Source of the DNA: a virus
DNA length: 56,139 nucleotides
Reading direction: 5' to 3' (one strand)
IMG/VR virus record: IMGVR_UViG_3300045988_062174
Shown: piece by piece, positions 1-56,139 of the stretch
How the letters are laid out: every line of letters begins with the position of its first letter
How positions within the stretch are numbered: position 1 is the first letter of the stretch
The notes under the pieces: model-generated
Seen by the model: the letters and a program-made list of their open reading frames with translations, nothing else
What the model was told of the DNA's origin: nothing
Database searches by the model: none
Program-made: the position numbers and the translations under genes

Positions 1-99
1 AGAGTATAAGCTGTTCGACCCGGAAACAGGACACGTTGAGTTGTTTGACCGGTGCATGAATGCGAATGCGCTGGTTGTTTGCTACCAGGAAAAAAAAAC
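1..99. repeat. Terminal overlap copy 1 (identical to 56041-56139); marks circular closure of a 56,040-bp genome
   Basis: Read directly: both copies run agagtataagctgttcgacc...gctaccaggaaaaaaaaac. The overlap lies inside an ORF and preserves its frame (56040 is divisible by 3). Confidence 0.95.
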
Positions 100-793
100 C
101 GGAGAGGCTGTAGGAGAGCCGATATTTGCAAGAGCCGGTACGAGAGCAGATTTGAATAGCTACATTACCTCGAACAGAGGAGAAGAAGCGGCAGCACTGG
201 CAGAGGGAAGAAAAATCAAAAGACCTTCCGAAAGTAAGCTGGCACCGATTGCCTGTAGTATGTTGCCGAGAGATTACGAGATAACGGAGAAAAGCAAGGT
301 ACAGATCATCTCCATTAAGGCAGCAGAGGCACAGTATTACAGACAGCTATGGACGCATAATTTTGTTGGTTCATCGGCTACGTTCAATAGAGCTGTTCTG
401 ATTGACGGGATGGTATCGGGCGTATTTGGGATTTCAAAGATGCAAGCCACATCACTCTTCATCTGGTACGTTATGAAGGTCCCACACACCACGTATCGGC
501 TCGGTAGACTACTGTATATGTTGGCACAGAATCATTGCTTCACAGAAACGCTCCTGGACGATCTGGAACGTGAGAAGGTAACGAAAGTCCGGACCGCCAT
601 GCTGACGAAGTATCCGGAGAACAAAGAAGTCCGGGGCATTATGAAGCTGGTAAACCGGCAGAAGGATAAGAACAACGGTTTCAAGCTGACATACGAAGCG
701 GAGCTGACTGACCGAACAGAGCAGGAAACATTGGAAGAATGGTTAAGGAGGGAAAGACAGTGGCAGAAGAGCAGAAAGCAAAATATGAAATAA
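2..793 (+). CDS. C-terminal part of the junction-spanning N6-adenine DNA methyltransferase (continues from 55436..56139; full protein about 465 aa)
   Basis: The frame is open from base 2 and in phase with the open frame at 55436-56139 across the circular junction. This half has no motif I recognise (possible target-recognition domain). Confidence 0.75.
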   Translation, partial: EYKLFDPETGHVELFDRCMNANALVVCYQEKKTGEAVGEPIFARAGTRADLNSYITSNRGEEAAALAEGRKIKRPSESKLAPIACSMLPRDYEITEKSKVQIISIKAAEAQYYRQLWTHNFVGSSATFNRAVLIDGMVSGVFGISKMQATSLFIWYVMKVPHTTYRLGRLLYMLAQNHCFTETLLDDLEREKVTKVRTAMLTKYPENKEVRGIMKLVNRQKDKNNGFKLTYEAELTDRTEQETLEEWLRRERQWQKSRKQNMK

Positions 794-1665
794 TTTATGA
801 CATGGGTACGGAGCTGTACATTGCGAAGGTGCAGTTAGCCGAGCTTAAGGAGCAGGACATCAATGCCAGGATAATGAAAAATGAGATGCAGGACCAGCTC
901 ACAGCGAACATCAAAAACAGAGGGCAGTTGGAGAGCTTACCTCTGATTGCACTGATGGGAGAGAAGCTGGAGATTATTTCAGGGCATCACAGAGTAAAGA
1001 GTGCAAGAGAGGCTGGACTGAAAGAGATTATCGTTATCCTGGATAAGAGCGGACTGACCCGAAGCAAGGCAGCTTCTAAGCAGTTGGCTCACAATGCAAT
1101 CTCCGGATTTGATGATGAGAGTACGCTGAGAGAGATTGTGAAGCTGATGGATAACGTCGATGATATGATGGAGAGCTATATTGGGAAAGAGATTCTGGAA
1201 GAACCGTTGGAGCAGTTTGATAAGCTGAATACTCCGGCGGTTCAGTTTGATTTCAAGACCATTGCGTTTGCGTTCCTTCCGAACCAGATCAGAGACTTGG
1301 ATGCACTGATGAAGAATCTGAACGGTAGCTGTGCGGAGATTATTGGTGTTGCCTCCTATGAGCAGTGTGAAAAGTTCGTAGAGACACTGGATAAGTACCA
1401 GCAGTTTACGGATATCCGGAACGTAGGGGCGGCGGTCCACTCCATGATTGACGCTGCAAATGAGAAAATGGACGATGCCGGTTTTGACCTGGACATGGAC
1501 TGGACGTACCTTGCGAAAGTATTTGGCAGTGCTGCCATTCCGGTAGAATCGGCAGAAGTAATCAAAAAAGCTCTGAAAAAAGCAGAGAAGGACGGCACGA
1601 TTACCAGTAAGAATAAATGGCAGATGATTGAATACTGGGCGGCTGACTACCTGACAGGGAAGTAG
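739..1665 (+). CDS. ParB N-terminal (ParB/Srx nuclease-like) domain protein
   Basis: Motif LEIISGHHRVKSAREAGLKEIIVIL resembles the ParB N-terminal box. It sits just upstream of terS. The true start may be an internal GTG/ATG after the AAGGAGGG at 744-751. Confidence 0.65.
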   Translation: MVKEGKTVAEEQKAKYEIIYDMGTELYIAKVQLAELKEQDINARIMKNEMQDQLTANIKNRGQLESLPLIALMGEKLEIISGHHRVKSAREAGLKEIIVILDKSGLTRSKAASKQLAHNAISGFDDESTLREIVKLMDNVDDMMESYIGKEILEEPLEQFDKLNTPAVQFDFKTIAFAFLPNQIRDLDALMKNLNGSCAEIIGVASYEQCEKFVETLDKYQQFTDIRNVGAAVHSMIDAANEKMDDAGFDLDMDWTYLAKVFGSAAIPVESAEVIKKALKKAEKDGTITSKNKWQMIEYWAADYLTGK

Positions 1666-1673
1666 GTGGTTGA

Positions 1674-2135
1674 ATGGCGGCAAAGCAGAAGTATGATGAG
1701 AGATTTGTAAAAATTGCCAAGGTATTGTGCATGAGAGGCGGTACGGATGAGGATTTAGCTGACGCATTCGAGGTATCTCCGAGGACAATCAACCGTTGGA
1801 AAAAGGATTACCCGGAGTTTGCAGAGGCTCTGGCCGCCGGAAAAGAGTATGCAGATGCAGAAGTCGAACTGAGTCTGTATAAGCGAGCAAAAGGAAGTAA
1901 GAAGAAAACGAAAGTAACCCGGAAAATTATTGAGATGGACAAAGACGGTAATACCAAGCCTGCGAAGATAGAGACGGTTGAGACCGAAGAGGACATCATA
2001 CCGGACGTAGGAGCGTGCTGTTTCTGGTTGAAGAATCGTAGGCCGGACATCTGGAGAGATAAGCAGGAAATTGGTCTTTACGAGATAGAAGACATGGAGG
2101 GTATCGAAGCCGACATTTATGGCGGCGAAGAATAA
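1674..2135 (+). CDS. terS: Terminase small subunit
   Basis: HTH segment FEVSPRTINRWKKDYPEFAEAL and C-terminal WLKNRRPDIWRDKQE are typical of Firmicute phage TerS. It lies directly upstream of and overlaps terL. Confidence 0.75.
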   Translation: MAAKQKYDERFVKIAKVLCMRGGTDEDLADAFEVSPRTINRWKKDYPEFAEALAAGKEYADAEVELSLYKRAKGSKKKTKVTRKIIEMDKDGNTKPAKIETVETEEDIIPDVGACCFWLKNRRPDIWRDKQEIGLYEIEDMEGIEADIYGGEE

Positions 2136-3519
2136 GGGCTTATCCAACCCGTATGTCAAGGTCAACAGGCGCAAGCGTATAGGGTTCAATTTCAGCGACA
2201 AGCACAAGCGGTATATCAAAAATTGTGCGAACAGTACCTACAATATCCTGGAAGGTGCTGTTCGTTCCGGTAAGACGGTAGATAATGTTTTCGCATTTGC
2301 TCACGAATTAAAAACGACGAAGGATAGAATCCACCTGGCGACTGGTTCGACTATGGCGAATGCTAAGCTGAACATTGGAGATGCTAATGGGTTCGGTCTT
2401 GAGTATATATTTCGTGGGCAGTGCAGGTGGACTCAGTACAAAGGGAATGACTGCCTGCTGATAAATGGCCCGGATACGGGGTACAAAGACAAGATTGTAA
2501 TCTTCGCTGGAGGTGCAGCGTCCGATAGTTACAAGAAAATCCGAGGTAACTCATATGGTATGTGGATTGCAACCGAGATCAACCTGCATCATGACAACAC
2601 CATCAAAGAGGCATTCAACCGACAACTGGCAGCCAAGAACAGAAAAATCTTCTGGGACTTGAACCCAGACCATCCCAAGGCAGCGATATACGTTGATTAC
2701 ATTGACAAATACGCTGAGAAAGCGGCCAAGGGAGAGCTTCTGGGTGGTTACAATTACGAGCATTTCAATATCTTCGAGAATATCAACATCCCGAAGCAGA
2801 GAATAGCTGAGATTGTCAGCCAGTATGACAAGGACAGCATCTGGTACATCCGAGATATTGAAGGTAAGAGAAGTATTGCAGAAGGCCTGATATACGTTAA
2901 GCTGGCAACTTCCATAGCGGCGGAGGATGATGAGTACATCGTGCCGTTGGAAGAGACGATTGACATGGCGAAACGTGGAGAGTTCATAGAGCTGAATATA
3001 GGCGTGGACTTCGGAGGTAACGGCTCCGGCCACGCTTTTGTTGCGTCTGGAATTACCCAGGGATATGAGAAACTGTATGTGCTGTCCTCTGAATGGCACG
3101 ATGCAGACGGAACAGACCCCGATGATTTGAACCGGATGTTTATGAAATTCGTTGAGAAGATATTGGACCGGTACGGATTCATTACGAATGTGTACTGCGA
3201 TTCTGCGGAACTGGTGCTGAAACGAGGTTTGCAGAAAGCTATGATTGAGGCGGAACTGGGAAATATCAATGTCACGAATGCTGCCAAGTGCAAGATTACA
3301 GACCGTATCTTCACAATGACCACGCTCTCAGCAACTGGGCGTGTGTTCTTTACGCCAGATTGTGAAAGTGTTCTCGAAGCTATCAGCATGGCGGTTTGGA
3401 ATCCGAAGAAAATGGAACTGGAGCGTCTGGATGATGGAACCAGTGATATTGACTCTCTGGATGCTATGGAGTACAGCTTCGAGAAGAGGATAAAGAAATT
3501 CATTAAGAAGACGGGGTGA
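2119..3519 (+). CDS. terL: Terminase large subunit (PBSX/headful-like)
   Basis: 466 aa with a Walker A-like GAVRSGKT near the N-terminus. It sits between terS and portal and ends in TGA. Confidence 0.9.
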   Translation: MAAKNKGLSNPYVKVNRRKRIGFNFSDKHKRYIKNCANSTYNILEGAVRSGKTVDNVFAFAHELKTTKDRIHLATGSTMANAKLNIGDANGFGLEYIFRGQCRWTQYKGNDCLLINGPDTGYKDKIVIFAGGAASDSYKKIRGNSYGMWIATEINLHHDNTIKEAFNRQLAAKNRKIFWDLNPDHPKAAIYVDYIDKYAEKAAKGELLGGYNYEHFNIFENINIPKQRIAEIVSQYDKDSIWYIRDIEGKRSIAEGLIYVKLATSIAAEDDEYIVPLEETIDMAKRGEFIELNIGVDFGGNGSGHAFVASGITQGYEKLYVLSSEWHDADGTDPDDLNRMFMKFVEKILDRYGFITNVYCDSAELVLKRGLQKAMIEAELGNINVTNAAKCKITDRIFTMTTLSATGRVFFTPDCESVLEAISMAVWNPKKMELERLDDGTSDIDSLDAMEYSFEKRIKKFIKKTG

Positions 3520-3524
3520 ACTGA

Positions 3525-4982
3525 TTGAGAATTGCAAATATATTGAGAAAGGTGTTGAGAAGATTGGTGCCGAATAACAGTGTGGAAAAAGCCCTGGGCG
3601 TTGATATATGCGAATCCGGAGTAATGCAGAATGCCATAGAGCTGTGGCACAACATGTACAAGAATGAACCGCCCTGGAGAGGTGGAGAAGACAATGTGAT
3701 TCCTCTGAATCTGCCGGCAGCGATCTCGGAGGAATTTGCCAGGCTGATACTAACGGAGTTCAGCATGGAGGTAACTGGCAGTCCGATGGCTGCTTTCATC
3801 AATGAACAGTTGAAAGACCAGCTTACGGACTTGAACAAATTTGTTGAGATGTACTGCGAAGGTGGGGCTATTGCGGTAAAGCCGTTCGTGACGAACATAG
3901 ACGAAAACGGAAGACCAACGGCAATCGAGTTGGATTTCGTGAAAGCGGTGGATTTCTTCCCATGTGCGTTCAACAACAAGGGAGAGATAACGGCGGCGGT
4001 GTTTGTGGAAGGAAAGAAGATAGGAGATTACCTGTATACCAGGCTTGAATACCATGAGCTTACGGGAATGACCTATACGATCATCAACAAGGCGTTCAAA
4101 TCTGAGGAGATTTACCAGTACAACGATGATGGGACCTATGCTGTGAGGGATAGATTCCGGAAAGAAGTACCACTGTCTGAGGTGGATGAATGGGCGGGCC
4201 TGTCGGAAGAGCCGGTAATTATCGGTAACATCGACAAGCCACTTTTTGCGTACATCAAAGTACCAAAGGCAAACAATATCGATACGGATTCGCCATTGGG
4301 GGTATCAGTGTTCTCCAGAGCTACGGAGATAATAGAACAAGCTGACATTCAGTACGGGCGTGTATTGTGGGAGTATAAAGCCACAGAAGCTGCTATCCTG
4401 GGCGATTCTGAGTTGTTCCAGACAGATAAGCATGGAAAGCCGGTTCTTCCGGCAGGACAGGAAAGGATGTTCAAGACATTTGACTTCGACAATGCGGATG
4501 GAACTAACAAGGGGCTGCTGAAAGAGTATGCACCGCAGATTCGCCACGAAGCGTTGTTCCAGGGACTGAATAAGCTGCTAATGAAAATAGAGTTCCTGGT
4601 TGGTCTTGCCTACGGCACACTGTCTGAACCAACGGACATTGAGAAGACGGCATACGAAATCCGGGTATCAAAGCAGAGGTCATACCATACGGTAACGGCG
4701 ATGCAGGACGCATGGCATAAGGGATTTGAGAAAATCATATACGCCATGAGAGTTCTGGCGTTGCTTTATGATATGGTTCCAGACGGAGAAACGGAGCTGA
4801 ACTGCAACTGGGGCGATGGAGTTCTGGAAGACACAGAAGCTGAGTATCAGCGTAGATGGTCCATGGTGGTTGCCGGAAAGCTGAAAACAGAAGCGTTTCT
4901 CGCGTGGTATTTCGGATGCTCGGAGGAAGAGGCAAAGAACATGATGCCGGAGCCGGTAGCCAGATTTCCTACAGAAGAATAG
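3525..4982 (+). CDS. Portal protein
   Basis: 485 aa directly after terL, the usual size and position for SPP1-type portals. A TTG start is predicted. Confidence 0.8.
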   Translation: MRIANILRKVLRRLVPNNSVEKALGVDICESGVMQNAIELWHNMYKNEPPWRGGEDNVIPLNLPAAISEEFARLILTEFSMEVTGSPMAAFINEQLKDQLTDLNKFVEMYCEGGAIAVKPFVTNIDENGRPTAIELDFVKAVDFFPCAFNNKGEITAAVFVEGKKIGDYLYTRLEYHELTGMTYTIINKAFKSEEIYQYNDDGTYAVRDRFRKEVPLSEVDEWAGLSEEPVIIGNIDKPLFAYIKVPKANNIDTDSPLGVSVFSRATEIIEQADIQYGRVLWEYKATEAAILGDSELFQTDKHGKPVLPAGQERMFKTFDFDNADGTNKGLLKEYAPQIRHEALFQGLNKLLMKIEFLVGLAYGTLSEPTDIEKTAYEIRVSKQRSYHTVTAMQDAWHKGFEKIIYAMRVLALLYDMVPDGETELNCNWGDGVLEDTEAEYQRRWSMVVAGKLKTEAFLAWYFGCSEEEAKNMMPEPVARFPTEE

Positions 4983-4996
4983 GGGGGGTGTGAGCA

Positions 4997-6235
4997 GTGC
5001 TGACACCAGAATATTTGAATAGCTTTTCTTCCGGCTATCTGGGAATGTGCGATGTGCTGAATGAGCAGATCATCCGAGATGTGGCACGAAGGATAGCGAA
5101 GACCGGAAGAATTACACCGACAGCCGAGTGGCAGTTGAAGCAGGCAAAGCAGTCCGGAGCATTGATGAATGATGTAATCCGGGAGGTCGGGGTTCTGACT
5201 GGAAAATCCGATACGGAGATATTACGCTTATTCCAGGATGCAGGCTTGACCGGGATGTTGCAGGATGCAAAGCCGCTATTGCAGGCCGGAAAGCTGAAAA
5301 CCTCGGATATTGTTCTTTCTGGAGCGATGCAGAGGACCATGGAGGCAGCCGCAGAGAAGTGCAGGGGAGAGATTGGAAACCTTACGCTGACAACGGCGAT
5401 AGCCACACAGCAGGAGTATATGCAGGCACTGAACGCAGCCTATATGAAGGTTACGTCTGGTGCTTTTTCATACCAGGAGGCAATCAGACAGGCTATCCGG
5501 GATGCGGCAGTCAAAGGAACATCGGTCATGTATGACAGTGGGTATATCTCAAAGCTGGATACGGCAATCAGAACTGCTCTGCTAACCGGAGTAAATCAGA
5601 CAGCAGGAAAGCTGACGGAGTTGTATGCTTCGGAGCTTGGAGCTGAGTATTACGAGACAACAGCTCATGCAGGAGCCAGACCCTCACACTCAGTCTGGCA
5701 GGGCAAGGTGTTCAAGATTGAGGGCACAGCTCCGGGGTATGAGAACTTCTACGAGGCAACCGGATATGGAACAGGAGCCGGTTTGTGCGGTTGGAATTGC
5801 AGGCATAGCTTCTATCCGTACTGGCCGGGAGTTTCAAAACCGGCATACACGAAAGATGATCTTGAGGATTACAGCAGACCGAAGTATTCGTTTGCAGGGA
5901 ACCTTCTTACGGAGTATGAGTGTATGCAGAAACAACGGGAGTATGAAAGGGCAGTTAGGGAGTACAAGAGAATCCTGGCCGCCTATGATTCGTATATCCA
6001 GACGGTCCAGTCAGAAACAGACAGAGCGTACTTCCGGGAGGAGTTCCAGAAAGAATCTGTGAAGCTGAAAGAGAAGGAATCGCAGATGAAAGATTTCTGC
6101 AAGCAGACTGGACGGAGCATAGATACTGCCAGAACGCAGGTATCAGCCGTATATGACGGCAACGGTAACTTGGCATCATTTAACCACTCAGTCAGTGGAA
6201 AAGCTGTATGGGCGAATAAGAAAGCGAGGAAATAA
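4997..6235 (+). CDS. Minor head / head-morphogenesis protein (Mu F / SPP1 gp7 family)
   Basis: Motif GWNCRHSFYPYWPG is characteristic of the Phage_Mu_F domain. It follows the portal gene. Confidence 0.8.
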   Translation: MLTPEYLNSFSSGYLGMCDVLNEQIIRDVARRIAKTGRITPTAEWQLKQAKQSGALMNDVIREVGVLTGKSDTEILRLFQDAGLTGMLQDAKPLLQAGKLKTSDIVLSGAMQRTMEAAAEKCRGEIGNLTLTTAIATQQEYMQALNAAYMKVTSGAFSYQEAIRQAIRDAAVKGTSVMYDSGYISKLDTAIRTALLTGVNQTAGKLTELYASELGAEYYETTAHAGARPSHSVWQGKVFKIEGTAPGYENFYEATGYGTGAGLCGWNCRHSFYPYWPGVSKPAYTKDDLEDYSRPKYSFAGNLLTEYECMQKQREYERAVREYKRILAAYDSYIQTVQSETDRAYFREEFQKESVKLKEKESQMKDFCKQTGRSIDTARTQVSAVYDGNGNLASFNHSVSGKAVWANKKARK

Positions 6236-6237
6236 GC

Positions 6238-6966
6238 ATGAAGAAAGAAGAACTGATGAAGCAGTATGAGGAGCTGAAAGGGAAAGGCAAAGAGCCGGAA
6301 ATGATTTTCCTGTATATCCACATGCCGACCGGAGAGACAGAAACCATTGTCAATCCGAATGTTGAGGAGAAGATGAAGTACATTGACCGCACCTACAATG
6401 AAGACCTGGTTCATGCGAACTGCAAGGACATTTACATTGAGCAGGCTTGTATTTGTGCCGATTTCGGACCATCCATGATGTTTTCGGATGCATATATGCT
6501 GATGAAACAGGGCATGAAGGTAAAACTGCCAAACTGGGGCGGCTACTGGTACTGGGATGCAGAGAAGAAAACAATCATGATGCACACCAAAGACGGAGAA
6601 GAACTGGATATTCGCCAGACAGACCGCCCGGAGTACACCTTCGACAATATTGCGTCTGACGAATGGCAGATTGCAGATGAAGAGAACTGCCCGGAACTCG
6701 GCGGAGAGGCTACGTTTGGATTCGGGGATGCGTACAAATTCCTGGAACGTGGTGTCAAGGTGGCAAGAAAAGGCTGGAACGGAAAAGGAATTTACCTTGA
6801 AATGCAGTTCCCGGATGAACACAGCAAAATGACTCAGCAGTATGTCTATATCGTCACTACCGGACTTGTGACCGACAACGAAAATGCACCGAAAGGGCTT
6901 GTGCCATGGACGCCGTCTCAGACAGATATGGCAGCTAAGGACTGGGTTGTATTCACAGAAGAGTAG
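6238..6966 (+). CDS. Tandem DUF2829-domain protein (Thoeris anti-defence Tad2-like)
   Basis: C-terminal module FGDAYKFLERGVKVARKGWNGKGIYL...PWTPSQTDMAAKDWVVF matches the DUF2829 pattern. An upstream second module reads FSDAYMLMKQGMKVKLPNWGGYWYWD...ASDEWQIADE. Confidence 0.7.
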   Translation: MKKEELMKQYEELKGKGKEPEMIFLYIHMPTGETETIVNPNVEEKMKYIDRTYNEDLVHANCKDIYIEQACICADFGPSMMFSDAYMLMKQGMKVKLPNWGGYWYWDAEKKTIMMHTKDGEELDIRQTDRPEYTFDNIASDEWQIADEENCPELGGEATFGFGDAYKFLERGVKVARKGWNGKGIYLEMQFPDEHSKMTQQYVYIVTTGLVTDNENAPKGLVPWTPSQTDMAAKDWVVFTEE

Positions 6967-7134
6967 GAAGGAGGTGATCCTGCTATCTCCCATCCATGGG
7001 TTAAATGGTATTTGCCCCGTATAGGGCCGTAACTTATTAACCCTTACAATTTACCATTGAAGCACTTAAAACGTGTCCTGGGAACTCTCAGAAGTTCGTA
7101 GACACCCTTTAAGACCACGAAAACAATTAACAGT

Positions 7135-7173
7135 CAGCCGGTCCGTTGGTGGAACGTCTGGCTGTTGTTTTTT
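7135..7173 (+). terminator. Rho-independent terminator after the DUF2829 gene
   Basis: Imperfect 11-bp stem CAGCCGGTCCGTT / AACGTCTGGCTG with a 5-nt loop, followed by TTGTTTTTT. Confidence 0.55.
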
Positions 7174-7300
7174 GCCCTGTGATATGGCATATAAACTGTC
7201 TCCTTCTCTTGCGTGCGGAGATATAAATGCACGATAGCAGTGCCGGAGTGAACCGGAATCTAAACGAAATCAGCGAAACGAAGAAAGGAAGGTAAGTGAA

Positions 7301-7987
7301 ATGGCTTACGAATTTTTGAAGAAACTTTTTGGAACCCCGAAGGACGGCGAAGAGCCTAAGACTATGACCTATGCGGAACTGGAGGCGGCGATTGATGCTG
7401 ACAAGAAAATCCAGGTAGTAGATGTGAAAGCCGGAGGCTATGTGTCGAAGGAAAAACTGGATGCCAAGATTACAGAGCTGGACGGAGTAAAGCAGCAGTT
7501 GTCAGATGCCAATACAACGATCCAGTCCTACAAGGACATGGATATTGACGGTATTAAGCAGTCTGCAAAGGACTGGGAGACGAAGTACACCCAGGAAACA
7601 CAGAAGCTGACCGCACAGCTTGCAGCCCAGGAGCGTACTCATGCACTAGATATGTTCATGGGTGGTTATAAGTTCTCGAGCAAGCCTGCTGAAAACGGTG
7701 TAAGAGCAGAGTTTGAAAAGAAGAACTTTACCCTGGAAGACGGAAAGTTCCTGGGAGGCGATGAGTTTATGAAGTCCCTTATGGAGAATGACGACTACAA
7801 GGGAGCTTTTGTTATCGAAGATGATAACGATCCGGAAGACGATTCCCATGAGGAAGAGGAAGGAAAGCCGTTCTTTGCGAGAGGAGTTGGAGGAACTGGC
7901 GGAGCCGGAGGCGAAGGAGTCAAAGGCAAAGAAACACCGTTTAATCCGTTCGGGTTCAACTTAATCAGACAGCCAGACAAAAACTAA
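7301..7987 (+). CDS. Capsid scaffolding protein
   Basis: 228 aa, coiled-coil rich with an acidic and Gly-rich tail, immediately upstream of the major capsid gene. Confidence 0.7.
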   Translation: MAYEFLKKLFGTPKDGEEPKTMTYAELEAAIDADKKIQVVDVKAGGYVSKEKLDAKITELDGVKQQLSDANTTIQSYKDMDIDGIKQSAKDWETKYTQETQKLTAQLAAQERTHALDMFMGGYKFSSKPAENGVRAEFEKKNFTLEDGKFLGGDEFMKSLMENDDYKGAFVIEDDNDPEDDSHEEEEGKPFFARGVGGTGGAGGEGVKGKETPFNPFGFNLIRQPDKN

Positions 7988-8002
7988 CAGGAGGAGAATA
8001 AA

Positions 8003-8899
8003 ATGGCGAAATTAAATTATGCAACCGAGTATTTACAGACACTGGAGCAGATGTTTCCGTATGTCCTGTATTTTGGAGATTTATTTGCGACACCGAATAA
8101 TGGAAGATTCCGTTGGGTAAATTCCAGAGTTATCGAGGTGCCGACAATTTCCACAACTGGCCGTACCGATGGAGATAGAGATACCATCGGGACCAGAAAG
8201 CGTAACTATAACAATGAGTGGAAACCGCTGACTCTGGAGAACCACAGACAGTGGCAGACACTGGTGCATCCGAGAGATATTGCCGAGACCAAGGGTGTAG
8301 TGGCAATTGGAAATATCACGAAGGTTTACAACGAGGAGCAGAAGTTCCCGGAGATGAATGCTTACTGCATTTCCAAGCTGTATGCAGACTGGACCACTGA
8401 CGGAGCGAAGACAGCCCACAGTGAAGTGCTGACAGAGGAGAATGTGCTGACCGTCTTTGATGAGATGATGAAGGACATGGATAATAAGAGAGTTCCGAGA
8501 GCCGGAAGAATCCTGTATGTGACACCGGATGTCAGAACGCTCATCAACAATGCGAAGCAGATTTACAGAACCGTTGATGTTGGCAGCCGTTCTGATGCAA
8601 TCAAGAGAGCAATCAACTCTATTGATGATGTGAAGATTCCGGAGAGCGTACCGAGTGACATGATGCGGACGAAGTACGACTTTACCGAGGGTTGGAAAGT
8701 GGATTCCACAGCGAAGCAGATCAATATGGTTCTGGTGCATCCGATGGCGGTAATCACACCGATTTCCTACGAGTTCGCTCAGCTCGACCCGCCATCCGCA
8801 GGTTCCCAGGGCAAGTATGACTACTTCGAGGAATCTTTTGAGGATGTATTTATCTTGCCTCACAAGATGGACGCTATTGATTTCCATGTGAGTGCATAA
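8003..8899 (+). CDS. Major capsid protein
   Basis: 298 aa with a strong RBS (AGGAGGAG), located after the scaffold gene. The N-terminus MAKLNYATEYLQTLEQ resembles siphovirus capsid families. Confidence 0.8.
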   Translation: MAKLNYATEYLQTLEQMFPYVLYFGDLFATPNNGRFRWVNSRVIEVPTISTTGRTDGDRDTIGTRKRNYNNEWKPLTLENHRQWQTLVHPRDIAETKGVVAIGNITKVYNEEQKFPEMNAYCISKLYADWTTDGAKTAHSEVLTEENVLTVFDEMMKDMDNKRVPRAGRILYVTPDVRTLINNAKQIYRTVDVGSRSDAIKRAINSIDDVKIPESVPSDMMRTKYDFTEGWKVDSTAKQINMVLVHPMAVITPISYEFAQLDPPSAGSQGKYDYFEESFEDVFILPHKMDAIDFHVSA

Positions 8900-8960
8900 G
8901 AGAAACTGATTACTGGCTCTGTGCATGTGCACGGAGCCAATTTTTGAAGGGAGAAACCAT

Positions 8961-9308
8961 ATGTATAAAGTTGAGAAAAAGAACAGAGTTCTCAGAATCC
9001 CGGATGAGAAATTCGATGAGTACAAGAAGATGGGCTACATTATCCGGGATGAGAATGACAATGTGCTGTTCGAGCCGGAGAACATCAAGGCGACTGCCGA
9101 AAAACTCAAAAAGGAGAACGATAAGCTGAAAGCCAAGCTGGAAGAGGTTACCCTGTATGCGGAGAATGCAGACAAGAAGATTGCCGAGCTTCAGAAGGAG
9201 AACGATAAGCTGAAAGCGGCAGTCCAGGCACAGTCCGCAACAGGAGATGCAGACCCGGCAGAGGCTGAAAAGAAAGCAGCAGCAAAAGGCTCAAAGAAAA
9301 CTGAGTAG
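8961..9308 (+). CDS. Small coiled-coil protein (115 aa), paralog-like to 9319..9510
   Basis: RBS GAAGGGAG lies before the ATG at 8961. It shares the N-terminal motif RIPxxKxxxYKxMGY with the next ORF. Confidence 0.5.
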   Translation: MYKVEKKNRVLRIPDEKFDEYKKMGYIIRDENDNVLFEPENIKATAEKLKKENDKLKAKLEEVTLYAENADKKIAELQKENDKLKAAVQAQSATGDADPAEAEKKAAAKGSKKTE

Positions 9309-9318
9309 GAGGTAGCTT

Positions 9319-9510
9319 ATGTATTTAGCAACGAAAGACGGGAGTTCCTGCCGGATTCCCGAAAGAAAGGCGGCATATTACAAAAGCATGGGCTATTCGC
9401 TTGAAAGCCTGGAGCCGGAAGTCGGAACGGGCACAGCTTCTTCGAAAGAAAAGAAGACCGGTAAAAAAGAATCAGCTACGCAGGAGGACGTAAATCCGGC
9501 GAATAGCTGA
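9319..9510 (+). CDS. Small protein (63 aa) sharing an N-terminal motif with 8961..9308
   Basis: RBS GTAGGAGG. Motif SCRIPERKAAYYKSMGYSL compares with VLRIPDEKFDEYKKMGYII in the preceding ORF. Confidence 0.45.
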   Translation: MYLATKDGSSCRIPERKAAYYKSMGYSLESLEPEVGTGTASSKEKKTGKKESATQEDVNPANS

Positions 9511-9553
9511 TTTTTCTTTGCAGCCTACCATTTTATCAGAAAGGGGTGTTTCG

Positions 9554-9955
9554 ATGGTCCAGGAGGACGTAAGAAGACCGTATGTGGATTTCGCATACTA
9601 CAAGAATGATTACGGTGGCACGCAGATAAAAACGGAGAATGATTTCAAGAGAGCCGAGAGTATTTCAGAAGCATTCGTGAACCAGGTTACGTTTGGCCGG
9701 ATTGCAAGACTGAGTTCGATTATAGACTCAATCAAGGATGCAATCTGCTGTGTAGCCGATACGGTGGCGGTGCAGAACGAAAAGAGAGAAGCTGTTGTGA
9801 AGTCGGAATCCAACGATGGATATTCCATCAGCTATGCGGATGCCATGAATGATACGGCGTTGCATAACGAGATGTACAGGGCTGTGAGGTCATACCTGGC
9901 GAACACCGGACTGCTGAACAGAGGGTGGGTGAAAGAGTATGATGACAAACAGTGA
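9554..9955 (+). CDS. Head-tail connector (gp6-like adaptor), putative
   Basis: Assigned by position after the capsid genes and by size (133 aa from the ATG at 9554). Confidence 0.5.
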   Translation: MVQEDVRRPYVDFAYYKNDYGGTQIKTENDFKRAESISEAFVNQVTFGRIARLSSIIDSIKDAICCVADTVAVQNEKREAVVKSESNDGYSISYADAMNDTALHNEMYRAVRSYLANTGLLNRGWVKEYDDKQ

Positions 9956-10418
9956 TGTGACTATCTTTAATCTGAGAATTGGAGCAGACCGCCGGGAAAA
10001 GCTCTGTGCGACAAGAATCTTGGGTGTTTCGTGGTACGGAACAAAGGGAGAGACTGTATTGGACACAGACCGTAAGGATAAGGCAAAATGTGTAATCCGA
10101 ATCCCGGCCACAGCGACAGTAGAAGCCGGAAAGCAGTATATAAGCGAAGAGAAATACAAGAAGCTGTCAGATGAAGAGGCAGAGAGGTACTGGACTATCC
10201 AGAAGGGAGCTTATATTGTGCGAGGACAGTATGTGGTGGCCGGACAGTGGCTGTTCGACACATTCAGTTTCCGCCAGGGTATCATTCTGAAAGATACGAT
10301 TGAGGAGCTGGCAAAGCTGAGACAGCACGATGAAGATTTTGCGACTGTCACAGAATATGCCGACAATACAATCAGAGGAACCGACAGGACGAAGCACTGG
10401 AGAATAGGGGGTGCGTGA
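9939..10418 (+). CDS. Head-closure / head-tail joining protein, putative
   Basis: 159 aa, translationally coupled within the connector gene block. No motif recognised. Confidence 0.45.
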   Translation: MMTNSDVTIFNLRIGADRREKLCATRILGVSWYGTKGETVLDTDRKDKAKCVIRIPATATVEAGKQYISEEKYKKLSDEEAERYWTIQKGAYIVRGQYVVAGQWLFDTFSFRQGIILKDTIEELAKLRQHDEDFATVTEYADNTIRGTDRTKHWRIGGA

Positions 10419-10795
10419 TGGCACTGAAAAAGATCACTACTCCGAAAGGTTCAATCATCAATTCCGGGAACGGGAAAGCGGAGCTGACCTGGAATCCGGA
10501 CTTTGCGGCGAAGAGGAACGCTCAGTTCAGCAGAAAGCAGATGTTTGTAGATTCCGAGGCCTTAAGACGGTGCAGTCCCAGGGTTCCGTTGCGAAGCGGT
10601 ATGCTGGAGAAATCCGGCAAGCTTGGAACGGATGTAGGCAGTGGCGAGGTAGATTATATCGCCCCGTATGCTGCCTATCAGTATTACGTAACATCTGATA
10701 CCAGACCGTATGATGCGAACCGAGGAGCGCATTGGTTTGAGAGAATGAAGGTGGCTGAAAAAGAAGACATTCTGCGAGGAGCAGATAAGATTTAG
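10418..10795 (+). CDS. HK97 gp10-like tail-completion / neck protein, putative
   Basis: Segment VPLRSGMLEKS...IAPYAAYQYY resembles the gp10 family pattern (VPVDTGxLRxS). GTGATG start context. Confidence 0.5.
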   Translation: MALKKITTPKGSIINSGNGKAELTWNPDFAAKRNAQFSRKQMFVDSEALRRCSPRVPLRSGMLEKSGKLGTDVGSGEVDYIAPYAAYQYYVTSDTRPYDANRGAHWFERMKVAEKEDILRGADKI

Positions 10796-10803
10796 GAGGT
10801 TAC

Positions 10804-11247
10804 ATGGAAGTAAATAGTGTACTGGAGGGCATAACAGAGTATTTTCTGCGGTGCCCTCTTTTGAAAGACGGTGTATTCCGGGTAGATGCCCTTGGGCCAG
10901 ACCCAGTAGAGTACACCATAGAGACCGGGATATTCGACCCGGTAATCCAAAGATATGTAGATGGCAGTTCGGAACGTCAGTATCAGTTCCAGTTCGGTTC
11001 CAGAGAGTTCTACAGCATGGACAGGGTACAGAACATAGAGAACAGCACGTTCTATGAAGAATTTGCGGACTGGGTAGAGGAGAACAGCATGGCAGGCAAC
11101 CTCCCGGAGCTTCCGGAAGGAATGTGTGCAGAAGAGATAGAGGTTCTTTCCCCTGGATATATCTTTGATGGAGCTATGAAGAACGCAAGGTATCAGATTT
11201 CCTTGCGATTATTGTATTTTAAGGAGGCAAGTAAAAATGGCAGGTAA
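10804..11247 (+). CDS. Tail terminator / neck protein, putative
   Basis: 147 aa, immediately upstream of the major tail gene. Confidence 0.4.
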   Translation: MEVNSVLEGITEYFLRCPLLKDGVFRVDALGPDPVEYTIETGIFDPVIQRYVDGSSERQYQFQFGSREFYSMDRVQNIENSTFYEEFADWVEENSMAGNLPELPEGMCAEEIEVLSPGYIFDGAMKNARYQISLRLLYFKEASKNGR

Positions 11248-11758
11248 TGTAAGTGGCGCAAGAGAAGTGGTACAGAGACACCAGTTTGCGGATTATCTGA
11301 ATATCGGAACATCTGAAAAGCCGAACTGGGTACTTATGGGCGTTGGTTTCACAACTCTGGATGAAACATTCGGTGCAGAGAGCGAATCTGAGAAGTATGT
11401 GTGTGAGCCGTCTTCCTCTTCCTCTGTTGTATCCTACACATCGGTATTTCCGTTTGAAGCGAGACTCATTAAGAGCCAGGATGCGGTCAACGCACTGTAC
11501 CATGTAGGAAGAAACCATTTAACCGGCAGCGATGCAGAATTTGAGTATTGCAGAGTAGAGTTATGGGACCAGAAGCAGAGTGAATCTACACCGGTTGCAA
11601 ACACATTTGCGGCCAGAAAGTTCCTGGTATCCGCTGAAGTGAGCGGCGTATCTGGAGAGAAGAAACAGAGCATGAGTGGAAATCTCAATGCAGTAGGCGA
11701 TCCGCTTGACGGATATTTCAACACAGAATCAAAGACATTTGAAGAAGCTGCGGCTTAG
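11237..11758 (+). CDS. Major tail (tube) protein
   Basis: 173 aa with RBS AAGGAGG, located before the chaperones and tape measure. The sequence pattern resembles TP901-1/phi13-type tube proteins. Confidence 0.65.
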   Translation: MAGNVSGAREVVQRHQFADYLNIGTSEKPNWVLMGVGFTTLDETFGAESESEKYVCEPSSSSSVVSYTSVFPFEARLIKSQDAVNALYHVGRNHLTGSDAEFEYCRVELWDQKQSESTPVANTFAARKFLVSAEVSGVSGEKKQSMSGNLNAVGDPLDGYFNTESKTFEEAAA

Positions 11759-11777
11759 AATTTGGAGGTAAAGTGAT

Positions 11778-12209
11778 ATGAGCATGTTAAAAATTTGTGG
11801 ACAGGAATTAGAGTTAGATCTGTTCGATGCAGATACTATGGAGGTTTATGAGAAATCCATGGATAAGGTTGTGAAAAGAGCCGAGGAAACCAAGAAGCAT
11901 ACAGAGATGTCAAATGCAGACGGCATCCGGGAGATGTGCGGAATCGTAAAGGATTTCTTCGATGAGGTGTTTGGAGGAGGAACGGCAGACAAGCTGTTCA
12001 AAGGCAAGAACAACCTGGCAATCTGCATGGATGCTTTCGGAATTGTTTCCTCTGAGGCTGGTAAGATGAAAGGCCAGGTAAATGCGATCACCAACAAGTA
12101 TAACATGAACCGGGCACAGAGACGCCAGGAAGGCAAGAAAAATAAGCATGGCAAGAACGGAGCAGTAGTAACGCCAATCGGTAATGCGAGTGGGCGTGAT
12201 AATTCATGA
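11778..12209 (+). CDS. Tail assembly chaperone, putative
   Basis: 143 aa, between the tube gene and the tape measure, with a basic C-terminus. Confidence 0.5.
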   Translation: MSMLKICGQELELDLFDADTMEVYEKSMDKVVKRAEETKKHTEMSNADGIREMCGIVKDFFDEVFGGGTADKLFKGKNNLAICMDAFGIVSSEAGKMKGQVNAITNKYNMNRAQRRQEGKKNKHGKNGAVVTPIGNASGRDNS

Positions 12210-12814
12210 ACCACAACATGCTTGTAGACTATCTTCCGGAAACAGTAGAGATTGAAGGTACGGAGTATGCGATAGAAACAAACTTCCGTACCTTCATTCT
12301 GTTTGAAATGATGATGCAGGACCCGGAGCTTTCGGACGCTGAGAAAGCAAGGCAAGGTCTGGAACTGGTATATCCGGAGATTCCGGAGAATCTGGATGCT
12401 GCGGTGGATGGGTTGTTGTGGTTCTATGCCGGTGGTAAACGATGGCGTGAGAAGAGAGCCGGAGCAGTAGAAGGGGCGGCAGAAGTGCAAAGGATTTATT
12501 CTTTTGAGCATGACGATGATTATATCTATTCGGCGTTTCTGACGCAGTATCACATAGACCTACAGGACATTGAATACCTGCACTGGTGGAAATTCAAGGC
12601 TTTGCTGAGAACGCTGTCCTCTGACTTGGAGTTTAGTAAGATTATGGAGTATCGAAGCGTAGACATTGATGCGGCCATGACGAAGGAGCAGAGAGACTTC
12701 TACCGCAGGAAGAAAGAACTGTATGCTTTACCGTTGCCTGCTGATGAGGAAGAGAAGGTAGATGCAATAGCAGAAGCCCTTATGAACGGCGGCGACCTTA
12801 CGGGACTGCTGTAG
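12206..12814 (+). CDS. Phage Gp15-family protein (tail assembly), putative
   Basis: N-terminus LVDYLPETVEIEGTEYAIETNFRTFILFEMMMQD resembles the bacteriophage Gp15 family. ATGA coupling to the previous gene. Confidence 0.55.
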   Translation: MNHNMLVDYLPETVEIEGTEYAIETNFRTFILFEMMMQDPELSDAEKARQGLELVYPEIPENLDAAVDGLLWFYAGGKRWREKRAGAVEGAAEVQRIYSFEHDDDYIYSAFLTQYHIDLQDIEYLHWWKFKALLRTLSSDLEFSKIMEYRSVDIDAAMTKEQRDFYRRKKELYALPLPADEEEKVDAIAEALMNGGDLTGLL

Positions 12815-12848
12815 GAGGTGACTGGCTATTGAAGATGTAAAGAAGAAA

Positions 12849-13001
12849 ATGATACGGGTGGAATGCCCGGAGTGTAAATATAAAATGCCGTTGTTTTTTG
12901 AAGAGACGGCGGAGTGTTCGGGCGTGATGGTCTCCTGCAAAGGGAGAAATTGTCATGCCCGTTTTGAATTGAAAATCAAAGACGGAAAACAAATCAAGTA
13001 G
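12849..13001 (+). CDS. 50-aa zinc-ribbon protein (CxxC...CxxxxC), Com / Cys-rich-KTR-like
   Basis: My own translation gives MIRVECPECKYKMPLFFEETAECSGVMVSCKGRNCHARFELKIKDGKQIK. It fills the gap between the chaperone and tape measure genes and falls below the ORF-track length cut-off. Confidence 0.4.
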   Translation: MIRVECPECKYKMPLFFEETAECSGVMVSCKGRNCHARFELKIKDGKQIK

Positions 13002-13046
13002 TGCCATTATGAGCCGATGATTGAGCCGAAGAATTGAGGTGAGAAC

Positions 13047-16000
13047 ATGGGCTATGATGGTACGCTGAAATTTGACACCAGCATAGATAGTTCCGGTTTC
13101 CAGAGCGGACTAAGCAAATTATCTGGAATGGCGAGCGGAGCGATTAAGGCTACCACTACTATTCTGGCCGGTGCCGCAACAGCGGTAGCCGGTATTGGCA
13201 CGGCTGCAATCAAGGTCGGTTCTGACTTTGAGGCAGGAATGAGCAAAGTCCAGTCCATTTCCGGTGCTTCGGCTACGGAGATTCAACAGCTTGCTGATAA
13301 GGCAAAGGAAATGGGTGCCAAGACGAAGTTCAGTGCCACAGAAAGTGCCGAGGCTTTCCAGTACATGGCGATGGCCGGATGGAAAACCGGAGATATGCTG
13401 AACAGTATTGAAGGTATTATGAACCTGGCGGCAGCGTCTGGGGAAGACCTTGCATCGACGAGTGACATTGTTACCGATGCGATGACTGCCTTCGGACTGG
13501 CTGCAGACGGAACAACAACCATCATCAAAAACGGGTACTCGAAGGAAGTTTCCAATGCTACACATTTTGCAGATGTGCTGGCAAAGGCAGCATCCAATTC
13601 CAATACCAACGTAGGAATGATGGGCGAGACGTTCAAGTACGTTGCCCCCGTAGCCGGAGCCTTAGGATTCAGCGTTGAAGACTGTGCTACGGCAATCGGT
13701 CTGATGGCGAACTCCGGAATTAAGGCGAGCCAGGCAGGTACTTCTCTGCGAAGTATCTTTACAAGAATGGCGAAGCCGACCAAAGAAGTACAGGCGGCTA
13801 TGGACCAGTTAGGAATCTCACTGACGAACAGTGATGGTTCCATGAAGTCTCTGAAAGAGATCATGAATGACCTGCGTTCTGGATTTGCAGGCCTGACAGA
13901 AGCACAGAAAGCGCAGTTAGCAGCATCACTCGGCGGCCAGGAGGCTATGAGTGGATTGCTGGCTATCGTGAATGCGTCCGATGAAGACTACCAGAAGTTG
14001 ACGGATTCTATTTACGATGCGGATGGTGCAGCTAAAGAAATGGCTGACACCATGAACGATAACCTGCAGGGAGCTATCACGCTCTGCAAGAGTGCATTAG
14101 AGTCTGTAGGTATCGCCCTGTATGAAGAAGTACAGGAACCAATGAAAGAGACGGTCAAAGCCATAACTAGCATGGTTGAGGATATGAACGAAGCCATGGC
14201 TGAAAAGGGATTTGACGGTCTGATTGAAGCGTTCGGAAATTCTATCGCTGAGTTGGCAAAGATGGCTGTAGATGCCGCACCGACACTGATCGGAGTAGCG
14301 GAAGATCTGGTAGGCACATTTATAAATGCCATCATGGAGCATCAGGAAGAATTTGCCGAAGCAGGAGCAACTTTAGTTGCTGAACTTGTAAAAGCAATCA
14401 TGAATGTAGCCGGTGACATGTGGTCTGCCGGCATTTATTTGTTTACGGAATTTCTACAGGCTCTGAGTGACCACTCTGAGGAAATCGGTCAGTCATTTGG
14501 AGAAATGCTTGGCAAAATTGGCGAGGCGGCGCAGGAAAATACACCGCTTATCATCCAGGCTGCAAAAGATTTCGTAGCTGGATTTTGCGAGGGTCTGAGT
14601 GCAGAGTTTCCTGGCGTGTCTTCGCTGATCGAGGGATTTCTTAACGGATTCATAGATTCGGCAAGTACCATTATCCAGGGAATTGTTGATGTGATTTCCG
14701 GACTGTTCAGCGTGATTGACGGGGCAGATCCGAATACACTGGAAGCTGTTGGCTATGCAATCGGAGTGATTGCTGGCTCTATCGCAGCTTTAAACGTTGC
14801 TCAAAGTATTATTCAGCCTTTAAGCACACTATTCTCCATACTGAAGACATTAAAGGGTGGAATTAGCGGAATTTCCGGAGTCATCGGAAAAGTCGTAGAA
14901 GGATTCGCACTCTGGAGTGGTGGAGCCGGTTCACTCATGGAAGTCCTGGAGCTGGAGTTCCCTAAGATTGCTGGTATCTTCAGTTCTATTGGTGGAGCGG
15001 TACAGAAAGTAATCGGATTCTTTGCAGAGTTCGGTTCTACCATAGCCGGAATTGGTTCTATTATTGCCGGAGCGATTCTCGCAGTTACCAATTTCGTAGA
15101 TATGTTTGTGAACGGATTCAGTGCCGTAAAAGAAGCTCTTATGGTGGTCGGCATTGCGCTGGCGGCTGTCGGAGCGGTTATTCTGGGTGCGCCTGCATTG
15201 GTGGCTGCTGCGATTGCCGGAATTGTAGCTGCGGTTGCAACGGCGGTTGTGGTCATCAAGGAACACTGGGATCAGATCGTAGAATTTTTCCAGAGCATAC
15301 CGGATAAGCTGAGCGAACTTGGTTCGGCTATCGCTGAGTGGGGCTCTGGTGTCCTGGATAACATAGGTGAATTCATTGACTCTGTGATTGAGTGGTTCTC
15401 CGAATTGCCAGGAAAAATCATAGATGCAATCAGCTCACTGGCAGAAAGTTTTGTCGAGTGGGGAGCTTCTATGCTGGAGACAGCATCAGAGGTCACAACG
15501 CAGATTATTGATTCAATCGTACAGTTCTTTACGGAATTGCCATATAAAATCGGGTATGCGATTGGATTTGTGATCGGTACGCTGATTGAATGGGGAGCAA
15601 ATGTGATCAACTGGATCGCTACGAATGTTCCTCAGATGATTGACAATATCGTCACATTTTTCTCCGAATTGCCAGGGAAAATTTGGGATTGGCTGGTAAA
15701 CACATACAACAAGTTTGTTGAGTGGGGAAGCCAGATGCTCCAGAAAGCCGGAGAGGTGGCAAGCAACTGCATAGACAGTATTGTTACATTCTTCTCTGAG
15801 CTACCTGGCAAAATTTGGAACTGGCTGACGGACGCATTCAATAGATTTGTGACCTGGGGATCTAATACCCTACAGAAAGCAAGAGAAGTTGGAGCTAATA
15901 CGATAGACACAATCGTTAATTTCTTCTCGCAGTTACCAGGAAAAATCTGGACGTGGTTGAGCAACACCATCCAGAAAGTGATCCAGTGGGGATCCGATAT

Positions 16001-16580
16001 GGTGGCAAAGGGAAGACAGGCAGCATCTGATTTGTGCAGTGCTGTTATAAATGGCGTTGCAAATCTGCCTTCTCAGATGGCTAGTGTTGGCTACAACATT
16101 GTAATGGGTGTATGGAATGGAATTTGCAATGCCGCCGGTTGGTTCAGAAGACAGGTGTCATCGTTCTTCTCTGGAATTGTTGATGGTGCGAAGAGCGCAC
16201 TGGGTATTCATTCTCCGTCAAAAGTGTTTGCTGATGAAATCGGTAAGTGGATTCCACCTGGTATCGGTGTAGGTATTGAAGCTGAGATGCCGGACCTGTA
16301 CAAGCAGATGGATGATGAAATGGCAAACCTCGGAAAACGGATGCAGACGGCGGTTAATGTGGAAACAGGAAAGATTGCTGTTGATAAGAAGGTCAGCACA
16401 ACATACAAAGTTGAGAAAGAGAAGCAGGGTGTCTTCGAGAGTGGAGACACAACGGTAGAGATTACCGGAGAGACACACGTTCATGTAGATTTGGACGGCA
16501 GGGAAGTTGGGGATACAACAACACCGATTGTCGATGAAAACATGGCGAGAATTGATACACACAAGAAGAGAGGAGGTTAA
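13047..16580 (+). CDS. Tail tape measure protein
   Basis: 1177 aa. The TP901-type core motif is GMSKVQSISGASATEIQQLADKAKEMGAKTKFSATESAEAFQYMAMAGW. It also has hydrophobic Gly/Ala-rich segments and internal repeats. Confidence 0.92.
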   Translation: MGYDGTLKFDTSIDSSGFQSGLSKLSGMASGAIKATTTILAGAATAVAGIGTAAIKVGSDFEAGMSKVQSISGASATEIQQLADKAKEMGAKTKFSATESAEAFQYMAMAGWKTGDMLNSIEGIMNLAAASGEDLASTSDIVTDAMTAFGLAADGTTTIIKNGYSKEVSNATHFADVLAKAASNSNTNVGMMGETFKYVAPVAGALGFSVEDCATAIGLMANSGIKASQAGTSLRSIFTRMAKPTKEVQAAMDQLGISLTNSDGSMKSLKEIMNDLRSGFAGLTEAQKAQLAASLGGQEAMSGLLAIVNASDEDYQKLTDSIYDADGAAKEMADTMNDNLQGAITLCKSALESVGIALYEEVQEPMKETVKAITSMVEDMNEAMAEKGFDGLIEAFGNSIAELAKMAVDAAPTLIGVAEDLVGTFINAIMEHQEEFAEAGATLVAELVKAIMNVAGDMWSAGIYLFTEFLQALSDHSEEIGQSFGEMLGKIGEAAQENTPLIIQAAKDFVAGFCEGLSAEFPGVSSLIEGFLNGFIDSASTIIQGIVDVISGLFSVIDGADPNTLEAVGYAIGVIAGSIAALNVAQSIIQPLSTLFSILKTLKGGISGISGVIGKVVEGFALWSGGAGSLMEVLELEFPKIAGIFSSIGGAVQKVIGFFAEFGSTIAGIGSIIAGAILAVTNFVDMFVNGFSAVKEALMVVGIALAAVGAVILGAPALVAAAIAGIVAAVATAVVVIKEHWDQIVEFFQSIPDKLSELGSAIAEWGSGVLDNIGEFIDSVIEWFSELPGKIIDAISSLAESFVEWGASMLETASEVTTQIIDSIVQFFTELPYKIGYAIGFVIGTLIEWGANVINWIATNVPQMIDNIVTFFSELPGKIWDWLVNTYNKFVEWGSQMLQKAGEVASNCIDSIVTFFSELPGKIWNWLTDAFNRFVTWGSNTLQKAREVGANTIDTIVNFFSQLPGKIWTWLSNTIQKVIQWGSDMVAKGRQAASDLCSAVINGVANLPSQMASVGYNIVMGVWNGICNAAGWFRRQVSSFFSGIVDGAKSALGIHSPSKVFADEIGKWIPPGIGVGIEAEMPDLYKQMDDEMANLGKRMQTAVNVETGKIAVDKKVSTTYKVEKEKQGVFESGDTTVEITGETHVHVDLDGREVGDTTTPIVDENMARIDTHKKRGG
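15370..16000 (+). repeat. Five tandem repeats of about 132 nt (44 aa) inside the tape measure gene
   Basis: The motif FFSELPGKIW (variants WFSELPGKII, FFTELPYKIG, FFSQLPGKIW) recurs near 15394, 15526, 15658, 15790 and 15922. Confidence 0.7.
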
Positions 16581-16582
16581 TC

Positions 16583-17296
16583 ATGTCGGGAGTAGGCATT
16601 ACGTTTGATGAAACGCATTCGTTCCGGGACTGGGGCTTAAGACTCAAGAAGATTGTTATCGGCATACCGAAAGCAAAGACAGAGTATGTGAGCGTCCCCG
16701 GCATGAACGGGGACCTAGACCTCTCAGAAGCCCAGAACGGCGGTGTAAAATATGAGATGCGGACCTTGAAATTCACATTCGGGGCAAGAAACTGCAGTTA
16801 TGAAAGATGGAGCGGTCTGTTAAGCCAGATCGCTTCTGACTTGCAGGGAATCTCAAAGAGAATCATCCTGGATACCGACAAGGGCTATTATTATACCGGC
16901 AGGTGCGAGATTGAGACAGAGAAGAATAATGACGTAACAGCGGAGATTGTTATAAGCTGCAAATGCGAGCCGTATAAAATCAGCGTGGATTCTTCGGATG
17001 AGCCTTGGAAGTGGGATACGTTCAGTTTCATCAATGGCGTTATCCGGAACACCTCAGACATCACGATCAGCTCTGGCTCCGGTTGGCAGAAAGTCAGCCT
17101 GGACGGTTGGGTTCATAATGAAACGCTCAGAATTGTTTCCAATGCGGAAATGAAGGTAAGGTATCGTAATTCGACCTATACGATATATACTGGCGAGAAT
17201 ATCATGTATGACATTGTCCTGTACAAGGGAGTGAATGATCTTTACTTCCAGGGAAGGGGCAAAGTCACGCTGATTCACAGAGGAGGGATGCTGTAG
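16583..17296 (+). CDS. Distal tail protein (Dit)
   Basis: N-terminus GITFDETHSFRDWGLRLKK...VSVPGMNGDLDLSE is typical of siphovirus tail-component (Dit) proteins. It directly follows the tape measure. Confidence 0.8.
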   Translation: MSGVGITFDETHSFRDWGLRLKKIVIGIPKAKTEYVSVPGMNGDLDLSEAQNGGVKYEMRTLKFTFGARNCSYERWSGLLSQIASDLQGISKRIILDTDKGYYYTGRCEIETEKNNDVTAEIVISCKCEPYKISVDSSDEPWKWDTFSFINGVIRNTSDITISSGSGWQKVSLDGWVHNETLRIVSNAEMKVRYRNSTYTIYTGENIMYDIVLYKGVNDLYFQGRGKVTLIHRGGML

Positions 17297-20200
17297 ATGT
17301 ATACGATTAAAGCCTATGTGGACGGCAAAGAGTACACGATTCACGATGCCAGGGTAAAAGCACTGACCGTTGGTGGAAATCCGTATTTTGAAATCGGAGA
17401 TAACATCAACGGTTCAGCAACCTTCAAGGTGTTTCCGACACACCCGTACTATGACAAGGTTAAGAAGCTGACAACAGATATTGTGATTTACCGGGATGAT
17501 GAGCCGGAGTTTTATGGGCGAGTTCTCTACGATGATGAAGATTTTTCTGGAACAAAGAAAGTCTTCGTCGAAGGAGAACTTGCCTTTTTGTGTGACAGCA
17601 TCCAGAGACCGAAGGTTTATCATAATATTTCGGTCAAAGCGTATGTGCAGGATTTGATAGACATTCATAATGCACAGGTAGAAGAGAGAAAGCAGTTCGT
17701 TGTCGGCAGGGTAACGGTAAAGGATTCTAATGATTCACTGTACCGGTATTCCAATTACGAGGACACAAGAACGGCGTTCAAAGAGAAGCTGACGAGCAGA
17801 CTTGGAGGACATCTGGTTATCCGACATGAGGACGGTCTGAGAATCCTGGATTATCTGGCAGATGAGGACTATTACACCAAAAACACGCAGGGCATCTGGT
17901 TTGGGAAGAACCTGTTGGACTTTTCAAAGAATATGGATGCTTCGGACTTGGCAACGTGCATTATCCCATTAGGAGCAAAACTGGATGAAGATGAGCAGGA
18001 CCCGACGTTGGAGGCAATCTCTGAACAGCGTAGGACGATTGCAAGCGTCAATGGTGGAGTTGATTATGTCACAGATGATAATGCGGTCAGGGAATACGGC
18101 AAGATTTACAAGACAGTAACCTGGGACGATGTGACAGTTCCGGAGAACTTGAAGAAAAAGGCCGAGGAATATTTGAAGTCGGTACAGTTTGAGAAGATGG
18201 TACTGGAGCTAAAAGCGATAGACTTGAATCTGACGGATGAATCCTTCCAGAGATTTGAGGTCGGTAACATGATTCAGTGCGTTTCTACACCGAACGGTTT
18301 AGACCGGGAGTTTCCACTGACGAAGAAGAAGGTGTATATTACCAGCTTCAAGAACAACGCTGTTACGTTGGGCGATGAAACGAGTGCTAAGTCCTACACA
18401 TCGTCAAATCGCCAGAATACGGCTCAAATTGAAGAGACAATAAAATCCTTGCCGAGTAAGACAGAAATCTTGCAGGAGGCTCTCAGAAGCGCACAGGACC
18501 TAATAAATAAACAGGTAGCCAGTGGATATGCAGTACACGTTCCGAATGAGTTCATCGTTGCTGATGATGTGAATTATAAGAACAAAGCCAAGAACCTGTG
18601 GAGATGGGGACTTGGCGGTTTTGCTCATTATAGCCAGGGGTATGACGGACCGATAGACGGAGTGGCACTGACCATGGATGGAAAAATCAATGGGGAGATG
18701 CTTCTGGTAAATTCAGTCAAAACGGAATCACTGGATGCCGGATACCGGACATCGGTAGAAACGAAGATATCAGAGAGCGAGACAACGGCGAAGAATCATG
18801 CTGATAATAAAGTCAGAGTAGCCAGAGAGGAGATTGAGAATTCCATTTCCAACCTGGAGAATAAGATTTCGCTATCTGTACGAAGTGTAAAGGAAACGGT
18901 TGCCCGGAAGAACTATATAGTTGGTGGTGAGCAAGAGACACTTGATAAAAGCAAGTTCACTGCATCCGGCATAACTGGTAGTTGCACGATTGAGCAAGCG
19001 GAGTTCCTAAATATGAATGCGATCAAGCTGACGTTCTCTGCAAATGGTTCTGTAACATTGTCGCAGAGCCTGGGAAGCTTGGAAGCTGGCAATTATAAGA
19101 TTGCTGTTGAGGCTGCATATCCGGAAGGCTCAAAGTACCGCCCGTCTTATGTACGGTACGGATTCTCGGAGAACCAGTCTACAGAATATTTCAGTGGATA
19201 TAGTGCGGATGAATTTCACACCTACAGTAAGCAAGTGAAGATTACCAAAGCGGCGAAGTCTGTAGCAATCACGGTTTACGGATATACCGGTTCAGTGGTG
19301 TATCTCACGAACATCCGATGTCTGAGAGACATGCAGGAACTACTGGATGATCTAAATGCCAGGATAGATGTAGAAGTTGGCAAAGTGTCGGCTTCGGTGT
19401 CAGATCTCTATGAAAATTCACTGCATAACTATTGTAGCAATGGAAAGTTCTCAAATAACGATGATAAGTTTGCTGGTTGGGGAAGGAGCAACACAACCCA
19501 GGTCACACAGACAACCTTTGACAGCAAGAGCTGCGTGAAGATTGAGAACACATCTTCGACATACAATATCTCCTGGTATCAGAGACCGTGGAAGAAGCGT
19601 GGAGACATTACAGTTAGGTTTAAGGCGGCGTGTAATGCAGAAGACGCAGATACGGCAAGGATAAGATTAACGATTGACAGCAAAAACTTTTATACCAATG
19701 CAGGAGAGCTGAGTGACGAGTGGACGGAGTTCGAGTTTACATCTTATGCAACGCCGGCATATTTCTATACGTATTTTTACAACTATGTAGCAAATACGAC
19801 CGTATATATCACGGACGTGGAGATTCTGGGATATATGTCTGCATACTCGGAATCTCAGTTGACGATTTTAAAAGATTCCATCGAATCCGAAGTGAAGAGA
19901 GCAACGGCACAAGAAGGAACGTTATCTTCTTCTATCAAGCAAAATGCAGAGAGCATCACTTCAAAAGTAAGCAAGGGCGAAATGGGTTCTTACATCACAC
20001 AGTATTACAACAACGTGATTATAGCTTTCAATAAAAACTCAAAATACGTGCAGATCAACCCAGGAGAAATTGCTATTTACAATTACGGAGTAGAGAACTC
20101 CAAGAAGCGTGCGGTATTCGATGAAACGGGTAATCACTTTTATAGAGATGGGTATTATGTCGGAGCGATTGGAACGAACCAGTGGTCAGGGAACAATGCT

Positions 20201-20530
20201 CATAAGGGATTAGTGTTCGATTTGGAACCACAAGGAAAGTATATGGCATTTGCTCAAAAAGCAAGTTCCTCAGCAACTTCCTACACTACTATGTTGTGTT
20301 TTAGCCGAGCAAACAGTATTTACGATGAATATGGTGTGAATATGGGCTGCAATCTGATTGGAAACTGGTATACGCTGAAGAACTTCAAGATAGGTTCGAT
20401 TTCTGCTGGAGGGTATAACGCATTTAGCGGATCGATACCGATTGTATGTGAGATCACGAACAATGGCAACAGTTGGACGTATTCACATCTCAGAGTTTAC
20501 AACGGAATCATAGTAGGTTACTGGAACTAA
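17297..20530 (+). CDS. Tail-associated protein (Tal / prophage tail endopeptidase-type) with C-terminal extension
   Basis: 1077 aa directly after Dit. The N-terminal third has Tal-like organisation. Confidence 0.75.
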   Translation: MYTIKAYVDGKEYTIHDARVKALTVGGNPYFEIGDNINGSATFKVFPTHPYYDKVKKLTTDIVIYRDDEPEFYGRVLYDDEDFSGTKKVFVEGELAFLCDSIQRPKVYHNISVKAYVQDLIDIHNAQVEERKQFVVGRVTVKDSNDSLYRYSNYEDTRTAFKEKLTSRLGGHLVIRHEDGLRILDYLADEDYYTKNTQGIWFGKNLLDFSKNMDASDLATCIIPLGAKLDEDEQDPTLEAISEQRRTIASVNGGVDYVTDDNAVREYGKIYKTVTWDDVTVPENLKKKAEEYLKSVQFEKMVLELKAIDLNLTDESFQRFEVGNMIQCVSTPNGLDREFPLTKKKVYITSFKNNAVTLGDETSAKSYTSSNRQNTAQIEETIKSLPSKTEILQEALRSAQDLINKQVASGYAVHVPNEFIVADDVNYKNKAKNLWRWGLGGFAHYSQGYDGPIDGVALTMDGKINGEMLLVNSVKTESLDAGYRTSVETKISESETTAKNHADNKVRVAREEIENSISNLENKISLSVRSVKETVARKNYIVGGEQETLDKSKFTASGITGSCTIEQAEFLNMNAIKLTFSANGSVTLSQSLGSLEAGNYKIAVEAAYPEGSKYRPSYVRYGFSENQSTEYFSGYSADEFHTYSKQVKITKAAKSVAITVYGYTGSVVYLTNIRCLRDMQELLDDLNARIDVEVGKVSASVSDLYENSLHNYCSNGKFSNNDDKFAGWGRSNTTQVTQTTFDSKSCVKIENTSSTYNISWYQRPWKKRGDITVRFKAACNAEDADTARIRLTIDSKNFYTNAGELSDEWTEFEFTSYATPAYFYTYFYNYVANTTVYITDVEILGYMSAYSESQLTILKDSIESEVKRATAQEGTLSSSIKQNAESITSKVSKGEMGSYITQYYNNVIIAFNKNSKYVQINPGEIAIYNYGVENSKKRAVFDETGNHFYRDGYYVGAIGTNQWSGNNAHKGLVFDLEPQGKYMAFAQKASSSATSYTTMLCFSRANSIYDEYGVNMGCNLIGNWYTLKNFKIGSISAGGYNAFSGSIPIVCEITNNGNSWTYSHLRVYNGIIVGYWN

Positions 20531-20545
20531 GAAGGAGGCAAGAAG

Positions 20546-20677
20546 ATGGAAATTATTTTTCCGAGAGGAGACGCACCGGAAAAGGTAGCGAAAAACAGTG
20601 TAGCTGTAGGAACCATCAAAAGAGAGCAGGAGGTAAAAGAAGATGGAAGAAAAGAAAAAACCAAACAGACCGATTAG
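20546..20677 (+). CDS. Possible 43-aa ORF
   Basis: AAGGAGG lies 7 nt upstream of the ATG at 20546. The ORF overlaps the start of the next gene. Weak evidence. Confidence 0.25.
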   Translation: MEIIFPRGDAPEKVAKNSVAVGTIKREQEVKEDGRKEKTKQTD

Positions 20678-21008
20678 TGTTATTTATGCTGATGCGAAAC
20701 AGGCAATCACAAGGCAGGTTGGAAACACGATGGCAGCTTACGGGCTGCCTATTTTCATGGCAGAGGGGATTCTGAGCGGAGTGCTTGCAGAAATCAGAGC
20801 AAATGCCGCAAACGAGCTGGCGGACGATACGGCCAGATACGAAGAGGAACTGAAAGCCCATTACGAAGCTGAGATGAAAGAGAAACAGGAGGCTTTCGAG
20901 AAAGAAAAAGAGGATCTGATTACGCTTTTTGAAAATCCGGAAGAAGCCCCGGATGCATCGGAAGAGAGTGTTGCCGGAGAGGAGCCTGTTATCGAGGAGG
21001 TGGAGTAA
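20643..21008 (+). CDS. Hypothetical acidic protein (121 aa) between Tal and the tail fibre
   Basis: RBS AGGAGG precedes the ATG. It is coupled to the fibre gene (TAAATG). Confidence 0.5.
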   Translation: MEEKKKPNRPISVIYADAKQAITRQVGNTMAAYGLPIFMAEGILSGVLAEIRANAANELADDTARYEEELKAHYEAEMKEKQEAFEKEKEDLITLFENPEEAPDASEESVAGEEPVIEEVE

Positions 21009-23327
21009 ATGGCAGATATTTCCCAGGAAATAGATCAGCTTAGAAATGCGGTCTATGGAGAAGAGGTGCGAGGAGCTTTTATCTCCTGCATGCAGAAGAT
21101 TCACGAGGAAAATGAAAGCTACAACAGTATCAAAGAGTCAGTCAATCAGTCGGCGGCTACCATGCAGGAGCAGGTAGAATCTATCAACACGAAGTCTGAG
21201 GAAGTCAAAGCTGCATTGCAGAATCTGACTATGGCAATCGCCAATGGTAAAAATCAGCAGGATGCAATCGAGAAAGCTACCGCAGCCGGAAAGACACAGC
21301 AGACTGCTACAGAAAAGGCTACGTCTGAGAGTAAGACACAGCAGGATGCAATCGAGAAAGCTACAGAGGCCAGTAAAACACAGCAGACAGCTTTACAGAA
21401 AGTCGTTGATTCTGCAAAACAGATTGACTCAGCGATCCAGCAATCTGTAACGGCAGCGAATACAGCAGCCAACAATGCATCGGCAGCTACGAAATCTGCA
21501 ACAGAAGCAACGTCTTTAGCAAATCAGTCGGCAGAAGCGGCTAAGACTGCGACAACAAATGCAAATGATGCTACAGAGAAAACAAATGCGGCGGTAAAAA
21601 ATGCATCAGATGCTACAGAACAGGCTGCGCAGGCGACATCAGCAGCAAATGCGGCGACTGAAAATGCAAATCAGGCAACAGTAGCCGCCAAAGCAGCAAC
21701 GAAGGAAGCACTGACGCAGGCGGAAGAGGCGAAACAGGCGGCGGCATCCGTAAGGGACGATTGCTATCCGATGATGTTCCGCAATTACGATGGCAGAACA
21801 TATTCTGTGTTTTTTGAGGATGCAGATGAAACAATGGTCTGCACTGGCACGAAAGAAGACGACAACGCAGATGTCGCAACACCGGTTCCGTCCACAAACG
21901 CAGTGAGGAATGAGAACCCCTATGATGAAATTCCACTGTTTAAGCCGGTTGAGTGTAACGGTTATGCAGATGAAGATGGAGAGCTTCATATTACGGCAGT
22001 CAAAGGAGAACCAGAGTTCCGGACGGACGGAACAAAAGGAGATGTATGTATCGCCCTCAAAACAGGATACATTCGGACAATTATCGATACGGTTGGAATT
22101 ATGGGACCACTTGGAAAGAAAGGTACAAAAATTTCGGTTACGGATTCATGGAGAGAATCTGAGTATCCGGGATTTCCTTTCATCCCGTACACAGCAGCGA
22201 TTAGACCAGATGGATCGGTAAGACCATATGTGTTGATCCCGAAGCACCAGGCTGTCAATTTTAACAGTTCGTATTATTCGCTTCCTGGATTCGCCCCGGC
22301 ATACAATGTGTCACATAATGGACAGATTACAACCTTCCGGAAGCGTGGCGACCAGTATTGCGGAGAGACTTGCTCAGATGCAGAAATCTGGGAAACACTG
22401 TTCATGATCGTATTTGCAAATATGAACTCGCAGGCTGTCATGGTAGGATGTACAGGATTTGCCGACCAGTATATGGCGGCAGTTGCAGAAGAAAATGTTG
22501 AAAGAATCATTTTGACCAAAAAGCAGGCAGAATACTTTCCAATCGGATGCTGCGTATCTATTGGGGAGATGGGAAGCAGTACGAATAAAGACCGAGGTCA
22601 GTCTTATATGCACAACCTCGCAAATCGTGTCAAAGTAACGAAGATTGAGGCATTGGATGATGATTCTGGAAATTACGCATTATATGTTGATAATGGAGGA
22701 GTGACGTTTAACACATCTACAACTACATGTATTTCGACTATGCCGTGGCATACCGGTTCGACGGATAAGGTTAAGGGAACGTGCGGATCTCCATACAGCA
22801 ATACGAATGGAAAAGAACCATTCAAGTTCCTTGGTATCGAGTTTGCACTTGGACAGTATGTGGTTCGTTCTGATGTGATCTTGAACGGTGTGTACGATGC
22901 AGATGCCGACATCTACCAGCAGGAAATTTATACATGTTACGATTGCAAGTATTTTGCTACTGCAATCAATGAACATTACAAAAAGCTTGGTTATGTGATT
23001 CCGGATTCCGGAAATGCATGGAAGTATATCAAAAATCTTGGGTTTGATGTCAATTTCCCTCACATCAGAATGGCTTCAGAATATGGTGGAGACAGTAACA
23101 AGCGATTTGGGGACGCAGTACATACAGGAACTCGTGCCAACGGCACAAGGGGGTTCCTGTCGCTCGGCTACCTGGGGGTCTGGTCGGTTGCCGGGTTGCG
23201 GTTTGCCTTTCTGGACCTTTGGCTCGGTAGCGGCGGCTGGGGCTTCTCGGCTCGTCCTTCCCTCACTGGAAGACGAGGATCAGTCGTAGACTGGGCATCG
23301 TCTATGGGGGTGAATTTGGCGGCGTAG
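21009..23327 (+). CDS. Tail fibre / receptor-binding protein; DGR target protein with a C-terminal variable region
   Basis: 772 aa. The N-terminus LRNAVYGEEVRGAF is fibre-like, followed by Ala/Thr/Gln-rich coiled-coil repeats. The last roughly 60 aa (GFLSLGYLGVWSVAGLRFAFLDLWLGSGGWGFSARP) are encoded by the VR. Confidence 0.85.
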   Translation: MADISQEIDQLRNAVYGEEVRGAFISCMQKIHEENESYNSIKESVNQSAATMQEQVESINTKSEEVKAALQNLTMAIANGKNQQDAIEKATAAGKTQQTATEKATSESKTQQDAIEKATEASKTQQTALQKVVDSAKQIDSAIQQSVTAANTAANNASAATKSATEATSLANQSAEAAKTATTNANDATEKTNAAVKNASDATEQAAQATSAANAATENANQATVAAKAATKEALTQAEEAKQAAASVRDDCYPMMFRNYDGRTYSVFFEDADETMVCTGTKEDDNADVATPVPSTNAVRNENPYDEIPLFKPVECNGYADEDGELHITAVKGEPEFRTDGTKGDVCIALKTGYIRTIIDTVGIMGPLGKKGTKISVTDSWRESEYPGFPFIPYTAAIRPDGSVRPYVLIPKHQAVNFNSSYYSLPGFAPAYNVSHNGQITTFRKRGDQYCGETCSDAEIWETLFMIVFANMNSQAVMVGCTGFADQYMAAVAEENVERIILTKKQAEYFPIGCCVSIGEMGSSTNKDRGQSYMHNLANRVKVTKIEALDDDSGNYALYVDNGGVTFNTSTTTCISTMPWHTGSTDKVKGTCGSPYSNTNGKEPFKFLGIEFALGQYVVRSDVILNGVYDADADIYQQEIYTCYDCKYFATAINEHYKKLGYVIPDSGNAWKYIKNLGFDVNFPHIRMASEYGGDSNKRFGDAVHTGTRANGTRGFLSLGYLGVWSVAGLRFAFLDLWLGSGGWGFSARPSLTGRRGSVVDWASSMGVNLAA
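21240..21420 (+). repeat. 84-nt tandem repeat (28 aa, made of 14-aa half repeats KTQQxAxEKATxxx) in the fibre shaft
   Basis: cagcaggatgcaatcgagaaagctac occurs at 21255 and again at 21339. Confidence 0.7.
23149..23257 (+). repeat. DGR variable region (VR)
   Basis: Aligns without gaps to 23401-23509 (offset 252). 88 of 109 positions are identical, and all 21 mismatches lie opposite adenines of the other copy. Confidence 0.92.
23271..23303 (+). other. Two-tier hairpin downstream of VR (candidate DGR target-recognition structure)
   Basis: Outer stem AGACGA/TCGTCT (23271-76 / 23298-303); inner stem CAGTC-gta-GACTG (23281-93). Confidence 0.35.
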
Positions 23328-23334
23328 CCCCAAA

Positions 23335-23360
23335 GAGGGGATCGCCCCTTATAATTTTTT
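23335..23360 (+). terminator. Weak terminator-like hairpin after the fibre gene
   Basis: GAGGGG-atcg-CCCCTT followed by ATAATTTTTT. The stem is short. Confidence 0.3.
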
Positions 23361-23400
23361 GTAACTAATAAATGTATGATATAGGGATTTACGGTATCCG

Positions 23401-23509
23401 GGGAGTTCCTGTCGCTCGGCAACCTGAGGAACAGGTCGAATGCCGGGTTGCGGATTGCCAATCTGAACAATTGGCTCGGTAACGGCAACTGGAACATCTC
23501 GGCTCGTCA
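23401..23509 (+). repeat. DGR template repeat (TR)
   Basis: Non-coding copy of the VR. It contains 24 adenines, 21 of which differ in the VR. In the VR reading frame it holds 9 AAY codons. Confidence 0.92.
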
Positions 23510-23715
23510 CTCTGAATAATTATTCGAGGTATGCCGTACTTCGCCGGACAGCATCTGAAACTGATCCGGCATGCTGAAAAGCATCCTGCACGTGTGCAAA
23601 ATTGTCGAACCAGCACCGGGCAACCGGACTTCGTAACACAGTGGGTACGGAGTGGGCTTAGTAGTAAAACCGAAAGGTCTTGAGATTCAGAAGGAGTATT
23701 CAGAAATTTACATAG
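23510..23715 (+). ncRNA. DGR spacer region between TR and RT (probably part of the TR-containing DGR RNA)
   Basis: 206 nt of non-coding sequence between the TR and the RT start. The role is inferred by analogy to the BPP-1 DGR RNA. Confidence 0.45.
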
Positions 23716-24945
23716 ATGAAGACGTATTGTAAGAATGTAGATATCGAAGATATTTCGATGATGGAGCTGGCGATACGGAATTGCTTTAAGGGAAAGTGGA
23801 AACGCCGGGATATACGGAATCTGCTTTCCCGACATTGCGAGTATACGCCTGGGAAGATTCTAAAGCTCTTGAAAACTGGAAATAAGCATATGCTTGATGG
23901 AGCAGTGCACAATCTGGCACTGGAATTAAATAACAGATTGATGAACAGAGAATTGAGTTTGCCGCCGACTGTATCAAGGACAGTCATTGAAGGGGCAAAG
24001 CAGAAAGAAAGGAACTTAGAGATAGAATCGTATGAGCACCAGATATTTGACCATCTGGCAGACCTTGGGCTGCAGGAACTGTTTGAGAAGAAATTCGGAA
24101 CATGGCAGTGTGCATCCATCAAAGGCAGAGGTCAGCTCTATACGAAGAAAGGAATTGAGAAGTGGATTCGGACAGATCCACAGGGGACGAAAGTGGCGAT
24201 TCAGTGTGATGTCCGGAAATGCTATCAGAATATAGACATTGATGTGCTGATAGCAATGTTGGAAAGGGATATTCACAAGAATAAGCCGTTGTTGTGGTTG
24301 ACAAGAAAACTGTTGCTGATAATGAAAGAGAAAGACAAAGGATTGTTTGTCGGTTCAGTTATCTCGAAAGACCTGGCAAATTATTATATGAGTTATCTGT
24401 ATCATTATGCAGAGAGCAAATTGACCGTTACCAGAAGGTCACGCAGAAATGGTCCGGTCAAGGTCCGATTGTTGAGCCACCAGGCAATGTACATGGATGA
24501 TGTGTTTCTGAGTGGCTCTAATCGGAAATATCTTATGATGGCATTCCGGAAAATACAGCAGTGCCTGGAAGAAAAACTGCATCTGGAATTTAAGGAATCG
24601 TGGAGGTTCTATTATGTCGAATATGAGGACAAGTATGGAGTGAGCCACGGTTGCCCGGCGGATCTGGCAGGATATGTGTACAAGAGAACCTGCACAGTGC
24701 TGAGAGATCATATCTTTTTAAAGGGCAGGAGAGCTTTTAAGAAAGTCAAAACCTACTTGATGAAAGGATATGAGGTAACCCAGAGGATGGCACAGAGAGC
24801 AGTATCTTATTACGGTTGGTTTAAGAACAGCAACCTGCATCAGTTTATGGAGAAATATGGAATTGAAGAATTACAGAAATATTGCAAAAGAAGACTGAGC
24901 TATCTCAGTAAAAGAAACAGAGCAAAGGAGGCATTGGCATGTTGA
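23716..24945 (+). CDS. DGR reverse transcriptase
   Basis: 409 aa. The catalytic YMDD is at codons 24490-24501 (QAMYMDDVFLSG). The fingers/palm pattern is CASIKGRGQ...VAIQCDVRKCYQNID...FVGSVISKDLANYY. It lies immediately downstream of the TR. Confidence 0.9.
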   Translation: MKTYCKNVDIEDISMMELAIRNCFKGKWKRRDIRNLLSRHCEYTPGKILKLLKTGNKHMLDGAVHNLALELNNRLMNRELSLPPTVSRTVIEGAKQKERNLEIESYEHQIFDHLADLGLQELFEKKFGTWQCASIKGRGQLYTKKGIEKWIRTDPQGTKVAIQCDVRKCYQNIDIDVLIAMLERDIHKNKPLLWLTRKLLLIMKEKDKGLFVGSVISKDLANYYMSYLYHYAESKLTVTRRSRRNGPVKVRLLSHQAMYMDDVFLSGSNRKYLMMAFRKIQQCLEEKLHLEFKESWRFYYVEYEDKYGVSHGCPADLAGYVYKRTCTVLRDHIFLKGRRAFKKVKTYLMKGYEVTQRMAQRAVSYYGWFKNSNLHQFMEKYGIEELQKYCKRRLSYLSKRNRAKEALAC

Positions 24946-25637
24946 CAGTAATATGCAGCACAGAACAAATTGAAAGCATGGAATATTACCTGCGAAGCTC
25001 CGGTGTAGCAGACGTATTTTTGCGAAAGAACATTCAGAAGCAGGATGCGGAAGATGTTGGAGAGAACAAGGGAATCCAGTATACAGCAGATGAAGTGTAT
25101 TTTGCAGTGACCGGCGAGAAAGCATCGAAGGAATCTATTGAGGAAGATTTCGACTACTGGTACAGCAAAGGCGAAGGGATTACACAGGGAGAGCTGGCAG
25201 ATAGATACAGTCTGGAGGAACTGCGTATGCAGGCTTACAGCAATGCGAGTGAGGCATGTGAGAAGACAATATATGCCGGGATTGATGTTGAAATCTCAAC
25301 CGGCACAGAGCATTTCAGCTTGACCGAAAAAGACCAGATCAACTTATTCGGAAAGAAAATGCAGCTCTTAGCCGGTATGGAGAAGTTAGAGTATCACGAA
25401 GACGGACAGCCATGTAAATATTTCACTGCGGCAGATATGCAGAATATCGTTGACCGGGCAATGTTTTTCGTGTCCTATAATACGACATACTGTAATGCTA
25501 TGAATATGTGGATCAAGTCGGCAGAGAAAGCAAGTGATCTGGAGCAGATCCAGTGGGGTGCAGAAATTCCGGAAGAGTTCCAGAATGAAGTACTGAAAGA
25601 CTACATGAAGATTCTGGCATCCGGAGGTATCTCGTAA
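24939..25637 (+). CDS. DUF4376-like tail-fibre-associated protein, putative
   Basis: RBS AAGGAGG. It overlaps the RT stop by 7 nt. The C-terminal pattern GIDVEISTGTEHFSLTEKDQINLF...YFTAADMQNIVDRA resembles DUF4376. Confidence 0.45.
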   Translation: MLTVICSTEQIESMEYYLRSSGVADVFLRKNIQKQDAEDVGENKGIQYTADEVYFAVTGEKASKESIEEDFDYWYSKGEGITQGELADRYSLEELRMQAYSNASEACEKTIYAGIDVEISTGTEHFSLTEKDQINLFGKKMQLLAGMEKLEYHEDGQPCKYFTAADMQNIVDRAMFFVSYNTTYCNAMNMWIKSAEKASDLEQIQWGAEIPEEFQNEVLKDYMKILASGGIS

Positions 25638-26080
25638 TGAAAAACATAATCAAGTATCCAATGCTCTTTCTTTTTGGAGGGAGCATTTATTATTTGCTGG
25701 AGATCATCTTCCGGGGTTATTCATTCCCGGCAATGGTGGTCTGCGGAGGTCTGTGTTTCATTATCTGCGGTACAATCAATGAGAAGAACCGATGTATGCC
25801 ACTGGTTCTGCAACAGTTGATTGCGGCGGCAGGAATCACAGCAATAGAATTTCTGTTCGGATTGATTCTGAACGTGTGGCTCGGACTGCATATGTGGGAT
25901 TACAGCAATATGCCAGGAAACATTCTTGGTCAGATATGCCCTCAGTTCACAGTGCTGTGGTTCTTTTTGTCAGCACTTGGAATCTTCTTGGATGATTATA
26001 TCCGGTGGGTGTTTTTTGGAGAGGAGAAGCCGCATTATCATTTGTTCCGGAAAAAGGAAGAGAGAAGAGAAAGAGAATGA
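25637..26080 (+). CDS. Polytopic membrane protein (putative ABC-transporter type IV / DUF1113-like)
   Basis: Four predicted TM segments. The HMWDYS motif is typical of that family as I recall it. Confidence 0.5.
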   Translation: MKNIIKYPMLFLFGGSIYYLLEIIFRGYSFPAMVVCGGLCFIICGTINEKNRCMPLVLQQLIAAAGITAIEFLFGLILNVWLGLHMWDYSNMPGNILGQICPQFTVLWFFLSALGIFLDDYIRWVFFGEEKPHYHLFRKKEERRERE

Positions 26081-26301
26081 CAAAGCTACAGATTATTTCA
26101 AAGCTTTGGTCGGCAATCTATGACCTGGTATTTCTGGTCAAGGGAACACCGACAAAGAGCCTGGAAGAAATAGAGGCAGATCTTGACATTGTTGAGTATG
26201 CGTGCCGGAAGTATGTAGACTGTGACGATGATGAGATAACATTTGAGAGCAGAGGAGGGACAGCCTATGCAGATACGAGCGCAGCCGAAAAGGTAGATTA
26301 G
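26077..26301 (+). CDS. Hypothetical protein (74 aa)
   Basis: ATGA coupling with the upstream gene. Confidence 0.4.
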   Translation: MTKLQIISKLWSAIYDLVFLVKGTPTKSLEEIEADLDIVEYACRKYVDCDDDEITFESRGGTAYADTSAAEKVD

Positions 26302-26336
26302 TTCCAAAAATCCGAAATAGCAGGAAGGAGATACCA

Positions 26337-26687
26337 ATGGAATTATTGATAGCTGCCGGTATCCCGTCCGCAATCGTGGCATTTTGTTTCTGGTTGTTGG
26401 AGAAGCGAATCCAAGAACGGGCGGAAGCCGAAAAGAACGAACGGGCATGCAGGCAGAGAGAACAGGATGAGAAAGAAGAGAACCGTGAAAAGCTTCAGTA
26501 CATGATGCTGAAAGCCTTGGACGGTTCTCTTTGTTTGTCAGAAGCTACAGCAAAGGCGGTGCAGAGGATTCCGGATGCGAAATGCAATGGAGATATGCAC
26601 GCTGCATTGGACTATGAGCTGGAGCGGAAGCACGATCTGGAGAATTTTCTGACAAGGCAGGGAGTGAACCATATCACAGGGGAATAA
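26337..26687 (+). CDS. N-terminally membrane-anchored protein in the lysis module (holin-associated?)
   Basis: One N-terminal TM segment (LLIAAGIPSAIVAFCFWLL) followed by a charged coiled region. RBS GGAAGGAG. Confidence 0.5.
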   Translation: MELLIAAGIPSAIVAFCFWLLEKRIQERAEAEKNERACRQREQDEKEENREKLQYMMLKALDGSLCLSEATAKAVQRIPDAKCNGDMHAALDYELERKHDLENFLTRQGVNHITGE

Positions 26688-26815
26688 AATAGAAGGCTGT
26701 ATTTGCCCTATATTCGCCTTTATAACGTTTTGGCAATAATTTCCCCACTCACACAATTACAAACGACACATGGAACTATCAAGAGATTACAAAGCATAAT
26801 AGGAGGATTGATTCT

Positions 26816-27166
26816 ATGGAATTATTGAATTTTTTAAGCCAGGTGCCGATTCCGGTTCTGTTCCTGGTAATCGCAGTGCTGGTCGTTGTGACAGCAGTGG
26901 TCGTATATCAGTATGCGAAAGCGAAAGGACTGGAGGGCATCCGTAAAGAGGTGTACGAGCTGTTCCTGCACGCTGAACATATCTACAAAGAGTCCGGCCA
27001 GGGAGAAAAGAAACTGAAATGGGTAGTACAGCAGGCAAGAGGATTGCTGCCTAAGTGGTTGCAGGTAATCATGTCCGAAGAGGTACTGCTGAAAATTATT
27101 GACTGGTGGTTCAAGGAAGTTAAGGACCTTTTGGACGATGGAAAGGTAAATGGCTCTCAGAACTGA
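26816..27166 (+). CDS. Holin, LL-H-like family
   Basis: N-terminal TM segment PIPVLFLVIAVLVVVTAVVVY, then the pattern GQGEKKLKWVVQQARGLLP typical of LL-H-type holins. RBS TAGGAGG. Confidence 0.6.
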   Translation: MELLNFLSQVPIPVLFLVIAVLVVVTAVVVYQYAKAKGLEGIRKEVYELFLHAEHIYKESGQGEKKLKWVVQQARGLLPKWLQVIMSEEVLLKIIDWWFKEVKDLLDDGKVNGSQN

Positions 27167-27188
27167 TCGGAGAAGGGAGAGAGGAGCT

Positions 27189-27509
27189 ATGGGCTTAAAA
27201 ATCCTATTGGTGTACCTTTTGGGGATTTTGCTGTGTCAGCCGGTCTACATCTGGGGCATTCGGACATTGTGCCGGATGGAAGATGAAGACGAAGAGCTGT
27301 ACTGCCAGGACAATGGCATGTACTATGAGCCAAGCAAGCCGAATTATCCGCTTGTGATAGTGCTGTTGCTGATGGCAGGAATCTTCTGGCCGTTGGTAAT
27401 TTTGTTTGCGGTGTTCGTTCCGTTGACATTTTTGCTGATGGACAAGATGGGGCAGTTGCATCCGAAAGATGATGATGAGATGGACCCAGAAGAGGACACA
27501 TACTTATGA
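27189..27509 (+). CDS. Two-TM membrane protein with an acidic tail (lysis module)
   Basis: Begins MGLKILLVYLLGILLC and has a second TM segment VIVLLLMAGIFWPLVILFAVFVPLTFLL. Confidence 0.45.
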   Translation: MGLKILLVYLLGILLCQPVYIWGIRTLCRMEDEDEELYCQDNGMYYEPSKPNYPLVIVLLLMAGIFWPLVILFAVFVPLTFLLMDKMGQLHPKDDDEMDPEEDTYL

Positions 27510-27560
27510 CCGGGTGGGGAGAAATCCCTGCCCTTTTTGTGAATGAAGGAGAATTTACAA

Positions 27561-29117
27561 ATGGCAATAGAACGGAATACATACACAGATATTTTGTTTG
27601 ACGCTTTAATGGCTGCCGGTTGCACGATATATGGTGCGTGTGCGGCAATGGGGAACATTTACGCAGAATCCAAAATGAATCCACGTAATCTGGAAAACCT
27701 TTGTGAGAGATTACTTGGGTACAAATATACGGACGATACCTACACGGAAGCGGTAGACTCCGGAAAGATAACGAGAGCGTTGTTCCTGCATCCGTTGGGA
27801 GATTCCAAGCAGTACGGTTACGGGTTCTGTCAGTGGACATCTGCCGGAAGAAAAGCCGGCCTTTACGATCTGGTCAAGTCCAGAGGAGTGTCCATCGGAG
27901 ATGCGAAGACGCAGACAGAGTACATGCTGAGCGAATTGAAGACGAGCTATAAGAGTGTCTGGAAGGTATTGCAGACCGCAACCTCAGTGCAGGAAGCGTC
28001 CGATATCTTCTTAGTCAAGTTCGAGGCTCCGGCGAATGTAGGTTCGGCAGTGAAGAAAACAAGGGCTTCTTACGGGGAGCAGTATTTAAAGATTTACCAG
28101 AATCAGAAGAAGGAGGAAAACAAAGTGAGCAAAATTGAAAATGCAGTAGCAAGAGCAGAGGCAATCGCCCTGGACGATTCACACGGTTACGACCAGGTAG
28201 ACCGTTGGGGCAAACCGAATTACGATTGTTCCGGGCTGGTAATCAGATGTTTGGAAGAGGCCGGAATCCCGGCAAAGTCAAGCGGAGCAACCTATACAGG
28301 CAACATGCCGGAGGTTCTGCCAAAAATCGGATTCAAGGATGTTGTAAAATCCGTGGATCTGGCAACCGGTAGCGGAATGATCCGTGGAGATGTCCTGCTC
28401 GGAAATGGACACACAGCATTCTACTGCGGAAATGGTAAACTGGTGCACGCAAGTATCAACGAGAAAGGAACGGTCACAGGAGGAAAGTCTGGAGATCAGA
28501 CCGGTAGAGAAATCTGCATCCGCAGCTATTACAATAAGCCGTGGATTCATGTGTACCGTTACACCGGAGTGACAGCATCTGCATCCGGAACGGTTAATGT
28601 GAGAAATTATCTCCAGAAAGGCGATTCCGGGGACGCAGTAAAAGAAATGCAGAAAATGCTGATCGGTTGCGGATTCTCCTGCGGAAGTTCCGGAGTAGAC
28701 GGTTCTTTCGGCGGAGACACAGAGAAAGCTCTGCTTGCGTTCCAGGCATTTTACGGTTTGGAGCAGGACGGCAAGTACGGACCGGTATCTAAGAGTAAGC
28801 TGGTTTCTGCTTACAACGGAAAGACAGCAGCCAGTGTTCCGGAAAAGAAGAACACTCCGTCTTACACTGCTGGACATGAGTACACTTTGCAGGTAGAACT
28901 GAAAGTTCGTACAGGTCCAGGAACAAACTACAGCGCAAAGAAACATTCGCAGTTGACGGCTGACGGCCAGAAACACGATAAGGACAATGATGGCTGCCTG
29001 GATGCAGGAACGGTCGTAACGTGCCAGGAAGTTCGGAATGTCGGAAACGATATCTGGATGAAAGCACCGAGCGGTTGGATGGCTGCTTATTACGATGGCA
29101 AGGTATACATCAAATAA
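27561..29117 (+). CDS. Multidomain endolysin (lysozyme-like N-terminal domain + NlpC/P60-type peptidase + PG-binding domain + SH3-like domain)
   Basis: Motifs seen: GNIYAESKMNPRNLEN...YGYGFCQWT; YDCSGLVIRCLEEAGIP...GHTAFYCGNGKLVHAS; GDSGDAVKEMQKML...DGSFGGDTEKALLAFQ; C-terminal LKVRTGPGTNYS. RBS GAAGGAG precedes the ATG at 27561. Confidence 0.85.
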   Translation: MAIERNTYTDILFDALMAAGCTIYGACAAMGNIYAESKMNPRNLENLCERLLGYKYTDDTYTEAVDSGKITRALFLHPLGDSKQYGYGFCQWTSAGRKAGLYDLVKSRGVSIGDAKTQTEYMLSELKTSYKSVWKVLQTATSVQEASDIFLVKFEAPANVGSAVKKTRASYGEQYLKIYQNQKKEENKVSKIENAVARAEAIALDDSHGYDQVDRWGKPNYDCSGLVIRCLEEAGIPAKSSGATYTGNMPEVLPKIGFKDVVKSVDLATGSGMIRGDVLLGNGHTAFYCGNGKLVHASINEKGTVTGGKSGDQTGREICIRSYYNKPWIHVYRYTGVTASASGTVNVRNYLQKGDSGDAVKEMQKMLIGCGFSCGSSGVDGSFGGDTEKALLAFQAFYGLEQDGKYGPVSKSKLVSAYNGKTAASVPEKKNTPSYTAGHEYTLQVELKVRTGPGTNYSAKKHSQLTADGQKHDKDNDGCLDAGTVVTCQEVRNVGNDIWMKAPSGWMAAYYDGKVYIK

Positions 29118-29187
29118 TGCCTTTAAGGCAAGAAACTAAGAAAATTAAGCACACCTCTTTTGGTCAAAAAGGAAAATATGTCACATT

Positions 29188-29217
29188 GCCCCGGTGTTCT
29201 GCCGGGGCTTCTTTTTT
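29188..29217 (+). terminator. Rho-independent terminator of the late/lysis operon
   Basis: GCCCCGG-tgttctg-CCGGGGC followed by TTCTTTTTT. Confidence 0.8.
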
Positions 29218-29424
29218 ATTGCGGAGCAAGTCCGTAGAATAAATCAATATACAAAATTCACAAAAAATCCCCTTCAAATTTGACGAAATGTGCCTGAGTA
29301 ACGATAGACGTTTTTAGATACTAACTTATGCCTAAGAGCTAAAAGCCGGTATAGAAGCGTGTACGATGTTATAGCCATATATGCTGAAAATGCGGTTCTG
29401 CAAAGTTCAATCTGAGTTCTGAAG

Positions 29425-29433
29425 TTATCCACA
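29425..29433 (+). promoter_or_regulatory. Perfect DnaA-box consensus TTATCCACA (single copy)
   Basis: Read directly in the lysis/early intergenic region. Confidence 0.3.
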
Positions 29434-29458
29434 GGAAGAATGTTGATAATGTGAATAA

Positions 29459-29472
29459 GTCGAAAAATCGAA
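29459..29472. promoter_or_regulatory. Operator-like site (imperfect): GTCGAAAAATCGAA
   Basis: Matches TTCGA-N4-TCGAA except for the first base. Confidence 0.35.
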
Positions 29473-29536
29473 GCGAAAAAACATTTCCTATATATAAAAC
29501 CTTGTAAGATTTCTTACATGATTTCTACACCATAAT

Positions 29537-29590
29537 TAGAGATAGAGTAAGAGATAGAGATAAAGATAGATAAAGAGATAAAAAAGAATA
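29537..29590. repeat. GATA/AGAGATA-rich low-complexity tract
   Basis: agagatagagtaagagatagagataaagatagataaagagataaaaaagaata. AGAGATAGAG occurs twice and there is no C over more than 50 nt. Confidence 0.8.
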
Positions 29591-29666
29591 GCACTTTGCG
29601 TTGCAAAGATGCTACACACACTAATTCGACAGCTCGAAAAATAATTGAAAAATAGAAGTAAAACAC

Positions 29667-29695
29667 TTGACACGTTCGAGTTATCGAAGTATAAT
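29667..29695 (+). promoter_or_regulatory. Consensus sigma-70-type early promoter P1 (TTGACA-17 bp-TATAAT)
   Basis: -35 TTGACA at 29667-72 and -10 TATAAT at 29690-95. The palindrome TTCGAGTTATCGAA (29675-88) lies in the spacer. Confidence 0.75.
29675..29688. promoter_or_regulatory. Operator-like palindrome TTCGA-GTTA-TCGAA within P1
   Basis: Perfect 5-bp inverted arms between -35 and -10. Confidence 0.6.
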
Positions 29696-29838
29696 AAAGT
29701 TACAAAATAACAAAACAAATACACGATACAAAGTAATGCAGGCGGCAAGGTTGATGGAATAGTACATATGCTTGTCAGACGGTTCCAACCCCGTAGGAAT
29801 GCAGAGGACAGAACAAATGAGAAAGGAGGAATTGCCCG

Positions 29839-30003
29839 TTGGGAAAAAGAAAACGCAGGATTGAAGAAAAAGAAGAAGAGCTGCTTTCAGAGCAGTTGAA
29901 GAAGACCAAAATTGAAATTTATGAATGCTGGACACATATCGTAATTTCCATAGTAACAATGCTGATAGCAGTTGTTACGGCAGTTTTGACCTGGTTCAAG
30001 TAA
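29839..30003 (+). CDS. 54-aa tail-anchored membrane protein (TTG start)
   Basis: AAAGGAGG lies 8 nt upstream of the TTG. The product reads GKRKRRIEEKEEELLSEQLKKTKIEIYECWTHIVISIVTMLIAVVTAVLTWFK. It is the first ORF after P1. Confidence 0.4.
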   Translation: MGKRKRRIEEKEEELLSEQLKKTKIEIYECWTHIVISIVTMLIAVVTAVLTWFK

Positions 30004-30084
30004 TGTTCTGAAAAACAGCTCGGTAGCCGGGGAGACAAGTTCTCCTCGTGCTACCAAGTTTATCACAGAGGAGGCAGAAAGTAA

Positions 30085-30249
30085 ATGAAGAAAAGCAGAA
30101 GAATGTTTTCACTGGCTATGCTGGTGTGTTTGATTGTCGGAGTTTCAACCGGAATCAGAGAATGTATCGGAGCCGCATGTGCGCTGGCATTCGTAAATGC
30201 AACACTCGGACTGGAAGATTTAGAGAAGAAAATGGAGGATAAGAAATAA
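30085..30249 (+). CDS. 54-aa protein with a signal-peptide / TM-like N-terminus
   Basis: GAGGAGG RBS. The product reads MKKSRRMFSLAMLVCLIVGVSTGIRECIGAACALAFVNATLGLEDLEKKMEDKK. Preferred over the overlapping track ORF 30048..30242. Confidence 0.4.
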   Translation: MKKSRRMFSLAMLVCLIVGVSTGIRECIGAACALAFVNATLGLEDLEKKMEDKK

Positions 30250-30668
30250 TGGATGCAAAGAATCAGCAGGACAGAGCAAAAATGGTAGAAGAAGCGGTTG
30301 GTCGTATGTGCCGCCTGGGAATGATGCCGCAGGTAATCACAAAATTCAGAAAGCAGGGAACGGTCCTTAAATCTGAGACGGCAGGTATTCTGTACGATTT
30401 GAACGATGAGGAGAAGAAAGCTGTTGCCGACTGGGAAGAAGAAAGTGGCGGTATTGTATACGCTGCAATATTGAGCAATATGGTGTTTGGAAGATGCCTG
30501 GCGTTGTTGTATGTTAGTGCAGAGGAAGAAGAGTGGGAACTGGATAGAGAAGACCTGGACGGGAGGATTTCACTTGCGTATGTGGCGAACCTGGATGCAC
30601 CGGATTGTTCCGAACTGGGAAGTATCGGAATTGCACCTGCAAACGGTGGATTGGTAAGAACAGAGTAG
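30249..30668 (+). CDS. Hypothetical early protein (139 aa)
   Basis: GGAGGA RBS and TAATG coupling. Confidence 0.55.
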   Translation: MDAKNQQDRAKMVEEAVGRMCRLGMMPQVITKFRKQGTVLKSETAGILYDLNDEEKKAVADWEEESGGIVYAAILSNMVFGRCLALLYVSAEEEEWELDREDLDGRISLAYVANLDAPDCSELGSIGIAPANGGLVRTE

Positions 30669-30679
30669 GAGGTGGCGTG

Positions 30680-30946
30680 ATGCTGGAGTATAACGAGCAG
30701 ACGGAAAATCTGATGGAAATAGCGATGATGCTGGAACAGCTCAAGGGAGAGAGTGAGTATCTGTTTGAGGTACTGACAGACATTGACAGCATAACCTGGA
30801 AACAGAAATTTGTGGACTGGGCGAATGAGTTCACAGAAACCTACGAGCCGAACAAGGATGTGTGGCCGGGAAATTACCTGGAAGTGATTGAGGGATTCGC
30901 CAGAGAGAAAATCTTGGAGTTTGCCGGAGTGGAGGACAAGGAATAA
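30680..30946 (+). CDS. Hypothetical early protein (88 aa, acidic)
   Basis: AGGAGG RBS before the ATG at 30680. Confidence 0.5.
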   Translation: MLEYNEQTENLMEIAMMLEQLKGESEYLFEVLTDIDSITWKQKFVDWANEFTETYEPNKDVWPGNYLEVIEGFAREKILEFAGVEDKE

Positions 30947-31158
30947 TGAATTTGAGAAGAGCGGGCAAAGGAATTGTCAGAAAAGGTAAGCGGCCGAGCG
31001 TATACAGAATCGGCTTCAATGATGGCGATGAAACAGAGCTGACCGCAAATGGCATAAATGAACTGGAGGAGTTATGGCGGTCCTTGTGTCCGGAATTTGA
31101 ATGCGAACCGGACAGCGTAAACTATGTAGAGAGAGTAGGATATGAGGAGGAAGACTGA
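30946..31158 (+). CDS. Hypothetical early protein (70 aa)
   Basis: Coupled start, GGAGGA RBS. Confidence 0.5.
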   Translation: MNLRRAGKGIVRKGKRPSVYRIGFNDGDETELTANGINELEELWRSLCPEFECEPDSVNYVERVGYEEED

Positions 31159-31574
31159 TGGGAAAAGAGTATGAGGAAATCAAAGCTGAGATAAGCGTAC
31201 GAATCAGCACAGAGGATATTGATGATATTGTTACAACGGCACTGGAGGGCGGTATTTGCTACTGGTGCAGGCGAGTAGAAGTCAAAGGAAAGTATCTCGG
31301 AGAATTTGCATCGGAGCAGATCAGCAGAGGAGGAGTCCTGGTATTGCATGATTCGGTGGATGGCAAGAAGAGAGAACTGAACAAGGAAAAGTTGCTCAGC
31401 GGAGTAAAACAGTATCTGGAGGATGAAGACAAGCCGTACAATATCCTGGTGGATGCGGAAGACTCTGTAGGATGCAGCAAAGGAGTCTATGAATTGGATT
31501 GTTGCATGGTAGATGCGACAGTGGCAGACATGATTATCCAGTATGCGATATTCGATGATATTATTTACGGATAG
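31158..31574 (+). CDS. Hypothetical early protein (138 aa)
   Basis: AGGAGGA RBS. The motif TTALEGGICYWC recurs, as I recall, in mobile-element proteins of unknown function. Confidence 0.55.
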   Translation: MGKEYEEIKAEISVRISTEDIDDIVTTALEGGICYWCRRVEVKGKYLGEFASEQISRGGVLVLHDSVDGKKRELNKEKLLSGVKQYLEDEDKPYNILVDAEDSVGCSKGVYELDCCMVDATVADMIIQYAIFDDIIYG

Positions 31575-31586
31575 GAGGACGCCGGG

Positions 31587-31907
31587 ATGGAGGAAAAGAA
31601 AATTGTAGTGTATGTCCTGCATGGGTTCTGGGAGAACGAATTTACAAATGGGTGTGCAGTGGTGGATGTGTCGATTGACCTGGAGACGGTCATGAAGAAA
31701 CTGGATGAAATCGTTGAGAATAAGGCACGAGAGTATGTGAAGGTGCAGGAGGATAAAGCCGAGGAAGAACGGGGATTCCGGTATTTTGAAATATGGGATG
31801 AGAACGGGCAGAGTGCTAAATTCTATATCGTAGAGCAGTATCTGGAATTATCGCAGAGTATGATGGAGGCGATTGCTGAATCATTAGCGAAAGGAGCAGG
31901 AAAATGA
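31587..31907 (+). CDS. Hypothetical early protein (106 aa)
   Basis: TAGGAGGA RBS. Confidence 0.55.
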   Translation: MEEKKIVVYVLHGFWENEFTNGCAVVDVSIDLETVMKKLDEIVENKAREYVKVQEDKAEEERGFRYFEIWDENGQSAKFYIVEQYLELSQSMMEAIAESLAKGAGK

Positions 31908-32431
31908 GAAAAATATATCAGTGTGAGCATACAGTACCGCCGGTTTGGTGGTTTACCTTCGCAGACAGAAATGCGTTGGGAGAGGAAATTGTAGTAGAGT
32001 TCCGAAAGAACGAAAACACGCATGGAAAGCATTCACTTCCGGCAATGTGGAAGAGAAAGGGATTCGTAGATAAAGAACCGGAAACGTGGTGGGGCGTTCA
32101 GACCTATGTAACGGACCGGCAGGGCAGATGTTCCGGAAAGTACAATCCGACAACCAAGGATGGGAAACTGAATTTTGAGTGGCTGTTGGAGGCAACCGAG
32201 GAAAATCGACAGAAGATAATTGATGAGATTTACCGCAGGGCAAACGCTATCTGGCACAGGGAAGATTGGTATCTGGAAGACCTGGAAGAAGCAATCCGGA
32301 GTACAGGCCTGGAAGTAACCCAGGAAAGAGTAGACAAGCTGTTGAAGGAGTGTCACCGGATATTTGATGATAAATCCGGAAGAAATGAGATGCTGGCCCA
32401 GAAAGCAAGCAAGCTGTTTGAGGAGGAGTAG
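31904..32431 (+). CDS. Hypothetical early protein (175 aa)
   Basis: ATGA coupling. Confidence 0.55.
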   Translation: MRKIYQCEHTVPPVWWFTFADRNALGEEIVVEFRKNENTHGKHSLPAMWKRKGFVDKEPETWWGVQTYVTDRQGRCSGKYNPTTKDGKLNFEWLLEATEENRQKIIDEIYRRANAIWHREDWYLEDLEEAIRSTGLEVTQERVDKLLKECHRIFDDKSGRNEMLAQKASKLFEEE

Positions 32432-32434
32432 GAA

Positions 32435-32695
32435 ATGTTTGGAAGACTGATTCTTGAAACCTATGTACAGGACAGATGCCGGGACGTCAGATTTAAGGAT
32501 GAACACTTGACCTGGTTCGAGATTAAAAAGAACGATGCGAAGCGGATTGTGAAGAGAATGGGGTGGGAGAGCCTGGCAGATTTTCTGAACAATTACACCT
32601 GGGATGATACGGAGATTCTGTATCAGATAGCTGATAACTGTGGAATGATAGTTGCTGATTGGATTGAAAGAGAGGTAGAGGATGGAAGAAATTAG
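32435..32695 (+). CDS. Hypothetical early protein (86 aa)
   Basis: GAGGAGGAG RBS. Confidence 0.5.
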   Translation: MFGRLILETYVQDRCRDVRFKDEHLTWFEIKKNDAKRIVKRMGWESLADFLNNYTWDDTEILYQIADNCGMIVADWIEREVEDGRN

Positions 32696-32903
32696 AGGAA
32701 CTGACTGCAACGAGCTGATAAAAAAGGTTCTGGAAGTTGAGGAGTTGCGACCAGTGGACCTGGCAAAGAAAATCGGGGTGAGCAGACAGTATGCGAACCA
32801 GATTATTTCCAGAAGCAAATGCGGTATTCGCTGTGATACGTTGGAGAAAATCGTAAGTGCGTTGGGATATGAAATCGCCCTGGTAAAAATAATTGAAAAA
32901 TAG
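32682..32903 (+). CDS. Small XRE/Cro-type HTH protein (73 aa), last gene of the first early operon
   Basis: The HTH reads LRPVDLAKKIGVSRQYANQIISRSK. Its last 6 codons and stop lie inside repeat copy 2. Confidence 0.65.
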   Translation: MEEIRGTDCNELIKKVLEVEELRPVDLAKKIGVSRQYANQIISRSKCGIRCDTLEKIVSALGYEIALVKIIEK

Positions 32904-32980
32904 AAGTAAAACACTTGACACGTTCGAGTTATCGAAGTATAATAAAGTTACAAAATAACAAAACAAATACACGATACAAA
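32885..32980 (+). repeat. 96-bp direct repeat copy 2 (promoter/operator module)
   Basis: Identical by eye to 29637-29732. Confidence 0.95.
32915..32943 (+). promoter_or_regulatory. Consensus early promoter P2 (TTGACA-17 bp-TATAAT), duplicate of P1
   Basis: -35 at 32915-20, operator TTCGAGTTATCGAA at 32923-36, -10 at 32938-43. Confidence 0.75.
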
Positions 32981-32994
32981 CGGAGGTAGTCAAG

Positions 32995-33279
32995 ATGAAC
33001 GCATTAGTAATATACAGAAGCCTGTTAAGTGAAAGAGATAAAAATGAATTTGGTTATCCGGAATGGGATGCAGCACAGAAGATGCTGCGGGTGTTCATTG
33101 AAAAAGCCCTGGAAGCTGGAGAAGAAAGCATTGCTGATGAAATCGTAGATGAGCTGTATTCTTTGAGTGATTGTGGATGCACGCTGGAAGATGAGGCAGT
33201 GAAAGTAGATTTGGAGATGCTTGAAAAGTATGGATTTGGTAGCCGAGCAGACAAAGTAAGAGAGCTTTGTTGGAAGTAG
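32995..33279 (+). CDS. Hypothetical early protein (94 aa, acidic)
   Basis: CGGAGG RBS. First ORF after P2. Confidence 0.55.
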   Translation: MNALVIYRSLLSERDKNEFGYPEWDAAQKMLRVFIEKALEAGEESIADEIVDELYSLSDCGCTLEDEAVKVDLEMLEKYGFGSRADKVRELCWK

Positions 33280-33302
33280 GCTTATTTTTTTTACCTGCAA
33301 GG

Positions 33303-33316
33303 TTCGCAAAATCGAA
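33303..33316. promoter_or_regulatory. Operator-like site TTCGCAAAATCGAA followed by gTAATAAT
   Basis: It has the same operator-then--10 arrangement as P1/P2, with one arm mismatch. Confidence 0.4.
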
Positions 33317-33341
33317 GTAATAATTCAAAGGAGCGAAGAAT

Positions 33342-33596
33342 ATGGCAAAGAGATCAAGAGCAAACAGAACTGAAAAGGCTACATACCAGAACATCCGGAA
33401 TGAGCACAAATACATAGACGTTGTTCATCATGGAGATGGTCATTATTACATAATCCAGTACATAAAGCATGAGCTTCCAGAAAGAACGGTTGTCAATTAT
33501 ATGGGAACCAGATGCGGACACAAGCAGAAGTTCAGAATTGGAAAAGGGACGCTGCTGAGCATCCTGGAAGATTACAAGAAAGTTGAGGAGGCGTAG
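33342..33596 (+). CDS. Hypothetical early protein (84 aa, basic)
   Basis: AAAGGAG RBS. Confidence 0.5.
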   Translation: MAKRSRANRTEKATYQNIRNEHKYIDVVHHGDGHYYIIQYIKHELPERTVVNYMGTRCGHKQKFRIGKGTLLSILEDYKKVEEA

Positions 33597-33601
33597 AAGG
33601 T

Positions 33602-34027
33602 ATGACAAAACAGGAATTTCAAAAGAGAATTGGGGCTGAGATAAGCCAGAAAGATTATTCCATCGTAGAGCATGTGTATACATGGCATCCGTCCATCAGC
33701 GAGGTAGAGGGTAAGGAACAGATAGCAGAGTTGTATAAGTCCTTTGGAATGCCAATCATCAAGAATATGATGGAGGCTGCGAACTATGCAGAGACGCTTG
33801 ACCGGGCAATGGCACAGGCACAGAGACAGGTGGAGGAGCTGAGAAAGCGAATCATCAGAGTTGCGAAAGGAGACCTGGTAGTGGAACAGTGCATTACAGA
33901 GGCTAAGAAATTATTTGAGACGGTCAACGATCCGCATGAGTGGGATGTGGCAGTTTCTTATCTGAAAAAAAGATATGGAGCAGATGCAGTAGACGAAGCC
34001 ATTAAAATTGAGCATCTGGAAATGTAG
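33602..34027 (+). CDS. Hypothetical early protein (141 aa)
   Basis: GAGGAGG RBS. Confidence 0.55.
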   Translation: MTKQEFQKRIGAEISQKDYSIVEHVYTWHPSISEVEGKEQIAELYKSFGMPIIKNMMEAANYAETLDRAMAQAQRQVEELRKRIIRVAKGDLVVEQCITEAKKLFETVNDPHEWDVAVSYLKKRYGADAVDEAIKIEHLEM

Positions 34028-34042
34028 GAGAGGAGTGAGAGT

Positions 34043-34761
<719 letters not shown>

Positions 34762-34764
34762 TGT

Positions 34765-34941
34765 ATGCAGGATATGAAAGTGGCACTGTTCACGATTGAG
34801 GATTTGAAAAAGAATCATCCGGATTATTACAGACGGTTAAACCCGAAATGCCAGGTTTGCCAGAATATTTTAAGCAGCAGTGAATGCGATATGTGCGAGG
34901 ATTTTGATATGTTCGCCAGAGTAAAGGAGGAAATGAAGTGA
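34765..34941 (+). CDS. 58-aa Cys-rich protein
   Basis: My own translation gives MQDMKVALFTIEDLKKNHPDYYRRLNPKCQVCQNILSSSECDMCEDFDMFARVKEEMK. Confidence 0.4.
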   Translation: MQDMKVALFTIEDLKKNHPDYYRRLNPKCQVCQNILSSSECDMCEDFDMFARVKEEMK

Positions 34942-35183
34942 GACAGGCAGAGTTTGCGGAACTGAGCAGGGAAGTAATGCCGGTACTGGATAAGCTGACG
35001 GAGATTGCAGGCCAGCATGGAACGGCAGAAAAGCTGGTAAGCATTACATTGAGTGCAGAAGGTTATATTCATTTTACGGTACATGACAGTGGAATGTGTC
35101 TGAGCAGATTAAAAAGAGAAGATGCACCGGAGTTGGAAATCAGAAAACAGTTATCCCAGGAAATGGGAAGAGAGGAGAACTGA
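34938..35183 (+). CDS. Hypothetical early protein (81 aa)
   Basis: GTGA coupling, AAGGAGG RBS. Confidence 0.5.
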   Translation: MRQAEFAELSREVMPVLDKLTEIAGQHGTAEKLVSITLSAEGYIHFTVHDSGMCLSRLKREDAPELEIRKQLSQEMGREEN

Positions 35184-35184
35184 T

Positions 35185-35514
35185 ATGGCAAGTTTGAATG
35201 TTAAGACAGAGTATTCAGAGTATAAGGACTGTAAGTTAAGAGTCGGTAAGTATGTGGAAGACAATAGCGTTGCTGTTGAAATTTATAACAGATGGGATGG
35301 ACCTATTGCGAGAGTAACCACCTGCCTGTGCGACCATTCGTTGGCAGAAGATGAGGCGTATGTTGACACCAATAATTGCCCTTGGGCGGTAGCTCTTCTG
35401 GAAGAAAACGGATTTGCGGAGAGAACCGGGCGTACTCGGAGAAGCGGTTACTGCGAATATCCGGCAATGAAATTTGACAGAAGCAAGATGGCAGAGTTTG
35501 AGGAGGAAAGTTAA
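35185..35514 (+). CDS. DUF4313-like protein (109 aa)
   Basis: The pattern YVEDNSVAVEIYN...GPIARVTTCL...DTNNCPWAVALLEENGFAERTG...SGYCEYPAMKF resembles DUF4313 of conjugative elements. Confidence 0.5.
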   Translation: MASLNVKTEYSEYKDCKLRVGKYVEDNSVAVEIYNRWDGPIARVTTCLCDHSLAEDEAYVDTNNCPWAVALLEENGFAERTGRTRRSGYCEYPAMKFDRSKMAEFEEES

Positions 35515-35515
35515 G

Positions 35516-35953
35516 ATGGAGAGCTATAGAGAGTTAAGAGACAGACAGCAGAAAGAGTTCAATGAGCTGCCGTTGGGGTTTGCGTTCTCAGATAAGCAGT
35601 TTGATGAAATGATGGGAAAATGGGGACTTGACCCGGAGAAAGACCTGGATAAGATTTATCGGATTCCGGGCGGTGGATTCATCCAGAAGAAAGATCACAA
35701 GCATTTCCATGAGGTACTGGACCGGCACAACGCTGAGATGGAGGCGGCAAAGGCGGCCGATGAAGATGGAACAGGATTTCTTTACCAGATGTTCAAGTAC
35801 GAACTGGATAATCACGAGTACGGATACACCGGAGATCTTGAGGATACGCTGGATTGCTTAGGATTGACTTGGGAAGAACTGAAAGCGTCACCGGTAATGC
35901 TGAAAGCTCTGGATAAGGCTTCGACAGAAATCAGAGAAAGAGAGGGATGCTAA
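35516..35953 (+). CDS. Hypothetical early protein (145 aa)
   Basis: AGGAGGAAAG RBS before the ATG at 35516. Confidence 0.55.
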   Translation: MESYRELRDRQQKEFNELPLGFAFSDKQFDEMMGKWGLDPEKDLDKIYRIPGGGFIQKKDHKHFHEVLDRHNAEMEAAKAADEDGTGFLYQMFKYELDNHEYGYTGDLEDTLDCLGLTWEELKASPVMLKALDKASTEIREREGC

Positions 35954-35955
35954 GT

Positions 35956-36159
35956 ATGGATGAGAATAAACGCATAGTAATATGCAGACGCTGTAAAAAG
36001 CCGGAATACTGGGGAGAAATGAGATGGCTTTCCGGATTTTGCGTATGCAGAGATTGCTACAAAGCGCAATGGGAAAGCGAAAATCATAAGCCGTATACCT
36101 GGGATGACCTGGATGGAAAAAGACCAACGATGGAAGAATTTGAAAAGGAGAATGAGTAA
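35956..36159 (+). CDS. Zinc-finger protein (67 aa; CRRC...CVCRDC)
   Basis: Cys pairs. The start could alternatively be 35947. Confidence 0.5.
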   Translation: MDENKRIVICRRCKKPEYWGEMRWLSGFCVCRDCYKAQWESENHKPYTWDDLDGKRPTMEEFEKENE

Positions 36160-36803
36160 TGGCAAGAGAAGAGCTAAAGACAATCGAAGGATGGCACAAG
36201 AGCGGCTGCAACAGTTGGGATGAATATTGTAAGCCGGGAGATATGGTAGACCAGGGAGTAGCAGATTACTTCCTGGATATCCTGCCACCACGGACAATGA
36301 CAAGTGATTACTTCCAGGTAGGAGAGCCGCACAGTCATGCAATCAACCCGAAGACAATGAAGAACTGCGGCACATATGCAACATTCGCCGTAAGAGGAAA
36401 AGAGATCTGGGAGTATTGCGGAAACTGTTTTCCTCACATGTGTGTAGATGTTGAGAAATTCAAGAAACGGGATAGCGTGCAGGCTTTTTTGCATGAGACA
36501 TACAAGCTGGTGTGCGGGATTGCACAGGCTCCGAGACCTCATATCTTCTGCAAAGACGGTTTTGAAATGAGTGTCCAGGCTGGAGATGGATTGTATTGTG
36601 AGCCACGGGTGAATTTGGAAAGCGGAGAATATGCAGCTTGCGAAGTCGGATATCCCAGCCAGAAAGAAGAGTTGTTGATGCCGTATATTGAAGATCCGAC
36701 AGAACCGACAAAGGCAGTGTACCCGTATGTGCCGGTTGAAGTGATTGAACAAGTGATTGAGAAACACGGCGGCTGGTTTGACGCCAGGATTCCATTTGCA
36801 TAA
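36159..36803 (+). CDS. Hypothetical early protein (214 aa)
   Basis: TAATG coupling. Confidence 0.6.
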   Translation: MAREELKTIEGWHKSGCNSWDEYCKPGDMVDQGVADYFLDILPPRTMTSDYFQVGEPHSHAINPKTMKNCGTYATFAVRGKEIWEYCGNCFPHMCVDVEKFKKRDSVQAFLHETYKLVCGIAQAPRPHIFCKDGFEMSVQAGDGLYCEPRVNLESGEYAACEVGYPSQKEELLMPYIEDPTEPTKAVYPYVPVEVIEQVIEKHGGWFDARIPFA

Positions 36804-36818
36804 AGGAGGCGAAGCAGT

Positions 36819-36881
36819 ATGAAGAAATTTATGAAGAGCATGAAGAAGTTCTTTAAGACTATGAAGAAGCTGGCAAAGTAG
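36819..36881 (+). CDS. 20-aa lysine-rich amphipathic peptide MKKFMKSMKKFFKTMKKLAK
   Basis: AAAGGAGG lies 9 nt upstream of the ATG. It fills a 90-nt gap. The motif ATGAAGA occurs four times. Confidence 0.35.
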   Translation: MKKFMKSMKKFFKTMKKLAK

Positions 36882-36893
36882 AGGAGAAGGAGC

Positions 36894-37166
36894 ATGAACA
36901 AAGCAAAAAACATGACAACCGGGGCAGGTTATCTGCTCCGGAGAGAAGATTACAAGAGAGTCAAGAAAATGGATCGACAGCAATTTGAATCGTTCTGTAA
37001 GAATCTTTATATGACAGCATATGAAGAGGGCAGAAAGTCGGTTCCTGGGATTGACATTACGGAAGTGCAGAAAGCAATCAGCGAGACACCGGGAATCGGA
37101 GCGAAGAGACTGGAGGCAATCATGGAAAGCCTCAACAGCAGATTTGCAAAGGAGGGAGATGTGTGA
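36894..37166 (+). CDS. Hypothetical early protein (90 aa)
   Basis: GAGGAGAAGGAG RBS. Confidence 0.55.
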   Translation: MNKAKNMTTGAGYLLRREDYKRVKKMDRQQFESFCKNLYMTAYEEGRKSVPGIDITEVQKAISETPGIGAKRLEAIMESLNSRFAKEGDV

Positions 37167-37435
37167 TGAAGAGAACGGAGCGGACGGTAAATGTCAAAGC
37201 CTGGGGCTGTCTGGGAGCAAAGAGAGTTGTTTTATACGAAGACAGAGATGAACTTAGATTTACGGATGGGTTCCACGATATGAGAATGACCCAGGCCAGA
37301 ATGGAAGCCTTTGTTCCTGGCGGCGATGCAGTTCTGGCTGATGTGTACCGGAGAGTGAGAGGAACCAGAAGCTGGCATCCGGTTGTAAAAGAGCTGAAAA
37401 AATTATTGGATGAGAGAGGGGGAAAAGCGGTATGA
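37163..37435 (+). CDS. Hypothetical early protein (90 aa)
   Basis: ATGA coupling. Confidence 0.5.
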   Translation: MMKRTERTVNVKAWGCLGAKRVVLYEDRDELRFTDGFHDMRMTQARMEAFVPGGDAVLADVYRRVRGTRSWHPVVKELKKLLDERGGKAV

Positions 37436-37656
37436 AGATTGAACCGAGGAAAGAATCGGACAGAGGCGGTTGGCTGTGTATGCCGTTGTTAGCCAGTGTG
37501 CCGGAAGGAAAGGAAGGATGGGAAAAGGTGCGTTGCCCGGTATGTGGAGCACTTTGCTGGAAAAGACCGGAGGATGCAGGCGCGATTTGCCATAGCAAAC
37601 TCGACGGAGCGTGTTGTACGTTATGTGCTTTGAAGAAAGGAGCTGGCAGGTTATGA
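37432..37656 (+). CDS. Zinc-ribbon protein (74 aa; CPVC...CTLC)
   Basis: Cys pairs and ATGA coupling. Confidence 0.5.
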   Translation: MKIEPRKESDRGGWLCMPLLASVPEGKEGWEKVRCPVCGALCWKRPEDAGAICHSKLDGACCTLCALKKGAGRL

Positions 37657-38342
37657 AGAGAAGCGAGCAGATCGTAGAATTGATGGACGATGTAAAGAAG
37701 ATTATCTCACAGATGGCAGTGGTGGATGTATGTGAGGAAGAGAAGCCGGTAGAGGTTGGAAAAACCATCATGACAAGCCGGGAGGTGGCGGATATGTTCC
37801 AGGAATATCACTCGGTTACATATCGCAGAATCGCACAGCTTATCGTGGAGCTGGAACCGATGGAGCAGACAGAGTTCAAAATGGCACAGTTCAAGGCAAG
37901 ACACCAGGAGTACCCGATGTGGGAACTGACTGAAAAAGCCTGCAAGCTCTATCTGACGAGAATGAAAAGAGATAGATGCTACGGTAAAAAGAAGACCGGC
38001 ATTGAGAAGATGGAAAAAGAGCTTCGTTGCCGGGTAAGCGGTCAGAAACTGGTGGAGGATGCGGAGAACGGATATAAGGACGTCCGGGAACTGTTCAATC
38101 AGTTTATTACTGGTCCGAAGGGCGAAAACCGGGAAATTCCGGAACTGACGCAGGCCTACGAACGGCTGAGAGCGGTTATGGAAGCACAGGTTCCGGGTGC
38201 GAAAGCTGATACGGCGATAACGTCTGCGGTATACGATGTGGCGATAGAGTCAGAAATGCAGGGGTTCATTTACGGATTTCAGTTGTTCGGAGCGGTTCTG
38301 CAGGGATGTGGCAGCACAAGAAGATGTGCCGGAGAAAATTAA
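37653..38342 (+). CDS. Rha-like phage regulatory protein, putative
   Basis: The segment IMTSREVADMFQEYHSVTYRRIAQLI...YPMWELTEKACKLYLTRMK resembles the Rha family pattern. Confidence 0.45.
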   Translation: MKRSEQIVELMDDVKKIISQMAVVDVCEEEKPVEVGKTIMTSREVADMFQEYHSVTYRRIAQLIVELEPMEQTEFKMAQFKARHQEYPMWELTEKACKLYLTRMKRDRCYGKKKTGIEKMEKELRCRVSGQKLVEDAENGYKDVRELFNQFITGPKGENREIPELTQAYERLRAVMEAQVPGAKADTAITSAVYDVAIESEMQGFIYGFQLFGAVLQGCGSTRRCAGEN

Positions 38343-38360
38343 GGGCAGACAGGAGGAGTC

Positions 38361-38570
38361 ATGGAGAATAATTTGGTAAAGCTGGAACCATGCCCGTTCT
38401 GCGGTTGCAGAGATAGAAGAGTGGGAATCCGTAGGATGGGTAACAACGGATATAGAGTTTGTTGCTCGAAGTGCGGAAGTCTCGGACCTCATGTATCAGT
38501 GAAGGACTGGAACGGACACAAGAAGCTTGCGCAGAAAGAGGCAAGAGAAAAATGGAATGAAAGGGCGTGA
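38361..38570 (+). CDS. Lar-family restriction alleviation protein
   Basis: LEPCPFCG...YRVCCSKCGSLGP...AQKEAREKWNERA matches the Lar pattern (CPFCG...C..CG...A...WN.RA). Confidence 0.65.
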   Translation: MENNLVKLEPCPFCGCRDRRVGIRRMGNNGYRVCCSKCGSLGPHVSVKDWNGHKKLAQKEAREKWNERA

Positions 38571-38574
38571 GAAA

Positions 38575-38916
38575 ATGGATAGAGAAGAACTTATGAGAGA
38601 GTTGGAAGATATGTTCCGGGATGAGCCGGATAACAATAAACTGAATGCGGCTCTGGACCTTGCGGATGCGTATGCAGAACATGAATACGAGAAAAGAAAA
38701 AAGTCTGAAAAAGTACAGTGGGGAAAAGATGTGTGTGCTGCGGCAGGAGAGAGTGTAGACGAACTTCCGGAGAAGGTGTTCATTTCTATTTCAGAGAAGT
38801 TAGAGGATAGAATGTTGGAGAATAACGGTGATCTGGAATATGCAGTAGTCCAGGAAGTTGTAAATGAGTTCTGGGAGCAGGAGGAAGAGGAAGATGCTGA
38901 TTGTAAGCCAGAATAA
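38575..38916 (+). CDS. Hypothetical acidic protein (113 aa)
   Basis: ATG at 38575 following the Lar stop. Confidence 0.5.
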   Translation: MDREELMRELEDMFRDEPDNNKLNAALDLADAYAEHEYEKRKKSEKVQWGKDVCAAAGESVDELPEKVFISISEKLEDRMLENNGDLEYAVVQEVVNEFWEQEEEEDADCKPE

Positions 38917-39205
38917 AGAGAAGGTGTTGTGGTTCGGAAGAGCCTTTAACGCCTTGGAATATTCAGAACAGGTAGACCACAAGGGAAAGAAGGAAACCGT
39001 CAGACACACAATTTGCATATCTGATGGTTGTCTGGAAGAGATTGCAGAGTATCAGACAAAGGAACGGTGCTTGCAGGTGCTGAAAGATTTCTGCGGAGCA
39101 TATGAAAATGAATGTTATACGGTTGAGTTCTTCGACACTGCGGCCCAGGCAACAAGACCGGCAATGTACAAGAAGAACATCGTGTATGAGTTCCCGGCAG
39201 AGTAA
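38894..39205 (+). CDS. Hypothetical early protein (103 aa)
   Basis: GGAGGAAGAGGAAG precedes the ATG at 38894. Confidence 0.5.
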   Translation: MLIVSQNKEKVLWFGRAFNALEYSEQVDHKGKKETVRHTICISDGCLEEIAEYQTKERCLQVLKDFCGAYENECYTVEFFDTAAQATRPAMYKKNIVYEFPAE

Positions 39206-39219
39206 TGTGAAGGAGGGCG

Positions 39220-39516
39220 ATGATGGAACACAAGATCACAATCATGAAATATCAGACGATGTTTCCGGGGATGACAAAAAAGCTGTTCGATGAGAAAGAG
39301 AGATTCTATCAGATTGCAGTCATCAGCATCAGACTGGATGAACTCCAGACAAAAGGTGCGGTACTGCAGAAAATGGGAAAACCAACAAAGAGCGGCACTA
39401 GAATGACGTTTGCACCGGTGCGGAGTGCTGGAGAGTATGAGGCAGAGATGCAGAGGATTCTGGAAGACGGGAAAAAGCTGGGTCTGAAATTTGAAAAGAA
39501 AAAGGAGGAAAAGTAA
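39220..39516 (+). CDS. Hypothetical early protein (98 aa)
   Basis: GAAGGAGGG RBS. Confidence 0.5.
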   Translation: MMEHKITIMKYQTMFPGMTKKLFDEKERFYQIAVISIRLDELQTKGAVLQKMGKPTKSGTRMTFAPVRSAGEYEAEMQRILEDGKKLGLKFEKKKEEK

Positions 39517-40913
39517 TGGAGAGCAGTGAAGTTGTAAAAATCAGAGTGGAGAATATATATCCGCATCCGGATAATCCGAGAAAAGACCTCGGAGATGTGA
39601 CAGAGTTGGCAGAATCAATGAAGAAGCATGGAGTCATGCAGAATTTGACGGTTATTCCGGCGAGTGCATTGACAGCAGACCCGGAAGATCAGCCGGATGC
39701 TGATAAGGTTTCGGTAATCAGTGATTTCCATGTACTGATAGGACATAGAAGATTGGAGGCGGCAAAATTAGCAGGCCTGGTAGAAGTTCCATGCCAGATT
39801 AAAAGCAAGATTTCCCGGAAAGAGCAGGTAGGCATCATGCTGTTGGAGAATATTCAGCGTGAAGACCTTACCATCCAGGAGCAGGCCCAGGGATTCCAGA
39901 TGATGCTCGATTTGGGAGATACGGAAGACCAGATTGCAGAAAAGACCGGATTCAGTAAATCAACCGTCCGGCATAGGCTGAATATTGCGAAGCTGGACCA
40001 GGAGAAATTGAAAGAGAAGCAGCAGGACGATGCTTTTCAACTCACATTGAAAGACCTGTACGAACTGGAGAAAATCAAGGATGTAGAAATGCGAAATGAG
40101 ATTCTGGATAAGGCCAGCAGCTCCAGAGATATTGTGAGCCGGGTTCAGAACGAGATTACAAATGCTAAGAAGAAAGAGAACGCAAAGAAGCTCAAAGCGA
40201 AGCTGAAAAAGATGGGGGTAGAGAAAGCACCAGAGCAGTATTCCCAGCAGATGTACAATGGAAAGTGGAAAACGGTAATAGAGATTAACTTGACAGACGA
40301 TGTGCCGGATGAGATTGAACTGCCAGAGCAGAAAGGGCAGATGTACTGGTATGAGACATGGCGAGATTTGAGAATCGTTACGAAAGCTCCGAAGGAAAAG
40401 AAGAAGCTGACAAAAGAAGAGCTGGCGAAGAAAGAGCAGGATAGAAAGTCAAAAGAGGTAAAGGAAATTCTGAAAGGAAGTGCTGCCAGAAGAAAAGATT
40501 TTATCTCCGGAATTATTTCTGGAAAAATCCCGGCTCTTAAGGACGAAAACGCAGCGAGAGAAAAAATCTGGGAAGCCCTTGTGCTGATTGGTTACGGTCT
40601 GTACGGTTCGATTGCGAGAGGCTTTTTCCTGGAGGACGATGAGTGGAAGTACAGCGAAGAAGAGAGAAAGCAGGCAACTGAGACGTTCCAAGGATTGAGC
40701 ATCACACATCAAATGCTTGTGTTTCTGCATGGGTCGATGAATACGGTAGGAGAAACCTATGATTATAGCGGACGCTACGCCAAAGAAAAGGCGGATAAAC
40801 TGCTGAAAGGGTATGAAGCCCTCAAATTGTTTGGGTGGTTCTTTGAGATGGATGAGGAGAAGCGAGTTCTGGACGGAACAAGTGAGTTATTTGCACCTGC
40901 GGAAGAAAAGTAA
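39516..40913 (+). CDS. parB: ParB/Spo0J-family protein (465 aa)
   Basis: IENIYPHPDNPRK...VLIGHRRLEAAKLAGLVEVPC...LLENIQREDLT...IAEKTGFSKSTVRHRLNIAKL gives the ParB N-terminal boxes plus an HTH, followed by a long C-terminal extension. Confidence 0.85.
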   Translation: MESSEVVKIRVENIYPHPDNPRKDLGDVTELAESMKKHGVMQNLTVIPASALTADPEDQPDADKVSVISDFHVLIGHRRLEAAKLAGLVEVPCQIKSKISRKEQVGIMLLENIQREDLTIQEQAQGFQMMLDLGDTEDQIAEKTGFSKSTVRHRLNIAKLDQEKLKEKQQDDAFQLTLKDLYELEKIKDVEMRNEILDKASSSRDIVSRVQNEITNAKKKENAKKLKAKLKKMGVEKAPEQYSQQMYNGKWKTVIEINLTDDVPDEIELPEQKGQMYWYETWRDLRIVTKAPKEKKKLTKEELAKKEQDRKSKEVKEILKGSAARRKDFISGIISGKIPALKDENAAREKIWEALVLIGYGLYGSIARGFFLEDDEWKYSEEERKQATETFQGLSITHQMLVFLHGSMNTVGETYDYSGRYAKEKADKLLKGYEALKLFGWFFEMDEEKRVLDGTSELFAPAEEK

Positions 40914-40965
40914 ACTACTGACTTGCCAACTGGCGTAAAGTCGGTTATTATAATAGGAAGAAGGA

Positions 40966-40984
40966 GCTACAAAGTAGCGGTACA
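40966..40984. repeat. Motif GCTACAAAGTAGCGGTACA (contains the palindrome GCTAC-AAA-GTAGC)
   Basis: 16 of 18 positions match CTACAAAATAGCGATACA at 41051-41068. Confidence 0.6.
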
Positions 40985-41032
40985 TAAGTAGTGAAATGAA
41001 GGCACGCCCTCTACATGGGGGATGCGATGATG

Positions 41033-41068
41033 ATTTTGTAGAGTGATTCACTACAAAATAGCGATACA
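41033..41068. repeat. Inverted repeat ATTTTGTAG-N9-CTACAAAAT plus the second copy of the CTACAAA-TAGCG-TACA motif (attP or parS candidate)
   Basis: The 9-bp perfect arms are at 41033-41 and 41051-59. Confidence 0.55.
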
Positions 41069-41091
41069 ACAGATTATGGAGATATGAAGAA

Positions 41092-41124
41092 AGCCAGGGG
41101 TGATTAAACCTCTGGCTTTTCTTT
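41092..41124. terminator. Bidirectional terminator hairpin between parB and int
   Basis: AGCCAGGGG-tgattaaa-CCTCTGGCT is flanked by a T-run on the + strand (TTTCTTT) and, on the minus strand, by TTTCTTC. The int stop codon lies in the loop. Confidence 0.6.
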
Positions 41125-42837
41125 GTAGATGAACGTATGAGATAATCCGTTGCGGAATGTAATAGAGTGAACGGCTCCGTCTTTGAAAACGATGTTGTCT
41201 ATGATGCTGCTGAGAAAAGAATCAAGGACCTCTGGAGAAACGGTAGCACTCAGCGATTGAAAGCTGACGTAATTTCGGTCAGTGAGCTTCTGGGAGAGTA
41301 TGAAGTTGCTTGCCTTGGCGATAAATTCATCATCAGTGATAGACTGTTGCAGGCTGTCTTCTGATGCCAGGAACGCCAACTTGTCCTCGACTTCTTCCAG
41401 GGAGTCCGAAAGCTGAATCTTCTGAGTGAGGTATTCGGATTCCGACATGGCTTTTTCGGAATAGAGGAACAGCTTGTTCAGACGGTCAATAGCTCTTTCC
41501 AGACGGACTTTTTCCTTTTTGAGTTTTGATAGCTGCAATGGCGGCTCGGAGCCTGTTTTGATTTTGACGTCTTTTCCGAAGACCTCTCCCTTGATGGTTC
41601 CGGTGCGGAGCGTATGAAACAGATCATGTAATCCGTCCGGGGCAATGGCGGCCACCGGGGAGAAAGTATCGCCGGAGAGTAGCTGCTGTTCCAGTTCCTG
41701 TATGCTCGTTTCCGGAGAGAACGCTTTTTGAGCGTTGAGCATATTGAGAATGTAGTTGAAGACGAACTCGCCAACGATTGGGTCTGAGGTAGATTTTCCG
41801 GTACACCACAGCTTGCTTTTTCTGTGCGTAGGGCAGAAGTAGAGAGAATAGCGTCTGCCAGTAGTCTTCTTTATGGTGGAAATGGAACTGGTCATAGGTT
41901 GACCGCAATTTCCACAGATGAGCAGGCCGGAGAAAATGTGCGTGTATTTGCTCTTGCCACTCTTACGAAATGATTTGAGCCTGCGGTTGGATTCCAGGAG
42001 TGCAAGGATACGTTCTTTCTGTTCTCGGCTTACGATGGCCGGGTGGTGGTCTTTCACGGTAATCCATTCGGATTTATCCTTAGGACGTTGCCGGTCCCCT
42101 TCCTTAAGGCGGTTGTACTGGTAATCGCCGCAGTAGAATACGCTGCGAAGAATAATATCCAGAGAGACAGGAGACCAGTCATTACCGGCACGAGTCCGGT
42201 AGCCATGTTCGTTCAGATACCGGGCCAGGTAAACCAGGGAGCGGAGTTCTTCGTATTTGTCATGAATCAGATGGGCGATGTTGTACTCGTCGGAGTTGAA
42301 GCTGAAAGCCTGTTCCTCCGGGTCATAATCGTAGCCGTAAGGAATACGTCCGCCGTTCCACTGCCCGTTGCTGGCTCTGGAAATCATAGTGGCAGTGACA
42401 CGTTCCGAGGTCATGTTACGCTCCAACTCCGCAAAGACAAGGATAATTTTGAGCATCGCTTCTCCCATAGCCGTACTGGTGTCGAATTGCTCGTTTTTCG
42501 AGACAAAGGTAACGCCCAGGTTTTTAAGCTCCTGGTACATCTCTGCAAAGTCCAGAAGGTTTCTGGAGATGCGGTCAATCTTCCAGACCAGCAGATGCGT
42601 GTACGTGCCGGTCCGAAGCTGAGACATCATTTTCTGAAATTCTGGCCGGATGGTATTTTTGCCAGAGTACCCGGCATCCTCGAAGATTGTCACATCGTCA
42701 GTGTTCAGTATCAGCTTGGCGTAGGCAATCAAATCTTGACGCTGCATAGGCAGAGAGTCCCTGTCGATCTGATGCAGTGTAGAGACTCGTATGTAGATAG
42801 CCACTTTTGCGTGAGTGGCAGCACTGTTTGAAATCAT
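41104..42837 (-). CDS. int: Large serine recombinase (integrase)
   Basis: 577 aa. The N-terminal resolvase motif is KVAIYIRVSTLHQIDRDSLPMQ, followed by a recombinase domain, a zinc ribbon (CGNCGQ...FCPTHRK) and a coiled-coil C-terminus. Confidence 0.92.
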   Translation of the reverse strand: MISNSAATHAKVAIYIRVSTLHQIDRDSLPMQRQDLIAYAKLILNTDDVTIFEDAGYSGKNTIRPEFQKMMSQLRTGTYTHLLVWKIDRISRNLLDFAEMYQELKNLGVTFVSKNEQFDTSTAMGEAMLKIILVFAELERNMTSERVTATMISRASNGQWNGGRIPYGYDYDPEEQAFSFNSDEYNIAHLIHDKYEELRSLVYLARYLNEHGYRTRAGNDWSPVSLDIILRSVFYCGDYQYNRLKEGDRQRPKDKSEWITVKDHHPAIVSREQKERILALLESNRRLKSFRKSGKSKYTHIFSGLLICGNCGQPMTSSISTIKKTTGRRYSLYFCPTHRKSKLWCTGKSTSDPIVGEFVFNYILNMLNAQKAFSPETSIQELEQQLLSGDTFSPVAAIAPDGLHDLFHTLRTGTIKGEVFGKDVKIKTGSEPPLQLSKLKKEKVRLERAIDRLNKLFLYSEKAMSESEYLTQKIQLSDSLEEVEDKLAFLASEDSLQQSITDDEFIAKASNFILSQKLTDRNYVSFQSLSATVSPEVLDSFLSSIIDNIVFKDGAVHSITFRNGLSHTFIYKEKPEV

Positions 42838-42889
42838 ATTTTTCCTCCAAAAATACGCCGTCCCATTACAGAACGGCGCATGTTCATTT

Positions 42890-43465
42890 CTACGCCCTTT
42901 TAGTCGGGCAATTCAATATTACATCCCTTAATCCGGCAAAATCCGTTATGTAAGGTTTTAGAGCTTTCAGCGAATTAAGAGAAATATTTTTCTGGTTGGG
43001 CTTTTGCTCGTTGAGCACATAGGTAGGCAACACATAGAACTCCCAGTATTCCAGGGCAAGCGGCGAGACGTCTTTTGTCAGTGCTTTGTAAAGGCAAAAA
43101 ACGTAGAGGTCAGAATGACGCTTGACGTCCGGAGAATATCCGGCTTTCGGGTCCCAGGCTCTGTGAGGTGCTATGCTGAACTGTATATGCTCGTGGTACG
43201 CTTCATCCCAGGATTGGAGATAAGAAGCGGATTTGACTTCGATTCGCTGTCCGGTAGGACTGGTCAAATCAAAGGGGAGCCAATCAGTTCGCATTTTCGA
43301 ATCGGGGGGGGGTAATAACGCACTGTGTACTATGTATTCTGCAAGTACGCCCCGGTCTGTGTTGTTGAGCAGATCACTGTAAGCCCAGGACCAGAAATCT
43401 ACTACCGACAAGCCGGTGTCTTCCCCATGAAAAGTAAATTTGTTATTGGATGTTAATTGCTCCAT
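42890..43465 (-). CDS. PD-(D/E)xK-like nuclease-fold protein (191 aa), lysogeny-module moron
   Basis: Candidate catalytic pattern AEY...PFDLTSPTGQRIEVKSASY (E...D...ExK). It overlaps the upstream gene by 13 nt and contains a C9 tract. Confidence 0.6.
   Translation of the reverse strand: MEQLTSNNKFTFHGEDTGLSVVDFWSWAYSDLLNNTDRGVLAEYIVHSALLPPPDSKMRTDWLPFDLTSPTGQRIEVKSASYLQSWDEAYHEHIQFSIAPHRAWDPKAGYSPDVKRHSDLYVFCLYKALTKDVSPLALEYWEFYVLPTYVLNEQKPNQKNISLNSLKALKPYITDFAGLRDVILNCPTKRA
43304..43312. repeat. Homopolymer G9 (C9 on the coding strand) inside the nuclease-like gene
   Basis: Read directly as atcgggggggggtaat. It encodes the PPP of ALLPPPDSK. Confidence 0.95.
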
Positions 43466-43776
43466 GCAGGAATCCTCCCTTCGCAGAGAGAGGCTATGCC
43501 ATGGATGTTGCCGCCAAGAGCAAAGACCAACGCCCGGCGGCAGTCGGTGTCTGTCAGAATATCGGAATAGGTATGGACCAACGGCAAGAACTCACGAACC
43601 GAAAGTGAGAGTTTCTTCCGCAGGTGTGCTATTTTGTTAATTGTTCCGGCAGACAGCGATGCAGGCCCTTCCTCCAGAGAAGAACAGAAGGAAGAGAGAT
43701 AGAGCAGTAGAGCCGCAGCATCGCAATTCAGTTGTTCTTCGGTCCGGGCCAGGAAAAAGTATTTCTTTGAGTCCAT
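43453..43776 (-). CDS. Hypothetical protein (107 aa), partner of the nuclease-like gene
   Basis: AGGAGGG RBS. It lies 41 nt downstream of the repressor gene on the same strand. Confidence 0.5.
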   Translation of the reverse strand: MDSKKYFFLARTEEQLNCDAAALLLYLSSFCSSLEEGPASLSAGTINKIAHLRKKLSLSVREFLPLVHTYSDILTDTDCRRALVFALGGNIHGIASLCEGRIPAWSN

Positions 43777-43817
43777 AAGCCCTCCTGTCCGGTATCATCT
43801 GAAACGACGATACCAAT

Positions 43818-44195
43818 CTAAACGGATAATCTTTTTTCACCGTCAAGGTATTTCTTGCTTTCCTCAAGAGCTTTGAGGTAGCCCTTCATTTCCCCTTTAA
43901 ATTCATAACGCTTTTCTGTTGGCAGAGCCTTGTAAATACTCAGCAGCTCCTTCTCATCATCGGTGTAAGTTTCGGTCTGGACGTCAGTGTAAGCAGATTC
44001 TTTTCCGGTCAGAATGTAGTCGGTAGAGACGTGCAGAAACCGGGCAATGTCTGCGATGTATTTAGCTGGCGGCAGAGTGTTTCGAGCCTTCCAGGTAGAG
44101 TAGGAAGACTGGTTAATGCCAAGAAATTTGCACAGTGCATAAGGCGTTTGCTCCCTCTGTTCGAGAACTGTTTCGATTCTGTCGATTGCTTCCAT
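43818..44195 (-). CDS. cI-like XRE-family repressor
   Basis: The HTH reads TPYALCKFLGINQSSYSTWKARNTLPPAKYIADIARFLHVSTDYILTG. It is divergent from the Cro-like genes. Confidence 0.8.
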   Translation of the reverse strand: MEAIDRIETVLEQREQTPYALCKFLGINQSSYSTWKARNTLPPAKYIADIARFLHVSTDYILTGKESAYTDVQTETYTDDEKELLSIYKALPTEKRYEFKGEMKGYLKALEESKKYLDGEKRLSV

Positions 44196-44215
44196 GTAGC
44201 ACCTCCGTAAAATAA

Positions 44216-44229
44216 TTCGAGAAATCGAA
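44216..44229. promoter_or_regulatory. Operator palindrome TTCGA-GAAA-TCGAA in the switch region
   Basis: Perfect arms, 21 nt upstream of the repressor start codon. Confidence 0.55.
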
Positions 44230-44238
44230 GAAAAACTC

Positions 44239-44267
44239 TTTACAAATTCGAGTTTTCGAGCTACAAT
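44239..44267 (+). promoter_or_regulatory. Rightward early promoter (TTTACA-17 bp-TACAAT) with embedded operator TTCGAGTTTTCGAG (44247-60)
   Basis: Same architecture as P1/P2. Confidence 0.6.
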
Positions 44268-44370
44268 ACAATCACAAGCTACAAATGATTCGCAAATGGG
44301 AAGTGCTAAATCGCATAAGTAGTTTGTGATTGCGTATGTAGTGTACGTTTGTACCGTTAAATTGTATCAT

Positions 44371-44389
44371 TTTACTTCGAGAAAGTAAA
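44371..44389 (+). promoter_or_regulatory. Hairpin / inverted repeat TTTACTT-cgaga-AAGTAAA in the leader of the rightward operon
   Basis: 7-bp perfect arms. It contains a TTCGAG half-site. Confidence 0.4.
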
Positions 44390-44429
44390 CTACATATGCA
44401 AAAATCCATCAGAAAGGAGGAAAAGCATA

Positions 44430-44849
44430 ATGCAGGGCAATATCACTGACTGGGGCAAGGAAGTTAAGAAGGGTCTGATTGAACGAGGCTGGTCTATCAA
44501 CGATTTGGCTGAGAGAATCGGCAAGTCAAGAACCAGGGTATCCGGAGTTGTGAATGGCCGGATTTACTCGGATTCGATTGCAAGTGCAATCAGTGACCTT
44601 CTCAATATCGAAAAGGCATCAGCGTCCATGAAAGAAGCAACCAGAGATTGGTGTATGGATGCAAGAAAAGCCATGATTGACCTGGATATGAATACAGCGG
44701 AGCTGGCTGAGAAGACTGGTTACTCCACACAATATCTGAATGCAATTATCTGTGGCAGATGCTATTCGCCACCGGTTATGAAAGTGATAAGCGGTGCGCT
44801 CGGAATCCAGGAATATCAAGGGAAACAGGATTCCTCTAAAGACAGTTAA
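44430..44849 (+). CDS. Tandem-HTH regulator (two internally duplicated HTH modules), Cro-position
   Basis: DWGKEVKKGLIERGWSINDLAERIGKSRTRVSGVVNGRIYS is repeated as DWCMDARKAMIDLDMNTAELAEKTGYSTQYLNAIICGRCYS. Confidence 0.65.
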   Translation: MQGNITDWGKEVKKGLIERGWSINDLAERIGKSRTRVSGVVNGRIYSDSIASAISDLLNIEKASASMKEATRDWCMDARKAMIDLDMNTAELAEKTGYSTQYLNAIICGRCYSPPVMKVISGALGIQEYQGKQDSSKDS

Positions 44850-44877
44850 ATTGTAACAGGAAAGATGGTGTGAAGAA

Positions 44878-45372
44878 ATGGGAAGAGGCTCTACGAAAGG
44901 TAATGAAAATGTGTATTTTGTTGCCAGAAAAAGGGCAGCAATGTACAACGAGAGGCTATACTCCAGAGAAGGTGCGGCGGAGTTGCTTGGCATATCTGTT
45001 TCAACACTCGCAGATTATGAGTTGGGAAATACGAAGGTAGTTCCGGTAGACAAAGTGGTTCTCATGGCGGACCTCTATAATGCACCGGAGCTGAAAACTG
45101 GGTATTGCAAGCATGAATGCCCGATATGCAGTTATCTTCCGGTTGCAACAGAGGCGAAAGGCCTGGAAGGGATAACCCTTCGACTGATGAAGAGACTGGA
45201 TTGCGATGAGCTGAACCGCATCAAAAAAGAACTCGTAGACATTACAGAAGATGGAATCATCGACGAAACAGAGAAGCCGGAGCTGAAAAAGATCCTGGCT
45301 TTTTTAGATGAAGTTGCGGAGTCCATCAGCGAACTGAAAATCGTAGGCGAGAAGTTTTTGAAGAAGGTGTGA
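44878..45372 (+). CDS. XRE-family HTH regulator with a Cys-containing C-terminal domain
   Basis: The HTH reads REGAAELLGISVSTLADYELGNTKVVPVDKVVLMADLY. Confidence 0.65.
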   Translation: MGRGSTKGNENVYFVARKRAAMYNERLYSREGAAELLGISVSTLADYELGNTKVVPVDKVVLMADLYNAPELKTGYCKHECPICSYLPVATEAKGLEGITLRLMKRLDCDELNRIKKELVDITEDGIIDETEKPELKKILAFLDEVAESISELKIVGEKFLKKV

Positions 45373-45374
45373 GT

Positions 45375-45509
45375 ATGGATGTGCAAAAAATGCTTGAAAT
45401 TCTGAAAAGAGATTACGGAATCGAAAGCAAAGAGGAACTGATAGAAAGATTTGAGTCCAGCAAGGGGATCAACATCGGAATTTTCACTGAACGGAGGCAG
45501 ACAGCATGA
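45375..45509 (+). CDS. 44-aa hypothetical protein
   Basis: My own translation gives MDVQKMLEILKRDYGIESKEELIERFESSKGINIGIFTERRQTA. ATGA coupling to the next gene. Confidence 0.35.
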   Translation: MDVQKMLEILKRDYGIESKEELIERFESSKGINIGIFTERRQTA

Positions 45510-45799
45510 GAAGCAGAGTTATGAGACGTAGGATGCACAGGGTTCTGTGGAAGAAACTGAGCAGAATCTACGCAGTGGATATGGCAGAAGTTCTGGGCTG
45601 GATAGAATACATAAGCATCACGGGAATTTTCCAGTGCTTTTGTATTGTGATGGCTTGTGAGCAGAGAGGCAGGGTAGCTTTTGGAGGAGAGTATTTGATT
45701 CTTCCGGCGGCGATACTTGCAAGACTGTGGATTCCAGAAATGATACAGAGTGTGAGTGGCGTTCTGGAGATGCCGGATGAGGAAGAAGATAATGTGTGA
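45506..45799 (+). CDS. Membrane protein (97 aa)
   Basis: Hydrophobic segments ISITGIFQCFCIVMA and YLILPAAILARLWIP. Confidence 0.45.
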   Translation: MRSRVMRRRMHRVLWKKLSRIYAVDMAEVLGWIEYISITGIFQCFCIVMACEQRGRVAFGGEYLILPAAILARLWIPEMIQSVSGVLEMPDEEEDNV

Positions 45800-46007
45800 G
45801 ATATGCGGACAGAATCCTTGCCATCCGAGATGCCCGAATGCTCCGGAACCGAAAGAGGTTCATATCTGTTCGGAATGCCTGGAAGGAATCTATCCGGGCG
45901 ACAGATTCTATGAGAGCTGCGGAAGTTATGTGTGCGAGGAGTGCTTAAAAAGCATGACGATTGATGAAATATTTGAATTACTGGGTGAGAGCCTGGAAAA
46001 AGCATAG
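45792..46007 (+). CDS. Zinc-finger protein (71 aa)
   Basis: MCEICGQNPCHPRCP...CSECLEG...CGSYVCEEC. Confidence 0.5.
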   Translation: MCEICGQNPCHPRCPNAPEPKEVHICSECLEGIYPGDRFYESCGSYVCEECLKSMTIDEIFELLGESLEKA

Positions 46008-46017
46008 GAGGTAGGAT

Positions 46018-46857
46018 ATGGGACAGATGACCGTAGAACAGTGGTACGGCACGATAAAAACCGGACTGACAAAGAAGCTGACCGAAAACAAAGAAGCGTT
46101 ACCGGCTGGCTTTAATCAGCAGAGATTTATTCTGAATTGCATTACGGTAATCCAGGATATGATGAAGGACGATAAGAAGAAAGCACAGTTGGAGAAGATC
46201 AACCCGGAAACTATCCCGGTTTGCCTGGCAAAAGCGGCATACCTGGGACTGGATTTTTTTAATGGAGAGTGTTACGCAATCCCGTATGGCGGAAACCTCA
46301 CTTTTCAAACTGATTACAAAGGCGAGATCAAATTGTGCAAGCGGTACAGCAAAAATAAGATTAAAGACATTTTTGCGAAAGTAGTACGGCAGGGCGATTT
46401 CTTCATGGAAGAGGTAGATGGAGGCAAACAGAATGTGAAGTACAGACCGAAGCCGTTTTCCAATGAACAGATGATTGGAGCATTCGCTATTGTGGTTTTT
46501 GAAGATGGTTCGATGATGTATGACACGATGAGTTCGGAAGACATCGAAAATGTCAGAAACACATACTCTAAAGCAAAAGACAGCCAGGCATGGAAAAGCA
46601 GCACTGGTGAGATGTACAAGAAAACGGTATTGAGAAGATTGTGCAAGTTGATTGATTTGGACTTTGACAATATAGAGCAGCAGAAAGCCTACGAAGATGG
46701 TGGGGATGCGGTATTCAATCAGCAGTCCCTTCCGGGAGCAACAACAGGACAGGCATTGTTGCCGGAGAATGATAAGCCGGTAGACGCATTTGCGGCGATA
46801 AAATCCCAGAAGCAGGCAGAACCGGTTATTGACGGAATGATTTTGGAAGAGGCGTAG
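46018..46857 (+). CDS. recT: RecT-family single-strand annealing recombinase
   Basis: The pattern LGLDFFNGECYAIPYGGNLTFQTDYKGEIKL...MYKKTVLRRLCK is RecT-like. Confidence 0.8.
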   Translation: MGQMTVEQWYGTIKTGLTKKLTENKEALPAGFNQQRFILNCITVIQDMMKDDKKKAQLEKINPETIPVCLAKAAYLGLDFFNGECYAIPYGGNLTFQTDYKGEIKLCKRYSKNKIKDIFAKVVRQGDFFMEEVDGGKQNVKYRPKPFSNEQMIGAFAIVVFEDGSMMYDTMSSEDIENVRNTYSKAKDSQAWKSSTGEMYKKTVLRRLCKLIDLDFDNIEQQKAYEDGGDAVFNQQSLPGATTGQALLPENDKPVDAFAAIKSQKQAEPVIDGMILEEA

Positions 46858-46870
46858 GAGGCAGTGACAT

Positions 46871-47668
46871 ATGGTTTTGACGGCAGAGAATTATTATAGC
46901 AAAGAAGCGAACAAGGAGTACATGAGCGTGTCCCAGTATAAGGATTTCGCCGGAACATACGGAAAGATGGCGTGCGAATTTTCGGCCATTGAGAAGTTGG
47001 AAGAACGGTGGGCGCAGAAAAAGACCACGCCGCTTCTGGTAGGTTCCTACGTGGATTCCTACTTTGAAGGAACACTCGAAGAGTTCAAGAAAGAGAATCC
47101 GGAAGTGTTCACTCAGAATGGCGAGCTGAAAGCAAATTATAAGCAGGCAGAGAGAATCATCGCCAGAATGGAGAGAGACCCACTGTTCATGCAGTATATG
47201 AGCGGAGAAAAGCAGGTCATTATGACCGGAGAGCTGTTCGGGGCAGAATGGAAAATCAAAATTGACAGCTTCGTGAGAGGAGTCGCGATTACGGACCTTA
47301 AGGTTATGGAATCGATCACTAAACTGAAGTGGGTAAAAGACATCGGCTATTTAGATTTCGTGCGGTATTGGGGTTACGATATCCAGGGTGCGATATACCA
47401 GGGAATCGTGTACCAGAACACCGGAGAGAGACTGCCATTCTACATTGCGGCCGGAACGAAGGAAAAAGAGCCAAACATCGAAGTGATTCATGTGACGCAG
47501 AATTATCTCGATGAAGCGAAACACATGGTAGAAATGAATATGCCGAGAATCCTTAGAGTGAAGAATGGGGAGGCCGAGCCGGACAGATGCGAGATGTGCG
47601 ATTGCTGTAGGCATACAAAGGTTTTGAAGAGACCGATTTCAATTACGAACCTGGTAGCCGGAATTTAG
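46871..47668 (+). CDS. PD-(D/E)xK exonuclease partner of RecT (DUF3799 / exonuclease VIII-like)
   Basis: It begins with ENYYSKEANKEYMSVSQYKDF and has DLKV in the core. It directly follows recT. Confidence 0.65.
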   Translation: MVLTAENYYSKEANKEYMSVSQYKDFAGTYGKMACEFSAIEKLEERWAQKKTTPLLVGSYVDSYFEGTLEEFKKENPEVFTQNGELKANYKQAERIIARMERDPLFMQYMSGEKQVIMTGELFGAEWKIKIDSFVRGVAITDLKVMESITKLKWVKDIGYLDFVRYWGYDIQGAIYQGIVYQNTGERLPFYIAAGTKEKEPNIEVIHVTQNYLDEAKHMVEMNMPRILRVKNGEAEPDRCEMCDCCRHTKVLKRPISITNLVAGI

Positions 47669-47679
47669 GCGGTGAGCAG

Positions 47680-48489
47680 ATGGCAGATAACAAAAAATAC
47701 TACTACTTGAAATTGAAGGAGGATTTCTTCGATTCTGATGAAATGCTGCTTCTCCAGGGGATGAAAGACGGGTACTTGTACAGTGACATACTGATGAAGA
47801 TGTACCTGCGGAGTCTGAAAAACGAAGGGCGGTTGATGTACAAGGACTATATCCCATACAGCCTGGAGATGATTTCGACGATTACGAGGCACCAGGTAGG
47901 GACAGTAGAACGTGCGATGAAGATTTTTGAGCAGTTGAAGTTGGTAGAGGTGCTGGATAACGGTGCAATCTACATGATGGATATTCAGAATTTCATCGGG
48001 CAGAGTTCCACAGAGGCGGACCGGCAGAGGAAGTATTATCGCCGCATCCAGGATGAGAAGAAACTGAGCGGCTCCCAGACGCCGGAGGCATTGATTCCAG
48101 AGATGCAGGAACCGGAGCAGGAGAAACCGTCAGTAGAAAAGCCACCGAAGCCGAAAAAGGCAACTGTAAAGAAGGAAGACACGATGCAGCTCTATGAGCG
48201 TCTGGCTCCGGATTATGCACTTGGCGGCGAAATCAGAGAAAAGATGCGTGAATGGTGTACATACAAGATTGAACGCAAGGAAGGTTATAAAGAGCAGGGC
48301 ATGAAATCCCTTCTCCGGCAGGTAGAGAAGAAAGTGGCAGAATTTGGAGAAGGTCGGGTGTGCGATTTGATTGAGGAGTGTATGTCAAATAACTGGAAAG
48401 GCATTATCTGGGATAAAATGATGCAGATTCCGCAGAGATCAGCCGGGGACCGGATTCAAAACAGAGTGAGTGAGGTAGATAACTGGTAA
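47680..48489 (+). CDS. Phage replisome organizer
   Basis: The N-terminus KKYYYLKLKEDFFDSDEMLLLQGMKDGYLYSDILMKMYL is typical of the replisome organizer N-terminal domain. Confidence 0.75.
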   Translation: MADNKKYYYLKLKEDFFDSDEMLLLQGMKDGYLYSDILMKMYLRSLKNEGRLMYKDYIPYSLEMISTITRHQVGTVERAMKIFEQLKLVEVLDNGAIYMMDIQNFIGQSSTEADRQRKYYRRIQDEKKLSGSQTPEALIPEMQEPEQEKPSVEKPPKPKKATVKKEDTMQLYERLAPDYALGGEIREKMREWCTYKIERKEGYKEQGMKSLLRQVEKKVAEFGEGRVCDLIEECMSNNWKGIIWDKMMQIPQRSAGDRIQNRVSEVDNW

Positions 48490-49142
48490 TGACAAGAGAG
48501 GAGTTCAAAACGCTTGTTAAGGGAATGAAAGCTGTATATGCACAGCCGACATTCATCCCGGACCAGGATGCTTTCAATGTATGGTTTGAGTTGCTGAAAG
48601 ATATTCCGTATCAGCAGGCCAACGTAGCAATCCAGAAGTACATGCTGACAGAGAAATTTCCACCAACGATAGCAGACATCAGAGAAAAGGCAACGCAGAT
48701 TGTTGAGAGCGTGGATAACAGCATGAGCGAGTTGGAGGCATGGTCTTTGGTAAGAAAGGCGGTCAGAAATTCCGGGTATCATTCAGTGGAAGAATTTGAG
48801 AAACTGCCGGAGGCTTGCCAGAGAGCTGTAGGAAGTGCGGCAAATCTGAAAGAGTGGGCGTTGATGGATTCTGAAAGGGTTGAGACAGTAGAGCAGTCTC
48901 ATTTTATCCGGAATTACAGGACAACAGTGCAGAGAATCAGCGAGGAGAAAAAGCTGCCGGAATCTATCCGGTTGCTGATTGCCAGCATGAGAGACAATGC
49001 GTTGGAGTTGGAAAAGAAAGAGCAGCCTGTGCTCGAAGTTAAGAAACAGGAGGAAGAAAAAACAGATCCAGAACCTGGAATGTCTGAGGAAACGAGGGCA
49101 AAGTTCCAACAGGTCATGCGGAACTTACAGGGGAAGATGTGA
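48489..49142 (+). CDS. Replicative helicase loader/inhibitor-like protein
   Basis: MTREEFKTLVKGMKAVYAQPTFIPDQDAFNVWFELLKDIPY matches my recollection of that family. TAATG coupling to the organizer gene. Confidence 0.6.
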   Translation: MTREEFKTLVKGMKAVYAQPTFIPDQDAFNVWFELLKDIPYQQANVAIQKYMLTEKFPPTIADIREKATQIVESVDNSMSELEAWSLVRKAVRNSGYHSVEEFEKLPEACQRAVGSAANLKEWALMDSERVETVEQSHFIRNYRTTVQRISEEKKLPESIRLLIASMRDNALELEKKEQPVLEVKKQEEEKTDPEPGMSEETRAKFQQVMRNLQGKM

Positions 49143-49161
49143 CATGGAGGTGAAGTGACAT

Positions 49162-49557
49162 ATGGATATGGCAGAAATCGGAGCGAATATCCGGAGCTGC
49201 AGGACAGAAAAGGATATGACGATGGAGGAACTGGGAAAAGCAATCGGCAAGAGCCAGTCGGCGGTAGCGGATTATGAAAAAGGCAGAGTAGACATCCCGG
49301 CATCCTCTCTCATCAAGATTGCAGAGGTCCTGGAAGTCCACCCGGCGAAGCTGTTTGGTATGCAGACGGCGGATGAGCAGTTTAAGCCGGACGCCACGCT
49401 GAGAATTTTCAGTGCGGAGGACAGGCGGACTATTGCAGGAATCCTGGTAATGAACGGTTATACAACCCGACATATCAAGGTTGCGAGAGAAGGAAAGAAG
49501 AGTAGCTGGTACTGCATCCAGGCCATGCTTGAAGAAAGCAACCTGGGAAGTCAGTAG
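49162..49557 (+). CDS. XRE-family HTH protein (131 aa)
   Basis: IRSCRTEKDMTMEELGKAIGKSQSAVADYEKGRVDIPASSLIKIAEVL. Confidence 0.65.
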   Translation: MDMAEIGANIRSCRTEKDMTMEELGKAIGKSQSAVADYEKGRVDIPASSLIKIAEVLEVHPAKLFGMQTADEQFKPDATLRIFSAEDRRTIAGILVMNGYTTRHIKVAREGKKSSWYCIQAMLEESNLGSQ

Positions 49558-49566
49558 GAGGCGGAT

Positions 49567-49995
49567 ATGGAAAAAGTAAAGTTTACGGTATACGGGGAAC
49601 CGAAAGGGAAGGGCAGACCGAGATTCAATACGAAGACCGGTCACGCCATGACCCCGAAAGATACGGTGTCCTATGAAAATCTGGTAAAGCTGGAATGGCA
49701 GACAGCCTACGGGACAGAGAGCTTTCCGAAAGAGGCGATGCTGGATATGAGGATTAAGGCATATTACCGGATTCCTAAGTCGGCATCGAAGAAAAAAAGA
49801 GCGGCGATGCTGGCTGGAGAGATACGTCCGACTAAGAAGCCGGATATGGATAACGTAGTAAAGATTATCGCTGACAGCCTCAACAATCTGGCATATTACG
49901 ATGATACGCAAATTGTTGACTGCCAGTGCCGGAAGTTCTACTCGGAGAATCCGAGAGTAGAAGTGACGATTATAAATTTGTCGAAGGAAGAATAG
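49567..49995 (+). CDS. rusA: RusA-family Holliday junction resolvase
   Basis: FTVYGEPKGKGRPRF...KPDMDNVVKIIADSLN is the RusA pattern. Confidence 0.8.
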   Translation: MEKVKFTVYGEPKGKGRPRFNTKTGHAMTPKDTVSYENLVKLEWQTAYGTESFPKEAMLDMRIKAYYRIPKSASKKKRAAMLAGEIRPTKKPDMDNVVKIIADSLNNLAYYDDTQIVDCQCRKFYSENPRVEVTIINLSKEE

Positions 49996-50008
49996 GAGGA
50001 AATTCACA

Positions 50009-51025
50009 GTGGATGAAAAAATGGAAATAAGACTCGTGAATCCAACGGAAGACGGATTCTTGCAGAAGATTGACTGGAACAAAGCGGAGCTGGAGGCGAA
50101 TGTCAGAAGTATCGTGGAAGCATACCAGGGCTTGGTGTATACGGAAGATACGGTATCGGATGCGAAGAATGACAGAGCCGCCCTTAGAAAATTGCTCAAT
50201 GAGATCGAGGACAGAAGAAAGCTTGTCAAGAAAAAGTGCATGGAGCCGTATGAGGTATTCGAGAATGACTTGAAGGATGTAACGGTACTCATCAAGGAGC
50301 AGATCAGCATCATTGATGGACAGGTAAAGGAATACGAGAACAGCGTAAAAGAGGAGAAGAAAGCCAGATTGCAGGATGTATATACTGAGGCAATTGGAGA
50401 ACTGGCAGAGTTACTTCCTTTTGAGCGAGTGTTTGAGGCACAGTATCTGAATGTGAGCTTCAAGGAAAGTAAGGCGTCAACCGAAATTCAGGAAAAGATT
50501 CAGAGAGTAAAGAGTGACTTGGCGGCCATTGACGCACTGGATAGCAAGTACAAGCTGAATGCGAAGGACGTATATGTGAGAACACTTGATATGTCCCAGG
50601 CCATGGCTGAGAATGCCCGTCTGATTAAGTTTGAAGAGCAGATGGAGGCAGACCGTAAGAGAAAAGCCGAGGAAGAGGAACGCCGGAGAGCCGAAGCAGA
50701 AGCCAGAGCCAAAGAAGCGGAGGAACGTAGACGCCAGGAGGCAGAAAAAAATGCTGCGGAACGTGCGGAGAGAGAAAAGGCACTGGCAGAACAGCAGGCC
50801 CAGGAGGAAAGAGCTTCGGAATCTGGCTACAACGCACCGGTTCCGGATAAGACGGCGGATGTGCAGAGTGAGGAACCGGCAGAAAAGCCGGCTGAAAAAG
50901 AAGCTCTTCCGGAGGAAAAGAAATATAAGGCAACCTTCTATGCGATTGGCACGCTCCAGCAGTTGAAGGATTTGCAGGAGTACATGAAAGAACATAATAT
51001 CCAGTTCGGAAAGGCGGGTAAGTAG
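50009..51025 (+). CDS. DUF1351-like protein with a Glu/Arg/Ala-rich coiled coil
   Basis: The N-terminal pattern WNKAELEANVRSIVEAYQGLVYTEDTVSDAKNDRAALRKL resembles DUF1351. GTG start. Confidence 0.55.
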   Translation: MDEKMEIRLVNPTEDGFLQKIDWNKAELEANVRSIVEAYQGLVYTEDTVSDAKNDRAALRKLLNEIEDRRKLVKKKCMEPYEVFENDLKDVTVLIKEQISIIDGQVKEYENSVKEEKKARLQDVYTEAIGELAELLPFERVFEAQYLNVSFKESKASTEIQEKIQRVKSDLAAIDALDSKYKLNAKDVYVRTLDMSQAMAENARLIKFEEQMEADRKRKAEEEERRRAEAEARAKEAEERRRQEAEKNAAERAEREKALAEQQAQEERASESGYNAPVPDKTADVQSEEPAEKPAEKEALPEEKKYKATFYAIGTLQQLKDLQEYMKEHNIQFGKAGK

Positions 51026-51026
51026 A

Positions 51027-51716
51027 ATGAGTGATTTTGTGAAGGAATTGAATTTTGATGGCGATACCTTTAATGACATGAAGAGAGATATGAATTTTGT
51101 CTTACAGCGACTGCTCGGTAATATGCAGGAAAAGGAATGCCAGGAGGGAACGCTGACGCTGAAACTTGATGTGTCGCTCGTGAGAGAATACGTGCCGAAC
51201 TACAATCCGAACATTCCTGGAGAGAGCAGAGAGATTGCGAAGCCGAAGTTCAGTCACAAGGTAACAAGCCAGATGAAGGTTGAGGATATGAAAAAAGGCA
51301 ATTTGGACACTGAGATGGAGCTGTTCTTGAATGAGGAGACCGGGGAGTACGAGATGAGACCGGTTGCTGATACTACACAGAGAAGCATTTTCGATGCAGA
51401 CTACAGAGATGTGACGGAGCCGGGACCGGCAGGAATCGAGCCGGATATTGGTCTGGAGTATATCGAACACCCGGAACTTCCGGGAGAGGTAGCAGATGAA
51501 CATGCACTTCCTGGCCCGGTGGAAGAATACGAGGATGCAGATGAGAGCGTATATGACGATTCTACGGGCGATAACCCGGAAGATACACAATTTACTGATG
51601 AAACCGATTTAGACGGTGCAGGGGATGGTACAGAGATTACAAGTGACTTTGAGGAAGACGAAACCGACACCGAAGATGATGAGTATGGATATGATGAACC
51701 AGAGGAGGAAGAGTAA
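51027..51716 (+). CDS. Hypothetical protein with an extremely acidic C-terminal tail (229 aa)
   Basis: The C-terminal roughly 90 aa are dominated by D/E. Confidence 0.55.
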   Translation: MSDFVKELNFDGDTFNDMKRDMNFVLQRLLGNMQEKECQEGTLTLKLDVSLVREYVPNYNPNIPGESREIAKPKFSHKVTSQMKVEDMKKGNLDTEMELFLNEETGEYEMRPVADTTQRSIFDADYRDVTEPGPAGIEPDIGLEYIEHPELPGEVADEHALPGPVEEYEDADESVYDDSTGDNPEDTQFTDETDLDGAGDGTEITSDFEEDETDTEDDEYGYDEPEEEE

Positions 51717-52199
51717 ATGAATTTAAGAGATTTGGTAGGAAGAATGGCAATCAGAACAGATAAGGTGCGTGAGGCAATGCCATGGGAAATGGAACGTGCG
51801 TTTCGCTTAGATTTCATGGTTCCTGTACCGATTTTTGATAGAGAAAAGTACATGGACGAGCCGGTAAGAATCCTGGCGGTGGAAGGAACCCAGGTTGTTA
51901 TCGAGGAAGATGGAAAGAGAAAACTGTTGGAGAGAAGATACATTGATGAACGCTGGACGGATTATGAGAGACTTCTGCATCCGGAAGAGGAAGAGAAGGA
52001 AAAAGCTGAAAAGCTGATGAAGGAGTTCGAGGTAGCGGCGGAACCTATCAAGCATTTCCTGGCAGAGCATTATGACCCGATGTGTACGGCGGTGATCTCC
52101 ATGGATAACATCCAGATTTTCAGAGGAGAACTGGGCGAGCCGATTCAGAATATCTGTTGCCGGTGCGGAGCAGAGGTTGAAGAGGAAATGAAGGGATAA
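51717..52199 (+). CDS. Hypothetical protein (160 aa)
   Basis: TAAATG coupling. Confidence 0.55.
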   Translation: MNLRDLVGRMAIRTDKVREAMPWEMERAFRLDFMVPVPIFDREKYMDEPVRILAVEGTQVVIEEDGKRKLLERRYIDERWTDYERLLHPEEEEKEKAEKLMKEFEVAAEPIKHFLAEHYDPMCTAVISMDNIQIFRGELGEPIQNICCRCGAEVEEEMKG

Positions 52200-52202
52200 T
52201 AA

Positions 52203-52361
52203 ATGGATAAAAGGCCGAGAAAAGAAGATGGGTCATTGTTCATATCGTGTAAATCATGCGGAGTGCCGCCGGACAGGTGCAAGGGCTTTTGTATTTTCCA
52301 GAGAATGACGGCAGAAGCAGAAAAGCAGAAACAGGAGGAAAAGTCGAATGGCAAAATTTAA
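52203..52361 (+). CDS. Possible 52-aa Cys-rich protein
   Basis: My own translation gives MDKRPRKEDGSLFISCKSCGVPPDRCKGFCIFQRMTAEAEKQKQEEKSNGKI. It fills the 52200-52347 gap. Confidence 0.3.
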   Translation: MDKRPRKEDGSLFISCKSCGVPPDRCKGFCIFQRMTAEAEKQKQEEKSNGKI

Positions 52362-52980
52362 TATCGAAGTAGAACTTGACTGGATGGATGAAGAGGCATA
52401 TTCCATCGATGATGAGTTAAGAGAACGGATTGTGAAGGGCGTGGAAAACGCCCTTCTGGAAAAGGCAACGAATGAAGCTGTAAAGGCAGTGGATAATAAA
52501 ATTGCAGAGAAGATTCTGGAGGCGGAAGAAACGATACAGGCAACCGTAGACCAGTTCATTGCGAATGTGTGCGAGGAGAAGATTGGAAAGATTGTTATCC
52601 CGGAAAAGAAAAGCACCTGGAGCGATGAAGTAACGTACAAGCCTCTGTCTGAATACGTGGGAGAGAGATTTGAGCTGTTCCTTACGGAAAAGAGATATGA
52701 CAGGGACGGCCGCATTGCAAGTTATTCCAGTGACAGGAAATTATCCGCCGCCGGTCTGCTCACGAGTCAGTATCTGGAAGAGGAACTTGGAAAGAAGGTT
52801 GAAAAGCTGATTGCGAATGCTAAGAGAGAGGTAGAGGAATCTCTGATAAAATCACTGGAACAGAATTTGAAAGAAAACCTTGCGAAAGACACGATTGAAA
52901 GAATGAATATCCCGGAAGTGTTGAAGAAATTAAGCAACATAGGAGCAAAGCAGGTAACCGGAACATCATTGCCGGAGTAA
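52348..52980 (+). CDS. Hypothetical protein (210 aa)
   Basis: CAGGAGGAAAAG RBS. Confidence 0.55.
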   Translation: MAKFNIEVELDWMDEEAYSIDDELRERIVKGVENALLEKATNEAVKAVDNKIAEKILEAEETIQATVDQFIANVCEEKIGKIVIPEKKSTWSDEVTYKPLSEYVGERFELFLTEKRYDRDGRIASYSSDRKLSAAGLLTSQYLEEELGKKVEKLIANAKREVEESLIKSLEQNLKENLAKDTIERMNIPEVLKKLSNIGAKQVTGTSLPE

Positions 52981-52992
52981 AGGAGGAAGGAT

Positions 52993-53298
52993 ATGAGTGA
53001 TTTTACCATAGGGCATGTTACAGACACGAAGGAAGGACCGATGGATGGAGTGTACGCTGAGACGAAGGGCACATACACGAAGTTCAAAGGAACCGGAGCA
53101 TTTCAGAAAGAGAAGAGAATCCTGTATCAGAAAGTAACGGATGTCGGAATCAAGGCCAGTTTGCAGACCGGCATGGTAAGTATCAATGACAGAAACCGGA
53201 ACCAGGCAATAGCAGTCAGCATTACGGAGATGGTTGCGGTTTTGAATGAGGCTTTGAGATACGGAACGGCAGGAATGGGAAAGAAGGTGCGGCTGTGA
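52993..53298 (+). CDS. Hypothetical protein (101 aa)
   Basis: AAGGAGGAAGG RBS. Confidence 0.55.
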   Translation: MSDFTIGHVTDTKEGPMDGVYAETKGTYTKFKGTGAFQKEKRILYQKVTDVGIKASLQTGMVSINDRNRNQAIAVSITEMVAVLNEALRYGTAGMGKKVRL

Positions 53299-53543
53299 TC
53301 AACAGGGCAAGCGAAGGAACGTGCCGTCAGTGTGGCAGAAGAATCCTGTGGGTGCGGATGAAGTCCGGAAAGAATATGCCGGTAGACATGGCACTGCATA
53401 ATTACAAGAAGGACAGCACCGGGAAAGAGAAGATCGTCACGCCGGACGGAGAAGTAGTGACAGGAAGAATCCTGGTAGGCGAGCGTGGAGATGGAGCAGG
53501 ATATATTTCACACTTCGCTTCATGCAAGAAGTATCGGAGGTAG
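53295..53543 (+). CDS. Small zinc-binding protein (82 aa; CRQCG...HFASC)
   Basis: GTGA coupling and Cys/His pattern. Confidence 0.5.
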   Translation: MINRASEGTCRQCGRRILWVRMKSGKNMPVDMALHNYKKDSTGKEKIVTPDGEVVTGRILVGERGDGAGYISHFASCKKYRR

Positions 53544-53546
53544 AGC

Positions 53547-53786
53547 ATGACGCATGAGTTGAAGACATACCCGAAATACTTCCAGGAGACGATAGAGGGC
53601 AATAAACCGTTTGAAATCCGGAAGAATGACAGAAACTTCCAGGTGGGAGACGTACTGATTCTGAAAGAATGGGATAACATCAAATACAGCGGAAGAGAAA
53701 TCGGAGCGGTAGTAAGATATGTTCTCAGAGACTTTATCGGATTACAGGAAGGTTATGTGGCACTTGGGTTACAGATTTTAAGTTAA
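53547..53786 (+). CDS. DUF3850 / ASCH-like (PUA-fold) protein
   Basis: MTHELKTYPKYFQETIEGNKPFEIRKNDRNFQVGDVLILKEWD matches the DUF3850 pattern. Confidence 0.65.
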   Translation: MTHELKTYPKYFQETIEGNKPFEIRKNDRNFQVGDVLILKEWDNIKYSGREIGAVVRYVLRDFIGLQEGYVALGLQILS

Positions 53787-53886
53787 AAAGAAAAGCCGCC
53801 ATATCCCCATGGCAGCTCCTCAAATGTTCGTAGATAGATTCATTATATGGAGCGGAGCAAGAAAAGTCAAGGAGGTATGGCGGTAT

Positions 53887-54504
53887 ATGGAAAGGCAGAG
53901 TGAGCAGGAACTGTTAGCAATCGTACCTGTGGAAACGGAGAGTCTGGAGGGAAACAGAATCTACCAGGTAACAGGGAGAGAACTGACACAGATAGCGGAA
54001 ATATCTGCGAGAGAAGCGGTCAAAATGTGCAGAGAAGAGCGAAAAAAGACCGAAAAACGTGAGCAGAGTAACGCTGATAAGGTAAAAAGAACCAAGAAAT
54101 TGTTATCAGACTACCGTAGACTGAAAAGGGAAATCCCGGAAAACGAAGAATTTACGGAAGGCGAGAAAGTAGAAAAACGATGGGCGTTCCTAAGAGATTT
54201 GATGGGTTCGGCACATATCAATAGCCAAGAAAGCGTAGTAGAGAAAGAAGAAAAACGCAGGGCGGAGAATATGTATTACATCAACCGGATAGAGCGTGCG
54301 ATTGAGACGTACCGGGAGGAGTGCGAAACATCGAAAAAGCCAGAAGCTATGCGGTGTTACAGGGAGGTGTACGAATACTACATAGCGGAGGAAGAAAAGA
54401 CGGTTGCTCAGATTGCGAGTGAGGAATGCGTGAGTGAGAAGACTGTCTATAAGGACATCGGGAACGCCTGCAAGATCATAGCTGTGTACCTGTTGGGTGT
54501 GTGA
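53887..54504 (+). CDS. Late transcriptional regulator, sigma-70 region-4-like / ArpU-type, putative
   Basis: The C-terminal HTH reads EEEKTVAQIASEECVSEKTVYKDIGNACKIIAVYLL. It is positioned upstream of the packaging genes. AAGGAGG lies before the ATG at 53887, although the frame is open from 53809. Confidence 0.5.
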   Translation: MERQSEQELLAIVPVETESLEGNRIYQVTGRELTQIAEISAREAVKMCREERKKTEKREQSNADKVKRTKKLLSDYRRLKREIPENEEFTEGEKVEKRWAFLRDLMGSAHINSQESVVEKEEKRRAENMYYINRIERAIETYREECETSKKPEAMRCYREVYEYYIAEEEKTVAQIASEECVSEKTVYKDIGNACKIIAVYLLGV

Positions 54505-54627
54505 GAAAACCGGGTTCAAAAACAGTAGAAAATATGGAATTGACGAGGGTAAAATACCTGTGGTAACGTAGTAAGTGCCAAAAGCCCATATGTCACACCA
54601 TAAAAATGGAGCACTGTGAATCGACTT

Positions 54628-54679
54628 TTCCTTCTCTGATGGCTGAGCGGTCTTCGGACCGCAAAGCCGGAGGAAGGGA
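54628..54679 (+). other. Extended three-helix hairpin with a UUCG-capped tip (GCGGTC-TTCG-GACCGC)
   Basis: Folded by eye. There is no flanking U-run, so it is not a canonical terminator. Confidence 0.4.
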
Positions 54680-54711
54680 TTCTTAAAAAACGGTAAACAG
54701 CCTGTATTCCC

Positions 54712-54739
54712 TGTACTTAGGTAGGTAATCTGGTATAAT
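54712..54739 (+). promoter_or_regulatory. Extended -10 promoter (TGgTATAAT) upstream of the DUF488-like / MTase genes
   Basis: TG at 54731-32 and TATAAT at 54734-39, with a weak -35. Confidence 0.4.
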
Positions 54740-54788
54740 TAAAGTATGGAAAACAACGGTTTCTCAAGGGAAAAGGAGCAGACGGACA

Positions 54789-55289
54789 ATGGGAATTTAT
54801 ACGAGCAGATATAGCAACAAAGAGCTTGCAGATGGCAAATATTACTGTGTAGGAATCAGCATCGGGACGCCGAAATTCAAACTGGCGTACAGACTGGAAA
54901 ACCAGTGCTACTCACTGGCACCGAAAGGGTATATGCTGAGAATGAACCTGGAAGATTTCAAGAAAGCCTATTACGAGAAGCTGAACGGCATAGGCAAGGA
55001 CAGAATCATCAACATGGTTATGAAGATGGAACGTGACGCATCGGCCCAGGGAAAGGATTTGGTCCTCCTGTGCTACGAGGACGTGAGAATCCCGGAAGAT
55101 TGGTGTCACAGAACTGTTTTTGCTGAGTGGTGGGTGGAGAACACTGGAGAGATTATCGAAGAACTTCCAGACCCGAATCCCCCGAAGGGAAAGAAGGTAG
55201 CAACGACAAGTAAGAAGCCCGAAGTGCAGACGAAGCCGGATGATGGCTACCAGCAAATGAGTCTGTTTGGTATGGGCGCTTTAATATAA
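54789..55289 (+). CDS. DUF488-like protein (166 aa), uncertain
   Basis: The N-terminus MGIYTSRYSNKEL...VGISIGTPKF resembles a DUF488 subgroup. GGAAAAGGAG RBS. Confidence 0.4.
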   Translation: MGIYTSRYSNKELADGKYYCVGISIGTPKFKLAYRLENQCYSLAPKGYMLRMNLEDFKKAYYEKLNGIGKDRIINMVMKMERDASAQGKDLVLLCYEDVRIPEDWCHRTVFAEWWVENTGEIIEELPDPNPPKGKKVATTSKKPEVQTKPDDGYQQMSLFGMGALI

Positions 55290-55435
55290 TATCCGGAGCT
55301 GGTGTAGGCAGCACACGACTATTCCATAGTTGAGGCCCTGTTCATCGCAGGGCTCCGGTCCAAAAACAACGGCATCGCATCCGAAAGGGTACGGTGCCTT
55401 TTTAATGCAACGAGAGAAGGGAGAGTTGATAAGCA

Positions 55436-56139
55436 ATGGCATTTTTCAGAGACCCAGGAGAGATGTTCTTGGGATGCTTGGGTACGGTGGAGCAGAGATA
55501 CTTGGTAAATCTGATAAAGAATGCTGCGAAGAACGGGTATACGAGGTTCGTAGAGCCATGTGCCGGAACATTCGCCATGAGCAATCTGGCAATCCAGAAT
55601 GGGTATAAGCCGGAGCAGATCGAGACAAGCGATGTGTCTATGATGAGTTCGGTTATGGGGTATGCCATTACGGGCAAGCCGCTTGACGAACTGGAGATAC
55701 ACGCCCAGAGCTTTTCTGATGAGGAGCTGTTGGACCCGGCAGTTGCCTTGTATGCTCAGATGTATCTTAGAACATCGAAGACAGCCGGTAACGAGTATTT
55801 CTTTAATCTGCTGAAAGATTTGAGAGACAGAAGAGAGGAACACATTGAGCATATCCGGCAGAGTTTAGAGAACATCAAGAAGGAAATGTACGGTATGACA
55901 TACCGACCGTTGGATATGTGGGATCATCTGGACGAGGTGCTTGACGATCCCCACACGCTGGTTATTGCCAATCCGCCGACCTACTTCTCCGGCTATGAGA
56001 AGTTCTATGACACACAGGGGAAAATGACCTGGAAGGAACCAGAGTATAAGCTGTTCGACCCGGAAACAGGACACGTTGAGTTGTTTGACCGGTGCATGAA
56101 TGCGAATGCGCTGGTTGTTTGCTACCAGGAAAAAAAAAC
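55436..56139 (+). CDS. N-terminal part of a Dam-like N6-adenine DNA methyltransferase (open at the window end; continues at base 100 via the circular junction)
   Basis: My own translation from the ATG at 55436 gives the SAM motif FVEPCAGTFA (from 55547) and the catalytic NPPTY (from 55970). There is no stop before the end of the window. Confidence 0.8.
   Translation, partial: MAFFRDPGEMFLGCLGTVEQRYLVNLIKNAAKNGYTRFVEPCAGTFAMSNLAIQNGYKPEQIETSDVSMMSSVMGYAITGKPLDELEIHAQSFSDEELLDPAVALYAQMYLRTSKTAGNEYFFNLLKDLRDRREEHIEHIRQSLENIKKEMYGMTYRPLDMWDHLDEVLDDPHTLVIANPPTYFSGYEKFYDTQGKMTWKEPEYKLFDPETGHVELFDRCMNANALVVCYQEKK
56041..56139. repeat. Terminal overlap copy 2 (identical to 1-99)
   Basis: Direct comparison. 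Confidence 0.95.

Follow-up and report, generated by a model that had tools for sequence, protein, structure and literature searches.

Does the stretch of phage DNA between positions 21009 and 24945, which carries a tail-fibre gene, a near-copy of its 3' end and a reverse transcriptase (RT) gene, form a working diversity-generating retroelement (DGR), and what does it diversify? The original prediction had read the signature of a DGR of the Bordetella phage BPP-1 Mtd/Brt type from this part of the window (the whole viral sequence analysed, 56,139 nucleotides). The alignment of the repeats, the fold of the RT, the heterogeneity of the variable repeat between assemblies and the fold of the target all support the DGR signature. 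We consider it very probable that the locus is a functional DGR of a temperate siphovirus-type gut phage, placed in its tail module, independent of an Avd accessory protein and rewriting 14 residues of the fibre tip. Direct support comes from the adenine-specific differences of the repeat pair, the folds of RT and target, the variation seen from one assembly to the next while the template stays constant, and the conservation and covariation of cis elements. All features described are on the plus strand.

The coding bases 23149-23257 (variable repeat, VR) and the non-coding bases 23401-23509 (template repeat, TR) aligned without gaps and were identical at 88 of 109 positions. All 21 mismatches fell on adenines of the TR, which has 24 adenines in these 109 nt (P = 1.3×10−19 for 21/21 by chance), and non-adenine positions showed no mismatch in the window; the VR bases at the mismatched sites were 10 G, 9 T and 2 C. 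Every figure given in the original prediction was reproduced, including the count of 21 substituted adenines out of 24, with the qualification that the last of them was not mutagenised. Given that position 23257 is C in 15/15 VR copies (TR counterpart 23509, A), this mismatch marks a constant difference at the TR/VR boundary. What is diversified is a block of 108 nt (VR 23149-23256, template 23401-23508) with 23 templating adenines, of which 20 are substituted in the VR of this window. In the frame of the target the TR contains nine AAY codons, the same number as noted before, two AGG codons and ATT, ATC and GAG. The TR adenines are confined to codon positions 1 and 2, no stop codon is reachable, and the number of reachable peptides is 2.2×10^13 without the boundary codon and 8.9×10^13 with it. 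The VR encodes residues 714-750 of the target and 14 of these are diversified (715, 721, 723, 724, 725, 727, 732, 734, 736, 737, 741, 743, 745 and 746). Because the substitutions are adenine-specific, the changes in the VR are not the result of recombination or selection alone.

The target gene (21009-23327, 772 aa) directly follows the gene for a 1077-aa Prophage_tail protein and encodes a tail-fibre or receptor-binding protein. Its N-terminus is a coiled coil rich in Ala, Gln and Thr and its C-terminal ~520 aa form a globular part bearing the VR. No Pfam family matched the ORF, and the best-fitting cluster was PHROG 17147 (7×10−119), which is of unknown function. The known structure closest to the target is that of TaqVP, a DGR variable protein described as having a C-type-lectin fold. 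The AF2 model of residues 250-772 (pLDDT 89.4) had this protein (PDB 5vf4) as its best PDB match (E 4.8×10−7, probability 1.0), and in BFVD the matches included 'tail collar fiber', FGE-sulfatase-like and TvpA-like proteins as well as proteins of uncultured cr-series gut phages and CrAss-like viruses. The diversified residues would lie on a C-type-lectin-like tip. Identity to TaqVP is only 13%, global TM is 0.37-0.49, a profile search of the target against TaqVP detected no sequence relationship, and TaqVP is a cellular protein and not a phage fibre.

The RT gene (23716-24945, 409 aa) has YMDD at 24490-24501 and begins 206 nt downstream of 23509, as predicted. The motif VGSVISK (24349-24369) occupies the position of [LIV]GxxxSQ in DGR RTs, with SK for SQ. 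Judged by sequence profiles, the family-library evidence is weak: the RT scored only 32 bits against Pfam RVT_1, the best NCBIfam model was a group II intron RT (58 bits against a cut-off of 300), and no DGR-specific RT model was returned from the Pfam and NCBIfam scans. In a phmmer search against PDB the BPP-1 DGR RT (8ub7) was the only significant match, and the same structure was the best match of the AlphaFold model (pLDDT 93.7; E 1.3×10−15, TM 0.82, rmsd 3.4), with group II, G2L4, DRT and retron RTs all ranking lower (TM ~0.6 for group II and G2L4 RTs).

Pfam and NCBIfam scans of the neighbouring genes and of 84 ORFs in the window (whole-window scans being read from the best 25 families listed) revealed no Avd gene, and no PF05635- or TIGR02436-type match was obtained, with E up to 1, for the neighbours or for basic small ORFs scanned singly. 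The gaps among target, TR and RT are only 144 and 207 nt and therefore leave no room for an Avd gene. As no Avd is encoded, the DGR is Avd-independent, i.e. of 'Architecture A'. A less likely reading, but not a negligible one, is that the DGR is real and needs an accessory factor that we did not recognise: a very divergent Avd-like phage protein, the product of the 232-aa gene overlapping the RT stop, or a host protein. Being 'very poorly conserved' (Wu et al., PMC5758913), Avd proteins may escape profile searches, the negative result for the whole window is based on the best 25 families listed, and a gene of 113-232 aa always lies 3' of the RT. Against this, neither the neighbours nor the individually scanned basic small ORFs gave such a match, the 121-aa protein encoded upstream is acidic (pI 4.4), and Wu et al. 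saw no trans-encoded avd in avd-lacking cassettes and described a whole lineage without it (PMC5758913). The 232-aa gene itself (24939-25637) is DUF4376 and tail-fibre-like (PHROG 1348, 'tail fiber protein'), and this gene or one of similar size comes after the RT in relatives. It probably encodes a fibre-associated or assembly protein and is a neighbour of the DGR, at most a candidate member.

We return to the Avd-independent DGR and to its activity. For comparison at the DNA level, 13 loci from ENA and IMG/VR with RTs 98-100% identical, representing independent assemblies of the same phage, were combined with the window and gave 15 VR copies. The TR was identical at 109/109 positions in all 14 loci holding it, and the 15 VR copies were all distinct, with 9-20 pairwise differences; all 23 adenine sites were polymorphic and only 2 of 1275 non-adenine cells differed. 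Nucleotide diversity among the 12 sequences compared was 0.143 for the VR, against 0.034 for the remainder of the target gene and 0.000 for the TR. VR heterogeneity is thus extreme between independent assemblies with an invariant TR, and diversification is demonstrated between assemblies, not within one population. A duplicated unit in one locus (L016) is the sole hint of diversification within an assembly.

It could be argued that the cassette was once active and is now a fossil, the VR differences being old and inherited by diverged phage lineages, given that VR variation is documented between assemblies and not at read level or by experiment, that the RT deviates from the SQ signature and that Avd is absent. 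This is very improbable. Two loci (L001 and L009) have 3-kb flanks 99.4% identical to the window, yet their VRs differ from the window and from each other at many adenine sites. In addition to the 15 distinct DNA copies, 15 further members of the 90% cluster of the target, which comprises 4,423 distinct sequences, all had different VR peptides, and high variability among them was restricted to the templated residues. All relatives retain an uninterrupted RT ORF with YMDD, and the TR, the TR-RT spacer and the 5' end of the RT gene (diversity 0-0.005, with 0.003 in the spacer) are far more tightly constrained than the flanking genes (~0.033).

The association of the RT with the repeats was also seen in more distant relatives, since of 74 loci whose RTs are 31-82% identical, 66 carried an adenine-specific TR/VR pair of their own, with order and spacing unchanged (target-VR-TR-RT). 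Together with the structural match, this sets the RT apart from group II intron, retron and Abi RTs. The proposal that the RT is unrelated to the repeats (a retron, Abi/DRT defence or group II intron RT) and that the tip varies by recombination or mutation under selection could draw on weak partial PADLOC matches to DRT-type models (E 6×10−8 to 1×10−3) and on the sub-threshold group II model, but is effectively refuted by the adenine specificity, the RT fold, this co-occurrence and a search of 22800-25200 in which no intron or retron RNA family was found.

Three cis elements proved to be conserved: past the VR, a hairpin element that covaries; around the TR, a clamp helix; and, in the spacer, a stem-loop whose 17-nt loop is invariant. 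At the 3' boundary of the VR (23245-23262) the GC-rich 12-mer TCTCGGCTCGTC is the same in VR and TR, and the next six bases are CTTCCC in the VR but ACTCTG in the TR (23509-23514); relatives show a like pattern of similar but not identical 3' flanks. By analogy to IMH/IMH* of BPP-1 (PMC5758913, PMC3240598) this segment may have an IMH-like function. The VR-adjacent element (23307-23350) consists of the invariant GGGGTGAA (23307-23314), hairpin P1 (23315-23334) and the GC hairpin P2 (23335-23350, GAGGGG-ATCG-CCCCTT) followed by a T-run, and overlaps the target stop codon (23325-23327). It occurs once in the window (0 expected by chance) and is kept in relatives with 31-39% RT identity, including where it is non-coding. 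P1 was paired in 92.9% of cells compared to 55% in shuffles and at most 50% in slid controls, and its covariation score was 0.89 compared to 0.18 in shuffles (0/500 shuffles as high). P2 with its T-run scored as terminator-like, and the element is a candidate target-site hairpin or cruciform, a terminator, or both. The distance between P2 and the VR end is 79 nt and the loop of P2 is ATCG, whereas the post-VR hairpins of Guo et al. are 4-34 bp away with GRNA loops (PMC3240598), and P2 may be only a terminator.

The arms of the clamp helix, TTACGGTATCC (23389-23399) and GGTATGCCGTA (23528-23538, ~20 nt 3' of the TR), vary in sequence among relatives with complementarity kept, and the longest stem averaged 10.5 bp for cognate arms and 7.9 for non-cognate arms (Mann-Whitney p = 1×10−7). 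By comparison with the BPP-1 DGR RNA, the helix appears to be an analogue of the avd:Sp 'cPRT Stop' duplex (bioRxiv 10.1101/2023.10.23.563531). The 207-nt TR-RT spacer (23509-23715), which matched no Rfam family, is regarded as the 3' portion of the DGR RNA and has local hairpins (e.g. 23543-23570, 23571-23584, 23616-23627 and 23629-23652). The spacer stem-loop (23654-23680; 5-bp stem GGGCT/GGTCT) was the sole helix in the RNAalifold consensus of 22 relatives, in which 3/5 pairs had compensatory changes, and its conserved 17-nt loop TAGTAGTAAAACCGAAA (23659-23675) is a unique motif within the window.

These elements suggest the following scheme, in which the ends of the RNA, the site of priming, what each cis element does and the consequences for host range are inferred. 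An RNA spanning the TR and its flanks would be made, the flanks would pair through the clamp helix and the spacer would fold into hairpins including the one with the invariant loop. The adjacent RT would copy the TR to cDNA, faithfully at C, G and U and with misincorporation opposite A, and the cDNA would replace its 108-nt homologue in the 3'-terminal part of the fibre gene, leaving the TR itself unchanged. That the VR copy alone is rewritten would presumably depend on its diverged 3' flank and on the conserved hairpin element 50-95 nt past the VR. The outcome would be 14 re-drawn residues on the lectin-like tip, with ~2×10^13 peptides and no stops.

As in the BPP-1 DGR (mtd-avd-TR-brt), the target is a phage tail fibre whose VR, ~110-130 nt long, is C-terminal; the TR is non-coding, precedes the RT gene and offers ~23 template adenines and AAY codons; the RT has the same fold; the TR flanks are mutually pairing; the 3' flanks of VR and TR are alike without being identical; and inverted repeats occur past the VR. 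The assignment to the BPP-1 paradigm stands as regards the DGR, but the cassette is not a close copy: Avd is missing, SK replaces SQ, the RTs are ~20% identical (328 aa in BPP-1), the hairpin element is bipartite and distant from the VR (within 24 bp in BPP-1) with a loop that is not GRNA, and the target has no sequence similarity to Mtd. In order of genes (target, TR and RT, with no accessory gene) the locus resembles the Avd-less DGRs, in which the TR-RT core of 'Architecture A' accounted for 75/372 DGRs, an avd-less 'Lineage 3' was described and many members come from Firmicutes and the human microbiome (Wu et al. 2018, PMC5758913). The present RT is at most a candidate member of Lineage 3: Lineage 3A is limited to Bacteroides and relatives, whereas the present clade occurs in Lachnospiraceae-type phages.

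The nearest annotated RT relatives are those of Faecalibacterium phage FP_Epona, Butyrivibrio phages Arawn and Idris, Lactobacillus phage LBR48, hankyphage and uncultured cr-series gut phages, with RTs at most 31% identical and no DNA similarity to the present phage, which is absent from the annotated phage collection. The nearest genome-resolved relative is located in a Blautia MAG, and the host is probably Blautia. DGRs are common and documented in tail fibres of gut Firmicutes phages (PMC8144416; bioRxiv 10.64898/2026.01.26.701711), and in gut and rumen phages of Firmicutes and Bacteroides such elements have a like ecology and likewise serve to diversify a tail protein (PMC5883640, PMC6199706). 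The type of system is already well known and common in gut phages, and the present locus is a clear example of it, in which the redrawing of the fibre tip presumably alters the host surface structure that is bound.

The locus is very probably an active diversity-generating retroelement (DGR) that diversifies the tip of the tail fibre, and what supports this reading directly is an adenine-specific repeat pair, the way both proteins fold, repeat diversification beside a template that does not change, conservation within a clade and covariation of cis elements. In a scripted alignment the variable repeat (VR) in the fibre gene and the downstream, non-coding template repeat (TR), taken as 23149-23257 and 23401-23509, aligned without gaps and were identical at 88 of 109 positions, as in the original prediction, all of whose figures proved correct. 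Each of the 21 mismatches fell on one of the 24 adenines in the non-coding copy (P = 1.3e-19 for 21 mismatches all within 24 A of 109 sites), and careful re-alignment gave no mismatch at any non-adenine TR position in the window. The VR bases at the mismatched sites were G (10), T (9) and C (2). The claim that these mismatches record adenine mutagenesis was correct for all except the last (C at 23257, A at 23509), which lies on a TR adenine but is not a mutagenised site: given that position 23257 is C in every VR copy found where TR has A, the transferred block ends there. At this 3' boundary, which may represent a pair of elements of the IMH (VR) and IMH* (TR) type, a GC-rich 12-mer is the same in both copies and is followed by similar but diverged flanks; the (G/C)14 element of Bordetella phage BPP-1 is absent.

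The VR-bearing open reading frame (21009-23327, 772 aa) continues for 23 codons from the end of VR to the stop codon. The nine AAY codons predicted for TR read in the fibre frame were found, the other adenine-bearing codons being AGG (twice), ATT, ATC and GAG, and TR adenines occupy codon positions 1 and 2 only. When all substitutions were enumerated no stop codon could be reached and the number of possible peptides was about 2.2e13, or 8.9e13 if the boundary codon is included. A search of both strands of the window revealed no second, remote VR.

Relatives of the reverse transcriptase (RT) encoded downstream of TR were found in human-gut and other metagenome contigs and in one Blautia MAG, with RT identities of 31-82%; the Blautia relative has 82% identity in the RT and 88% in the target. 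An adenine-specific TR/VR pair of their own, in the same order and with similar spacing, was present in 66 of 74 relative loci, where a VR of 100-113 nt lies at the end of the upstream gene, TR follows 100-250 nt on and the RT gene another 150-290 nt on. Both siphovirus-like contexts and contractile-tail ones (with baseplate J) occur in the clade. The 3.9-kb locus had no DNA match in the annotated phage collection, whose closest RT was 31% identical.

No gene for the DGR accessory protein Avd was recognised. There was no Avd-type family among the called genes near the relatives' RTs, no Pfam match to Avd in 30 neighbouring or small ORFs of the window (basic small ORFs included) and no Avd among the best 25 families listed in Pfam and NCBIfam scans of 84 window ORFs, so that strong hits alone are excluded by the latter scans. 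The gaps between target, TR and RT, at 144 and 207 nt, are too short to hold a gene of about 120 aa at the usual avd positions. An Avd-like domain fused to the RT was also considered and rejected: compared with the BPP-1 RT (bRT), the window RT is longer by only about 27 residues at the N-terminus and about 26 at the C-terminus and has a single insertion of about 20, and the match covers bRT with a TM score of 0.82. Avd is found in 74% of DGRs and is thus not universal. Wu et al. 2018 (PMC5758913) described 75 of 372 DGRs without an accessory gene as "Architecture A", a TR-RT core, and reported one RT lineage wholly without avd and no trans-encoded avd; the window cassette fits this architecture. 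Given that avd-less DGRs are known, the missing Avd makes the element less BPP-1-like and leaves its assignment as a DGR unaffected. An active DGR that works without Avd is the explanation we favour. An accessory factor could be present and have gone unrecognised, which we consider unlikely though a serious prospect; it would change the mechanism and not the identity of the element.

If the element were active, one would expect VR to differ between otherwise near-identical phages while TR stays the same. The exact RT sequence of the window heads a cluster of 939 sequences, and scans of IMG/VR and ENA yielded 18 loci with an RT 98-100% identical to it, of which 14 contained TR and 13 also VR; with the window, and with two copies from one locus (L016), 15 VR copies could be compared. 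TR was identical at 109 of 109 positions in all 14 loci holding it, whereas the 15 VR copies were all distinct, with 9-20 pairwise differences. All 23 templated adenine sites were polymorphic, and only 2 of 1275 non-adenine VR cells differed from TR. The base spectrum over the 23 adenine sites in the 15 copies, after selection, was A 31%, T 30%, G 28% and C 12%. Two loci (L001 and L009) share 99.4% identity with the window across the flanking 3 kb and yet had quite different VRs. VR had a nucleotide diversity of 0.143, compared with 0.034 for the remainder of the target; in TR it was 0.000. The 90%-identity cluster of the target holds 4,423 distinct sequences; among the 15 members listed, the VR peptides were all different and ten templated residues showed 4-9 amino acids each, with only one residue outside VR reaching four.

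The predicted VR heterogeneity with an invariant TR was thus seen by comparison of assemblies, and the pattern is that which repeated mutagenic retrohoming would produce. Recombination, or ordinary mutation under selection, was considered as the source of VR variation and rejected, as neither can produce the observed pattern. Among 12 near-identical phages diversity was 0-0.005 from 23257 to about 23900, compared with about 0.033 in flanking coding DNA; this block runs from the VR 3' flank over TR and spacer to a point ~190 nt inside the RT ORF, and either a functional RNA/DNA element extends into the RT ORF or the block spread recently by recombination. That the locus is a fossil, once a DGR and now inactive, is highly improbable in view of the VR diversity among near-identical genomes and the strong constraint on TR, spacer and RT.

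Two contigs showed altered repeats. In L016, an assembly of the same phage (IMGVR_UViG_3300045988_002665, 5182-5794), an extra 252-nt unit between target and TR has a TR-type 5' flank, an adenine-mutated repeat that differs from the VR of that contig and, on the 3' side, a VR-type flank. Either the assembler looped through the VR/TR repeat where the population had two VR alleles, or VR and TR have truly recombined. Two contigs from another phage in the clade encode one and the same RT protein (P0086), and comparison of one, L026 (5540-5805), with the other, L025 (5695-5805), showed a 155-nt insertion inside the L026 TR, including a 55-nt exact duplication, which could have arisen during assembly of the repeat or reflect a rearrangement of TR.

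The 409-aa ORF at 23716-24945 encodes the YMDD motif at 24490-24501, as predicted. Its match to Pfam RVT_1 was weak (32 bits) and that to PHROG 1423 ("reverse transcriptase") strong (5e-56), while the best NCBIfam hit was the group II intron RT TIGR04416 (57.9 bits, cut-off 300) and PADLOC defence models gave weak and partial matches (generic RT 1.9e-14, UG33 6e-8). The sole significant phmmer match in PDB was 8ub7, the Bordetella phage DGR RT. An AlphaFold model built from 37 relatives (pLDDT 93.7, pTM 0.88) likewise had 8ub7 as its top Foldseek match in PDB (E 1.3e-15, TM 0.82 over the length of bRT, rmsd 3.4), followed by G2L4, group II intron, DRT9, DRT2 and retron RTs with TM scores of about 0.45-0.6. 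The agreement of fold and sequence match on 8ub7, together with the TR/VR pairs adjoining most of the relatives, bore out the assignment as a DGR-type RT. A group II intron RT was rejected on three grounds, namely that 22800-25200 had no Rfam match at E up to 1, that the TIGR04416 score was below cut-off and that the structural matches were weaker than that to bRT. A retron, Abi or DRT enzyme was rejected given the weak PADLOC matches, the lack of any Rfam family, and hence of an Rfam ncRNA, in that same region, and the location of the gene between tail fibre and lysis genes. That the RT has nothing to do with the repeats can practically be dismissed, as fold, context and adenine specificity all speak against it.

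The RT departs from the DGR signature [LIV]GxxxSQ in having SK in place of SQ: residues 212-218 (24349-24369) are VGSVISK, aligned with IGSLTSQ in bRT. Most clade RTs have SQ, and SK occurs in the window RT, its closest relatives and a second subgroup. SK enzymes adjoin adenine-specific TR/VR pairs both in the window and in L025, which indicates that Q is not required for adenine specificity in this clade. The original prediction of a BPP-1-type signature therefore holds as regards the DGR and not as regards the BPP-1 type, given the SK for SQ and that no Avd was found. The RT start is confirmed by a conserved N-terminus (MKTYCKN), and the nearest GGAG lies 19 nt upstream (23690-23718), unusually far for a ribosome-binding site; translation of the RT may be weak, or may depend on the structure of the spacer RNA.

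The target had no Pfam family, and its sequence-profile search against PDB returned only low-complexity noise from a coiled coil. An AF2 model of residues 250-772 (pLDDT 89.4, pTM 0.87) had as its only significant PDB matches the chains of TaqVP (5vf4; E 4.8e-7, probability 1.0), the Thermus aquaticus DGR variable protein. Among predicted viral structures (BFVD) the model matched numerous proteins annotated as "tail collar fiber", others from uncultured cr-series gut phages and CrAss-like viruses, one FGE-sulfatase-like and one TvpA-like viral protein. The model thus favours a C-type-lectin-like fold, as expected from the original prediction, at the level of fold only; Ig is the other fold in which DGR variable proteins display VR. 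The gene lies in the order 1077-aa Prophage_tail protein, target, TR and RT, DUF4376/tail-fibre-like gene, holin-like genes and endolysin, and it is reasonable to regard the target as a tail fibre or receptor-binding protein.

The length of the N-terminal coiled coil of the target differs among relatives in which residues 250-772 are 93-98% identical, the total lengths being 723, 772, 821, 870 and 911 aa, the first four in steps of 49 aa. In the window the coiled-coil region (21009-21760) contains a tandem repeat at 21255-21386 with a 42-nt unit in 3.1 copies. So the length of the fibre varies by gain and loss of repeats and its tip through the DGR.

Common to all sub-families are, 3' of VR, GGGGTGAA, a hairpin of variable sequence (P1) and then GAGGGG-(3-8 nt)-CCCC (P2). 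This VR-adjacent element, GGGGTGAA-P1-GAGGGGnnnnCCCC, lies at 23307-23350, 50-95 nt beyond VR, with P1 at 23315-23334 and P2 at 23335-23350; it occurs once in the window, where none is expected by chance, and has no counterpart after TR. An overlap with the last target codons (…GVN…) exists in the window and in some relatives; in L024 and L025 the element lies 3' of the stop codon and is still conserved. Covariation in P1 was assessed with the hairpin anchored on the two invariant boxes, using five closing pairs and 14 distinct sequences: 92.9% of cells were paired compared with 55% in shuffles and at most 50% when the partner was slid, the covariation score was 0.89 versus 0.18 with none of 500 shuffles as high, and compensatory changes were found in four pairs. 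P2 is a 6-bp GC hairpin with a 4-nt ATCG loop followed by T-rich sequence, and is terminator-like in the window; several relatives have no T-run after it. RNAalifold preferred to pair the upstream GGGG with the downstream CCCC, and as both G-runs are invariant, covariation cannot choose between this pairing and a local P2.

In BPP-1 a GC-rich hairpin/cruciform marks VR as recipient, with a stem of 7-10 bp, a 4-nt GRNA loop and a distance of 4-34 bp from VR (Guo et al., PMC3240598); the window element differs in being bipartite, in lying 50-95 nt away and in its loop, which is not GRNA. The best reading of the element is as the putative counterpart of that hairpin, possibly with a second role as terminator for the fibre gene, though it may instead be a terminator only. 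Folding the VR 3' flank as single-sequence DNA gave no significant result (z = -1.45), and the MFE fold of the TR-spacer RNA was computed without a shuffle control; neither single-sequence fold is relied on here.

The flanks of TR can be joined by a helix, the TR clamp, formed by 23389-23399 (about 10 nt just upstream of TR) and 23528-23538 (about 20 nt downstream). Applied to the whole TR and spacer alignment (489 columns), RNAalifold recovered a single helix, since the variable hairpins are misaligned by MAFFT; the test of the clamp was therefore a comparison between cognate and non-cognate arms. The clamp was present as a helix of 8-16 bp in 23 of 23 diverged relatives tested, with complementarity kept over 7-16 bp while the arm sequences differ, and stems were longer between cognate arms (10.5 bp) than between non-cognate arms (7.9 bp, p = 1e-7). 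The clamp duplex energy relative to mononucleotide shuffles was uninformative (mean z -1.0). The clamp corresponds to the avd:Sp "cPRT Stop" duplex, which was seen by cryo-EM of the BPP-1 RNP and predicted in 207 of 278 Avd-containing DGRs (bioRxiv 10.1101/2023.10.23.563531), here in an Avd-less clade.

Further downstream, a spacer stem-loop consists of a 5-bp covarying stem (23654-23658 with 23676-23680) and a nearly invariant 17-nt loop, UAGUAGNAAAACCGAAA, at 23659-23675; one guess is that the loop binds RT or positions the priming site. Between the VR-adjacent hairpin and the clamp lies an AT-rich stretch (23359-23385) that contains GTAACTAATAA, which is also found in L037 and L038, two relatives with RTs only 38% identical. 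The GTAACTAATAA region may be the promoter of the TR RNA; a consensus promoter scan did not flag 23359-23385. The RNA ends, the priming site, the role of each cis element and the consequences for host range are inferences.

The rest of the window resembles a complete temperate phage of about 55 kb (e.g. 41104-42837 on the minus strand and 49567-49995), with genes for a large serine recombinase, Cro/C1-type repressors, RecT, RusA, ParB-like proteins, a replisome organiser and a Lar-like restriction-alleviation protein. One ORF matches the Thoeris anti-defence Tad2-like domain (PF11195, E 4.5e-21); it was not among the 10 candidate ORFs scanned for its location.

Diversification of tail proteins by DGRs is textbook phage biology, such DGRs of gut phages have been documented in thousands and Avd-less cassettes have been recognised since 2018. 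The metagenome collections holding this phage are of a kind already mined for DGRs, and for DGR biology there is little new in kind. Enrichment of DGRs is seen in the human gut and among Firmicutes, and most viral targets are tail proteins (Roux et al. 2021, PMC8144416); in prevalent phage families of gut Firmicutes, active DGRs occur at an incidence of 15-72% (bioRxiv 10.64898/2026.01.26.701711). The added value is modest and lies in a clean record of natural variants, an RT with SK for SQ and conserved cis elements in an Avd-less clade, three features that ease the approach to Avd-independent retrohoming. With a compact, apparently single-protein cassette and high-confidence models of both proteins, these variants and cis elements make the locus convenient for studying Avd-independent cDNA priming, stopping and targeting, and the cassette could serve as a small diversification tool.

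For the phage itself, the receptor-binding tip can sample about 2e13 sequences, and since nearly every assembled copy has a different tip, prediction of host range from one genome is unreliable. More tentatively, and with somewhat more doubt than belief, we suggest that the locus represents a large, highly uniform clade of DGRs that work without Avd in gut Firmicutes phages, perhaps using a variant of mutagenic retrohoming in which the RNA carries a cPRT-Stop-like clamp and the UAGUAGNAAAACCGAAA loop, and the target is marked by GGGGTGAA-P1-GAGGGGnnnnCCCC and not by a BPP-1 GRNA hairpin. If this is true, TR, spacer and RT, about 1.9 kb in all and encoding one protein, would make up a minimal DGR whose recognition code lies in the conserved elements.

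Follow-up and report, generated by a model that had tools for sequence, protein, structure and literature searches.

The 11-kb block at positions 29839-40913 forms an exchangeable accessory island located at an end of a temperate phage of gut Lachnospiraceae. The window, that is, the whole stretch of viral DNA that was analysed, covers 56,139 nucleotides. The block is organized as two operons, each behind an exact copy of a duplicated 96-nt promoter, and encodes a full-length orthologue of the validated Cas9 inhibitor AcrIIA11. Its probable role in this siphophage is that of an accessory island for counter-defence and host takeover, with two tandem polycistronic operons gated by a repressor.

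Layout and gene content

The boundaries given in the initial annotation are correct, with a terminator upstream and attP and a serine integrase gene downstream (Table 1). The terminator comes after the endolysin gene (27561-29117), and the leader beyond it, 93-99.5% conserved across 26 related loci, contains TAGAGA-type tandem repeats (29537-29591). Genes are co-oriented on the + strand, as announced, and no competing - strand gene is needed within 29839-40913, but the count of about 35 falls to 31 with Shine-Dalgarno support, or to 30 when g15 and g16 are counted together as acrIIA11. A micro-ORF made of a 21-nt tandem repeat, persisting in relatives as 20- or 13-aa variants, is counted extra. 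Overlaps occur at 13 of the 30 gene junctions. Because pN/pS against relatives is 0.03-0.50 in 30/30 block genes (pooled 0.14), the ORFs are real genes; purifying selection acts on every one of them.

The general portrait of the products also stands. Most are small (<150 aa in 27/31) and acidic (pI <6 in 21/31), and some are rich in Cys (10 residues in g22, eight in g25 and six in g27), with CxxC pairs in g17, g21, g25 and g27. No replication or structural domain was found in the block, in agreement with the earlier reading, and no housekeeping domain; RecT, DUF3799 exonuclease, replisome organiser, G39P-like and RusA, which make up the canonical early module, are encoded outside it, at 44.4-55.3 kb. 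All families named earlier (Lar, DUF4313, Rha-like and ParB) are recovered in Pfam. Operon 1 begins with two 54-aa membrane-anchored peptides (g01 and g02), includes g06 (phrog_2355) and ends with g10, an HTH_3 protein in Pfam.

Table 1. Coordinates of the block features and of neighbouring phage elements
Feature	Position	Strand	Details
Late/lysis-operon intrinsic terminator	29188..29208	+	9-bp stem, 7 G-C pairs, T-run
Non-coding leader, AT-rich, conserved	29243..29636	+	GC 0.38
96-nt repeat copy 1, promoter P1	29637..29732	+	-35 29667-29672, -10 29690-29695
Operon 1, g01-g10	29839..32903	+	
g03, 139 aa	30249..30668	+	Confident alpha/beta model
g10, XRE-type HTH protein, 73 aa	32682-32903	+	Last gene of operon 1
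96-nt repeat copy 2, promoter P2 (32915-32943)	32885..32980	+	Exact copy
Operon 2, g11-g31	32995..40913	+	
Operator-like palindrome TTCGCAAAATCGAA	33303..33316	+	1 mismatch; between g11 and g12
acrIIA11 orthologue, g15+g16 in one reading frame	34216..34761	+	PDB 9utm_A
g19 (DUF4313) and g20 (DUF7659), neighbouring pair	35185..35953	+	
Micro-ORF MKKFMKSMKKFFKTMKKLAK, 20 codons	36820..36882	+	AAGGAGG ribosome-binding site upstream
g26, Rha-like regulator	37653..38342	+	Phage_pRha 31.1 bits, cut-off 29.9 (borderline); phrog_518
g27, Lar-family zinc-ribbon protein	38361..38570	+	Pfam Lar_restr_allev 39.2 bits, cut-off 28.6
g31, orphan long ParB	39516..40913	+	ParB_N + HTH_ParB
attP core region	41017..41041	+	Window compared with attR (L032) and attL (L046)
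Large serine integrase	41104..42837	-	Resolvase + Recombinase + Zn_ribbon_recom
CI-type repressor	43818..44195	-	Phage_CI_repr 3.9e-8
Immunity switch	44216..44267	+	Palindromes plus rightward promoter

Promoters and operator-like palindromes

The consensus promoters noticed earlier correspond to just two 12/12 TTGACA-17-TATAAT sites in the 56-kb window (29667-29695 and 32915-32943), for a chance expectation of ~0.006 in the block region. Both spacers contain the same 14-bp palindrome, TTCGA-N4-TCGAA (TTCGAGTTATCGAA at 29675-29688 in P1; 32923-32936 in P2). With up to one mismatch, this palindrome is observed nine times versus 2.4 expected, and at least nine copies were reached in 0/100 shuffles; the four perfect copies all lie within block or immunity promoter regions. 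Operator-like sites also occur in the leader, at 29459-29472 (one mismatch) and 29625-29638 (perfect), and between g11 and g12, where relative L032 has the perfect TTCGAGAAATCGAA. At the immunity switch, a perfect TTCGAGAAATCGAA (44216-44229) adjoins the rightward, lytic promoter TTTACA-17-TACAAT (44239-44267), the spacer of which contains TTCGAGTTTTCGAG (44247-44260) at the position found in P1 and P2. That block promoters and lytic promoter have this palindrome in common favours repressor-gated early expression, and the CI-type repressor is a candidate binder.

Variation was counted in 54 promoter copies gathered via an anchor independent of the operator. None of them differs in the -35 hexamer or in the left arm of the palindrome, and the right arm is altered in two copies, while ~25 changes fall in the 4-nt palindrome centre and the 2-nt linker. 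Heteroimmune relatives follow the same arrangement: they have consensus lytic promoters whose spacers hold operators of their own. In an Oscillibacter phage of the same layout, the island palindrome GTCCCAAATAGGGAC differs from the immunity operators TACC-N4-GGTA; the architecture thus does not in general imply control by the immunity repressor, an observation that counts against the repressor-gated reading.

Counter-defence genes and individual families

The joint g15+g16 frame aligns with residues 1-179, the full length, of AcrIIA11 (PDB 9utm_A; E 1.6e-103), a Cas9 inhibitor validated by experiment, with published activity and mechanism (PMC6739867, PMC12022753). The initial annotation had left it unrecognised. 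In the present window, the frame is broken by TGA at 34360-34362, where AcrIIA11 and 15/15 relatives have TGG (Trp); the nonsense codon is found only in the window and counts against the preferred reading of the island.

Functions of the genes other than acrIIA11 are predictions from sequence. The Lar-family assignment of g27 is accompanied by a match to phrog_599 and by a TIGR03655 score of 35.3, under the cut-off of 39.6. Gene g19 matches DUF4313 (3.8e-18) and g20 matches DUF7659 (1e-49), a family unnamed in the earlier reading; the two are also neighbours in an unrelated phage (L083). No PDB fold match was found for the g20 model (pLDDT 90.9) and no PDB relative for that of g03. That neither confident model has a functional match also counts against the preferred reading. 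Residues 1-225 of g31, the final gene of the prophage, resemble Spo0J/Noc, with the N-terminal domain, the HTH and the motif GHRRLEAA; residues 226-465 gave no match. This family is found at 166 Clostridia genome loci, and searches for ParA and canonical parS found neither. PADLOC (5027 models) returned zero defence-system matches in the block. Counter-defence annotation concerns just two of the 31 genes, again a point against the preferred reading, and about 27 small genes are uncharacterised.

Mosaicism and position in the prophage

The block is mosaic among otherwise identical phages. The g01-g10 cassette, located between the 96-nt repeats, is exactly missing in three independent contigs (L014, L021 and L019/L044), where one promoter copy remains. 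Different distal cargo is carried by phages that are 98-99% identical in integrase, CI and Cro, and islands of relatives additionally carry DarA_C, RadC, PemK, LPD28 and DpnD-PcfM. Once the phage is integrated, the block forms the prophage end nearest attR. Crossover takes place somewhere in about 41021-41029 (GATGCGATG), and GGGGATGCGATGATGATTTTGTAG in attP is a mimic of the host queA 3' end. In the attL contig the integrase is flanked by queA, sbcC and sbcD, and in the attR contig cbiG comes after ParB. Listeria acr loci likewise lie between lysin and attR. The post-lysis architecture is repeated in many unrelated Clostridia phages.

Proposed mechanism and alternative explanations

When repressor is missing, in a newly infected cell or after prophage induction, host RNA polymerase would fire strongly at P1 and P2, both of sigma-A type. 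The products would comprise AcrIIA11 inhibiting Cas9, a Lar-type protein perhaps alleviating restriction and ~27 further small proteins. A phage HTH repressor would then occlude P1, P2 and the lytic promoter together, the candidates being CI in the lysogen and a Cro-like protein or g10 later in infection; timing and binder are both proposed on sequence grounds. The late-operon terminator upstream would insulate the block from late transcription. The 96-nt repeats may double as recombination handles, so that whole cassettes would be gained and lost, and homoimmune phages would swap distal cargo.

Other readings have to be weighed. The interval between lysis genes and attR is the classical site for lysogenic-conversion genes, which counts against the preferred reading. 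The block could accordingly be expressed from the prophage as a moron and maintenance region. Rather than acting in counter-defence during infection, the small proteins and ParB would then benefit the lysogen, for example through superinfection exclusion, effects on host physiology or maintenance of the prophage or episome. Its own promoters downstream of a terminator, the membrane peptides at its head, the terminal ParB gene and the PemK toxins of alternative islands would fit. Such a role is nevertheless improbable, given that the operators at the block promoters are of the same family as those of the lytic promoter, a promoter that has to be silent in a lysogen, that the block contains a validated anti-CRISPR, and that neither defence systems nor ParA or canonical parS were found. 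It is also conceivable, but rather unlikely, that the locus is autoregulated in the acr-aca manner and that g10, not CI, binds the palindromes in the way of an Aca protein or the AcrIIA1 N-terminal domain. The island would then be expressed both in an early burst on infection and at a low constitutive level in the lysogen, shielding the prophage from self-targeting, and the immunity-switch palindromes would reflect cross-talk or shared ancestry. The location of g10 directly 5' of P2, its homologues in alternative islands (38-41% identity), the private palindrome of the Oscillibacter phage island and the binding of Firmicutes acr promoter palindromes by a locus-encoded HTH protein (bioRxiv 10.1101/787200) are in line with this. 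Variants without g01-g10, and therefore without g10, nonetheless retain promoter and palindrome before g11; the palindrome occupies the identical spacer position at the immunity promoter, and no solved Aca or AcrIIA1 structure sequence is detectably similar to g10.

The initial annotation had likened the block to the leading region of a conjugative element, or anti-defence island. Counter-defence genes (the AcrIIA11 orthologue and the Lar-family gene) are indeed present, but the conjugative part is rejected, the element being a tailed temperate phage and the block its attR-proximal end. The block is analogous to a plasmid leading region, not derived from one. Capture from a conjugative plasmid or ICE by descent might be envisaged from g03 homologues on Finegoldia and Enterococcus plasmids, in leading-region-like arrays beside ssb, a JAB/RadC protein, an N6-methylase, PemK and a MOBP relaxase, from DUF7659 on a mobilizable Paraclostridium plasmid, and from RadC, PemK, LPD28 and DpnD-PcfM in the islands of relatives. 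It is most improbable in view of the architecture common to unrelated Clostridia phages and of whole-block tblastn against 72,556 plasmids, which recovered only g03, g20, a weak match across g15-g16 and, for ParB, the generic N-terminal domain, at identities of at most 49% and with no synteny. Moreover, no ssb, psiB, ardA, orphan methylase, toxin-antitoxin gene, oriT or relaxase was found in the window's block. For DUF4313, three homologue contexts were sampled (a phage genome, a prophage end and an unclassified small-gene array); each is a phage or MGE array of co-oriented genes in which no conjugation genes were detected.

Comparison with known systems

The early accessory operon behind PL of lambda and Rac (ral, lar, kil and gam) resembles the block in its non-essential small early genes, including one for restriction alleviation, and in a promoter with operators in common with the lytic promoter. 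In contrast to PL, the block is not divergent from the immunity region: 11-14 kb separate the two, with attP and the integrase in between, and the block is read in the direction of attP and the integrase.

Plasmid leading-region anti-defence islands (Samuel et al. 2024, PMC11541004) have in common with the block their co-oriented, small and mostly uncharacterised genes, anti-CRISPR and anti-restriction functions, presumed first expression on entry and two gene families (g03 and DUF7659). Unlike them, the block belongs to a phage, lacks oriT, relaxase, ssb, psiB, ardA and orphan methylase, and uses double-stranded sigma-70-type promoters with operators instead of single-strand promoters.

Firmicutes acr promoters contain a palindrome to which an HTH protein binds as autorepressor (Osuna et al., bioRxiv 10.1101/787200). 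These loci, with AcrIIA1-NTD/Aca autorepression (bioRxiv 10.1101/787200; PMC9410906), resemble the block in their strong promoter, conserved palindrome, in-operon HTH gene, small variable anti-defence genes and temperate phage setting. They contain 2-5 genes, whereas the block has 31 behind two identical promoters, a palindrome common to the phage immunity switch and a g10 product with no detectable homology to known Aca/AcrIIA1 structure sequences.

A further close system is the AcrIIA11 locus of a Clostridium_Q (Lachnospiraceae) siphophage, characterised from a five-ORF metagenomic fragment (Forsberg et al. 2019, PMC6739867). In that study, 17 genes of acrIIA11 homologue loci were assayed against SpyCas9, with a strong effect in none. 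Both loci contain the same anti-CRISPR gene (179 residues aligned, E 1.6e-103), although the window's allele has a nonsense codon, and both have small ORFs in the accessory part of a temperate gut siphophage genome, with evidence of horizontal exchange. The study is not known to describe the whole 11-kb two-operon island, its duplicated operator-bearing promoter, the cassette variants, the ParB terminus or the attP/queA junction. The block had been proposed as the likeliest site for undescribed counter-defence genes. With an AcrIIA11 locus published in 2019, 'undescribed' is only partly true, and the block is a good place to look, with a precedent.

Genome layout and an anti-CRISPR gene in the block

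With its 56,139 bases, the window covers the complete genome of a temperate phage of siphophage type, in which the block of small genes lies between the lysis genes and the integrase (table). Its 99-bp terminal direct repeat indicates either a circularly closed assembly (circular overlap) or a short terminal redundancy. The nearest isolated phages are Faecalibacterium phages, through single genes only, and homologues of the block proteins are found in Lachnospiraceae and other gut Clostridia. Rfam gave no family anywhere in the window.

The block encodes a known anti-CRISPR, AcrIIA11, which the initial annotation overlooked. When the joined products of g01–g30 (block genes are numbered in order, g01–g31) were compared by phmmer with all PDB sequences, AcrIIA11 was the sole match, with no detectable homology to the remaining solved Acr proteins or to solved Ocr, ArdA, Tad, Acb or Aca proteins. 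The match joins g15 and g16, which share one reading frame and align to AcrIIA11 (PDB 9utm_A) over 179 residues (E 1.6e-103). A single in-frame TGA falls at a Trp of AcrIIA11. Recoding of this stop is excluded because the codon is TGG in 15 of 15 related contigs; the gene is intact in these 15 relatives, and the nonsense codon of the window is a private allele or a base-call/sequencing error. Among 50,697 phage records, megablast with the block as query gave one match, of 469 bp, which is the acr gene itself.

The source of AcrIIA11, which was discovered by functional metagenomics, is a siphophage of Lachnospiraceae (PMC6739867). The protein acts against the Cas9 of Sp, Sa and Fn, the complex being trapped at PAM-rich off-target sites and cleavage being slowed (PMC12022753). 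Small ORFs within an accessory phage region have already been reported with it, and 17 genes from two loci with acrIIA11 homologues, assayed against SpyCas9, included no strong inhibitor (PMC6739867).

Features of the window and their coordinates
Feature	Position	Strand	Remark
Terminal direct repeat	1-99; 56041-56139		first 20 bases again at 56041
GNAT-phage-like protein	41-793		left genome end, upstream of packaging genes
Weak ParB_N-like ORF	739-1665		follows the GNAT-phage-like gene
Endolysin	27561-29117	+	end of packaging, structural and lysis genes
Strong terminator	29188-29208
Non-coding leader	29243-29636		394 nt, AT-rich, upstream of P1
TAGAGA-type tandem repeats	29537-29591		within leader
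96-nt direct repeat, copies 1 and 2	29637-29732; 32885-32980		contain promoters P1 (-10 ends 29695) and P2 (-10 ends 32943)
TTCGA-N4-TCGAA, perfect (four)	29625; 29675; 32923; 44216
TTCGA-N4-TCGAA, one mismatch	29459; 33303; 44247
Block of small genes	29839-40913	+	g01–g31
acrIIA11 orthologue (g15+g16)	34216-34761	+	in-frame TGA at 34360-34362
20-codon ORF	36820-36882
Promoter-like sequence	40923-40951		TTGCCA-17-TATTAT (10/12), outward-pointing
attP	41017-41041		crossover near 41021-41029
Large serine integrase	41104-42837	-
Two ORFs (191 and 107 aa)	42890-43776	-	no match (Pfam, PADLOC)
CI-type repressor	43818-44195	-
Immunity switch	44239-44389		rightward promoter 44239-44267, TTTACA-17-TACAAT; leftward 44389-44361, TTTACT-17-TACAAT with TG extension
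Cro-like HTH gene	44430-44849	+
Canonical early module	reaches ~55.3 kb		RecT, DUF3799 exonuclease, replisome organiser, G39P-like loader, RusA
tRNA-Gly(TCC)	55293-55362		right end of early region

Gene content of the block

The block had been described as about 35 small co-oriented genes. Its co-orientation is confirmed, while the count is nearer 31 Shine-Dalgarno-supported genes. Genes overlap at 13 of the 30 junctions, an operon-like arrangement, and pN/pS values against related contigs (0.03-0.50 in all 30 genes when g15 and g16 are merged, pooled 0.14) indicate that these are real genes. The products are, as first noted, mostly below 150 aa (27/31) and acidic (pI <6 for 21/31) or Cys-rich, several being Cys-rich or having CxxC pairs. 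The Lar (g27), DUF4313 (g19), Rha-like (g26) and ParB (g31) families named at the outset are all reproduced, and the block also has an HTH protein (g10) and DUF7659 (g20). The scans of the block detected no replication or structural domains, in agreement with the initial annotation, and no housekeeping or defence-system domains either. PADLOC defence models matched nothing in the block, nor either of the two ORFs that separate the integrase gene from the CI gene; the location of these ORFs is typical of a prophage-expressed accessory or exclusion gene.

About 20 products have no match in Pfam or PHROGs. PHROGs families are matched by 11 of the 30 products g01–g30 (g31 left out), with functional annotation for HTH, Rha and Lar only, and NCBIfam matches are confined to ParB and Lar. 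Against profiles of the Lar family, whose expected activity would be the alleviation of type I restriction, g27 scores above the cut-off of Pfam PF14354 (39.2 versus 28.6 bits) and below that of NCBIfam TIGR03655 (35.3 versus 39.6 bits). AlphaFold2 models of g03 and g20 are confident (pLDDT 93.8 and 90.9); Foldseek found no significant match to either in the PDB (best E 0.08 and 1.3, respectively), and in BFVD the g03 model resembles two uncharacterised siphovirus proteins only. The block also holds a 20-codon ORF, MKKFMKSMKKFFKTMKKLAK, cationic and amphipathic, placed behind a strong ribosome-binding site and based on a 21-nt tandem repeat. Relatives retain it as 20- or 13-aa variants, which makes it a candidate small peptide gene.

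The long ParB-family protein g31 combines ParB_N (2e-11) and HTH_ParB (2.2e-5) domains with a GxxRxxA-type motif (GHRRLEAA), as expected of a CTP-dependent ParB clamp. It scores above the TIGR00180 cut-off (68.9 versus 58.45 bits) and its residues 5-206 match Spo0J (1vz0, E 4.5e-21). Its N-terminal domain and HTH, with their arginine patch, are of genuine ParB/Spo0J/Noc type, and for the C-terminal 240 residues there is no counterpart among solved ParB proteins. As to a partition system, there is no ParA domain in the scanned ORFs and no canonical parS at up to three mismatches; silencing, anchoring and counter-defence are candidate roles. The family is widespread in Clostridia genomes that lack the island. 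ParB was considered as an island marker and rejected, since block genes are rarely neighbours of the long ParB at 80 loci in Clostridia genomes.

Promoters and operator-like palindromes

The initial annotation placed the genes behind consensus promoters, and this is borne out. Each copy of an exact 96-nt direct repeat contains a perfect TTGACA-17-TATAAT promoter, these being the sole 12/12 sites in the genome, and the two copies divide the block into operon 1 (g01–g10) and operon 2 (g11–g31). The palindrome TTCGAGTTATCGAA lies within the spacer of both P1 and P2. Two features of an acr-aca locus are present, a strong promoter with an inverted-repeat operator-like palindrome, here in two copies, and a homologue of an experimentally validated Acr. 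The promoter-operator of 29 bp would be a simple regulatory element.

Palindromes of the TTCGA-N4-TCGAA family occur nine times at up to one mismatch, versus 2.4 expected, and nine were reached in none of 100 shuffles. The copy at 44247 lies inside the spacer of the rightward immunity promoter, which gives P1, P2 and the lytic promoter a common design. The island would be co-repressed with the lytic promoter, being active upon infection or induction and silent in a lysogen. In 54 promoter copies, gathered via a downstream anchor that excludes the operator and not independent of one another, the -35 hexamer and left arm are invariant, the right arm changed twice, and the palindrome centre and linker show about 25 changes; this pattern fits a constraint on the palindrome arms.

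Candidate binders of the palindrome are CI, the Cro-like protein and the HTH_3 protein g10, encoded in operon 1. No solved Aca or AcrIIA1 protein is homologous to the last of these, and variants without g10 retain the promoter, which argues against g10 as the sole binder. With respect to an immunity repressor, the consensus lytic promoter of heteroimmune relatives has a palindrome particular to these phages, TGGAA-N2-TTCCA, in its spacer; the search for operator/repressor covariation found no second copy of it on the island side within reach. In an Oscillibacter phage of the same layout, the island palindrome is unlike the phage's own immunity operators, and control by the immunity repressor is for this reason not claimed as a general rule.

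Two further observations concern these regions. The leader upstream of P1, with its tandem repeats and two operator-like sites, is 93-99.5% conserved in 26 loci and has no Rfam match. The immunity switch appears to consist of face-to-face promoters, the predicted transcripts of which would share ~80 nt.

Integration and mosaic cargo

Integrated forms (contigs L032-L034) have the order lysin, island, ParB, host cbiG. On the other prophage side (L046), the integrase adjoins host queA, sbcC and sbcD; this contig was considered as an alternative island and rejected, since these genes are host DNA across attL. Comparison of attP with attR and attL located the crossover (table). The attP sequence mimics the 3' end of host queA (…GDAMMIL-stop versus host …GDAMFIK-stop; window, L046 attL and L032 attR), so that integration by the serine integrase rebuilds the C-terminus of queA. 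Between the ParB stop codon and attP stands an outward-pointing promoter-like sequence; in a prophage, this putative promoter would read across attR towards host cbiG.

The island is 85-99% conserved in ~25 related IMG/VR contigs. Exactly g01–g10 are missing in three independent contigs that keep one promoter copy, as would result if the repeats had recombined with each other, and operon 1 is shorter in another lineage. Distal cargo differs between phages whose integrase, CI and Cro are 98-99% identical, the alternatives including PemK, YopX, DUF1653, DUF6273, a LexA-type HTH, a PAPS-reductase domain, DUF5688, RadC and DUF551. Post-lysis islands recur in unrelated Clostridia phages, such as FP_Brigit, an Oscillibacter phage (DarA_C, DUF7659), a prophage with DUF4313 and a phage whose lysin is followed by at least 40 small genes. 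Like a moron region, the block is flanked by the lysis genes and attR and has a promoter and a terminator of its own; as for the expression and host benefit of such regions, PADLOC gave no match and the promoters have palindromes of the lytic-promoter type.

Collectively, the block is a mosaic phage island with a known anti-CRISPR, probably of counter-defence/accessory function, and its promoters point to gating of the repressor type. Its notable features are a duplicated promoter-operator at a cassette boundary and gene families common to plasmid arrays. It is a tentative, rather unlikely proposal that the 96-nt repeats are portable handles by which this phage lineage gains, loses or swaps whole repressor-gated anti-defence operons, that several conserved island families, with g03, the DUF7659/DUF4313 pair and the long orphan ParB as candidates, are new and widely distributed counter-defence proteins of Clostridia phages and plasmid leading regions, and that the post-lysis, attR-proximal island is the phage counterpart of a plasmid leading region.

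Type II-A CRISPR and other defences abound in gut Lachnospiraceae (PMC6739867). Tractable phages of these bacteria are few, and here ~27 conserved, selection-constrained candidate counter-defence genes adjoin a validated Cas9 inhibitor. If the regulatory model is true, the island offers a ready-made system for the timing and exchange of temperate-phage anti-defence cargo, with natural cassette-deletion variants, and the gene families found in both would link phage islands to plasmid leading regions.

Comparison with conjugative leading regions

The block had been likened to the leading region of a conjugative element, a region that adjoins oriT on a conjugative or mobilizable element and enters the recipient ahead of other DNA. 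The element is a tailed phage (endolysin, serine integrase, CI/Cro, RecT/RusA) and the block is the attR end of its prophage, with no relaxase in any scanned ORF and no oriT in the block. In leading regions, acr genes are accompanied by an enrichment of genes for ssb, psiB, ardA, orphan methyltransferases and toxin-antitoxin systems (PMC11541004). Pfam and NCBIfam detect none of these companions among the 31 products, in which AcrIIA11 and Lar alone are present.

The recognisable families of the block had also been considered typical of leading regions. Families of the block found in plasmid arrays are g03 and DUF7659; the sampled contexts of DUF4313 show no conjugation genes, and the 28 other products have no plasmid match. 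When the whole block was compared by tblastn with 72,556 plasmids, the matches were g03, g20, one weak match across g15-g16 and the generic N-terminal domain of ParB, and nothing else. Homologues of g03 in Finegoldia pFMC and Enterococcus pEG001 stand in co-oriented small-gene runs near a MOBP relaxase, with ssb, a JAB/RadC protein, a zincin, an N6-methylase and PemK as neighbours, and a mobilizable Paraclostridium plasmid has DUF7659 in a comparable run. The three sampled DUF4313 contexts are a phage genome, a prophage end and an unclassified co-oriented small-gene array, none with conjugation genes.

The DUF7659, DUF4313 and g03 families appear to travel together, as judged from their neighbourhoods. 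An unrelated phage (L083, 9543-10309) has DUF7659 and DUF4313 side by side, next to ArdC-N, an ADP-ribosylglycohydrolase, two ParB_N genes and two methylases, and DUF4313 occurs with a g03 homologue in another small-gene array (L087, 2668-4453). The few plasmid matches, the DUF4313 contexts and the missing hallmarks all indicate that the resemblance of the block to leading regions is probably one of functional analogy and of a common accessory gene pool, rather than of membership.

Follow-up and report, generated by a model that had tools for sequence, protein, structure and literature searches.

A predicted stand-alone PD-(D/E)xK nuclease with a length-polymorphic poly-C tract, encoded beside the repressor of a temperate gut Lachnospiraceae phage

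What do two small overlapping genes between the repressor and the integrase of a temperate phage encode, and do they act as a pair in protecting the lysogen? The window, the whole stretch of DNA analysed (IMG/VR record IMGVR_UViG_3300045988_062174; 56,139 nucleotides), is a complete temperate phage of human-gut Lachnospiraceae that integrates beside queA via a large serine integrase. In lysogens, the integrase gene abuts host queA-pheT-pheS. A sequence-only reading had proposed that the two open reading frames, here ORF A and ORF B, form a two-gene defence or exclusion cassette on the lysogeny strand. The coordinates confirm the arrangement that it described, in which the two ORFs overlap by 13 nt (43453-43465) and lie between a cI-like repressor and the serine integrase on the same strand. 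Three points were absent from that reading, namely a C9 tract within B, a terminator-like hairpin just past B and the confinement of A to a single clade. The features of the region are as follows.

41104-42837, minus strand: large serine integrase, 577 aa, with the domains Resolvase, Recombinase and Zn_ribbon_recom.
42848-42881, minus strand: terminator-like 12-bp hairpin (42853-42881) with a U-run (42848-42852), dG -18.4 kcal/mol, z -3.1.
42890-43465, minus strand: ORF B, 191 aa, predicted PD-(D/E)xK endonuclease with a PvuII/BisI-like fold (family search, alignment, AlphaFold model, Foldseek).
43232-43339, minus strand: predicted catalytic core of B, with codons E43 (43337-43339), D66 (43268-43270), E76 (43238-43240) and K78 (43232-43234).
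43304-43312, minus strand: C9 homopolymer on the coding strand (G9 on the plus strand), encoding P52-P54, candidate phase-variation switch.
43453-43776, minus strand: ORF A, 107 aa, predicted six-helix TPR-like protein, clade-specific accessory of B (family search, AlphaFold model).
43780-43785, minus strand: GGAGGG ribosome-binding site of A, read off the sequence.
43790-43815, minus strand: 10-bp hairpin in the repressor-A spacer, without a U-run, dG -14.3 kcal/mol, z -3.1.
43818-44195, minus strand: cI-like repressor, 125 aa (PF07022 at E 3.9e-8; PHROG repressor families; weak DicA and RstR matches).
44361-44389, minus strand: promoter-like site TTTACT-17-TACAAT with TG, upstream of the repressor (consensus match only).

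The layout suggests that the genes are expressed in the lysogen. The 41-nt spacer between the repressor and A (43777-43817) contains the hairpin and the ribosome-binding site, and between the repressor and B a consensus scan detected neither promoter-like nor terminator-like sites, in agreement with the earlier description of this spacer. Hairpins of the GGUAC/GGUAUC type occupy the same position in four diverged relatives (L001, L008, L017 and L022) and are absent in another (L002). The ATG of B lies inside the last codons of A, after a AGGGAGGA ribosome-binding site, and this overlap suggests translational coupling. In the scan of the repressor-A-B region, the promoter-like site was seen only upstream of the repressor; consensus matches in the region equal the shuffle expectation, placing this promoter call at background frequency. 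The hairpin that begins 9 nt past the stop codon of B was not reported by the simple consensus scan; with its U-run, it looks like an intrinsic terminator at the end of the repressor-A-B unit. A single repressor-A-B transcript, starting from the repressor promoter in the lysogen and ending at this hairpin, is most likely. The co-orientation with the repressor and these flanking signals uphold the earlier expectation of lysogen expression. A comparable placement is known from lambda rexAB and other defence genes that are co-transcribed with a prophage repressor or adjacent to it. A and B likewise lie directly downstream of the repressor, a position from which genes would be made in lysogens. 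RexAB, however, causes abortive infection by depolarising the membrane; B is a predicted nuclease and has no homology to it. The order repressor-(A)-B-integrase is kept with either tyrosine or serine integrases, and also in the Faecalibacterium phage FP_Brigit.

ORF B carries the motifs AEY (E43), PFD (D66) and IEVKS (E76 and K78), in which a PD-(D/E)xK signature had previously been recognised. The conservation and predicted structure of the protein bear this out. All four residues are invariant across an alignment of 41 sequences, and 80 of 82 homologues drawn from varied contexts have them. In the AlphaFold model (pLDDT 85, pTM 0.84), they sit on helix 37-49 and on strands 67-68 and 74-81 of a restriction-endonuclease-like alpha/beta fold. 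This arrangement comprises the elements of a PD-(D/E)xK site, with an acidic residue on the core helix, an aspartate where the second strand begins and (D/E)xK in the strand that follows. A Foldseek comparison of the model with the PDB returned NhoI, the N-terminal domain of Eco15I and PvuII at the top (E 4e-6 to 1e-3, TM 0.43-0.57), and the best matches are all PD-(D/E)xK restriction enzymes with a probability of 1.0. By its predicted fold and four-residue motif, B is assigned to the PD-(D/E)xK nucleases. The relatives of the two proteins (2,104 for B at E<=1e-3) and their confident models indicate that A and B are genuine genes, not chance ORFs.

B has no match in PADLOC, PHROGs, NCBIfam or a local Pfam copy, which does not include the PF26887 model. 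Neither A nor B matched the PADLOC-DB 2.0 component models even at E<=1, consistent with the earlier statement that the pair belongs to no named defence family. Searches of PDB sequences with single sequences and with the B profile gave chance matches only, and the profile search did not recover NhoI, Eco15I or PvuII even at E<=10. Structural comparison of B with BFVD gave weak matches, mostly to unnamed phage restriction-like proteins; a named T4 DenB entry is absent from the best 50 matches, of which about 20 are nameless. Many relatives of B carry precomputed matches to PF26887 (Phage_T4_End_IV) that are flagged as weak, and the exact window protein has no Pfam match on record. To our knowledge, T4 endonuclease IV (DenB) is the only studied enzyme of this family, and a literature search on PF26887 found nothing. 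B and DenB are alike in length (about 185-190 aa) and in the order and spacing of their motifs, namely an AE[FY] helix, D and R[IV]EVK[ST]. An hhalign comparison of the two families aligned E...D...ExK over 54 columns, covering the motif region only, with a probability of 9.5% and an E of 0.0034, a marginal similarity. DenB discriminates between DNAs by their cytosine modification, and in single-stranded DNA it acts on C-tracts (PMC1635256, PMC2095790). It belongs to the early genes of a virulent phage whose DNA is modified; B, in contrast, is found in a temperate-phage lysogeny operon and in bacterial chromosomes.

Structurally, the B model is best matched by PvuII and by NhoI and Eco15I of the BisI family, all of them small dimeric PD-(D/E)xK enzymes. 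BisI-family enzymes need no methyltransferase and cut DNA with modified cytosine through a PD-QxK (Mrr-like) catalytic site (PMC11347163), whereas B has ExK (E76-V-K78) and no detectable sequence similarity to BisI, NhoI, Eco15I or PvuII. PvuII has a cognate methyltransferase, unlike B, near which none was seen. A methyltransferase partner in the window was considered and dropped, as none was recognised among 75 ORFs in a crude motif scan or among about 16 selected proteins in Pfam searches. Across 25 scanned diverse loci, no methyltransferase was a recurrent neighbour of B, and one Type I enzyme (N6_Mtase) was present. In the L059-L073 clade, a Type III Mod lies beside B and belongs with its own Res subunit. 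Within the scans run, B is accordingly without the cognate methyltransferase that is encoded with the nuclease in Type II restriction-modification, and occurs as a stand-alone nuclease, as in Type IV systems, whose enzymes cut DNA only when it is modified.

ORF A belongs to a small family of about 20 cluster representatives and is confined to one clade. Its AlphaFold model contains six helices (pLDDT 85), and Foldseek against the PDB returned TPR-like matches only, all insignificant (E>=0.7); on this model, A is predicted to be a small TPR-like protein. A had no match in the local Pfam copy, PADLOC, PHROGs or NCBIfam, no antitoxin family among its matches, and no match in the INPHARED phage collection. 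The proposed two-gene unit did not survive the neighbourhood survey, since the dependence runs in one direction. A precedes B in all 59 assessable loci and was never seen without it, but B lacks A at 53 of 80 species-level loci (about two thirds), the remaining 27 having both. The loci without A include sister prophages with the order repressor-B-integrase, in which relaxed searches found no hidden A and the catalytic residues of B are kept. Because B often occurs without A, the pair is not an obligate two-gene system, and the intact catalytic residues at such loci indicate that A is an accessory rather than an obligate partner or antitoxin.

The same counts bear on a toxin-antitoxin or addiction system, in which a toxic B would be restrained by A and would stabilise the prophage or cause abortive infection upon loss of A. 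In a Type II system, the toxin always occurs with its antitoxin, whereas tetrad-intact B stands without A in close prophages and in chromosomal copies from several phyla. The A-B spacing is not conserved, with gaps of 8, 15 and about 180-290 nt in relatives, and A resembles no antitoxin family. We consider this explanation unlikely, although the overlapping genes, the constant association of A with B and the lethality of T4 endonuclease IV expressed in E. coli (PMC1635256) would agree with it, and frequent frameshift inactivation of B, described below, would suit a costly gene.

In six species of a sister clade, the gene that follows an HTH repressor encodes B joined in frame to an ImmA/IrrE-type metallopeptidase domain (Peptidase_M78, HEIGH), which fills the slot held here by A. 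A relationship between A and this domain was rejected (hhalign probability 1.2%; A has no HExxH motif). The sister-clade layout, an HTH repressor followed by an IrrE/ImmA-type Peptidase_M78 domain, is similar to those of ImmR-ImmA in ICEBs1 and Bacillus prophages and of CapH-CapP. The arrangement in ICEBs1 is immR-immA-int. The present locus differs from these systems in that A lacks both HExxH and profile similarity to the peptidase, and the sister-clade peptidase differs in being fused to B. The resemblance raises the alternative of a lysis-lysogeny switch, in which A and/or B would sense DNA damage or single-stranded DNA, act on a non-self-cleaving repressor and induce the prophage. The repressor consists of an HTH domain and a short C-terminal tail, and Pfam detected no S24 peptidase domain for self-cleavage, as such a switch would have it; the peptidase-B fusion behind an HTH repressor mirrors the ICEBs1 order. 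This role for A and B nevertheless appears improbable. Homologues of B occur in non-phage defence islands with no repressor nearby, and the strict conservation covers the catalytic residues, not just DNA-binding surfaces. In addition, A is missing from sister prophages, the phage has a separate Rha-type regulator, and the frequent out-of-frame alleles of B would disable induction. The alternation between a clade-specific A and a fusion of B to an ImmA-like peptidase offers a natural experiment on nuclease regulation, and if B does not serve in defence, the fusion would indicate an unrecognised link between the nuclease and prophage induction.

No G/C run in the 56-kb genome is longer than the C9 tract within B, which is built of CCC, the rarest proline codon of the phage (2.8% of proline codons). 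The tract lies in a length-variable loop of B, upstream of D66, E76 and K78. C6 and C9 keep the reading frame of B, while C7, C8, C10 and C11 break it. Among 31 near-identical copies, in which B is otherwise intact, the tract is C9 in 21, C10 in five, C8 in three, C7 in one and an interrupted 10-nt tract in one. More than 1,300 contigs in public data, some of them from isolate genomes, have out-of-frame alleles. The C8 fragment of B is found in 752 contigs, of which one measures 4.6 Mb, and in a multispecies Lachnospiraceae entry of RefSeq, the C10 fragment in 435, including a Blautia isolate, and the C11 fragment in 137; an in-frame C6 allele also exists in public data. Among unique orthologues, B is split exactly at the tract in 16 of 42 with a tract of at least 6, against 0 of 37 with shorter ones (Fisher p 8e-6). 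The locus presents one feature of a phase-variable (contingency) locus, an in-ORF homopolymer whose length differs among near-identical genomes, with in-frame and out-of-frame alleles from C6 to C11. Phase-variable restriction-modification genes with homopolymeric tracts are known from Haemophilus, Neisseria, Helicobacter and Campylobacter. B shares with them the in-frame homopolymer in a restriction-type gene and the coexistence of both kinds of length among near-identical strains, but differs in being a stand-alone nuclease without a methyltransferase on a temperate phage of Gram-positive gut anaerobes. The tract is polymorphic in length and its variation looks like phase variation; in contingency loci, switching is reversible and frequent within a clonal lineage, as it would be here. 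A literature search for a described phase-variable prophage nuclease found nothing relevant.

Homopolymer length errors in short-read assemblies could inflate this polymorphism, and out-of-frame alleles that are fixed may represent pseudogenes instead of states of a switch. If both applied throughout, there would be no switch, and the variation would reflect sequencing or assembly error together with decay of a dispensable accessory gene. We give this explanation little probability. Out-of-frame alleles are found in the isolate genomes, the RefSeq multispecies entry, contigs of up to 4.6 Mb and a metagenome-assembled genome at 92x coverage (L039), even though some contigs with such alleles have only 1-3x coverage and 509 contigs end at the tract, where assemblers evidently struggle. 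The control homopolymers, 7-nt A/T runs, were all stable, but at only 4-6 observations they make a weak control. Each disruption maps to the tract with both halves of B otherwise intact; in two loci (L138 and L140), 1-nt deletions lie beside the tract rather than inside it, which would suit decay. Furthermore, the tract is kept at the DNA level in differing reading registers across orthologues of 55-70% identity despite the rarity of CCC, and interrupted tracts such as CCCCTCCCCC also occur.

The genomic contexts of B homologues bear on its function. Without A, B is found directly after a repressor, fused to the ImmA-like peptidase, or in bacterial defence islands. Among distant homologues, Type III Mod and Res are followed by B and then by GmrSD, and others adjoin Gabija GajA/GajB, a Type IV restriction enzyme with an Nhi/AbiO-like gene, mad3 (MADS-like) or an HKD-Snf2 helicase. 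This raw association with defence islands is suggestive, and many neighbours of the distant homologues are housekeeping genes. B homologues are also common in bacterial chromosomes outside prophages, with solitary copies in several phyla. An anti-phage defence role for B is plausible from these contexts, and a literature search on Lachnospiraceae prophage defence found nothing relevant. The phage separately encodes RecT and DUF3799, with RusA in near-identical phage copies, so B is not the replication or recombination nuclease, and a role as recombination exonuclease was rejected. A role as excisionase or recombination directionality factor was likewise rejected, because the A-B block spans tyrosine and serine integrases and B also occurs outside prophages. 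A lytic-cycle nuclease like T4 DenB, by which B would degrade host DNA or block its replication after induction for the benefit of the phage, is very unlikely: the weak PF26887 matches of relatives and the aligned catalytic motifs speak for it, but B follows the repressor on the lysogeny strand, with the early lytic genes running the other way, and has its own terminator-like hairpin, the scans run gave no sign of DNA modification that would spare the phage genome, and its homologues are common in non-prophage chromosomal settings.

We hold with moderate confidence an overall reading in which B is a lysogen-expressed, stand-alone restriction-type nuclease with an accessory A and a C-tract switch, its function being predicted. 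B would be a metal-dependent PD-(D/E)xK endonuclease with no partner methyltransferase, and would most likely guard the lysogen against incoming foreign DNA. Its targets probably differ from host DNA in modification or form, which would make B Type IV-like or active on single-stranded intermediates in the manner of T4 endonuclease IV. A would be an accessory in this clade of phages and might modulate B, serve it as an adaptor or act as its brake; B itself persists without A. Slippage at the C9 tract, in a permissive loop, would toggle full-length B on at C6 and C9 and off at C7, C8, C10 and C11, leaving lysogen populations mixed for nuclease expression. A more far-reaching formulation is tentative, and we rate it as possible rather than probable: a highly prevalent gut phage would carry a new stand-alone restriction-type nuclease family, distantly related to T4 endonuclease IV and expressed stochastically through its poly-C tract, by which lysogens would hedge immunity against cost.

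In an index of public assemblies, about 3,200 blocks contain the exact B protein, and 1,655 sequences fall into its 90%-identity cluster; its activity, whatever that may be, is common across the human gut. Mediterraneibacter gnavus and Coprococcus comes are among the organisms given as sources of the identical protein, and Blautia hansenii is given for its C-terminal fragment. Should B be a defence nuclease, a large family with more than 2,100 clusters, so far uncharacterised, would gain a function, and the defence catalogue a compact single-gene system. In that case, and on the evidence of our literature search, B would also be the first restriction-type gene carried by a prophage of gut Firmicutes to show homopolymer phase variation, which would be relevant to the trade-off in lysogens between immunity, gene flow and self-damage. 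More speculatively, B may itself recognise C-tracts, as T4 endonuclease IV does, and the TAC(n)G tracts that recur within or next to the B genes of two clades would then be its own target or a regulatory site. A second clade and FP_Brigit have a similar poly-C tract at the 3' end of B, where it cannot be an on/off switch and may thus have another role. For length polymorphism of this 3'-end tract in the FP_Brigit-type phages, the contigs to be compared numbered only one more.

The window carries a 99-bp terminal direct repeat (1-99 and 56041-56139) and is therefore a circular assembly; the phage genome it represents is complete, at about 56.0 kb. Genes for terminase, portal, tail and lysis occupy 739-29117, and the early genes wrap round the window ends. 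The phage is extremely common in the human gut, and the sources named in public records are Mediterraneibacter gnavus, Coprococcus comes and Blautia. An identical copy of the 191-aa protein B is present on long bacterial contigs, in which the integrase abuts the host queA-pheT-pheS genes; the phage is thus truly temperate. The two-gene cassette, located between a cI-like repressor and a large serine recombinase (577 aa, downstream of B) as proposed in the sequence-only reading, was reproduced exactly in its coordinates and features. The elements of this region are as follows.

42848-42881, minus strand: 12-bp hairpin with a U-run (dG -18.4 kcal/mol, z -3.1), beginning 9 nt past the B stop
42890..43465, minus strand: ORF B, 191 aa
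43304-43312: C9 run in codons 52-54 of B (PPP = CCC CCC CCC), G9 on the plus strand
43453..43776, minus strand: ORF A, 107 aa
43818..44195, upstream of A: repressor, 125 aa, with a Phage_CI_repr HTH domain (E 3.9e-8)

The A and B genes share 13 nt, and the ATG of B is preceded by a AGGGAGGA ribosome-binding site within the end of A. The 41-nt spacer between the repressor and A contains a GGAGGG ribosome-binding site and a 10-bp hairpin (dG -14.3 kcal/mol, z -3.1). In a consensus scan, divergent promoter-like sites occur only in the repressor/cro intergenic region, and none was found between the repressor and B. The hairpin and U-run at 42848-42881, which the simple consensus scan did not report, lie just before the integrase ribosome-binding site and resemble an intrinsic terminator that would keep integrase expression apart from that of repressor-A-B. 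Since promoter-like sites lie only upstream of the repressor and this element follows B, the transcription unit is probably repressor-A-B. A GGTAC(C)/GGTATC hairpin or inverted repeat right after the repressor stop (43790-43815) recurs with differing inner stems in diverged relatives (L001, 5656-5678; L008, 4626-4651; L022, 4643-4666; L017, 4619-4640) and is missing from L002; candidate roles are RNA processing, attenuation or, as a palindrome, protein binding.

B has no match in local Pfam, PADLOC, PHROGs or NCBIfam, in line with the sequence-only reading, which could place the pair in no named defence family; 2,104 relatives of B were found at E<=1e-3. In a 41-sequence alignment, E43 (AE[FY]), D66 (P[FY]D), E76 and K78 (IEVK) are invariant, together with several tryptophans, and the catalytic tetrad is found in 80 of 82 homologues sampled from every genomic context. 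AlphaFold models B with confidence (pLDDT 85, pTM 0.84), with the tetrad on the expected helix and strands; the top PDB matches of this model in Foldseek are NhoI, Eco15I and PvuII (E 4e-6 to 1e-3, TM 0.43-0.57). These results bear out the assignment of B as a PD-(D/E)xK-like nuclease. NhoI and Eco15I are BisI-family 5-methylcytosine-dependent enzymes. B shares the fold of this family but differs in its motif, which is ExK in B and PD-QxK in BisI (PMC11347163). Because no sequence similarity to NhoI, Eco15I or PvuII was found and the motif differs, B lies outside the BisI family. A replication or recombination nuclease is also rejected, since the phage separately encodes RecT and a DUF3799 exonuclease, with RusA in near-identical copies. 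In L042 and L045, prophages of Roseburia/Acetatifactor MAGs, the two B homologues (at 4989-5573) carry D66S and K78Q and look like catalytically dead copies retained in the repressor-B-serine integrase layout.

We propose, with about even confidence, that B would be made in lysogens and attack incoming DNA as a stand-alone restriction-type nuclease, its targets probably told apart by modification or strandedness; A would modulate B, and a poly-C tract would render it phase-variable. Prophage-borne defence, methyltransferase-less restriction nucleases and homopolymer phase variation are known precedents; the B family is otherwise uncharacterised. A recurring non-phage island places B homologues in the order Type III Mod, Res, B, GmrSD. 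In single cases, likewise in non-phage islands, a homologue adjoins a complete Gabija system, a Type IV restriction enzyme with a Nhi/AbiO-like gene, mad3, or an HKD-Snf2 helicase. Since housekeeping genes account for many of the remaining neighbours, the link to defence genes is only suggestive. Further accessory genes of the phage encode a Rha-type regulator (Phage_pRha, 37611-38342), a 465-aa ParB_N and HTH_ParB protein adjoining the attachment side (39516-40913), a DUF7659 protein (35474-35953) and a weak DUF488-N3a match (54789-55289); the relatives L004 and L006 carry PAPS_reduct and ParB_N at the equivalent place.

The A family is small (~20 representatives at 50% identity), with conserved positions that include E14, A22, Y26, K48-I49, Y70 and L83. 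Its confident six-helix model (pLDDT 85) gave only TPR-like structural matches, none significant. B follows A in 59/59 IMG/VR A loci having enough downstream sequence, but A is present in only 27 of 80 species-representative genomes with B, all within the closest B clade. Repressor-B-integrase loci without A occur in sister prophages and also in FP_Brigit, an isolated Faecalibacterium phage. B copies that lack A retain the catalytic residues. This makes A an accessory that B has in a single phage clade, neither an obligate partner nor an antitoxin, and a toxin-antitoxin module is improbable. The sequence-only reading holds for the location, for the nuclease and for defence as a plausible role, but not for an obligate two-gene system. 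A role of the cassette in the induction switch is suggested by an 88-aa ImmA/IrrE-type Peptidase_M78 domain (HE[IL]GH) that forms the N-terminal part of an in-frame fusion with B, encoded behind an HTH repressor; we regard this role as unlikely. The fusion is kept in six species of a sister prophage clade, one case being in the closed Blautia producta DSM 2950 genome (L028, L032, L033, L036, L038 and L040, about 4707-5640 in each). The A-B block persists with both serine and tyrosine integrases, which argues against a role in excision. In one IMG/VR phage group (L147-L180), A ends at about 4291 and B starts at about 4474-4585, leaving a gap of 180-290 nt with no overlap, and in the sister prophage L016 a second HTH protein of 108 aa (4697-5023) occupies the slot of A between the repressor and B.

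The C9 run in B is the longest G/C homopolymer of the genome. CCC accounts for 2.8% of proline codons in the long genes of the phage, so three in succession are expected at about 2e-5. The tract falls in a loop of variable length and low model confidence that separates the E43 helix from D66, and orthologues at 55-70% identity carry 6-12 C at the same place in differing codon registers, or an interrupted tract (for example CCCCTCCCCC). In a set of 31 near-identical copies (97-100% nt) drawn from IMG/VR and metagenomes, the tract is C9 in 21, C10 in five, C8 in three, C7 in one and an interrupted 10-nt version in one; C9 alone keeps the frame, and no copy is disrupted elsewhere in the gene. Of 80 unique B genes with A upstream, 16 of the 42 with a tract of at least six are split exactly at the tract, as against 0 of the 37 with shorter runs (Fisher p 8e-6); L035, a spurious split call treated as intact, was excluded from both groups. 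Exact look-ups in the protein collection recovered the products of several alleles.

Products of tract alleles in the protein collection
191 aa, full length: C9, in frame; at least 1,000 contigs
66-aa fragment: C8, out of frame; 752 contigs, including a RefSeq multispecies Lachnospiraceae entry and a 4.6-Mb contig
60-aa fragment: C10, out of frame; 435 contigs, including a Blautia isolate
67-aa fragment: C11, out of frame; 137 contigs
54-aa product ending at the tract: 509 contigs, which stop at the tract
190 aa: C6, in frame; a few contigs (4 listed for one member)

This variation is the pattern of a contingency locus, and we infer reversible switching at the tract. Assembly error may contribute to the polymorphism, since the control tracts are too few and too short to exclude it fully; that the polymorphism is artefact or decay, which would be compatible with the other readings, seems to us unlikely. 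A second homopolymer length difference concerns the T8 run at 33285-33292; only two related contigs cover it, and both have T7.

A second, independent tract, TAC(7-13), is present at the extreme 3' end of B in the ImmA-fusion clade (nt 562-568 of B in L028, L032-L034, L036-L038 and L040) and in FP_Brigit (L186, 4603-4612). Its length varies between species and alters the C-terminal tail only; therefore, the tract may do more than on/off switching. In FP_Brigit, the annotated B ORF continues across a terminator-like hairpin and reaches the start of the integrase. About 60-150 nt downstream of B, the 3' tract is followed by conserved sequence containing short repeats of the GGTACTGG type (L028, L032-L034, L036, L037 and L040). 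One frame of this sequence translates as MVLVLVLVLVTSDFP, and it may represent a small ORF, an RNA element or a portion of an attachment region.

PF26887 (Phage_T4_End_IV), the family of DenB (T4 endonuclease IV), gives a weak precomputed match on many B relatives, and in a profile-profile comparison with a DenB family alignment built for this analysis, E62, D89 and E102-x-K104 of DenB align with the B tetrad at a probability of only 9.5%; B is a candidate member of this family. We consider it very unlikely that B serves as a lytic nuclease in the manner of DenB. T4 endonuclease IV favours C-tracts in single-stranded DNA (PMC2095790), a parallel to the poly-C tract in B genes that serves as a lead only.
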